DNA from: Stylophora pistillata | Taxonomy: Eukaryota | Reading direction: 5' to 3' | DNA length: 64,000 nucleotides | Assembly (NCBI RefSeq): GCF_002571385.2 | Contig: NW_019218040.1 | Span: 15,939-79,938 of the forward strand | In this document: piece after piece, positions 1-64,000 of the stretch | Position numbering within the stretch: position 1 is the first letter of the stretch | Layout: every line of letters starts with the position of its first letter | The notes under the pieces: model-generated | Database searches by the model: none | The model's input: only the letters and a program-made list of their open reading frames with translations | What the model was told of the DNA's origin: nothing | Made by a program: the position numbers and the translations under genes

Positions 1-630
1 GCAAATCGATCGAGAGTCGTAAAATCAACAGGTGAATAATCATAGTAAGAATTATAACGAAGGAAAATAGCATAAAGAAAAGGGAAGGACTCAAGTAAAA
101 ACAAGAAAACTGCAGTAAGAGTGGCTACATTTATCTCCTTCGTGGCCTTTCTCAAAGATGATATACAACGTTCTTGGAAGAATCCTCTTCTGGGTGGAGC
201 GTTGCGTGACATTTCTAAGAATGACTGGAAGGGCTAACGTGAGTGCCTCAGTCACGCTTGGTCTCAGTTCGGAATCTGGGTCATCCTCGGTGTAAAAACC
301 TGACGAGGTTTTCTTTGTTTCATGAGGTATTGTTTTGCTGTACGCTATTGTTTATAATGTTTTGTTGCCTTTGTTTTACGTCACTCGTTAGCTTCACAGG
401 TTTTTACACCGAGGATGAGCCCGGAATCTGATTAGGTTGGTTTAGAGGATGGGGCGAGATTTGTATAACTATCAACTAGCAAACTTTAGTAAAAGCAACG
501 AACGTTGAGACTGATGTCCTCTTTTTTCACATTCAACGAGACATTTTGCCATTCATTTTTTAACCATGTTTCTTTTTTCAGGGAAATGATGAGAAAGATG
601 GTGAAACAGATGAGGCCTGCACAAGATTAA
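1..630 (+). CDS. Probable last two coding exons of an unidentified upstream gene (1-31, 582-630)
   Basis: The donor AG|GTGAAT at 31/32 and the acceptor TTTCTTTTTTCAG at 581 join in phase to give ...KSIESRKINREMMRKMVKQMRPAQD*. AATAAA lies at ~756. No homology was recognised. Confidence 0.4.
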
Positions 631-1849
631 AATGGTGTCTGTGTACATTACATGGATACTAAGACATTTATTTGGCAATTGCCATTAGTTGTACTTTTAT
701 GCGACAATTTTTAGAGCCATTAAGAATACTCCAGAGACTACTGTAACACACACGAAATAAATGAAAATTCCCTCGAGTTTTAGTCTTAACACACATCGCG
801 TACATATACCAAGCAGGAGGCCGTTAGATATCTTCATATTTTTATCTTTGCTGAAGAAGGCAACAGTAGTAGCCAAAAAAAAACAATGTATTGTAAGCCA
901 GTGTCAACTTTTAATTCTTTTCACCAAAACATTATGTAGCATCTGTTCACTAAGAGTATTTACCTTAGTAAGAGCTTCATTTGAACGATAAATGTATTTC
1001 TCAGGACCTTTAAAATTGGTAAGAATTTCAATCAAAATGAAAATAAGGACGAATAAAAACAAAAACAAAAAAAAAGGATGAAAAAAGTCTTAACGTAATG
1101 GAGAAGAGAGTAAAAGTTATGGATATAAAGTTCAAGGGGGACGTTTATTTTTGTACATCCGGTATTGGAATGGTCATGGCGGAGTTAATGTCCCTCTACC
1201 AAAGAAACCTCTTATTATGCCTGGCTGTGTCGATTGTTGTTGAGGTTGGATCTCATGAGTTCGGGGATACTTTTCATAATGTATGTTCACCAGGAACAAT
1301 CAACAGAAATGAGTTTTTTGTACGTGGCAAGGCTCCAAACTTCAAATGGTCTCTACTTTTGCAGACAAGTAGCCCTTAGTAAGACATGAACGCTGTGTAT
1401 TTTCCTTCAAATGTGTTTTTATTTTGGATGAAATTAAAAACAAACTTTTTGTTTTCACCCTCCGGAATCGATTGATCGTGTCATAACACGTCGAAAATTG
1501 AGCACTTTCGCATATTGCATCTTGGGAACTCTCCGTCTCTTGCAAAATGTAAGTTTTGNNNNNNNNNNNNNNNNNNNNNGGGGGGGGATGGGTTGTCTTG
1601 GGTAGGCGAGGCGAGACCACATCAATGAGTCCTGAGGAGCATTGTGCCTTCGAAATAACTTCGGATCGAATATAATCAACTTCTAAAACATGTAAAAATA
1701 ATAAAAATAATTTCATATTTATATTGCGCAAATTAACATGTGGATATGATCAAATGCGCATCACAACACTTTTCGGGGGACTTTGGCCGAACTACATCAG
1801 CAGTTTACAAGCAATTGAAGGAAACTTATTTGAAGATGCCCCCTTCCCC

Positions 1850-2152
1850 CCCTCTATTCCCAGTAAACAGGCCAGACCACATCACAGTAACCTCGTGAGT
1901 GGATTCTTTAACGTCCCCTGCCTAACCAAATTAACTAATTAATAGATGCAGGAGACGGGACCTACGGTTTATTCGTCCTTATCCGAGAGGACTAGAATGT
2001 TTATCCATTTCTTGATATTGTAAAAGGGTAGCGCATTCTCCTCATTTATTTTAAGACCTTGAGTGTTGGTCCGGCCGGGGCTCGAACCATCGACCTCAAC
2101 CTCCCGCACGAAAGTCCAGCGCTCTAACCAATTGAGCTAACCGGGAGGCGGT
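1850..2152 (-). mobile_element. tRNA-derived SINE
   Basis: The - strand head has an A box (TAGCTCAATTGG) and a B box (GGTTCGAGCCC) followed by a non-tRNA body. A closely similar copy lies at ~39720-39930. Confidence 0.8.
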
Positions 2153-3781
2153 TGTGACTAAACATTATTCGACTAAAGACCTTGTTGGTCTCACGCATAT
2201 GCATCTTGGTAAACGAAAACCTGTTAGGTTTCTTTAGGGAGGCCCTGAGTAAGAGCTAGCATGACCTAATTTGCATAATGGCAGTAAAAGCCCTTGTGGA
2301 GGTGGAATGGGGTCGGTCGACGTCATTTTCTGAGAAAAGAAATGAAGGGCTTAACTCCTTAGCCCTGATTTTGCCTTTATTTGTGCTCATGCTTATTTTA
2401 TCTGTCTGGGTGTAAACGCTGTTCAATCACGCGATGTCTGTTCACTTTTCGTCCTATGGTTCTTCAGAGGTGAGACAATTAAAGCAACCGAAAAAGAATC
2501 ATGTTAGCTTGTATCAGATTAATTCTCACTGCTCTTATCAGGAAATCACAATTTCGGCGCTGAAGACTTCGTTTTTCTAACGAACTTCAACTCGCTTCTT
2601 TGGGTAAAAATACAGGTACGACATCGTATCAGCAGGACTGTATGAAATATGAAAGGATTCACAACTAAAAGCAGCTATCAGATGGAAAGATGTTGGCAGA
2701 TCAGATGTTTGAAAATTTTTTTGGGGATATAAACAGGTTTGCGTTAAAGGAGAAATATGTCTTTATCGTCCATGACAACCAACCACAGGTAACCCAGGCT
2801 CCATGCAAATATGTTGTAATAAAATTCATAACCAATATTTGAATCATTTTGAATCATTTGAATCAAGGTCGTTACTTTGAGACGACATTCTTCTAAGCCA
2901 AGAATCTGTAGACTTAAATTACGGGCTACAAAAGGATATCTTGTGAAATGCCACCACTTTACCTGCAGCGGTATCATGACTGACGTCACACGAATGACGT
3001 CACACGAATGTCTGAGGTACTTAAAAAAGAGAGAACTCGTTCATTTACCATTGTCTGTTTCGTTGGTGGAAAAATTTGAACAGAAGTACTTTTACAGATA
3101 AAAGCTTTGAAAGTTTTAGGAGCAAAGGATATCTGGTCTCAAAGTTAAAGGGACAACGAATAACTGAACTGGAACCTTTTCCCNNNNNNNNNNNNNNNNN
3201 NNNNNNNNNNNNNNNNNNNNNNNNNNNNNNNNNNNNNNNNNNNNNNNNNNNNNNNNNNNNNNNNNNNNNNNNNNNNNNNNNNNNNNNNNNNNNNNNNNNN
3301 NNNNNNNNNNNNNNNNNNNNNNNNNNNNNNNNNNNNNNNNNNNNNNNNNNNNNNNNNNNNNNNNNNNNNNNNNNNNNNNNNNNNNNNNNNNNNNNNNNNN
3401 NNNNNNNNNNNNNNNNNNNNNNNNNNNNNNNNNNNNNNNNNNNNNNNNNNNNNNNNNNNNNNNNNNNNNNNNNNNNNNNNNNNNNNNNNNNNNNNNNNNN
3501 NNNNNNNNNNNNNNNNNNNNNNNNNNNNNNNNNNNNNNNNNNNNNNNNNNNNNNNNNNNNNNNNNNNNNNNNNNNNNNNNNNNNNNNNNNNNNNNNNNNN
3601 NNNNNNNNNNNNNNNNNNNNNNNNNNNNNNNNNNNNNNNNNNNNNNNNNNNNNNNNNNNNNNNNNNNNNNNNNNNNNNNNNNNNNNNNNNNNNNNNNNNN
3701 NNNTCCTTTACTCATAATACCATTTGATATGGCAGATGCGGAAAGAAAAGCAAAAATGCTACTGGTAATAATGTCTCTGAT

Positions 3782-4171
3782 CGGGGCGGTACTCGATATA
3801 TTCCTGGGTGGGGAGGTGCGGCGCGGCCCCCCATACCCTGACCCTGTTTAAGACAAATATCGCTGATTTTCTTACCCTGTTTAAGACAGAATTCCGATTT
3901 TTGAGACCCTGTTGAAGACATTTATTGTGCCTGGTAGCAATGCCAAAATCAACGGAATTCAATTTTAATTAAAATTATAGCTTGTAAAAATTTTGCTGTT
4001 TATCTTCCAAGTAAAGATATCCTGTTTAAGACAAAAATTGATAAATCGATACCCTGATTAAGACAAAAAATGATAAATTCGATACCCTGTTTAAGACAAA
4101 AAATCTCGAAAAACATACCCTGGCTGGTCGCACGTTCCCATTAAGCCCTTATAAGGGAGTACCCCCCCCCG
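3782..4171. mobile_element. Non-autonomous DNA transposon (MITE) with TIRs and target-site duplication
   Basis: Termini are CGGGGCGGTACTC ... GAGTACCCCCCCCCG. TCTCTGAT is repeated at 3774-3781 and 4172-4179. The internal motif ACCCTGTTTAAGACA recurs about 5 times. Confidence 0.85.
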
Positions 4172-5224
4172 TCTCTGATCGTGGTCAGTCTACCGTAAAG
4201 AGAAGTTTTGAAGATAAAAATCTGACAGACGTTATCAAGGCCATTCAAGGTCGTAACTGCATTACCCTTCCCTTTTTTACTTTTGACCACACTTACGTCA
4301 GAAAATAACTAAACTCCTCGTTCCAGAAATCTTCCATCAGATTCTTTCCTTTTTCCATTGGCATAAGGCCAAAAGACAAAATTGATCTCGGTGTGTGTTT
4401 TAGTCAATTTTTTTATGTCTAGTTTTAGGAAAAACTGGTTAATGACGCAAATACACCGAAATATCGTCTCTCATGAACGACGGTTCCATTTTCCACAGTA
4501 GTTGGATATTTGAATGGAATTTGTCAAGCACCACAAATAAATACACATCACAAGTAAATGAGGATTCTGAAAATGTTCCACCACAAGTTATGGCAGGAAG
4601 ACAGAGGTGCGCATTGATTAGGTTTAAATTACCAATATCAACCACAATATCAATACAGCATATTTTCACTGTATCGCAATGAAAGCTGTTGTGCTTGTTA
4701 TAAGCTTCTAAGCGTTGTAATCTTGTTTTGCAAGATTGCAGTTATCATAGCGTTAATGACAAGATTAACGCTGACATGATGCCTCAAAATCCGCTTATTA
4801 GATCTGCTTGTGAGCGAATCTCCACCATTGTGATTTTTTTTATTATTATTGTCTTAATATTTGTTAAGATTAACTTGATCTGGATTTTATCGACCGACAA
4901 CAAGAATACTTGATTAGCACAATTAGTTGGCTTCTTTGCAAACACGTGGTGTCGAACTAAGATGACGAATAATATCGTCACCAATATTCCCATATTGTAT
5001 GTGATGACATTTGACAACTCGGAAATAAAATTACGTATGTATAGCATCCCTAATTTCGTCTGTATCTATCTGTACCTCATCGTCCATCTACCCAAAAAAT
5101 TGATATCCACAAATTTAATTGTTCTTAGATGCAGTTCATCATAGTGGATTAGTCTGTAAATACCTGGTAATTTGAAGCAATGAAACAAGAGCCTCGGAAT
5201 AATCTCCGTTTAGCTATGTTTTAT

Positions 5225-5300
5225 CGACCGGAAGTTCATCTCAACGGAAGTTGCTGATCCCATGTCACACCCTCTCACCCCCGACGTGACGTCAAGCGGC
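5225..5300. promoter_or_regulatory. Likely promoter of the RTK gene
   Basis: Two CGGAAGT (ETS-type) motifs and a TGACGTCA (CRE) lie upstream of a probable non-coding exon ending in G|GTAAGA at ~5385. Confidence 0.4.
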
Positions 5301-5726
5301 GTTGAATAATCACAGTTGTCTTGATGTAGTTACTCGAATCAAGTGAGCAGCAGTTAGGGTTATTAGTTCTGACAATTCATCTCGGTAAGAGAAAAGACAA
5401 GTGAGTGGTATCTCATACTATTTTGCAGTGTTACTACTAATGATGTTATCTCACGGTCTATACATTTCTTGCATGCCTGTGTAGCGAATTTGTAGCTGTA
5501 CAACGTCACTCATTTACAATATAATAGACTTGTCATTGAGCAGATTTTTGCCTTTCGTGTGCGCTGTTCTTTTCTTGGACTTCTCTAAAACGACTGATCT
5601 TGTACGATGAATTCTTCACTTTCTGTGGAATACTTTTTCTTGCAGGATTATTCTTTAGGAGTTGGTTTTTAACCCGTTCGCCCGGGCGAATCGAATTCGT
5701 TTTTGTTGTCGATCGCGCGATCGGAA

Positions 5727-8700
5727 ATGAATTCTGTTTGGAAGAACACAAGAATAAGCTTACTGATGATAAGTTTTGTCTTCCTGGCAAAGTTTTCAAG
5801 TGTTCAGACCCGTAAGTATCAGATTAAGTCAAAATCAGCTTACCCGTTTAATCGATGAAAACTCCGCTATGAGCTNNNNNNNNNNNNNNNNNNNNNNNNN
5901 NNNNNNNNNNNNNNNNNNNNNNNNNNNNNNNNNNNNNNNNNNNNNNNNNNNNNNNNNNNNNNNNNNNNNNNNNNNNNNNNNNNNNNNNNNNNNNNNNNNN
6001 NNNNNNNNNNNNNNNNNNNNNNNNNNNNNNNNNNNNNNNCTTTTGACTCGATTTGGCCTGTTGGAGTTCCATGAAACGAGTTTCATTCAACCAAGTTAAT
6101 TACATTTGCATGCATCGCAATGTTTTAAAATACAAAGCCCAGGTAATCATCTTACGTTTTTCAAATTATCATATATTGTTTCACGCCAGAATGCAGATAA
6201 ATAAAAAATTGATGTGAATGAAGAGTCAATTGGGGTAATTCACCTTTAAAGATAATTTGTCATCAATCCATATATCTAAGCTTTAAGAAGGTCACTAGAC
6301 CTCCTCGATGCTGTGTCCAGTTAATATCTACGATCCCGAGTATGCCTGCTCCTCTGTAATGTTAATGCTTAATCCCCAGCCAGGTCTTTGATCTCAAAAA
6401 CCTTTTTATGAGGAAACCTGACAAGATTTCCGTAGAACCCCATACTTCATTCTCCATACAAGAAAACAGAAGCAAAACAATAGATTACCTTTGGGACTTC
6501 GGCTTTGTTTTTGATTGGTATGGGGTTATACGGAAATCTTTCCGGGAATCTCAGTTGGTAGTGTGACCCATGCAACAAAGCAACGTCAGAAGTTATGTAT
6601 TGTATGCCTCGTAAAGGAGCTATCACAGAAACAGGGATTACCAAATGAAGAATGTTAACAGTATATTGAAACACATCACGCACTGATAACTGATTTTTTG
6701 TTTTTGTTTTTTTTTTCATTCATAGAGAGTTTGACACCAAACTTCATAGTAAAACCAAAGAATATAACAGCTGAGTTATATTCCAGAGCAGTTATAACGT
6801 GCACTGCAACTGGCACACCGAGACCCACTGTGAAGTGGGTGAGATACACTGGCAGTGGAGAGACTGTGATTAGACATGGTTTCAGACATGTTATTATCGC
6901 TCCAAAACTCTATATCTACCCCTTACTATGGTCAGATGCTGGAAAATATGGCTGTGTAGCCCAGAATATACATGGAAGAGCTGAAGCTAATTTTTACATT
7001 AGCATAGTAACAGGTAAATAAACTCTCCAAATTCACTCGGCAACAGTTTTGAATTTTTAGTTTGCTGTTCAGCCAGGTGGTCCCTTCCTTCTCACCTTAA
7101 AAAGGGAAAAGAGTTGCACAATTTGCTACACAATCTTGTACCTTTTTCTCATTGACTTTCAATTTCCTGCAATTTGATTGGTTATTATAAACATGCCTTG
7201 AAATCTGATTGGTTGCTTTGTTTTGGTGTTGCTTTCTCACTGGCTGGGAAAAAGTTGCTATTTAGTGCAGACTCAGGAATAATTCACACTGCTGAGAGTC
7301 ACTCAGACTGTAAAGATTACCAGTGATATCAAAATGAATTTAATGGGTTTACATGTATTTTAACCAAAAAAGATTAATCAATTTTTTTCTCTCTCTCCCA
7401 TCCAGTTAGTGCACCCATTTGGAAAAACAAGCCACAAAATGTGACATTGTATAAAGGCCAAGAATACACCTTGCCATGTGATGCAATTGGATACCCTGAG
7501 CCAGGATGCTCTTGGTCACACAATGGACATCTTGTGGTTTCCTCTAATCCTGTAGCTATAGGAAAGAATTTAGTGTTTTCCCCTGCAAAGTATTCCCACA
7601 CTGGATGGTACACATGTACAGCATCTAATTTCAATGGAACTATTACTTCTTCACTCTATGTTGAAGTGGTCTCAGGTATGTAATTTAATTTATAACAGTG
7701 GAAGTACTTTTCCAAAAACCTTGTAGTGCCACTAAAGATTGTAGTCTAAGATGTCACAAAGAATTCCAAAGTTTGAAAGTTTACCAAATACAACCTTGAG
7801 GTCGTCGTGCACACTGTTCAAGATTCAAATGTGACATTCAGTCCAGTGTTATCAAGACTAATTTGGATGAAAATTAAATTCATATGTCCTGTTGAATGGT
7901 TATGGAACTGAGCAGCTTGAAAGGAACCTGGGACCTTGGATTTAATCCTTTTCACCATAACATCAGTGGGCATATTCTTCATATACTGTTCTCTACACAT
8001 TTCCTAAAGCACCGACAAGGAAAATTTTGGTGTAAGAATCAAGAGCTTTTTGAGTCGATGATCATAATCTCCTTATTTTTGTGACATTAATCAATATGTG
8101 ATTTGGAATTGATACTTTAAGGAAGAATCAGATGCTAGTCAGTCTAAGGGTGTCAAAAGAATAATATTAATTTTTCTCCTTCCCTAATAGACTTACATAT
8201 TAATCACCGTTTTTTATTAAAGATCCATCAATTGTTATGCAACCGGAGGATGTCCCAACGGCTATCGGAGGGATTGTAGCATTATCTTGTGGTGTTGTTG
8301 GCAGTAGCACGTCATTCTCGGTCAAATGGACTCGGAATGGCAGTGATTTAAGGGAGGACAGCTCATTCTCCTTAACAAACACAACATGGCACAATGTTAA
8401 GATATTTAAATTGAAAATTGTTGGAGTTCAACGTCGTCATATGGGGAGATATCCTTGTATAGTGACTAATTCCCAAGGATTTGTAAAAAGCAAGAAAGCC
8501 AGAGTTCATTTTTCTAGTAAGTAATCTGTTTGTGTGTTTGCATGAACTGCTTCAGTCTGTAAGATGTGAGATGTTTTTAGGATTTCATTGAATGTAAACA
8601 GCTGCTGGTTTTGATGGAACCTGATTTCAATAAAATGTTTGGAGAGCCTGTCTTCAGGCTAAATGAAAAAATGAAAAACAGAAACTACATACTACACACT

Positions 8701-11700
8701 TCAAGGACACTTACTATTAATAGTGAGGTGACAAAATGTGGAGCCCAACTCCGTGGAGTACCCTATGGATTACCTAAATGGAGTACCCCTAAAAATCATG
8801 TATTGCTCAAATAAAATACTAGTATATAAAGATGGTGAATCGTTTAGATTTGCATATTCCAAAATGTACTGATTTTGAACTTGCCAGCTCTCCAATTGTC
8901 ACAGTTCGATGTTGTCCACAAATTGACCACCGTCTTGAAATATTAAGCTGTGACATTTGGAGAACTGACAAGCTCAAAATATTTTAGGATATGTAAATCT
9001 AAATAATTCACCATGTTTAAAACTTTTTTTTTTCGACCAATTCACGATTTTTAGGTGTACTCCATTTAGGTGCACCATAGGGTACTCCTTGGAGTAGGGC
9101 TCTGCATTTTTGTATTTTGCCATCTCCCTGACATTAAAGTCACAAAGGAAAAGAACCATTAATTACTGTTAGGTGTTTACATCTGGAAGAAACCCTGTTC
9201 CTTGATTTTCTCATATTTTACAAATTTACCTTGAAGTCTAAAAGAACGTGCATGTACACTTGTACGTTCTTCTTAAATGTGACATGCCTGTGTATATTTT
9301 TGTGTATACTTTTTCACTTAAAGAAGTTTTCCATACATGCACCCATTCCATTGTAAGGAAAAGTATAATTTGCATCTGTACTCATTCACATTGCTTCAAG
9401 CGCCATTGCAATAATAGTCCCCAGCATGCATAATAGGCCATGTTACAGTTGTGTACTTGATTGCCTAGCCTCCTATTTGGAGTGAAGCTGACAGTGACAT
9501 TGTTTTGATAGAGGCCGGTATCTGTAATTAGCATGATAACAATTAAAGTACTTTACAATTGAAAAGCATAACAAGGTCACCCTTAGCCTCACTCCTGTTC
9601 AAAGGCTTGGCAACTGAGCACCCAACTGTGAATTGGACTATTTCCAGGTTAAAGTAAAGTTGTTGTAGGTTTTTTTTTTTTAGAATATTTTCAATTGATG
9701 GTATCTCTGTACAAAAATGACTGCCATAAAAATTTCTTTTTGGACACAACTTGTGCTCTTCAAACATTTAATTTCCCCTCTTTTTATTAAAGACTGTCTT
9801 TCTTGTGTCGATTGGGTATCCATGTTTCTTTTCTTTTTTTTTTTTTTTTTAAAGGTTCTATCATCCCTTTGAAAGTCGAAGTATCAAGACCAGCAGTAGT
9901 TGCTGAAGTTGGGTCTGATGTTGAGTTGAAGTGCCTCTTTAGTGGAAGCCCAATACCAGAAGTAATTTGGTACAAAGATGGAAGGAAAGTCACAGATGTT
10001 GGATTTCAATTTATCCGAGGTGTAGGAACAAGATTTGAAGCTATTCTAGAATTAAGGAGTGTCACAAGATCAGTTTCAGGTCATTTTGTTTGCTCAATAA
10101 GTGGTGTGGCAGAAACAGCAGAGGGGAGCATAACATTGTTTGTTGGAGGTATGTTTTATTCCTCATCACAAGAGCATTAACCATTATGTCTTTCTCAGTT
10201 AGTATGTGGGATTTGTTTGGTCAATTTAACAAGCCAAATTTCATTTTATGCCTCACTAAATTCAAAAATATTTTTTGAATCGAAATCTTACCCCTTTATT
10301 TGAACCAGGAGATATAGTAATTCTCTAAATGTTACCAGTAACCTTGTAGAGACCACTTTCATAAATGGCAGCCGGATTAACATTCTTTTGTTTAAATTTA
10401 AATTAGCCCTACTGGCCAGTACAAAATTCAAAAGAATACATTATCTCAAGCGAGGCCAGAAGGGCTAATTTAAATTTAAACAAAAGAATATTTATACGGC
10501 AGCCATTTATGAAAGTGGTCTATTCGTTGTTCCTACCATATGTTTGAGAACCTCATATTTTCCACATGGATTTATGGCCCACACAGATATCTTTTTAGTT
10601 TATGTTGAAACTTTTCCAGTGTGTCCAATGATTGGGGCATAGTTGACAGAAGATGTACTATTTAAACAGCATTAAATATGTTTTTGTTGTTATTTTCTGT
10701 AGATGGAAGAGTACCTGAGGTCAAATCATTGCAAATGTATAAAGAGACCAGGAAGGATTCAAACATCACTCTACAATTCTTCATAATGAGTGAAGCTGAA
10801 CCAGATGTCACATGGTACAAAGATGGAAATCAGCTAGAAGATCCTGGAACCATTCAGCTACATGCTAATGGCACATACAGGGTCAAACTTCGGATGACTT
10901 TGGTGCAATACAGTCAAACTGGGGTTTACACCTGTAGTGCTCAAAACCACTTTGGAACTAGTTCAGCAAATATAACTTTGGCTGTCAAAGGTAGTTAAGT
11001 AAATTTGCACTACATCCCAAGGTGATCAACCTGCTTTCAAAGACTTCACCTTACTAGCTATTAATTAACTGTCATCCATCAATAAATTTTCAAGGTTCAT
11101 TATTTGGAAGTTAAGCTCTTGAATATGCTCTCCTTAGGTCAACATCCCCTTTCTTGTCTAGCTGGCAATTTTTTTGGCAATGAATATAAATGAATTTACT
11201 GTTAATAAGGGCTGTCTGTGGATGAAAGAAAATTTTGAAAGGCACAGGTAGGGCCTTGACCCAGAAAGGCTCTAAAAAGAGAGAAAATATCTGACCTCTG
11301 AACATGAATTTTTAGCCAGAAGTTTTGTGAGTTTAAAATTTGTATCAGCTTGCAAAATCCAAAGTAATGCATGCTCTCTTTGTGCATTATTGTATGAGTG
11401 GATGTGCTTGGAAAGGTTTGGGACAAAAAAAAAAATAATAGTAACTCCTTGCTGGACTTGGAGTGGTTTTTAAGTTTTATCCAAAACCAGTGAACAAAAA
11501 AGATAAAAATAAAGGAAGTTAAAGGGCTAATTGAATGCCCAAGATCTGCCCAGTGAAGCTATATTAAACAATTTTAGTTGACCAAGGAGGTCCAGACTCA
11601 AAAGAAAATTTTTTTTTTTTTTATTTCCACAAAGGAGTTCCTGAAGCACCCTCTAATGTCACAGTCAAACAAACATCTTTCCAAACTGTGCTGGTATCAT

Positions 11701-14700
11701 GGCACCCTGGACATAACGGTGGAGCTGAGTCCAACTTCACTGTAAGGTACAAGATCAATGGCTCAGCTGTGTGGACAAGTTCTGATCAAATATTCGGAAA
11801 TGTGACAAGTACCGTGTTGAATAAGGAAGAGAGTTGGAGCGGTGTATTCTTCTTCAGTGTGCTAGCTGTCAATCAGTTTGGATCCAGTGAATCCAGTGAA
11901 GTTTCAGTAAACTTTAAAGGTACATGTTTGCTTCATTTAATCTTTCAACCCTAAAACTACAGAAGTGATTAACATGTAACTTCTCCCTGTGATCTGCATA
12001 CAGTATCCAGCAAAGCATTCACGAGAACACGTAAAATTATCAGGTCGAAGTTGTCGTTTTGATCGAACACCAAATTCTTGAAACTAATTTACAAGGAAGA
12101 CTGTAACAGCTGGAGTGGAGGATTAAAAATCAGTTTTGGGGAGTTAGAGGAATAATACCAAGATCTTTATGCCAATTCTCCCCATTGTTTTCCTTTCAAT
12201 TGTTGTAATTTAAGTTGTGAGAATATGTTTTGAAATCAAGTAATACCTTATAGATGTTTGTCATTGTTATTACCACCTCTTTGCATGACATTGCTCTGAT
12301 ATTGAACGAGGCGAGGGAGCTGTTTTGTTTAGCTAACTAGCAAGCCTCCATGTTTGGATTTGCTCTGACGAAAGGCGACCGCTCGAAAGGTCAATTTCAG
12401 AATCTCTCCACGGTGGCATATTCATATCATGAACTCACTTGATAAAACCAAACTATCTTTTGATATCCCCACCTACACAACACCACGTTTTCTTAAGATG
12501 TACCTTTCTCAGTCTTTTTGGCGCACTCTAGGCCATTTCAAACTCTAACCACAGTGAACTTTATTTGTCAGGGGAAGAAAGCGGTCCGCAAGAGCGTAAA
12601 GACGAAGGTTCATCAACAGGCGCCATATTGGGTGGAGTCATTGGAGGGGTGTGTGGTGTACTTTTGGTTATAGCGGTGGTGCTGATCATGTGCCGTAAAA
12701 ACAAGAAGAAGAAAGGACCTGCTCAGCCTCTCCCAGCTGTTCACTACACTGTGGTGGTACGTAACTATACTTAATAGATATGAAGTTCTTCTTAGGAACA
12801 CACGGTGACCTAGCGGTCAGCGCGCTGGAGGGGGTCTGGGTTCGAGAGCAATCCGAGTCGTTGTGTTCTGCAGAGGGTGTCTTTCTCTACCCAAGGGAAT
12901 AAATATGTACAGGTGAACTGTGCAGGAAACTTGATGCGATGGTTTAGTATCCTTTTCAGGAGAGGTAGCGAAACCCCAGTCGATTCCTGCTGCACAAAGC
13001 TGCGATGAGTTCCAGTAGCAATGAACCATTGGGCTTTCAGGACATATATTTGCAATGCATTGGCTGCGCTTAAGTGCGCGGTGCCATTTGCTTCAAAAGC
13101 GTCTGCTCCTAAGTTCTGGACTACTTAAAAATCCGCTTTAACTTGCTTTGCTCTAAAGATATTAAAATCGCAAATGTTGATAATTGGACTAAGAACCACA
13201 TAATTTTACTTTTCTACCCTCTGTGATCATTGGAAAGACTGTAACACCTCCCTTTTGCTGGGAATAAAATATTTGTCGTTGTTGTTGCTTGAGGAAGGTC
13301 AAGACTCCGTCAATTCCTTCCTCCTTTTCCACTCAGCCTGGTTCCCTAAATCCCCTTGAATAACCTTTTCGACAGCCAATGCTGAGGACTTTTGATTAAG
13401 TGAAGGGCTAGGAAATAAACAAACCGCTTTTAGGCATAGGTAAATCGCGTGATATCTACCTTTTTCTTCTTTCCATCGAAGTTACGTTAGTTTTGGTGTG
13501 TAAGCTCAATCGAAAGGCGCTCTAAAAAATCATGCGCATTACTCTCGACTTAGGGAGACGAGCCATACACATACGCGGATCCCAACGGAGGCCCAGCTCC
13601 TTCAGCTCAGAGGTGTGACACATATTCCTATGTTTCCATCAGACCTGATGCGGCAGCCGCTATGGCTGCTGGTAGTGAGTATGCATCCATACCTCGACCA
13701 AAGCAGTGGGAGGTACCCAAAAGGAACGTAAGCCTTGATAAGAAACTGGGTTCAGGTCACTTTGGACAAGTCATGAAGGGTTATTTAAAGACGAAACAAG
13801 GCATTCAAGTTGTGGCTGTTAAGATGCTTAAAGGTTTGTGTGCTTGTTTACGCTTCGACCTTGCTCTCAAATAATCTGCACAAGCTTTGCCGTTTTCGGG
13901 CAATTTTTAAGTGAGGGTCGAAAATAATTCAGGCTGGCTTTGTTTTTTCTTTAATTTGTACCGTGAGTGGTCCAGAAAACTCGCGCCACTCTATCGACCA
14001 ATCAGATGCAAGGTAAAACCAATCACGACTTTAGTCGCCCTCGTTTTCCTGCGCTTTTGGCAGATTGCTAGGTTGGTTTTTCTTTGAATTCTCATTGGCT
14101 CTTAAAGGTCTTTTTCTTTCTTCTGATTGGTCGTGACTACTTTGGTTTTGGTTTGACCAGAGTTAATCGAAAAGCGCTCTAAGCACTGAGATGTTATCAT
14201 GTTTTTCTTGATACGTTTCTCTTCATCGTGAGGTTCTAAAACGCGCTAAAACCGTTAACAGCAACGACGGGTGTCATTTTTTAATTACTCCAAAAAATAA
14301 TGTTCTTCTACCAAAAATGCTCTTATAGTAGTATATTCCATACGCCAAGGGCGCCTGGTAGCATGATTAATTTCAGAATTCCAGTTAGTTTTCTTAAATT
14401 GAAAAGAACACTATTTTTCTGAATTTGGCAAGCGATAGTGCATGAAAAGTTCGGCCGCCATCTTAACCCGTTTTCATTCTGTCTTCTCTGATCCCAAATC
14501 AAACACGATGGTTCGGTGAATGATCAGGTACTTGCAACTTTCTAACCTTCATAATAAGACACTGCCTCTGCAAGCTCACTGATTCGTGGCATTTTATCTC
14601 TGACAGAAAATGCTGACCAGCAGCAGAGGAAAGAGTTTCTAGATGAGCTGGAGCTTATGAAACCTATGGCTTCTCATCCGAACATTGTTGGTTTGGTTGG

Positions 14701-17700
14701 TTGTTGCACTAAATCAGGTGAGTGGAGTTTTTAAAGCTGAAAAGCAACCAAGGAAACATGATAGGGAGAATTAATCTGTGTTGACTTGCACCTGGATTTT
14801 GTTTGTTGAGAAAACAATTTTTTTTTGTCTTAGAAGAAAGAAGGGAGTTACTCTGACAAGATAGAACGAACCTGCACCATCGCGAAGCGCTTGTCAAACT
14901 AAGCAGTTTAGCTTTGCCTTCCTTAACTTTGTGATCAGTTGGAAAACTTTTACTGGCGCTGCCTTCCTTGCTAATGAGATGCTTTGAATGGTAAAAGAAA
15001 GTAGTTGCTGGTCGGAGTAGCTTGCGAAGGAATGGCGTCGCCATCCGCATATTTTATTGTCAACGACAAGAAACCTAGATCTCCATGAATGTAGTTTGTG
15101 GATCTAGTTCAGTTTCTTAACGCAGATAAACTTGCAGGAGGGAACTAAAGGATGGATTTGTTTTTTTTTTTTTTTTCAAACAGATAAGCCTTTCATTATT
15201 GTTGAGTACTGCTCCTTGGGGAATTTGAAAGATTTCCTTATTTCCAGTCATGGAAGCGTTGTTTACGCCAACATGGCGGGTAATAGTATGTCTTTGACGA
15301 GTCGTGACCTGATGTCATTTGCTTGGCAAGTTGCTCGTGGAATGAGTTACCTTGCAAGTATGAAGGTGAGTTTTTTGTAGAAATCACAATCTTCAGCATG
15401 ATAATCATAACCTCGCGCGGAAGGATTGGAACAAAATATGACGTAATCATTGGTCGCTATAGCACGCACCACTCTTCGAGCAATTAGACTACTCTAAAAG
15501 TTGGGGGGGGATTTCTTAAAGAGGGTGTGGTGCCGCGTCTGTGGGGAATACTTCAAGGTAATTTGGATTAATTAACTGAATTAATTATGTAAATTGGCCA
15601 CCGTAGAGAGTTTCTGGAGCGGACGTTTTGAGCGTCAGCCTTTCGTCTGAAAGAGAGACAAGGGGCTAATCTGAAAAAAAATCATATTGTAACGACATTA
15701 ATAGTTGCAGTAACACATTGGTGTCTCGTCGCGAAACACTTTTGTGAATGTTTTTTGGTAAAAATTTTTTTTTTGAACTTGTTATGATTTGTTTTGTAGC
15801 TTGTTCACAGGGACTTAGCTGCTAGGAACATTCTGGTCGATAAAGGACATATTTGTAAGATTGCTGATTTTGGTTTGGCCAGAGATATTTACGAGAAGAA
15901 ACAATACCTCAAATTAGGAGAGGCAAGTTGGTCGTTAATGCTTGAGTAAAATGAATGATTTTTAGTAAATTTTAATCAATGAAATCAGATTTGATAAAAC
16001 ATATTTTTGTTTCTATCATCTGATATGAAAGGAGGGATTGGTCCACACTTAGCGAGGGTGGTAGCAGTTGAACTTATCAAATGATGAAGCAGTCTTTTCA
16101 AAAAAAAAATCAGTTTAACACTTCATACTAGCATTGATTTTTATATTCAAAGCATTTTTTTTTTATTCTCTAAACGCTGGATTCATTCGTAATTTTTTTT
16201 TATTTCTCAATTACCCACACCAAACATGATTCTTGCACGTCGAAAGTTCTCGCATGGCTCTTTTAGAATATTCAAAATAAATATAAATTTTGAGTACAGA
16301 TCGCAGTTATAATATGATTATCTCATTGTCGTACAAGAAATTTCTTTATTTAAAAGAGCCACCTGGTGGGTATCATGTGAATAGGGTACCGTCATATCAC
16401 CCTCGGGCTGATAAGCGTTATGAGGCTCACCAGTGCTCAACTAATAGGGACTTTAAGCAAACCACGACGGCGACGGTGACGAGAACGTGGAAAAACAATA
16501 GATCTAATTGGCAGAACAATAGCCCAGCACGTGCGTTTTAAAACTTTGTACATTTCGTAGCCGTCCTTTGCAAAACAACAACGTGAAATCATCAAAATTT
16601 ACGTCGTCTGCGAAGCGAAACCGCGCCGGCAAATTATTTTAATTTACATTTGGAACTCAACGCTACTTTTATGCGTTATGTTGAGTTTGAAGTCTGGAGC
16701 CCTATGATACGGTAAACTCATGCAGCCATTTTGGAAATTCTAACTAAAAGTAGAAACTCGTTTTTTAATCGACGTCTTCCGTGGCGTTGCCGTCCTGACT
16801 GCTTAAAGTCCCGAATGATTTGAGTTCGGAACGTCTGACCGAGGTTATTGGCTATAATGGTCTGTAGCCTAGCAACCTCAGTAACCGCAAAACAAAAAAT
16901 AGAATTTGAGCTGAATGTGTTTTGTTACTTTTGTAAGTGACCGTGTTGTAGAGCTGTTGACGTCAGTATTCTTTGAATTCCTTGATTTTCGTATTCATCT
17001 GACATGGCGAAGTAATTGATTTTTTTTCATTATTAGGGAGAATTACCTCTTCGCTGGATGGCGTTAGAGTCAATATTTCAGGGAATCACAACCACAAAGA
17101 GTGACGTGTAAGTGATTACGTAATTCTCGTGTGTTGATTATGTGATAGTTAGATCGTAGAAGACCGAAATCTTCAAAAAAATTTAATTTTATTTCAAAAA
17201 TGTCGAAAGTTGCAAATTTACTATCATTTGAAATCCAGATTAGAACTTTTGTTTAAGCTGAACTACAGAATAGCTTAACGTTGTTTAGAGAAATCCGCTG
17301 TTTCCTAATAACCATATCATAACTATGGCTCATTTTTTTGTGCTTACTTACAGCGAGTCGGGTACCATTATTTTTTAATCATTTCTGTTTTCTTACAGTT
17401 GGTCATATGGTATACTTCTGTGGGAGATTGTCACTCTAGGTAAGGGTCTCATTCCCATTTCACCAATTCCGCGTCAGCGTGCGTTCATCGAGTTAAGGAG
17501 CTCGGAAGTTGTCCATACGTGGCCGAGAGCAACTGTAGCTGCTTGAGTTATCTTCAAACTTCCCGCGTGCTTCTTAACTCGATGGACGCACAGCTAACAC
17601 AAGAACCAACTCATTTCTAACAATTTCAGGGCAGTGGTTTTCAATTTCACAGAACGAGAAATTTGCTTTGCTTCGATGCATGCACGCTCGTCATCTGCGT

Positions 17701-19388
17701 GCACAGTGTGGACGAAAAGAACGCTCGCGCAAAAGAATTTGATAACACGATTTTAATTTAGTAGCTATGATATTAAGAGGCTCGAGTCAGTCTGACGTCG
17801 ATCTTTAGTCCACTAGTTTGAGTGTTTTTAGCCTTAACTTTCCCTGTGTTAAGCAATCTGCTATATCCTTTATTTCATTTTCATAAAGGTGGTTTTGTTT
17901 TTATCTCAGGTGCTAATCCTTACCCTGGTATGAACAGAGATCAAGTCATCGGTCAACTGCATATTGGTTACAGGATGCCCAAACCTCAGTACTGTTCTGA
18001 TGAAGTGTGAGTAGTTTTGTCGCTAAAAATTGTTCTAAGCTTAAACTGTTGCCTCAGGGACGGTATGCAGCTGTTCATAACCTGTTACAAAGACTTAATA
18101 TTATGGATTTTTTAAACAAAGGAAAGGATTTCTATCATTTACATCGGCCCAAATACCTTTGTCTTCTCAGAAATTTTCTTGAAGTACAGCGAGATCTTAA
18201 GATTTGTAATATTAGCGATTTAGCTCACACCGGGTCGATCTTTTTTCGCGAAGCTTGTTTGCACATTCTTCAGCAAAGAATGCCAAACCTTATTATAACA
18301 TAACCAAAGTAAAGTGCGCGCTCTGATTGGTCAATTCAGTGTCCACCATTTGCCCACGGGTGTGCGCTGCTGACGAGAGCAAATACAATGACTAACTTCC
18401 GCGCATATGTTTCTTCTGGTCACGTAAGATTTCACAGTTAAATAAAAGGGAACTCTTTTTCTACAATGCATCAATGTTATGTTATAAAACAAATGGACGC
18501 TTCTTTCGTGCTTAGCAACCTCCCGTGTACATCCATAACTCAATAGTGTACGCTGTGGTGTTTACCATTTGTTAATTAGGCTGTCAGCGTTGAACTTAAA
18601 TGCGTCGTCTGGTTTTTAACTTTCTTTTTTTCTTACTTTTCGTTATGTTCTCAGATGTAAACCTTACGATTTTACTAGACCATAGATGTTCTTTCTGTTG
18701 TAGATATGCCATCATGTGGCAGTGCTGGCAGCAAGAGCCAGAGGCCAGACCAACTTTCCTGGAAATCGGAAAAACTCTACACAGACTAATGACTGCGGAA
18801 AGGGTGAGTTCCAAAATAAATGCTATCATTCAATAGATTTGTCAATGATGAAAGTGGATGGGAAAGATCCGTAGCATGGCATTTTGGAACAAAAATGCCT
18901 CAAAATCTTTAACAATGGTTGAACAAAAGAAGAGAAAAGTATCTTGTTCGCCTGAGAATTCAAACCCCAGGTTTAGTGCCGTACTCGTAACAAGACGTAG
19001 AAACATCTTTCTCTATGAGAAATAATGTTATAATTCTCTTGCTGATATCTGGTTGGCATAAAACCCACTCCACACTCTCTTGTAGTGCTCTTGGTACTAC
19101 GATGAATGACGAAATGTCAAGGCTATGTGAGTGGCAGCTGAATTTTTCTGTCGACATGTTAAGTAAAAAAATATGAAAAGTGATACAAATAAAAATTGAA
19201 ATTTATAATTTTGGTAAAACGTGTTCTTTATTCTTGGGCTACCTTGTGTAAAAAGAAAAGAAATGAACAGTATGTTAGTGTAGTTTTCTTCACTGAGGTT
19301 TCCTTTTTTTTTTTTCATTCTTTTACAGATCTCGATTGATTTGAACAACTTCGACGCAAGTTACATCAACGCCACTGAAGAGCTATAA
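5727..19388 (+). CDS. Receptor tyrosine kinase: signal peptide, 5 Ig, FN3, TM, RET/FGFR-like kinase (17 coding exons)
   Basis: In-phase exons: 5727-5811 ([28 protein letters not shown], signal peptide); Ig 6726-7013, 7406-7675, 8223-8516, 9855-10148, 10703-10990; FN3 11635-11919; TM 12572-12756; 13554-13833 ([13 protein letters not shown]); 14607-14717; 15184-15365; 15800-15922 ([11 protein letters not shown]); 17037-17107 ([10 protein letters not shown]); 17399-17439; 17910-18006; 18704-18803; 19329-19388 (TAA). Confidence 0.95.
8730..9112. mobile_element. MITE with long imperfect terminal inverted repeats
   Basis: AAATGTGGAGCCCAACTCC..GGAGTACCCTATGG..CCTAAATGGAGTAC is mirrored by GTACTCCATTTAGG..CCATAGGGTACTCC..GGAGTAGGGCTCTGCATTT. 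Confidence 0.75.
10350..10522. mobile_element. Short hairpin MITE
   Basis: ~65 bp inverted arms: GACCACTTTCATAAATGGC...TAGCCCT and AGGGCTAAT...GCCATTTATGAAAGTGGTC. Confidence 0.8.
12805..13050 (+). mobile_element. Decayed tRNA-headed SINE (second family)
   Basis: The head GGTGACCTAGCGG...GGTTCGAG is followed by a body similar to the - strand copy at ~63015-63265. Confidence 0.6.
13915..14180. repeat. Dispersed CCAATCA-rich MITE-like repeat
   Basis: The core CCAATCAGAT..AAAACCAATCACGAC..GTCGCCCTCGTTTTCC.GCGC recurs in the opposite orientation at ~40945-41210 and ~60090-60290. Confidence 0.7.
16446..16812. mobile_element. MITE in an RTK intron
   Basis: TIRs GGGACTTTAAGCA...ACGGCGACG and CGTTGCCGT...TGCTTAAAGTCCC. 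Confidence 0.8.
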
Positions 19389-21868
19389 CAGATTTGTGTG
19401 ACCTGACACGAAGAACTTGGCTTTTCGCGATGGCACTTACAGAAACCGTTGTATACTTTTTTTAACTAATTATTTATGACGTGCTCGGTAAATAACACTG
19501 CAGCGTCTTTCTTAATAAAAATGCTTTAGGATTAACTGGGAAGGTTTCCTGTTTGCTCTCACTGTCTCCGTGCTACTCCAAACACAGTGAATTAGACTGG
19601 AAGCAGTGATGTTTTTTCTACGTTCGTTGTCAGAGCAGTAGTTTTTTGTCATGGTACTATAGATTCACCTAGAGGAACTAGTCGCAAAGTTAAGATTCTG
19701 TGACCTTGTTGGGCGAGACAGAATATCAGCCAAATTTGGCCTCTATTTATCAGTTTGTGTAAATGAAACAACAGTGAAAAGGTTACTGAAAAGCATGTCC
19801 AGCATAATGTACGCGAGGAGATTAGTTAAAGTATAGTAATTTGTAGCGCACTGACACCATTTTTAAGGAAGTGAAAAGAAATGTAAGATAGTTTTACGCG
19901 CTTTGTAATAAATTTTTAGAAGTGCAGCGCAGGAATTTTTAAGCAGATTAAATCCTGTTTGTAGATGAAACATGCGCTATTAAAAATACAAAAATCACTC
20001 AAGTTAATCAGGGTTTTTTATTCAAATTTTTACTGAAAATACTGCCTGATGTGGTTTTGAAAGCTGAAAGTGAGGGTTGTGTATATCTATACATATTCAT
20101 ACAACATATCCGGAGAAAGTCAAAGATTAAACGGTTTGTGATTCACTTGTCTTAAGCTCTGTGGTTTCAACATCCATTGCTTAAAGAAAGATAGAAAAAG
20201 TCGTTGCGTGTGAAGCGATGAATCCAGATAAAAAGATGCCGGAATACTTTGTAAAACCAAAGAAAGTTAGATCGAGAGCTTGATCAAGTACGACATTGAA
20301 AGTGTTCTGTTTTACGATTATAATTCTTGATCCATCCAATCAGATTTATCGTCATCGAAGGCCCTTAAGATGAAAGATAACGGCAGAAGTTAACTTGAGT
20401 CTTTTGCCTTTTGCAATTGTGAACATGATCACAATTAGAGGTACAGATAACTTTAAAATAATAGTCGTGATGACTTCGTTCAAGCGACTTTGACCAAATG
20501 CACAGCAAACAGCCGCAGTTTGGATGGCGAGCCTGCGTTACAGTGCAGAGCGTTAAAAAAGTCTGGCGAGAGGCGTGGAAAACAATCCTGGCCAGGCAAG
20601 AAAATTAATATAACAGAAGAAAACTAGCCTGCATAACAAGAGCTTAGCAAAAAGGGGGGAGGGGGGATGGGAAAGAGAGTGAAGACACGAGAAGTAAAGC
20701 TTCTCTTTTTGCGTGTCGCTCGAAAGCACTCGTACCCGACGAAAGAAAAAGCGTACTTCAAATCCAAAGAAAATGACACGTGTAAATTTGTCACGCACTG
20801 CAGTTCGAGACTCCAAAGAGTGACCCAACCGTTGTGAAATTGTTTGTGCCTTAACATTTTGCTATGGACAGGGTATTTCGAAAACTGGACGTGCAAAAAC
20901 CAGACTACGAGGNNNNNNNNNNNNNNNNNNNNNNNNNNNNNNNNNNNNNNNNNNNNNNNNNNNNNNNNNNNNNNNNNNNNNNNNNNNNNNNNNNNNNNNN
21001 NNNNNNNNNNNNNNNNNNNNNNNNNNNNNNNNNNNNNNNNNNNNNNNNNNNNNNNNNNNNNNNNNNNNNNNNNNNNNNNNNNNNNNNNNNNNNNNNNNNN
21101 NNNNNNNNNNNNNNNNNNNNNNNNNNNNNNNNNNNNNNNNNNNNNNNNNNNNNNNNNNNNNNNNNNNNNNNNNNNNNNNNNNNNNNNNNNNNNNNNNNNN
21201 NNNNNNNNNNNNNNNNNNNNNNNNNNNNNNNNNNNNNNNNNNNNNNNNNNNNNNNNNNNNNNNNNNNNNNNNNNNNNNNNNNNNNNNNNNNNNNNNNNNN
21301 NNNNNNNNNNNNNNNNNNNNNNNNNNNNNNNNNNNNNNNNNNNNNNNNNNNNNNNNNNNNNNNNNNNNNNNNNNNNNNNNNNNNNNNNNNNNNNNNNNNN
21401 NNNNNNNNNNNNNNNNNNNNNNNNNNNNNNNNNNNNNNNNNNNNNNNNNNNNNNNNNNNNNNNNNNNNNNNNNNNNNNNNNNNNNNNNNNNNNNNNNNNN
21501 NNNNNNNNNNNNNNNNNNNNNNNNNNNNNNNNNNNNNNNNNNNNNNNNNNNNNNNNNNNNNNNNNNNTCACCCGTGGCAGTTACAACAGTGATTATCGCC
21601 CCTTGTTCCTGGCTGGTGACTACGTTGTTTTGTTTTTTGTTTTTGTTTTCGCAACCCCAAACTCGTACGAAAAACTACGCTTGGAAAGACAAACTGCTCC
21701 TATTCCATTTATTGTGCGCTTTAATCTAACTTTTTTTCCTCAAATGAAATTTTTTTGCAACCACGTAAAATTTGCAGATTCATTTAGGATGATTGTTTGC
21801 GAGAGCTCTTGCCAGCCAACGGGTCAGGGATCGTGGAAGCCATCAAAGGGCGTAATGACTGCTCATAC

Positions 21869-24800
21869 CTGAAGAGTTGGAAGCCGCTGACCAGAATACC
21901 ATCGCCCTGTTCTCAGTCTGTTTGTCCTTGTTGTACAGTGTAATGTTTAATAAATACGCTCTTCGGGGCTGTAGATGCTCGAACGTGTAAGACCCGAGTA
22001 TCTGGGATACATTGGTAACTTCTTGACTCCATGAACTGGAGTTCAGCAGCCTCAGTTTAAGACTGACGCGACAAGCACTGAAAACAGCGTGCTCCGTCAG
22101 ACTCCAGGTGACTTGTACAGATAGGTATGACTTGTTTTGAGCAAACACGCTGGATAATAATGGATTGGACTCAGCTGGGAGATAGAATTATAGATATTAC
22201 TCATTTCACGAGTTATTTAGAACTAACTTTTGATCATAGACTCATTGCATTTATAAATGATTCATCTACTCTGCCTGTGCATCAAAAACTTCGATCTCAA
22301 TCAATACAACACTGAGCTGAATTATTCTCACATTTTGATTGGCCCGTACTCATGATCTATTAGAGGACAAACGTAAAGATGACGTGATCATGAAAAACAT
22401 TTTGCTCTTCCCTCACATAAAACAAATAGATACCATTTTGCCATCCATCTCTGTACTGCATCACAGAAGACGTCGGTGAAAATTTTAGTAAAAACATCAG
22501 TGACACCCTAGCCTGTGCCTCGTATGCCACTCTTCTGTTTTGATCACATTTTCCGTCATCGCCGAACAGACATACGACAAGATGGAAACTGAGCGGTCAA
22601 CGAGGTCATAGCCAAGTTGTGTTCACTTGCAAGCAACGAGCGTCCATATTCTGTCCAAACCTCTCGCAGCTTCATCACTCGTTTTCATGGCTCCTTCGCT
22701 TAGTGCTTCAAAACGCGAACAAAGCTGCTAGCTATGGAGGCTTTCAAGCTCACGCCGGGCCNNNNNNNNNNNNNNNNNNNNNNNNNNNNNNNNNNNNNNN
22801 NNNNNNNNNNNNNNNNNNNNNNNNNNNNNNNNNNNNNNNNNNNNNNNNNNNNNNNNNNNNNNNNNNNNNNNNNNNNNNNNNNNNNNNNNNNNNNNNNNNN
22901 NNNNTGAATCACCTGATTCTCCTTGTACCAGAATAGACTGACTGCCTGGTTGGAAGATTTCACACAATAACTGCATTGCAGTTTCAATCGTCCTTCTTCC
23001 TTGATCATCATCAAACTGGGTGAAGTCTCGTTTTCGTTGAACGCAACTGCGGTCGCTATGAAAAACAGTAGAGTTAATGCTAAGTGGCATAAATATAGTT
23101 TGGACTCTACCCAGAGTTAGGTTTTTTAGGATATATCAACAAAGTTGAAATGGTAAATTGGCCACCGTAACGATTACAAAAGCTGACGTTTCGACCGTTA
23201 GCCCTTCGTCGGAGCGAAGGGCTAACGCTTAGGTTTCTTAGGCAGAGCTGTTAGGCGAAGGTTAATTTGAGCTCTGACAGGGGGCCCAAAACATTTTTAT
23301 GCGCAAGAACTCCATAACCACTATTACCACTTAGAAAATATAGTAGCTAGAAGAAAAATGACTAAAACAAAAATCTGGACAATACGCGAGCGTGCTAATG
23401 TATTTTAGCTCACCAAAAACTCCGTTTAGCCAGCAAAATGCGCGACAATGCTCGACGGATTGATAAAATTTTTCTTTAGACGAGCTTAAGATCATTTAGA
23501 TATAAATAGCGTCTTGCTTGTCAATACTATGAAATAATTGTTGCCATAATCGTTTGCCGACTGCATATTTTCTTGCCTCTCTCACTAGATAAGGCCGACT
23601 AGTTAAGCATCGACAAGAAAGCAGGATGTCATTAATCTCGGCTGAGAGGGCAAGCCGGCAAAAATATTAAGGATCAAAATGCGCTGATCCCAGCTACGGA
23701 AAGCCATGTAGCAGACCACGTTAAAGATTTGCTTAGTGTCATCGTAGTCATATATGGAACTTGGCCACGTGCTTGTCATGAAGTTGACAACTGTCACGTC
23801 GGACATTTGACTTAAACGATGTCTTTATTTTCATGTGCAAGGTAATCTGAAAAGCTCACACATACTTCACACCACGAAGATCACTTCCCTTCTTCGAATC
23901 ACTGCATTCTCAGAGTGAATTCGCAGAAAAAAGAACTAGATTGATTTTCGACTGAACTGAAATCCAGCAACTGAAGCTTCTCGTAAAAACAACTTTGTCG
24001 ATTAAGCGCGTAGAACAGCATCCCACGTAAACGCCCTTGGGCGTTTTTTTTTTTTCGGTAACGAGACGCCTATAGTATCGAGATATAATATAGACTACAA
24101 TGATACCTGTGTCTTTTTTTTTTTTTTTTTTTGGTAACGAGACACCAATAGTATCGAGATATAATATAGACTACAATGATACCTGTGTCGTCACTGAGGT
24201 TGCCACAACTCTGGCTTGCTAGAGTACTTCCATCAGGATTTTTCGACAAGGCCGACAAAACAGGATGAGATGTTGTTCCTCGCACGGTAGTTGGTAGAGT
24301 AGATTCTACTGTGGGTGACGGTTGAAGTTTGTTTAAGGGAGCAGGAACTTCTCCTTGTGATGAGGATAGCATACCTCCGGAATGCCCTGTGCTCGCGGGA
24401 TTTGATGCCTTCGAGGGATTTGCTGCACTCACGGGATCTGATGCATTCAACGCATTGGAAGAATTTTTGGGATTTGAAGCACTTGCGGAAGGCGCTGTAG
24501 TTACGGGATGTAGATTATTCGCGGGTCGGCCATTTCGGGAAAAAGCTGATATCGCAAAGAAAATATAGTCAAAATGAGGTAAACAAAAGAGTCGGTATAA
24601 ATCGCAGCGGTGTTTCCGCTGCTAATCAGCTTTAACTTTTACATATATTTGGTAATAATTACTGAAGGGATGGTTGGCAAGCAACTATAAGTTGTTAAAG
24701 GTAAGTACACCACAGCAGAAAATTCTGAAAAGGGGCAGCATTAATCCCTCGTACGCTTTTTGCTTTACCAATTTTTTTCTCTTTTAATAATTTTTTTAGT

Positions 24801-26362
24801 TGATAACAAACCAATCGTTTCTGTTTCCCGCGGACGGAGCACATTTTCGAGAAGATACTTCATTTGTAAGAAAGTATTCCTACAACTTTTTCAAAGGTCT
24901 GTCAGGTTATTACTCGTTCAGATAAACTTTCTCCGTGTTTCATTTTTTTCAGAAAATGCCAGAATTTTTTTCTATTTCATGACTATATTATTCGCTCGAG
25001 ATTAGAATATATAGCGAGTAGCGTAGCCAATCAGACTGCAGCATCTTTGATTGGACGCTAGTGGTCGATTTTATATATAAAACGTCGAGTATTTCCGTGT
25101 GGATATCACCTCCCCCTTTTTTTTTTTTGTTTAAGTTGTACAGTAATTTATAAATGCCAACTTGCGTTTTTCTTTTTTTATGAAATAACTAAGATACTTT
25201 GAGGACCCTGATTGGTCGAGACCTGATTTTATTCCTTTTTTTACAAAAGCAATAAACTGCACTTTCTATGCGTTTACCGGCTAAATAATCACACTTAGAA
25301 TTGTTGCGACAACACGAGAAAAGTTAAAATGGTTGTTTGTTTTTTAATACATTTTCCTATTTTGGATTTGATAAGAAAAAGAGAACCTGGTATCTATCGA
25401 TAAACTCCTTTGAATTATTAACCCAAACCTCTTCAGATATCTTACCTTCCACGGTCAAAAGAGCCGTAGCACTCAGAATAGTCTCTCCATGTTTTCCTCG
25501 GATGCAACAAATGTACTTTCCAGTGTCGTTGGCGCAAAGCTTATTAATCTGCAGTTTAGTCGCTGCGTTTGACAGCTTGTATTTGTTTTCACTGAGATTA
25601 GGCGCCAGACCATTTTCAAACAGTACGAAATGACCCGAGGTACCTTGAAAGGACCAGGTTATGTTTAGTGGCACTTTGCTGTCTGTATCTTGGCAGATAA
25701 GTGTCGTATTGGATCCCTCCAAGGCAAGTGTAGTGTCATAAGAGAACACAAACTTTCCTTGATGTGACAAAAATGCGCAAGATCAGTTTTGAGCGCAACT
25801 GAGTCTGACTGCTATCATAACTTCAAAAATTGTCAAGTGTGGAATGAAAAGCACATATCGCACAGCTGAGCCACGCGCATGTGTTTTAACAATATCCAGG
25901 ATTTTTTTCTTTCTTTATATGCAGTGCACTTCCCATAGAAAAATGCGAGAGACTGAAAGAGAATTTTTCGAGTTCGAAAAACTGAAAAGCGAAATAAATA
26001 GATAACATATGTTGCGACAAAGACAAATTCTCAGCTGAGCTTAAAATTATTTGCTCCAAACGGCGAATTGAGCGGAATTGTCGTGTAATTTATGAAACTT
26101 CGCAAGTTAACTATTATCTCTTGCTATCTTTTCTCGTTTTGTCCAAAAGATGAAATGCCACGAAACAAGAGTTTCTTTCTCGGCGTAACTGTCCAAAAAA
26201 CTTAATTCTTACGGTCAACACGGCTTTATCCGTAAGGTAGACTGAGAAATATTGGAATTCAGCCGATTAGTATGGATAAAATTGAACGTTATATATCTTA
26301 CCTGCTACTGTATTCGGGAAAAGACAGATGAAAACCGTGCTCAGTAGTATAAAAATCTTCAT
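21869..26362 (-). CDS. Secreted or cell-surface protein: signal peptide, Ig, Ser/Thr/Pro-rich stalk, Ig, FN3-like; 3' end unresolved
   Basis: Phase-1 exons: 26362-26302 (MKIFILLSTVFICLFPNTVA); 25757-25446 (Ig: LIC..W..LQINKLCANDTGKYIC); 24545-24183 (low-complexity stalk); 23055 into the gap at 22904 (Ig: LQC..WYK); 22174-21869 (FN3-like: VQVTWS..LQPRRAYLLNI). The next exon may be in the gap 20913-21567 or at ~20532. Confidence 0.8.
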
Positions 26363-27525
26363 TGGACAGCCACGTCAAAGACAGTTTAACCAGTCTCAAT
26401 GTAACATAAACCGTCGCATGGTGTTCCTCGTTTGCTGGCGAATTCAATTTGATTTGTTTATCGTCTTTGTGACGTCTTAACGCGCGCGCGACCATGTGTT
26501 CCCAGAATTCCAAGCGATTTCATAAATGCACCGGTTTCAATCTCTTATGGTCAAACCGCGTACTCGTCACAAAAATGTTTGAAAGATCTCACACTTCAAA
26601 GTTGGGCCTCGATCCCCTGGGTTCGTGCGCATGAGTATTTCTCCTCGCCGATTTCCATGACTTGCGCGACAGATGAATGTGGGAAATGTGAACTGCCCGT
26701 GGTCTACAATGTACGCCCGTATAAATCTTCAAAGAAAGAGGTGAAATGATCTCAGTTTATCTATGGATGTCCAACAAATCTTTGAGCGTACTTTGTGTCA
26801 TTCAAATTATGTCGGGAGCACCATCCATTTGACGCCAAACAATTTTAATAAGTATATAGAGGTTATAGTCTACTAATAACATTCTAGTGTTGAACGTTGC
26901 AATCAAATGTTTCTCCAACAAATCGCCTATTTTAACATTCGAACTCCGTCGTCCATGAGAAACTCTAGAATCTTATTGTAGATGCATAGAGTTTCATGGA
27001 GTGCAATAGACGCAACGATGACTCGCGTGCCCTTTCTCAGAATCAATACCATATTGTTCTGCAGGAAGTATTTTCAGATTCAAAAGGCGGCCATGTGCAA
27101 TGAGAAAACTCTTAGGAAGACAGTCGGACCTGTACATTCATTTGAGGAAAGAATTCCCTTCTTGGTCGGACTTGTGTAGCCGACACACCAATTTTTGTGA
27201 GATAACGATCAATCAATCTCGACTGTCAAATTACTTGGAGCTACTCTAGGTTATAGTTTTAATAAATTACATTCCACCAAGAGAATGTCAACTGCATAAC
27301 ACTTTTTACATGTAACACCTTATAGTGACTGGCATCCAATTCAATTCTCCTTAGAATCGCATTATTGAATAAAATCTCGCTTTCTGATTGGTTATTGGTT
27401 AACGAAGCGAGGTATTCAGCGTGGAATTGCGAGTTGAAAAGAGGCTAAGTGATATTGTTTCGCATCTACGAAACAATTGCATAGCTAAAGGCAAACTCGC
27501 GGTCTGATTGGCTATCGAAGAAAGG

Positions 27526-27558
<33 letters not shown>

Positions 27559-27769
27559 GGATATTGCTGACGTAAGTCGCGAGCAAAAATTGTTGCTATC
27601 GTGGAAACAAAATTGGAACTCGTGCTACGAAAATGTCAAATTGGAAATGAACAAAGTAACAGAAAATAAATGTCTGCCAAATTCTGAAGTGAACTTGAAA
27701 GTTTTAGAAAATTTGAGGAAACTACTTACACTCAAAAGTACGAGAAAACGCATTGAAGAAAAAACCAAA

Positions 27770-28330
27770 ATGGCAGAGACGAGGGAAGAAAGCCAAACGG
27801 CAGTTCTTGCCGAGGAAAACCCAACAAGCGTCGCGAAAGAAAACCAAACAGGTATTAATGCCGAAAAAGGTCAAGCATCTCTTTCGGAAAACCAAACAAT
27901 TGTAAGCTATACAGATGACGAACTGGTCTCTTAAGGACAACATGGTTTCAAAGAACACTAAAAAAAAAGTACAAGTACATACATACACCGTTTGCAGTCT
28001 CGGTTCAAGGAAATGAAACACGTGCAACAAATTTATCTCGATGCAATTTCAAAGCAAGAAGCACCGCAGCTTCTCAAGCACTTCTTTATAGAAATAAGGC
28101 AGACGACAAAAGAAAATAAAGGCAAAGAATATGAACCAGGAACATTACAAATTTACAAATTAGAGTGGTCGCAATACAGCTATTCAAGAGCTCCGTGATG
28201 ATTTCGACCCACTGGAGTTCTCAGAGCTGACTTGCCACACCAATCCGGAATCCATATCCAGCTACAGCCATAATCCTTGGGAAAAACAGCGGCAAATGCC
28301 GAGTAAGTTGGCCGGTTTCAACCTAAACAC
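27770..28330 (+). pseudogene. Internally deleted DUF3504/Crypton-type tyrosine recombinase remnant (copy A)
   Basis: LLKHFFIEIRQTTKENKGKEYEPGTLQ is fused to the C-terminal SGRNTAIQELRDDFDPLEFSELTCHTNPESISSYSH, with frameshifts. It is a clear paralogue of 30900-32200. Confidence 0.8.
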
Positions 28331-29499
28331 AACAACTACCAACAGCGATTCAAGTTATCCTTTACGGGGGATTATCCTCAACAGCTCAGCCCCGCCAACC
28401 GTGACAAGAGTGCTAGTCGATCTGGTTACCTGATGGCAGAGGCAGTTGGCGGAATGTTTTACTGGAGTAACTTTTAATAATTCTCCAGTATATATTTCAA
28501 TAACTTTCAGTCCAGCATGACACCAATAAGCGACTCTCTGCAATAAAAGAAAAACAGTTAAAATGGTGACTTTTAAGCTTTTTTCAGCTAATTTTTGGAA
28601 AAGTTAACTGAGAAATTCCAGTGTTAATCATTATATTTTGAGTACAACTTTTTTATAACTGTAATTTAAAGCACTTACCGGTTCTTGTAGATCTTGTTTT
28701 AGAACCTGAACGCTTGAAATTTTCCTTTCGCTTGAGTATTTCAGTTGTTGATTGTCGGAGCCACATTTTGCCAAGTTCTATGGTAGCAGGCAAATCCAAG
28801 TTATTCTTTGAATATAGAATTTTTCTACAAAATCTTTGTCTTAAATAACTCCGTATTGTACTTTCGGTTTTTCACTGAAGATTATTGTAAAATGTGATGT
28901 ACTGCTTTGTCCACGAGGTTGACATAAAAATGGTTTTCATTCTAAAAATAACTTGTTACCTATTCGCTAGATCTTGACACCTGACTTTGAAAGGGTTTGC
29001 ATTGTCTGCGCACTGGCGCGGCTCACAAAAATGCATGTACAAAATGTTTGGTTTCCCCAGTGATTTAGTGGCTTTAGCTATGCGATTCAAGAGAAATTCA
29101 CTGCCTGGCGAGTGAATTCCACGCTGTAAACGATCTTGTCTTAGATTGGTCAAAAAACTGACAAGTGAATTCATGCGTGTAAATGAACTTTATTTTCTGA
29201 TTGAATACAAAATTCTCTTGTGCAAAAGAAAAATAAAGCCGGCTGTTTCATTGGCCAATTTACAACAGGCCACACCTTAGCTTCGTGTGACAGAAAATTC
29301 GACTTACAAACAAATCTAGGAAGGAAGGCAGCTCAAGGTTCCTAAACATTTTCTCTCTATCGACACCAAAGAATATTTCAAACATACTTTTATGGTATAA
29401 ATATTTGAAAACATTTAAGCTGAAAAACATGCCAGAGTCAAGTCAATGTCCGTTGCTGGAATCTGAACCAAAGTTGATGTGGACATGTGCTTGTTGTAT

Positions 29500-30733
29500 C
29501 GTTCAGCTGTTGAAGAGCGAGCAAAGATAGCTGCTTGATGTTGTTGCCGCTCTCATCTCGATCTTTTCTTGAATTTGAGTGCCGGTGTTAATGGCGGTGC
29601 CAGAAGAATGAGTGCTTTCAGCTATCAGACTTCTTGACAAAACTTCACTGCAGTGTTGTAGTTGTGAAGTGGAAGGCTGCCAGACTCTGCTCACTACGGT
29701 GATCAGATATTGCCATAATATGGCGATTTTAGATTCCGGCATTTGACCACAAGGTGATCGCAGTGGCGCTGACGCTGAGGTTGGTGTAGACTTTCGGCAG
29801 TTTTGCTGCCTTGCTGATGCTTTTCATCATGTTGTCGAGCTTGTTGACACCGATCGGTCGAGCATCGTACCAAATCTCATCCTCGTAATTCCACTGCTTC
29901 TTTGGATATTGAAAAAATGCATCGCTTTTAGGATTCAACTTCGAGATATATAGCAGCATGGCTTTGTAACCGTCGTTTCCATTAGACGTTTCGTACATCC
30001 GTGCCAATTTTTCACTGCTTGGGACATCGCTTACACCACCTGGATGATTTTTAGTTACCTCATCATTGCGCCACGGTTCAAAGGAGGCGCATTGAGGTAC
30101 CTTTCGAAGGAATGCCGGAAACCAAGAAGAGTGGATTTACTGTACGGTTCACCAGATCTTTTTCTTGCTTCGGCATAAAATCTTCGTAAGTTTGTGTCCA
30201 GTTGTCCATTTTGTGTCCAGTTCATTTTCTCGATTGTTTCAATTTTTTTCTCGTTGCACCAAGCTTGAATAAAGACGAAAACATTGCGGGTTAATTTTTT
30301 AGAATAAGCATATAAGTTTTCTTATACCTTACATTGTATGTTTAAAATTACATCAGTCGAAAACCATGACAGTTAAGTATTAGTAACGAGCTGCTCCTTT
30401 GAAATGTTTACATTGCCGACAGATTACTGCACTAGAACTATTGTTTTCATAGCAACTGTAAAGAGAATAAAATACTCTTAAAAACATTCAGATAGAAGTA
30501 TTTACCTTTGAAAGTTCCAACAGACCAGTTTGTTATTTGGTTGGTTATTTCAGAGTGTCTCTGTGCCAAGATATCTTCCAACTCGGACTCACTCAGAGTT
30601 GCGAAACGGGATGATGGCAGTGCTTGTTCTTTGTTTTCTTTTACTTTTCGTTCTTTTCGGGAAGTTAAAAAATCTCCATTCTCAAAGAAAAAGTAGGCAG
30701 TTCTTCCTCATCAGCTTGCTCAGAATTTTCCAT
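29500..30733 (-). pseudogene. Decayed intron-containing DUF3504/Crypton-type tyrosine recombinase (copy B)
   Basis: Exon 30733-30506 (SRFATLSESELEDILAQRHSEITNQITNWSVGTFK), GT-AG intron 30505-30264, then LRRFYAEARKRSGEPYSKSTLLGFRHSFERYLN, an internal deletion, and WYDARPIGVNKLDNMMKSIS..YTNLSVSATAIT..HIMAISDHRSEQSL. It carries stops and frameshifts, and HxxR is mutated. Confidence 0.85.
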
Positions 30734-30899
30734 GTTTGGCGTAAATTGTCACTGAAACCTTAACCAGTTAAAATCTCAAAGTAAAAAAATCGCGGAGAAA
30801 ATGTTTTTCTCGAGGGATTTCTTTGCTGACGTCATGAGCGTGCACAATATTGAATTTGATTAGACAAATTTACTAGCTATGCTATAACGCTTTTTTAAA

Positions 30900-32198
30900 T
30901 TGTCACTCACACAGAAGAAGAAATAAATATCTCTAAAGGCGACAAGGCCTCTGAAAACACGAAAAAGAGTACTAGTGCCTCCGTAGGCCGCTTGCAATCG
31001 TGATACTTACAAAAGTACAAAACAGCTGAACTTGAACAGCATTTCTGAACCAGAAGTTTCGCAACTTCATAAGAATTTTTTTGTCGAAATGCGACAAAGA
31101 GGAAAAGAAAACAAAGGCAAAGAATACGAGCCGGGCTCTCTACAGACATACCATAGTGATGTTCGAAGATATTTTCTGCAGCGTCCATGTCCTCCAGGTC
31201 CTGACAACTTTGATTTTGAGATTTTCAAGAAGTTGCCGCCATGCTGTCCGTAAAAGAAAAAGGATCTAAAGAGGAAAGCCCTCAGAAACAAGCCAAATGC
31301 AAGTGAACCGTTCGAATATCATCAGATTGAGCAAATGTGGTCCTCAGGAGCTATAGGCTTGCAAAATCCCCGCTCGCGTCTCCATCTTGTTTGGTTGAAC
31401 AAAGTAACTCACTTAGGAATGAGAGCATTCAAAGAACAGTGTGATTGTCAGGTAGAAGATTTCATCGTCAAAGAAGAGTACGTCGAATACAAAGAGCGTC
31501 AAACACTGAAAGAACCACTAAGGTGACGAAAAAAGCTCCAGGAAAGGGGCGCGAAAGTACAACAACAAAATATGGAAAACCGATGGAGGAGAGAGGGATC
31601 CATATCGAGCCTTTGTAGAGTATGTTGGCCACCGTCCTCAAGGTGACAAAGTTCCTGGGAATTTTTTGCTAACTCCAGTAGACGTGCCAACAACAAATGT
31701 GTGGTATAAGGCAGTTCCTGTGGGTCGAAACACACTGCCGAAGCAGATGAAGACCATTGCATCTGTTGCTTCTTTGGATGGCAAGTTTACAAATTCAAGT
31801 GGCCGTAAAACGGTAATTCAAAGTCTTCGTGAAGACTTCCACCCTCTTGAGATCTCTGAGCTAACAGGTCACGTCAACCCGGATTCAATATCCAGCTAGG
31901 GCCATCATGATTCCTCTAGAAAAACGACGAAGGATGTACCACTGTCACAGCTGCCAACACCAGCGGCGGTCCACACACTGCAGCTTTGCGAGAAGTTAAG
32001 GTCAACAGCCTTGCAGCTCCATCAGTAGTTGGCGATAACACAACGGCAATGAATAACGGCAGTGATGGTCAAACAACAAGAGTTTTAGGTGGGCTGTTCA
32101 CCAATGTATCGTTCAACAACTCTCCAGTAAATATTTCCATCAACGTTCAGTCGAATGTTCATCCCAACGATTCAGCAAATGGCAGTTGCCTGCCATGA
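30900..32198 (+). pseudogene. Decayed DUF3504/Crypton-type tyrosine recombinase (copy C, KIAA1958-like motifs)
   Basis: FFVEMRQ..GKEYEPGSLQ, HLGMR, VEYKERQT, WYKAVPVGRNTL, FTNSSGRKT, ELTGHVNPDSISS*. There are several frameshifts, and the codon at the catalytic Tyr position is TAG. Confidence 0.85.
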
Positions 32199-35100
32199 GT
32201 TTCTACAATTACAAGGATCAAATTTTTCGGACTTTTCATCTTACACTTCTTTGTTTTTGAAGGAATAAAATATTGATCAATACACGTATTTAAATTTCAA
32301 GGTACTTACCTTTTATTAGTCGCGATGTTAAAGTTTCAGTGCTTTCGCTTGCTCACTTCATTTTTCTCAGTTTGCCACCAGAGGTAAAGGTGTAAATTAT
32401 TTTCCTTCTCGAGCAAATGATTTAGAATTTTGAAGAAAGATGTTATAGATAAACGGCTTGTAAATGCAGTGAAATGCCACTATTATCCTGAAGATAGTGT
32501 GAAGCTTGTTTAAAAAGTTTGAAAACTAATGTAAAAACAAGCACGAGGTACAAATAAAGTTATCGAAGGTTAAACGTGCACGACTAACCTAGCTTTCTAG
32601 TCGCTAAACGCAATGACAGTTCTGACTGTTGACTTTGAAATGGCTTTCTGAAGCGCGCTCGGGATAAAAACAAAAAATTATATTGCCATTTCCTTGTTTA
32701 CTTATTTTTATTCAGTTATACGATACAAGTAAAATTCGCGATTCGTGCGATATCGGTTTCCGCGTGAAACTTAACGGAATTCCCGGAAACTTAGCGGAAT
32801 TCCCTCGTTAGGGAATGAATTTTCCTGTACAATATTATCCCTGAATCGAACGTTCTGGTCGCAAGAATACAAAGGAAATGATCATCAACTAATGAAGCTC
32901 TTGATTGTTTAACAAATTTTCCTTGTGAGCACCTTAGGAAATGTGTAGAAAACAGTAGGGAGAGTATGCATACTGATGTTGAGAGTGAATTGGCTAAATT
33001 AAAGTAGATCATTAGAACCCAATCGCAAACACCGAGTATTTTATCGAAGTGGGAGTAACTAGTGGTGGTTAGTTATATTACCGAGCCGCAAAGCCATGAA
33101 AAGAAGACCATGTATATAACGGAAATAAATATCTTTATTCTGCACCACAATGTGGCGATATATCACAGCGCAACGCATTTGATTGGTTTAACAACCGGGA
33201 AAACGCGTCATTTAAAAGCGAATTGCACATATTCAGTTTAGATCGAACCCTCAATTAGACAAAATTCTTAACATCTTAACAGTACAGGAGTCGTTTCATT
33301 CTTGGAACCAAAAACATCATTGATATTCAACTACAAGGGTCCTGGTGAATTTTCACGAGACCTGTTCGACTGACTCCGTAAGTGGTTTTTGCCCTTTCGT
33401 TTGCATTTTCACGTAGTGTGGTCGTCACACTGTTGTGCATAACAAGGTGAAAAGGAAACAAATCAACTGTTTGGCCACTACGATTTAATGAACAATCGTG
33501 TAGCTCCCTTATAAAATCCTCTCCAAAACAACACAAGGCCTTTGGGAGTAAAAGGAGCAACACTCTAACGACAAACGTAACAATGGCCAAACAACGTTCA
33601 TCAGTTGAAATTCATTATAAGAAAATTGGAGTTGCAAGACAAAACAATCTAGATTGAATATTGTGCAACTAATGCAATTTATAACACAGTGAATGCTGCC
33701 AAATTAATTCATTGTACAGGCATATTAACCAGAGATACAGAATAAATTTTCACTGGATAAAAAGTGCATTAACGTGTGGTAAAAATGACAAACATAACTC
33801 ATGGTTTTAAGTTAGAACTAATGACGCTAACGTTTAACTAACCGTGGAATGGATCTTCAGCTCCATTTTTTGGTAAAGAAATGAAGCCGAATTTGAATGA
33901 AGAGTGATGCAGTTTTATTGCTGCAAGGTGCTGTGTTTCTGGCCCGAAAAAAGGCCATAGCAGGCGTGCACTATGAACGCTTTGGCAAAAAGTGTTAGAT
34001 TCTACAAAACAATTTACAACAATTCTCTTTACTGACCATAACAGTGATTCCAATTCAACGCAACACAACGCGTTGCAGCGTCATAAAACTCTCACTCTTC
34101 TTACACTACCTAATTTTACTGAAATGAACGATTGGAAATCGCATATTTAAAATAGTTCACATGCAACGCTGAGGGATCGTGAAGATGTCTACGCAACATT
34201 AACCCTCTCTCTCCCATGATCGATAATTTAATTCTCCAACGCGATACCCATAAATTTCTTTGTTGATAAACCCTGAGAAAATTTTGTGTTTCATCCAATC
34301 AATCTCCATGAGCTGATAATTTTCTCAGTTCTCAAAACCTTTTTGCCAGAAAGTGCGTGAAAATTCTAGGGGGGGGGGGGAATTCACATTCTGGTCAATG
34401 ATGGGAACAAGAGGGTTAACCAGTATATTTTGTTCAAGTAAAGAGGGAAACCTAGTTATGCAAAGTAAGATGATGCTATTCCTTCGTCTGGCACAAACAA
34501 AAAATGCGGCGTACAATTATTCTGAGACAGTCTACCATAGGACAAGTATTTACAGACGAGATTGTTACGTATAACAAGACGAACAGAGTACCACCGAAAT
34601 TATCCTTGCAATTTACGATAGCTTATACGAATGGTGGCTTATTTAGGCCGAGCCAAAAATACAATTTACAGGAGAAAACGAGGGGGGAGGGGGTGGGGTG
34701 AATCCTCTCACACCCAGAATTTGACGACGGCTTGAATTTCAATAATTAGTAGTCCTCAAGATTTTTTGAAATTTTATGCAATAGGTGTAAAAAATTTCTT
34801 TCAAGGTCTTTGATTTAAGACCTGGAAATCAATAAGAGAGGCTGATTTAAAAAGCAGAAAGAAAAACCAATAAGATTAACTAAGAAAAACGAGCGATTCT
34901 TGACGCAGTCGTGACACGTGTTCACGACGTGACGAAAACGATTTTTGAGTGACATCAAAACTTAAAGCTTAGACAGCTTAAAGCTTAGACAGTCACGCTA
35001 CAGCCTGGGAAGATTAACATTGAAATGATCGTGCACAGATGACGCTTCATTGAACTTAACAAGGAAAAGAAAAAAAAAATGTGCAAAAAATGTGCTCATA

Positions 35101-35358
35101 AACCTCTAGGATCTTGCAATGAGAAAGTATTATTGTCAAATGACGGAGGAAAGTGCTGATTTTTTTAGAATTCATTGTACCGGCCACGGCGCTGAGCTGG
35201 CAGAAAAATTCAAATATAATCTTCCATTACCTAAATTAAATATCGTACAGCTCGCATGAGAATTCGATTGATGCTTGAATTTAACGCTTTGTTCATTATA
35301 GAAAATATAGCTCTCTTTTGTACAAAACAGAAAACGCAAAAGTATCAAAAAACGTTAA

Positions 35359-38300
35359 CTACGCTAAATTGCTGACACCGTGAGCGACCAAGCCAACAGC
35401 CTGGGAAGGATTCTGGGATAGCACAGTGTCCACAGCGCGGTGGGTTACCTGAAACAACAGCGAAGAGGAAAAAAAACTGTAAATATATTATAACAAAATA
35501 CTGACACCTCATTAAGGCTGCAGAACTATGTCGAATCGTCAACAGTCACAAACTCAACTTGGAGTCACGATAGTGCTTGTATTTAGCAGTAAATTTAAGC
35601 TACTTTTATCAGTTCGCGAGCCAGAAGCGAGTGATCTGCGAACTTTTCGATCGTTCTACAATCATTCCACGTGGTTTATTTGGCCGGTAAACCGACTTAA
35701 AGAGTGGTCTATTGCTTTCATAAATTAAAGTGCGATTTTCAATGGGTTTACAAGTGCAATAAACTAACGCTTATTGACCAATCGGGACGGTCGTCGTACT
35801 TCATCAGTTATTTCATAAACGAAAATAAAAACTGTTACTAACCGCATGTAATTTAAAACTATTGTACACTTCAGTCAGCTCCTCAAGCATGTACTGCAAA
35901 AAGGAGAAATTGGTGTAAGATGATAACAAAGGATATCTGACAATCATTTCCTTAACCCTTTCACCTCTTAGAGTGATCAGCATCTAATTTCTCCTTACAA
36001 TATCACCCCTGAATCGAAAACTAAGGTCGAGAGAAGACAAGAAATGATCACAAACTAACGAAGCTCTTAATTGTTAAACAAATTTTCCTTGTCAGCACCT
36101 TAGGAAATGTAAAGAGAACAATATAGAGAATATGCATACAGATATTAGGGTGTAAAAAGTCAATTTTAATAAATGTACTCCTTACAATGTACAACCAATA
36201 TTTGACGTTTCACTAACACACTAAAAAAGTACCACTGGTGTCAAACAACTCGGCGATTTATCAAACGTAAGTAATTTGTTTTCGTTTTTACCTGATTGAG
36301 AACTGTAAATCCAGCAAGATCACCGCTGGTCTTTCTAGCGCAATCTTGACAATAGACCGAGTGTTTCTTGGTTCCTGTCACGAACAGAATATTGAAAACC
36401 TCCACCTGAGGAGAAAAAGAGAATGCACAAGTTAGTAAGCGGGTCACAGTGCTATTGGACAGAGTATCGTTAAATCAAATACGAAGTCATCAAAGAGCTC
36501 CTTTCGATGGTGTCGTTAACCTAAAACCAAAGTAGTCCTAATGGAAATCAGAAGAAAGGTGCCAAGCTTCCTAATGCATGGGATAACGTTGGCAAGAGAC
36601 TTCTGAGTGTACGATGATGTCGTAACTCTTATATATGTCGAGACAAGCTTACAAGGAAGAACATAACACAGCAGAACAGAGAAGCTACTTACCTCGCACT
36701 GGGCACAGTAATGAGATCCTTCATTTTGTCTTTTGCCATGCCACACCACATCAATACCAGCATGCTTTAGTTTCTCCACAGTAATCTGACAATACCTAAG
36801 TGACCTGGCCAGCACAACTCTGAAAGCAAACGCAACACTTACAAGATTAGAACTAGCAGAGGATGGGAACAATGAAAGTCTAGCCGCAAAGATTTCCAAG
36901 AACATTTCTATGAAAGTACCACTTAGTGAAATATTTATTAGATTCATGGATTAACAATCACTAAAGGAATAGAAGGGAAACAAGAATATAACTTTGGCAA
37001 GGACTCACCTGATGTGTTCAAACAACTTTCTTTCTGTAACTTTAACATTTCTAGCGAGATTCCATGACAAGTGCAGCATAGCCACAATGGACTTCTCACC
37101 TGAAGGTGAAAATGCAGGGAATTTCATAAACAGTGAAGATCAGCAGCACTGAACTTAACAGCTGGACCATGAAAATAACCCTTTAAGTTACAATAGCAAA
37201 GAGCCTTCTTCTAAACTGATCACTCCTCGATCATCATTCAAAAATGTTTTTTGAAGCCTTAGTCAGAAGTAAAGTAATCACAAGGCTGGTAAATCAAAGT
37301 AAAAGCGATATAACCTGCTGTCAGTATCCTAAAATGAACATGATACAGCTACTGCTTAGCTACGCTAAACCAAGTGAAACAACGTTGAAAGAAGAACAAA
37401 AAAAAAACACTTGGAGATGTTTGCAAATGGAGATAGTGTTGTTCTTACCTTGTAGTTTGTTCCATTCATATCTTTCGATGGCTGCTGTGTACATATCCTC
37501 TGCAAAAATATCATTTCAATATTACAAACATAAATCGTTGCAAATGAACAAGGTACAGTAGGGTAGTTTGATTTCGTTTTATGAAGTCTCTAGAAAATGC
37601 ATTCAATCTCCTTCACTCACCTGTAAGAGGACCGACATTCCAGGCAATATTGTTACACCAGCCCTAATAAATGCAAAGGCAGTTTATTAGAACCTTGGCA
37701 CTTCTGTGATTTCAAGTTTACACTGCTTCATCCTCTAACTCCCATGAGTGACCAAAACAAAATTTCTCCTTTACAATATCAATACAATATCAGAGACGAC
37801 AATCAAGAAAAATATCGATCACGGGATTATTAGTTGATCCAATACCAAGTTCTCCAAACTAACACAATAAGAACTGTATGGCAGACAGTAAGGAGATTTA
37901 CGAATGAGATCTTAAGATTGAAATGGTTCATTGCTCACCGACGACTGCACCCAATGCACCACCCCAGGACTAAGCCAGACCAGGTCACCAGGCCTTTGTA
38001 TGAATCTGTACACTGGAACACGCTCCTCGTAGAGTTCCTCCAGAATGGGCCACCATGAGCCTGCACAAACAACGAGATAAAGGAAACAAAAAGGGGGATT
38101 ACTTAGTGGAAATATCAATTTGCCCGAATGTAGGGAGTTCCAATTTTTAACGATATATATGGATCGGTTAAAGGAGACACCACCAATCATAGAAATAGGG
38201 CCAGTGTTTCTACCTACACGTCGTCCATCGCTGTCTCAGTGTTTGAGAACACAAATGCTGTTTGGAGCTGGCAGGCTGTAGAGTGAGGGCTTGTCGTGTA

Positions 38301-52000: not shown

Positions 52001-53462
52001 CGTATGAGTGGTAAATAGTTTCCGCTTTGGCCCCTACGCTTTTACTAAAGAGTACTAAAGAGTTTAAAATCGGCAAAAACAGAATTTCCCTTCTTCAATA
52101 ATTGATGAACAAATGTCTTTTGTCTGGCAATCGTGGATTTGGCGGTTCAAACATATTTCGTTTAGCTAAACTGAAAATGATACCAACTTCCTGATGTTAA
52201 CACTAACTGAAATATTTCGTTCTTTTTGGATAGACACTATTTCACTCTTTCTGGTTTATGAGTTGCGTTGAAAACACGACTACAACTTCAGTTCGAACTG
52301 AGTTCAAGTGAAGTTTGAACTCATTGACCATATCAAGGTCGTAGAATGAAAACAAAAGGAACTCTTCGTAAGATAAATATAACACGTCAAGAATGATCTA
52401 GTGCTACAATTTCCGTTTAAAACTGTAATATTTAAAGCTTTTCTCGGCTAAACTGCGTTTTAAATGCCCGAATACACAGCGATTTAAAGACAGCTTCGTG
52501 AAAACGCAATACAATAAAGTGTACACTATCACTGAAGTTCGCATGAGTGCAAATAATAAAATTACGCCAACTTTACCTTCCAATAATCGACCTGTTGAAC
52601 GTTAAAGAACCTTTGGTAAGCTGAAAGCGCTGAAAATGAAATATAAGATACACTGAGAGAGCGACGAATCGAGAGATTTGACAATAAATCACTACCATTT
52701 GTAACTACGTATTAGAAGTAAAACCTTTGAAGTACACTGACTGATGAACTCACGGAAGGAAAGTACTGCTTTTTTTTTTAACTTTTATTTAGAACCTTTT
52801 CAATCAGAAACAACCAACTTTAAGGAAGGTAATAAAATATGCGAATATTCTTAACTCTTACGCAATTTCTCGCGTAGTACCGTTCAATTTTTACAGTACC
52901 TTTAGGAAAGTCGTCAAGCAACAGGTGAATGTGTCCCAGTCTACAGAATGTGGAGGGATGTACTGACTTCCCTTCTCGTTGCAATTCTTTCTCGAGAAAT
53001 GCTACACCCTGGATTTAAAGGCACATTATAAGGATTCTCATTAGCAAAGTGTTTATTGTAAATAAAGGATGCTTCTACTCCACGTCGTTCGCGTAATTAT
53101 TCGGTTACCAAACAATTAATGCTCCCGGCAAACTGTCAGCAAAGCTGATAACCGTCGAGTGCATCAACAGAAATCATAAACTTTGCAGAAAAAGTCCACA
53201 ACATAGAGTCCTCAAACTTCAGTCTTACCTTAAGCAATAACGATTTGTGGTTCAGGTCAGGCAAAGATGGATCTCCAACTGGGTCCTGAATTCGCAAAAA
53301 TCCGTACAATCGGCTAAAGAAAGGACACACACAAGAGCGTTTGATCAGTAACACCCAACCGTAAACTCAAGAACACGAATGGGCACATTCACGTCCAAAC
53401 CTGTCATAATTCGACAAAATCTCCTTTTCTCGATCGCTCAAGACATCCACTTGGGAAACCAT
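35359..53462 (-). CDS. KDM6A: Lysine-specific H3K27 demethylase 6A (UTX): TPR repeats, low-complexity linker, JmjC, Zn-binding domain
   Basis: ATG at 53462 ([27 protein letters not shown]). TPR exons between 53313 and 44457 ([34 protein letters not shown]). Large exon 43520-42282. JmjC exons ([56 protein letters not shown]). Zn motifs HYCAQC and YCQDC. Last exon 35448-35359 ends in TAG. Confidence 0.97.
35952..36160. mobile_element. Abundant ~200 bp TTAACCC...GGGTTAA-ended MITE family
   Basis: Related copies lie at ~7945-8150, 11955-12150, 32810-32990, 34200-34420, 37735-37920, 44800-45000 and 59110-59405. TTAA-flanked CCC/GGG ends suggest a piggyBac-like derivative (inference). Confidence 0.7.
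39720..39930 (-). mobile_element. tRNA-derived SINE (same family as 1850-2152)
   Basis: Shares GCAGGAGACGGGACCT..TTTATTCGTCC.TATCCGAGA.GACTAG and TGAGTGTTGGTCCGGCCGGG.CTCGAACC with the first copy. Confidence 0.8.
43429..43485 (-). repeat. (CAA)n coding microsatellite giving poly-Gln in KDM6A
   Basis: TTG repeats on the + strand encode [19 protein letters not shown]. Confidence 0.9.
46008..46175 (-). repeat. (GTAA)n microsatellite, possibly the tail of a truncated retroposon
   Basis: About 20 GTAA/GTCA units at 46008-46089 lie next to a - strand AATAAA (TTTATT at ~46116). Confidence 0.6.
46684..47075 (-). mobile_element. 3' fragment of a CR1/L2-type LINE
   Basis: The - strand reads [27 protein letters not shown], which resembles an RT C-terminus, followed by a 3' UTR, AATAAA and a (TGAA)n tail. 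Confidence 0.6.
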
Positions 53463-53699
53463 TGAGCATATTACTGGCCAAGTTCGCCAACTTTATCAGT
53501 TTCGCCCTACAAATACCCCACGCAAGTGACAGAACTAAAATTCAAGCATCCAACAAAAACAAAAGGCCAAATAGATGGTCGAACTGTCCTCCGGTAACGT
53601 TCCCGCGAACCATAAGTTTTTCAGTCCCTTTCGCCAAAGCATGCAACCATAACCACCAAACACACACTTCTCGCGTCTAAATCCGTAAATTTCTGCATC

Positions 53700-53925
53700 A
53701 AAGAAACGATGGTTTCATTGTCAAAATCATTGAAATGCAAGAAAACTTGTCTACACTGGAGGGGTAGGAGCGGTGGAGCACGCCGTAAAGATACGGATAT
53801 AGTTGACCAATCACAAAGGAGTGTTAAGATCACGTGGGGGATTCCATTTACCACGCATTCGCGTGAAGGAAGTGCCGATTTGTGGCCGATTTACGAACTT
53901 ATTGCACTTCCTGTAGGAAGTACAA
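53700..53925 (-). promoter_or_regulatory. Likely KDM6A promoter
   Basis: A CCAAT box (~53807), CACGTG (53831) and ETS-type GGAAGTG/CACTTCCTG motifs lie 350-450 bp upstream of the ATG. Confidence 0.45.
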
Positions 53926-55964
53926 TTTTTTTTTTCAATTGAAACGCCCGTTTCATGCGTCAATGGACGCCTCTACAAACTTGCCAGGAATTTACTTCTA
54001 AGTTACTCTTTAATTTTTTCTGTAAAAACTTTGTTTTGTCTGTATAGAGTGTGACATATTTAGCATGCTCGGCAGGAAATTACTGTTATGTTAATATGTC
54101 TGTGTTTGTATTGGATCAATGAGATTTCAGCGTATTGGTCCATGAATGACGAAAAAAGCTTTCGTTCTCTCGCATTTCGCTCTAATGGCGTGCACTGGCT
54201 TAACGAACCCATTCGTAGAAATTCAGGAACTTGCTTTGAAGGGAAAATTGTGTTGAGACCTCACACAACACAAAAAAAATCGTCGACTTACAGCAACTTA
54301 CCTTCCCGCTAAAACATACTTGTAGTAATATAATGTGACAGTCTTCGTTAAAACGTTTTTGTCCGTTGGCAGAATATGTCACCCATGCGTACAACTTGAA
54401 TTTCCAAGGTGATTTCAAGTTGTGATGATTCACTTTGCAATAATACGATTAGCACATCCCTCAATGAAAGCCAAAGTCACTGATATTATTACACAAAACT
54501 TGTTCTACTTATACACGTGGTTTAATCAAATATGAAAATTAGTATTTATTAATAACTTCGCGTCCGTTGAACCCTAAGGTTACTTCTTGACCTTAACCCT
54601 GACAGTTCGAGCCTACACTACCTCCCAGTGAAGTCTCCACACTATTTTTTTGAACAAATAAAACGCGAATTCAAACCGTTGATCATAAAATACACTTGGC
54701 AGCGATTGCGTGTTTGAGAAATCTCGCGTGACTTTCGTGTATACAAAATATTCTTCTTAATTATTTTTTCTTGCATTTATGCAGGAGGTATTGTTTAAAA
54801 GGTAAATTTAAATAGCTTTGATAGGGTTCGGTGCGTGTTTACATGAGATCAGAAACACCGCGTGCTTAAGTTTAGCGATGAAAACTATCAATTTCGTCCG
54901 TCGGACACGCAATCTGGATGAATTGCAAAGAGAAGTTTGGAAATTCCGTGAGTTTTTTTTTTTTTTTTTGTTTCCGCTTGGGGGGAATATTTAATTTACT
55001 TTGACAGCAGTCACTTCGCCATTTCAAATTGTGACATGTCCAGTCAGTCGCGGTATATAAAAATAAATCTGATTTTGAGGTGATAGTTATGATTTTCTGA
55101 TAAGCATCTTAACAATATTCAAAACAGCATGACATTTCCCTAAATGATTCAAAGAATATGTTCTTCTGNNNNNNNNNNNNNNNNNNNNNNNNNNNNNNNN
55201 NNNNNNNNNNNNNNNNNNNNNNNNNNNNNNNNNNNNNNNNNNNNNNNNNNNNNNNNNNNNNNNNNNNNNNNNNNNNNNNNNNNNNNNNNNNNNNNNNNNN
55301 NNNNNTTTTTATCACAAGTTAGTTCCGGTGGTAGATCGAAGTCTTATTTGTATTCAACACTTTGAGGTTTAATGTAATTTGACAAACCTTGTTTCCTTTA
55401 CAAACTTTCCTTTCTTTTTATTTGAAAGTTAATATTAGTAAATCTGATTTTGAGATGGTGTTACCCCGAAAGGCAATTTTCAAAATTAGTTCCAGTCTCA
55501 ACATCGAGTGACCCAAGAATTAAAGCAATATCTTGATCTTGTTCAGCTTTTCGGAATGTCCTTGTCAGGGCAGGGAAAAACAAGAAATTAATGATATGAA
55601 GGTCAACACTTTGATTGAGAAGCGACAGGCAGTTTTCCCTGAAATTTCTGTCGATTTGCTTTCGGAACCCTCGCTAATTTTTTTATTTTTTTATTTTTTT
55701 GATATTTGCACACAAAGTCATAACATGAGTCAAGTCACGCATGCGCAGTTCACCCGCCTCTGCAGACAGGTACCTGACTAAAACACGTAAGGACATGTGT
55801 CAGTTAACAAGAATTCCCGACTTCTGTGGTGCCATTTAATAACGCTGTTTCGCTGTCGCGCTTACACTTGACTATGAGCTGTTGGTGCGTCGCGCGGAAC
55901 TTTGGGCATGCTAACCTCAATATTTTTTCACTTTTTGTTTTTGTTTCGTAGTCTACGCTTACAT

Positions 55965-56402
55965 ACGGTGGCCTACAGGGGCAGTACAAAAGTATTTTTC
56001 CCAGTACAAAAATATTTTTCCCAGTACTAAAATATTTTTCCCAGTACAAAAATATTTTTCTCAGTACAAAAATATTTTTCCCAGTACAAAAACATTTTTC
56101 TCAGTGCAAAAATATTTTTCCCAGTACAAAAATATTATTCCCAGTACAAAAATAGTTTTCCCCAGTACAAAACTATTGATCCTAGTACAAAACTATTGAT
56201 CCTAGTACAAAACTAGTTATCCCAGTACAAAAATATTTTTGTACTGGAATAAATATTTCTTTACTGAGATAAATATTTCTGTACTGAGATAAATATTTCT
56301 GTACAGGGATAAATATTTTTGTACTGAAATTAATATTTTTGTACTGGAATATATATTTTTGTACTGTGATAAATATTTTTGTACTGCCCCTGTGGGCCGC
56401 CG
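55965..56402. mobile_element. Foldback-like element whose arms are 20 bp tandem repeats
   Basis: Termini CGGTGGCCTACAGGGGCAGTACA and TGTACTGCCCCTGTGGGCCGCCG. About 13 units of CCAGTACAAAAATATTTTTC are followed by about 8 inverted units, with the switch at ~56235. Confidence 0.85.
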
Positions 56403-58142
56403 CACTTACACGGTCCGCCGGCCAGTAGAAAACCCTTCAATTGCGTACAGCTTTAGAAAACCATACCTATGATGATGCACTTCACATAACTGACGTAACA
56501 GTAAATGACGTTCGTTTCTTGTATGAGTGTCTAGCGAAATTCGAGTTTCAAGCGGATTAATAACAAAAATTAAAAGTACACCAACCTGAGATTCTGTTCT
56601 TCTTTACGTATCAATTTTAGACTCTGTGCAAACTTCGTGCTTTTTAACTACTTGAAACGAAATGAATGACTGACGTGACAAATGGACTAAAGATTTTATA
56701 TCCGATTCGCGGTGTACGTGTTCCTACAAATTACATCATTTCCTTCCATAAGCTTCGTTCCGCTCACGGGCAATAAAAAGCGCATTGAAAAAGACAGTTA
56801 AATATTGTCGTCCGCCTGTTGGTACTAGCCACACTTAACCCTTCGCCAACGTAGCGATTTTGATCGACAGGTTCTGTAAATCCGCATGATTTATAGCTTT
56901 AATACTACGTAAAGCGAGACAACAATCGGCGGCTCTGACTCAATCTAGACCTCCTCAAAGTCAAGGTCATTCTAACCACCCGGCATGGCAGACAACCTGA
57001 CTTTCTCGACTTAACTGACAGACTGATAAGTTTAATGGAACAATCTTATTTGCCTGGAGTGGGAGATGACAGATTCTTTTGTGAATAATCATCGCGAAAC
57101 CTCCTTCCGTTTTGCTTCAGCCTCCGACATCCTCTCTCTTAGCTTTATCACAATGTCTGAAAATGACCTTCAATATGTAGTTCGTAATGTTTATTTCTGG
57201 GAATAAGATATTATGCATAATGATGTAAAAGAAACTGTAAAATTGAGATGGAGTTTCGAATGTGCGGAAGCTATCGCTGAGATTGTTCGATGAAGGGCAC
57301 AATTCTGCCTTCAATGCAAGTACCCAGTGTTACAGTACTTACTTTTGCTGAAATAAGGGGAATGGGGACCGTACTGCGTATTAGTAAAGCAAAGTTCGAT
57401 CGTTTTCCACTCTTAAAATTGAAATTATGATCTGTGTAATATGAAAACATTGACTCATGCTAACGTCCATATAACTTCCTTGATATTTTTCTGTCCATGA
57501 GTCAGCTTGACTGTACGCGAGCCCGGATGGATTGCCATTCACGAAGTGTTCTCATAAATCACACTGAAATATCCGCAAAACTTCCCTTTCGAAACTTAGT
57601 TGAAAAAAAAAAATAGGAAAATAAATACAGTTTGCTAGACTTCCTCTTTACAATATTCCAATACTCCCTCTATATCTAAAGCAAAACCTCTTGAATTAAA
57701 CCGCAAGTTGTTGTGATCCTTGTTAAAGTTGTCAGTTGACAAAAGGGCCAGAGTTGCGCGTATTCATTTTCAGTGGTAATAAGAACACAAAATATAATGC
57801 GTACATTTCAGCAGCAAGGTAAGTGAACATCGATGATGATTCACAATTGGCAGTCTTAATACTGTACCAATATAAACAGGTTCCAGACAGGAAGTTTTTT
57901 TTTGGAATAATTAATTTGTCCCTTGTTTTTCTCGGCTGGAATCGCTTATGTCAAGAGACATAGGCTCTTGCTCCTAAAGGTCCGCAATGCAACAGTCATT
58001 TATGGCATCCCTGTCACGCTAAACCGTCAATAAATTAGTCGAAGAGGCGAAAGAATGGCGAAATATTAAGAGAATTTTACCATTTTCATCAAAATGTAAA
58101 ATTGTTCAAAATCAGACATAAAAAAAGAAAAAAAAAAACACC

Positions 58143-58213
58143 ACGATACACAAATCGTTACGATACACAAAACGTTACGATACACAAATCGTTACGGTAC
58201 ACAAATCGCTACG
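58143..58213. repeat. 17 bp minisatellite, about 4 copies
   Basis: ACGATACACAAATCGTT repeated in tandem. Confidence 0.85.
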
Positions 58214-59230
58214 TGACTCTAATGGTTAAAGATATAGATTGCTCAACAACCTACGAGAAGAATGCGCGTTGGTCCGCCCGCAGGGAGATTGGAGACGATT
58301 CGAGAAGAGATTACTCGTCGGCTTTCGTTGCCTCACGAGGAAACACAAAAGGAAACGTACTTGTTGAAACGCCAACAACGAGAACTAGGGAAGGAAATGA
58401 CGCTTGATTTCGAGGAATGTAGTAAAACCTTCCTATTTAGGCAATACTAATTTATTGCTCTGATCTGATTACAATTATAAACAATAAATAATGATTAACT
58501 ATTGGAGAGAAACTAAATAAAAAGACGCAATTCATTTACGGTATAATTCTCCATGATCAAATTTGTAATTTACTGCACAATGCAAAAACAAACAAATAAT
58601 ACTAAAAGTAAGCGAGAAAGTTGAGAATATCATTCTGTTGTCCAAAACATTACATCCATTAGTAAAGCCAACTACGTAGCTAATAATTTTCCGAAATGTA
58701 ATAATACAAAACCAGTCTATGGAAAAAAAAAATAATAATAAAAAATGAAAAAGTGTTCAAAAGAATTAAAAAAATCCAAGAACTTTACAAAAACGTCGTT
58801 AAGTTTTGTTGAAACACCCTGATCCCTTCCCAATTTCTTTTTAGGGGAGTCCAATCCTTGCAGTGTTTCCGGTTTGCAGAGTGAGTCCATGACGTACACG
58901 AGGGAGTTATATCAAATGACGCATTCTTAATTGAATTAAATAAATAAACCTTAGTGAGTTCAAAAACTTACAAATACAAGTATAAAATATTGTCAGTTGG
59001 GCATGGAAAATTTCCATGATAACTGGATTTAATAATCGTTTCTACAAAATATGCCTCACTGACAGCAGCAACAAATGTAATCTTCCCGATGCCATTATCA
59101 TACACACGGCTTAACTTTTTATCTCCCAAGATCTGACCGTTAATTCTCCCCTCTAGCTGCTACACATTTCCCTTGTAAATTAGTCACGAGAATTAGGTCC
59201 TAAATCAAGAAACCAACTTCTACCTTCATA

Positions 59231-59303
59231 CAACCTCATTCCCAGGGCCTTTTCCCTCAGTTGGGGGTGCCAGCTAAGGGAAAAGGCCCTGGGAACGAGG
59301 TTG
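59231..59303. mobile_element. 73 bp mini-MITE nested in a TTAA-type MITE
   Basis: TIRs CAACCTCATTCCCAGGGCCTTTTCCCT and AGGGAAAAGGCCCTGGGAACGAGGTTG, flanked by ACCTTCATA/ACCTTGATA. A relative lies at ~60511-60568. Confidence 0.85.
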
Positions 59304-59833
59304 ACCTTGATAAGTTGTAGAATTCTCATCACCTGTTTGTAGGATAAAGTATGGATATCATGGGGAGAACTTACATGTCAATCACTTTTGGGAGTTAAGA
59401 GTTAACTCATTTATAAAACTTAATGCGTTACACTATAGTTACCACTATGTAACTCAGCAGTTCTTAATTCAGTTAAATATTAACATTTTTCACTCTAAAA
59501 GCTATTTAAAATGAATTATAACATAAATGAAAATAGGACGCATCGTCTGCTTGGTTTCCAAGCGGATACTTTATCAGGTTATTGAGCCCGCATTTAATCG
59601 GTGACGACTAGTATGTCACAAAAGCAATAGGACACATTTGTCCAGGCCACTTAGGATAATGGCAAAACACGTGGAAAGCTTATAAATAGCGATTCGAAGG
59701 CGAGTGATCAATAAGCTCTCCTCGCGTTCCCCCAACATCCCTGAGTGGCGTTATCACGTTATAAAGCCCGGAAAAAATGTGTTCGATTGCCTAACTAAAA
59801 CAAGAAGACTCGCTCTGTTGCACAAAGAGGCAC

Positions 59834-62800
59834 TCAGTCCCATTTGTACCAGTTTTTACTCCTATGTAGGGCCTCTTTCCATTCGTCATAATTCTTCAGG
59901 AATTTGTCTCGTATGGATGCCTTCGGTTGAAAGAGGGCCTGGGAACAACGGATTGCTTTCAACTCGTCACGTGACTTCCAAACACCTGGTATAGTAATAA
60001 AATAAAACTGAAGAATAGAGCGCTATTGAGCGACGTAGAGGAAAAACGTAAGTTACGAAAGAAGCCATTCAGAATAAAGTAAAGTATGATACTGAACGAG
60101 CCAATGAAAATTCAAAGGAAAAAGACGAGGAAATTGATAGGAGCGCGGGAAAAAGCACGTGAACAGGTTGTAACCGGTTGCGGTTAACATCAGATCGGTC
60201 GAGTAAAATGCTCGCGTTTTCTGGGCCAATCACAAAAAAGTGAAAGTAATGAAATCCCGGACTACCTTTGGCATTCAAAATAGAATTGCTTTCACCTCAA
60301 ATTAAAGCTGTTTTTTGATCGACGTAATTGGGAAACTTGCTGTTATATAAATTTGCGAGATCAACTCGCAAGAAGTTCTGATAATAATAATAATAAAAAA
60401 AAATGAAACTCTGCGTAATTAAAAAAACGCAAATGTATGGCTCAATAAATCAACCAGTAAGCAAGCCACGCACAAAATTTATACTTTATAATTAGACATT
60501 GAAACAGTTTCCTCGTTCCCAGGGTTCTCCCGCTTTCTCGGAAGGGAAAGGACCCCGGGAACGAGGTTAATGAAAACAGCACTGTCAGTGACATCTTGAC
60601 ACCCTGGACATAAATAAACTTACCAGCTGAGAGACCAGCCAAGAAGGCTGCACCTAAAGTGGACATGTCGGTCTGAGAGGGTCGATCTATCGTCTGACAA
60701 GTTAAACTGCTCATTAATTCCAACACAAAGTCGTTGTTAGAAATTCCGCCGTCAACTCTGGAAAGATAAAAAGCCAGAGGACTTCATTAACACTTGGATA
60801 GTTGAAAAATCGGTCGGCTTCACACATTTCTTTTTATAGCTGTGTAATGCTAACTCTTTTCGAAAACTGCACCCAGAAATTGCAGTGGAACCTCCTCTTG
60901 TGCAGCGTCGAAGTAGTGGTCCCAGCCACATAAACTTGCCTAGTGATTGGTTTAGAAAACTCGTAACAGTCTCGACCAATCAGATCCAACTTGGTCAATC
61001 TCGTTTTCCCGCGCCTAAAGCTTGCTGTATGTGTTTTCTTTGAGTTCTAAAGGATTTCGTTGCCATGTTCATCTTTTTCTGATTGTCCAATGCAACAACT
61101 TCAGCTTTGCTTGCACAAGACTCAGTCAAACAAGGCTCTATCCTACGTTTTGCCGAAAACTTATTCTTAAATGGTTCCAAGGTTGTTTGTTTCGTTGAAC
61201 CTCGACGATATTTAATGTATATGTCTGTAACTAGAGTGCGTGATTGTCAAACTGTCTGATCTTACTTATTGAGATGGGTGAGAGACCTGGAAATTTTTCA
61301 AGTTTCTCACGCACTAATTAAAGCTTAAAAATTAACAAGACATCTTTCGGTTTTCAATAACCTGCATTTCGTGTATTACTTAAAAAAGGTCTCCTTCGCG
61401 CGCGCAAACAAGAAACGCATTTAAAAGATCTGAAAACGCGTTACCATGACAGCAGAAAACGACAATACAATTTCTTTGTGTGCGTAAGGTAAACGCTAAT
61501 TCTGCTTCTCACGCCTCTAAACGAATTACCTTTATGTGATCACTGGGTGACGGTCCTTTGAATTGTTCTCAATGCATTGTGAAAGGTGGTTGAGATTTTG
61601 CGCCTTAAGATTTGAAATCAAAATGAAAACTTACTTGATTGACGACATTAATGGGATATGGGTCTCTCCAACCACAGTCTCGTACAGCTGAGTAAACCTG
61701 AGTAAATCAGTTTGACGACGTTATTTACAAAAAAGAAAAAAAAATAGCGTATGTGGGAACTATCATTTAAAGATCCAGTCCACATATCAATTGAACTATA
61801 AAGGGGTTAAGTTTCTAAAGAAACTGTGATACTGCGTCGGCGCGGGGTATACATTTAACAACTGAGTATAGTGCAGCCGAGTAAACCTGAGTAAATCAGT
61901 TTGACGACGTTAATAACAAAAAGAAAAAAAAAAGCGTATGTGGGAACTATCATTTGAAGATCCAGTCCAAATATCAATTGAACTATCAAGGGGTTAAATT
62001 TCTAAAGAAACTGTGGTACTGCGTCGGAGCGGGGTATATATTTATTTCGTTACCCACACCGACGCAGCCCCAAACAGTTTCTTTAGAAACTATCAGCCTT
62101 TATTCATTTATATATTTAACAACTGAGTTGATACAGTAAATTGGCCACCGTAAAGAATTTCCAAAGCTGACATTTCGAGCGTAAGCCCTTTGTCAGAGCG
62201 AATAAAATTAAAGAAGAATAATTAAAGAATTCGCTCTGACGAAGAGCTAACGCTCGAAATGTCAGCTTTAGAAAACCCTTTACGGTGGCTAAGGTTGTCG
62301 GGAAGAAAGCGTTAAAGTGCACGCAACAGCCCCAAAGGCATTGTGGTTGCTTAACCTCAGGATTTCAGGGAAATCTAAGAAAACGTCAACGTAAGGACGA
62401 GGCATTGCGGATTTAGTGAATTCATCTATTTATTTTAATTTCACTTATTAGAATTCACTGATTACCGGATAACCAGATTACCTTTCAAGATTGACGTGGG
62501 CACTTTTGTCCTTTTTGACGACAAACTTTTTCCAAACAGTAATTGCCCCTTTCTTCCTCCCTGCGTATCTAGTTTCACCTTTCCTTTCGAAAAACTTTAA
62601 TTATTCAAAGCCATGATTAACTCAACCAACGTAGCCGGCAGTTTTTTGCACGTGTGGGAAGAATAAATTAAGCAGCACCGTTGCGTACATATTTATTAAA
62701 CGCACAAAACAGCTAGCTCTGCAAGTCACCATTTACCTGAAAGCTATTGACTCCAAAATAGCTCTTGTTATGTGAGCTTTGTTAGTGGTGGATTTTATTC

Positions 62801-63914
62801 CCATCAGCGAAACGCAAGCTTTATTGTCATTAATGGGAGCCTACAGAGATAAAAGGAATAACTAAGTGGAAAGAAAGGTGCGGAAACACAACTAAAAGTA
62901 AACATGAAGAGTAAACAAATTTCTTTTAACAGGTAAAATGCAACACATGCAACCTAATCAATCACCCACACGACTTAAAAGCGAAAACTACATCACTACC
63001 AGGTTGAAGGTAGAGATTGTTTACGAGCCAAGTGGTCCATCACGCAGGCGCTAGACTCCGGTTTCCGTGGCATAAAGCGACTAGGAGTATTTCTACTCCC
63101 CCGTGGATGGGATGTCAGTCCATCGCAGGGTTATACCCCAGCATTAAATTTGCAGGTACCCATTTAAACACCTGGGTAAAGAGAGGCACTGTGAGAGTAA
63201 AGTGTCTCGCCTAAAAACACTACAAAATGTCCCCGGCCAGGGCTCGATCCGGACTCGAGCGCATTAATCATGACTTACTTGTAATCCATTGAAAGCGGGA
63301 ACAAAGTAAACTCCACCTGAGGCTAAAGGAGAAGAAGAGAGCAAAACTGAATTATTTGGGTTGGTTCGCGGCGATCACGGAAGTTTTATTGGGACGAAGT
63401 GGCCGAATGGTTTAAGACAAGAGGTTTAAAATCTGGAGGGAGGGTTCCAGGTGAAGTGAAAGCCAGTCCACTCCGCCACTCGACTGGATTTGTTTCGTGG
63501 CCGTCTCAAGTTCTACAACTCCGTAATGCTTTGAACAGGATTGTAAGGAGGCGAAAGGGATAAACGATGTCTTCGTGAAAAGCTGTAGGATCTGGTGTCA
63601 TATTCCACGGAAATGTTACTGGCAGAGATTAACAGAATAAGGGCTCATAACGTTGTAACTTCAAATGCTTTGAATTTCAACAATCAAGGTTCACTGTACT
63701 GTTTAAGCATACACTGTGTACCAATTCAACACGGAAGCACTGAATAAAGCAACCAAAGTTTTTCATTTGTCATTTCATCATGACGAACCCAAAGCAAAAA
63801 AACAAAACAAAACAAACAAAACATACGAACCAACAAGGTTTAATCATTTATTATTGAGCTTACTTTCCACAGAAAAAGCCATTTCGCTTGTCTTTGAGAC
63901 ATCGTCGTAAAAGC
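59834..63914 (-). CDS. GK5: Glycerol kinase 5-like (FGGY family), 3' portion; the gene continues beyond the window
   Basis: In-phase exons: 63914-63864; 63322-63279 (GGVYFVPAFNGLQ); 62840-62737 (KAHITRAILESIAFR); 61697-61635; 60757-60624 (VDGGISNNDFVLELMS..DMSTLGAAFLAGL); 59985-59834 (GVWKSRDEL..NWYKWD*). Confidence 0.88.
62138..62290. mobile_element. Penelope-like terminal remnant in inverted arrangement, with hammerhead-like cores
   Basis: GCCACCGTAAAG..AAGCTGACATTTCGAGCG..GTCAGAGCG and its reverse complement. Single copies lie at ~12360, ~15595 and ~23160. Confidence 0.6.
63015..63265 (-). mobile_element. SINE with a conserved central core
   Basis: GGATGGGATG..GTCCATCGCAGG..GGTACCCATTTAAACACCTGGGT..GAGAGGCACTGTGAGAGTAAAGTGTCT..CCGGCCAGGGCTCGA, related to 12805-13050. 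Confidence 0.7.
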
Positions 63915-64000
63915 CTGCAGAGAAAGAAAATCGTTAGTTCAAGAAATGATATTGAGCTGACAAGACAATATACCTTTTGTGTAATACGCGATGAAAGCAG

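Follow-up and report, generated by a model that had tools for sequence, protein, structure and literature searches.

Serial insertion and one deletion likely explain a head-to-head pair of Crypton recombinase genes in Stylophora pistillata

We analysed a stretch of 64,000 nucleotides from the coral Stylophora pistillata (the window) and found three decayed tyrosine recombinase genes of the Crypton/DUF3504 type, here called A, B and C, all three being broken (tblastn and profile search of the window). Our data make it very probable that three dead Crypton transposons, each with a single gene, are nested here within a split MITE, the head-to-head pair of B and C likely resulting from serial insertion followed by one deletion. 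Each of the three genes belongs to its own single-gene element, and no further gene was found inside the elements besides the recombinase. We rejected a candidate second gene, antisense to the first, in the 3' parts of A and C: in the listed portion of a six-frame comparison the similarity was frame-independent and stop-rich, and no cross-family protein match occurred there. The cluster of three had been recognised in a reading of the sequence alone, and tblastn together with PF12012 in full-length relatives confirms it. The features, in order along the window, are:

27319..27353, plus strand: left fragment of a high-copy MITE interrupted by C, ending in TA at 27352-27353
27354..27474, plus strand: left end of C, corresponding to the first half of a duplicated left motif described in the sequence-only reading
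27475..29125, plus strand: element A, left end intact, right hairpin cut off
27647..28546, plus strand: dead recombinase gene of A (tblastn with P0103), ATG at 27647, stop at 28544-28546
29069..29087, plus strand: segment within A whose sequence is complementary to the A left end at 27475-27493 (inverted repeat I14, 89%)
29115..29126, minus strand: A/B junction, at the start of an A[AG]CGTGGAATT motif
about 29126..30896, minus strand: element B, reversed, with both limits inferred
29443..30733, minus strand: dead recombinase gene of B, ATG at 30733, interrupted by stop codons and a frameshift close to the catalytic Tyr
30897..30901, plus strand: deletion junction, where positions 2229-2533 of L006 are unmatched in the window
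30899..32198, plus strand: C recombinase gene, dead and frameshifted (matched by P0094 and P0103 in tblastn)
32704..32827, plus strand: right end of C, the remnant of a 135-nt terminal hairpin with its left arm deleted
32828..32980, plus strand: TA and the right fragment of the interrupted MITE, read depth about 3100-4000 in bin 32767-32987

Element C spans 27354-32827 and splits the MITE at a TA. The rejoined MITE flanks match an uninterrupted copy at 35967-36146 across the join (81% over 186 bp, E 4e-44), and the empty site of C, against which the sequence-only reading had proposed to map the ends, was rebuilt in this way. A 4-bp direct repeat, TCCT, was dropped as the flank of C because only the TA reading restores an intact MITE. 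Within the left end, positions 27407-27474 are 90-96% identical to sequence located 130 bp above the C-family ATG in L003, L004, L006 and L012, and raw-read depth at 27436 rises to 1329-1468 compared to 1.6-3.7 in the flank. In three raw runs 101 reads join 27470 to 32697 and 12 more join from 27467, i.e. they represent short C-family copies with both ends but without A or B. In L014 the terminal hairpin is intact, with a folding energy of -54.3 kcal/mol for the DNA, and the remnant in the window contains, at about 32766-32804, a tandem duplication of 20 bp. The duplicated motifs thought to bound the block on both sides do exist: the left one is the left end of C followed by that of A, the right one is this tandem duplication. 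In an inverted-repeat search of the window the outer ends were not paired by any long repeat, in agreement with the earlier statement that long TIRs are lacking.

The gene of C has a stop codon at the position of the catalytic Tyr (31897-31899) and, as had been noticed before, lacks its N-terminus, about the first 82 residues being missing compared to the full-length relative P0094. All seven C-family contigs part from the window at exactly 30899, and the four reaching the left end carry their own N-terminus and the left-end sequence (window 27407-27474) 130 bp above the ATG, without a B gene; these four have one common flank and count as one insertion. Roughly a single independent full-length insertion thus represents the family of C itself. 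At the junction C has lost about 305 bp, comprising the rest of the 5' UTR and the first ~82 codons, and the rest of the A hairpin is gone as well; five bases at 30897..30901 match the continuation of that hairpin, which could be chance. The loss of ~305 bp likely brought the B promoter against the truncated C frame, the divergent B/C pair likely being an accident of this later deletion.

Element A is inserted 121 bp inside the left end of C. The sequence-only reading regarded A as a deleted relative of C; the deletion is real, about 220 codons being lost at DNA break points 28149-28156 in a gene that also shows stops and frameshifts, whereas membership in the same family does not hold. A is a Crypton in its own right, with one gene, and comes from a sister family; its DNA is about 72-75% identical to that of the C family over two short stretches, and it has ends of its own. 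The A-family left end begins at the same base in 11 contigs with nine different flanks, read depth is 54-97 throughout A, and A is co-linear with the A-family contig L009 up to 29123, where L009 runs on into its own hairpin and the window changes to B. When the two ends of an A-family or C-family element are joined, they are complementary to sequence inside the element, located where the terminal hairpin begins (about 36 nt for C), and therefore the junction would likely fold.

Element B adjoins the broken right hairpin of A. As proposed from the sequence, its gene lies on the minus strand with its ATG at 30733 and a single GT-AG intron (30505-30264, 242 nt), and is separated from the start of the C frame at 30899 by 165 bp, close to the ~170 bp first estimated for the divergent pair. 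About 100 codons are deleted at 30067-30070 (P0001 residues 50-151, including the first catalytic Arg), a loss absent from the earlier description. Both the limits and the independence of B are inferred. Raw-read depth is 94-150 at 29152 and 26-45 at 30557-30998 compared to 0-5 at 29231-29672, left-end-like sequence is present at 30860-30890, and positions 29184 and 30679 are joined in one contig (the short side having only 21 letters). The depth on the 5' part of B (26-45) and on the C frame (10-35) is of the same order and does not by itself separate B from C. Neither the B alignment nor the B-end pattern matched other B-family DNA in viral contigs, the C alignment had no match there either, and the single match for B-family DNA in genome contigs was a distant bacterial integrase (31%).

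The topology alone suggests an order of events in which C would have entered the MITE, A the left end of C, and B, reversed, the hairpin of A, before a deletion removed the remaining A hairpin and the first 82 codons of C. Following Goodwin et al., whose model is outlined in PMC3212892, every element would be excised as a circle by the tyrosine recombinase of its own family and would integrate at a TA-containing site. Among the 15 read joints listed from the raw reads, with 126 more beyond this list, none is a circle-junction joint and none crosses the whole block 27354-32827.

The B-type and C-type recombinases differ strongly, as had been observed, with 26% identity between their profiles over 312 columns and a position on opposite sides of a branch with 99% support in a quick tree built without reference Cryptons. 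PF12012 scores above cut-off in the full-length relatives P0001, P0063, P0094 and P0103 and below cut-off in the window fragments. The B clade has the His of the HxxR motif in 74 of 74 proteins containing the motif (91 examined) and keeps the canonical R-H-R-Y tetrad, with R, R, H and Y at least 90% conserved in alignment A2; the copy in the window has itself lost tetrad residues. In the C/A clade, 40 of the 43 motif-containing proteins (56 examined) have Ser in place of this His and so deviate from the R-H-R-Y tetrad, R257, R383, H405 and Y414 being invariant in all 13 aligned proteins (conservation of the catalytic Tyr was taken from alignments A1 and A2). In the PDB, the C-clade profile matches human QRICH1 (9hjt, E 4e-4) and the B profile gives weak integrase matches only (best E 0.029); AlphaFold on the C alignment reached a pLDDT of 41.9.

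XerC and XerD are paired, diverged bacterial tyrosine recombinases, and the sequence-only reading had considered B and C as XerC/XerD-like partners in one divergent element. The close divergent spacing, the low identity of the two clades, the similar depth on the B 5' part and the C frame, and the absence of the HxxR His from the C clade, as might be expected of a dependent partner, all fit such an element. However, relatives of C carry their own N-terminus and left end at the very break point, the true left end of C lies 3.4 kb away at 27354, and no divergent partner accompanies A, which belongs to the C clade and has kept its left end. Using the C clade as query, and thus testing from the C side only, a search of 76 loci revealed no B-type neighbour and no B-type gene apart from the query gene itself. 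A B-type partner is likewise absent from all 13 coral-metagenome contigs that extend 1.4 kb or more upstream of a close C-clade gene (about 10 independent insertions). The two-recombinase reading is thereby largely refuted and in our view highly improbable: the linkage of B and C is not conserved, and three broken genes, each in its own element, differ from the Xer pair, which they resemble in the proximity of two diverged recombinases. A and B might instead be the two convergent genes of a single element (27475-30896) that entered C in one piece, since they are contiguous and jointly replace the missing part of C. This we consider very unlikely as well, given that L009 enters its own hairpin where the window turns to B, that depth is 54-97 over A and 0-5 over the 3' interior of B, and that no B-type gene lies downstream in any of seven close C-clade contigs with at least 1.4 kb of downstream sequence. 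The nesting that the earlier reading had kept as an alternative is what we find, with C splitting the MITE, A inside C and B adjoining A.

The suggestion that such an element targets its own relatives receives modest support in a soft form. Foreign Crypton-like ends adjoin the same nucleotide of the end motif A[AG]CGTGGAATT at four of 20 independent sites (B, L005, L008 and L038), and because other Crypton-like ends use this base, the landing site of B is likely not random. Yet 12 of the 14 A/C-clade left junctions have no Crypton-like flank. Of the same 14 junctions, those of the A-family copies L032 and L050 lie in short GCATA-like repeats, unlike the others. Cryptons may favour one short motif in the ends of their relatives. 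A broader model, which we put forward tentatively and rate slightly below an even chance, is that coral Cryptons home in on each other: families whose ends start with TTAT/TAAT would integrate at A[AG]CGTGGAATT-like sequence, likely mimicking the recombinase-binding site of the element's other end, the C/A clade, with the motif in its left end and terminal hairpin, would offer a built-in landing pad, nests would reflect target choice, and this same clade would have spread to many sites with a recombinase bearing Ser for the HxxR His. It is possible, though less likely than not, that the nest is real and the A/B junction a deletion join at microhomology, the four same-base junctions marking a fragile or TA-rich spot and not recombinase choice. 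In line with this, the B end at 29126 is only about 15 bp from a CTGATTGG-like motif compared to about 30 bp in other ends, AGC could be common to both sides, none of L005, L008 and L038 displays both junctions of the inserted element, and hairpins break elsewhere too (L009, L012). Yet the ends in these three contigs look intact, that of L008 is base-identical to the end of the same element in L049, and three donors, two host families and both host ends are involved; moreover, eight rule-picked ends outside the discovery set are closer to the motif than background (P 0.002), the rule having been written after the contexts were seen.

Compared by published description, the three elements appear CryptonA-like. 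They carry a DUF3504-type recombinase, no reverse transcriptase and, between the outer ends of the block, no long TIRs, C is flanked by TA on both sides, and nine A-family flanks, reads joining the ends of C and a depth above 1300 on the C left end indicate dispersed, multi-copy families with non-autonomous derivatives. CryptonA elements occur in animals, including cnidarians, and no terminal repeats were reported for animal Cryptons (Kojima and Jurka 2011, PMC3212892); as there, we find a single DUF3504-type tyrosine recombinase gene without a further C-terminal domain or long TIRs, non-autonomous derivatives far outnumbering full copies, and R, H-x-x-R, H and Y kept in the B clade. In contrast to that description, C is bordered by TA left and right, ends in a hairpin of 135 nt and contains an internal stretch complementary to the junction; Ser replaces the HxxR His in the C/A clade, and B has an intron. 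CryptonV elements are described as target-site-specific cnidarian Cryptons (Kapitonov and Jurka 2012, as cited in PMC8869645) and, going by that secondary account, resemble ours as cnidarian tyrosine-recombinase DNA transposons with a target preference, which in ours is putative (compare L032 and L050 in GCATA-like repeats), but their reported targets are microsatellites, whereas the recurrent site here is a motif in the ends of other Cryptons. The domesticated DUF3504 genes KCTD1, KIAA1958, QRICH1 and ZMYM2-4 have the same Pfam domain as the B and C clades but, as summarised in PMC3212892, have lost the catalytic Tyr and the second Arg, both of which are kept in our clades, which are multi-copy and have mobile ends. 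Among the papers listed in our literature searches, none concerned paired recombinases or Cryptons that target other Cryptons.

The striking claim of a transposon in a eukaryote that works with a pair of partner recombinases is not upheld here; the locus rather is a warning that nesting and deletion may mimic a divergent gene pair. For the biology of Cryptons, in which ends and targets are poorly defined, the value is modest and lies in the base-exact empty site of one family with TA on both sides, in ends pairing with an internal stretch, in a candidate target motif common to several donor families and in a mobile clade with a non-standard catalytic residue. Together with the intact relatives P0094, P0103 and P0018 present in databases, these features supply defined enzymes and substrates with which excision and integration could be assayed.

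Three DUF3504-type tyrosine-recombinase remnants, A, B and C, lie in the window where the sequence-only reading had placed them, all within 27500-32500; tblastn of the whole window with 147 homologues found none outside this interval. The names also denote the Crypton element carrying each gene.

Recombinase genes of the window
ATG 27647, + strand: gene A, matching homologue P0103, ~220 central codons gone
ATG 30733, - strand: gene B, intron 30505-30264, matching homologue P0001 at 80-93%, residues 50-151 missing
from 30899, + strand: gene C, frameshifted, its match to homologue P0094 beginning at residue 82

All three genes are dead, the first catalytic Arg of B being lost within the missing residues and a stop codon occupying the catalytic Tyr position of C. 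Stony corals and sea anemones are the sources of the named homologues, and several sequencing runs matching the window are labelled coral metagenome, so that a stony coral is the likely host. The B and C clades share 26% identity in a profile comparison, and a quick 52-row tree splits them with an SH-aLRT support of 99%. The word TGACGT(C/A)A at 27564-27588 and 30823-30847 (repeat D19), 80-100 bp above the ATGs of A and B, may be a CRE-like promoter site.

We regard a three-element nest at this locus as established with high confidence, the nesting formerly offered as an alternative being borne out by A-family left ends, an empty site and read joints for C. The duplicated left motif does comprise two copies, but instead of one bounding repeat these represent the C left end followed by the A left end: because the A-family copies of 11 contigs, set in 9 different flanks, begin at the counterpart of base 27475, the stretch 27354-27474 is assigned to C, with A starting 121 bp inside. 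Joining the flank that ends before 27354 to the one that follows 32827 through a single TA gives a sequence corresponding to an uninterrupted copy of the high-copy MITE split by C (35967-36146; 81%, 186 bp), and this rebuilt empty site fixes the outer limits of C. Raw reads (101 from three runs) join 27470 to 32697, confirming that C's two ends belong together; depth at 27436 reaches up to 1329-1468 versus 1.6-3.7 in the flank. At its right end C retains part of a 135-nt hairpin that is intact in metagenome locus L014, and the duplicated right motif exists, but as a 20-bp tandem duplication in the surviving hairpin arm. A extends to 29125, where its hairpin is truncated and the B 3' region follows. 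From the depth contrast (94-150 at 29152, 26-45 at 30557-30998, 0-5 in B's 3' interior) and one weak contig joint we infer the ends of B. The window lacks any equivalent of positions 2229-2533 of locus L006 (~305 bp). Run X19 shows zero depth at 29231-29672 between flanks of 1.6-3.7; this B copy may be absent from that individual, and dips can be filter effects.

The head-to-head B and C genes had been proposed to form one two-recombinase element, which we now consider extremely improbable. A metagenome scan with the C-clade alignment, addressing linkage from the C side only, gave 76 loci, none having a B-type gene as separate neighbour. A close C-clade gene is present in 32 contigs, at least 1.4 kb being covered upstream in 13 and downstream in 7; the 13 represent ~10 independent insertions, with flanks common to L006/L012, L007/L013 and L030/L033. 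That C lacks its N-terminus was correctly noted, and its own family (seven contigs, 83-87% DNA identity to the window) supplies it: the window match starts at 30899 in all seven, with C's own N-terminal codons upstream. Four of these extend to 130 bp above the ATG and there match window 27407-27474 at 90-96%, one common flank making them one insertion. DNA of other B copies was not found with the B alignment and B-end pattern in viral contigs, nor in genome contigs.

The B family is canonical and CryptonA-like. Members of the C/A clade (P0092-P0147; window 31785-31800, 28149-28175) instead read N-S-S-G-R-K versus canonical N-H-S-x-R-A; among the 43 proteins having the motif, 40 carry Ser in place of the HxxR His, and R, R, H, Y are kept. 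The clade thereby lacks a defining Crypton feature, whereas every structural sign is Crypton-like; the Tyr is kept and members are dispersed at many flanks. For animal Cryptons, PMC3212892 reports no terminal repeats; PMC8869645 mentions a microsatellite-specific cnidarian CryptonV, PMC13465315 describes animal transposon-derived DUF3504 elements retaining catalytic residues and PMC5753468 lists Repbase Crypton groups. The literature searches showed neither a two-recombinase Crypton nor Crypton-into-Crypton targeting; the A, B and C families may already be described in Repbase Reports or in supplements.

Elements of the A/C clade carry the motif A[AG]CGTGGAATT in their hairpin as well as their left end. 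Our census of 32 rows, after dropping 7 outside element ends, left 25 representing 20 independent sites, and at four of these a foreign Crypton-like end adjoins the first motif base.

Foreign ends at the motif
L005 and L038: one small repeat family
L008: another small repeat family
window 29125/29126: B

Eight further ends, picked by a rule set after the contexts had been seen, match 4-9 of 11 motif positions (mean 6.1, background 4.75, P 0.002). That Crypton-like elements choose this motif as target is a tentative reading to which we give slightly less than an even chance. The same-base junctions could also arise without target choice, and that of B could be a microhomology join. Against the target reading, none of L005, L008 and L038 displays both junctions of its insert, the host end's initial 57 bp were not found past the insert in L038, and it is an assumption, based on their CTGATTGG-type ends, that the two small repeats depend on a recombinase. 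Moreover, A's own entry into C used a different site, and of the 14 left junctions of the A/C clade only two, those of L049 and of A in the window, lie in Crypton-like DNA. In 11 of these 14, TA stands two bases before the AATCGC start. One contig of run X15 joins 32759 to 27475 and thereby links the right arm of a hairpin with the left end of an A-family element; the joint lies 7 bases away from the recurrent motif position. Seen in this single contig, it represents either a further nested insertion or two elements joined head to tail. At L049:1739-1913 an A-family copy is inserted in the small CTGATTGG-type repeat that adjoins an A-family left end in L008, so that nesting runs in both directions. 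Two A-family copies (L032:15080-15138, L050:6790-6826) lie within GCATA-like short repeats resembling the element's first bases.

A more distant DUF3504 gene, ~40% to C, recurs nearly unchanged in many long-flanked coral contigs (L015-L026, L031); it may be a single-copy gene that has been domesticated, or the contigs may share one insertion.

Further features of the window
7156-7344, 8733-9110, 10350-10521, 18291, 25080, 55966-56402, 59231-59303, 62141-62292: hairpin repeats or repeats of the CTGATTGG type, which probably represent either non-autonomous Crypton-like elements or palindromic repeats of another kind
25357-25782, 36516-36950, 42252-43520, - strand: probable host exons, including a putative immunoglobulin-like domain; pieces presumably resemble a KDM6/UTX-type histone demethylase

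The simplest history, ordered by topology, would be insertion of C into the MITE, of A into C and then of B, followed by one deletion that would have brought the B promoter beside C codon 83. Joined right and left ends of C are complementary over ~36 nt to a stretch at the terminal-hairpin base, and the left end of A is complementary to A's own internal stretch; folding of the junction and circle formation are predictions. Under the circle model for Cryptons, described in PMC3212892, the recombinase of each element would excise and reinsert its own element.
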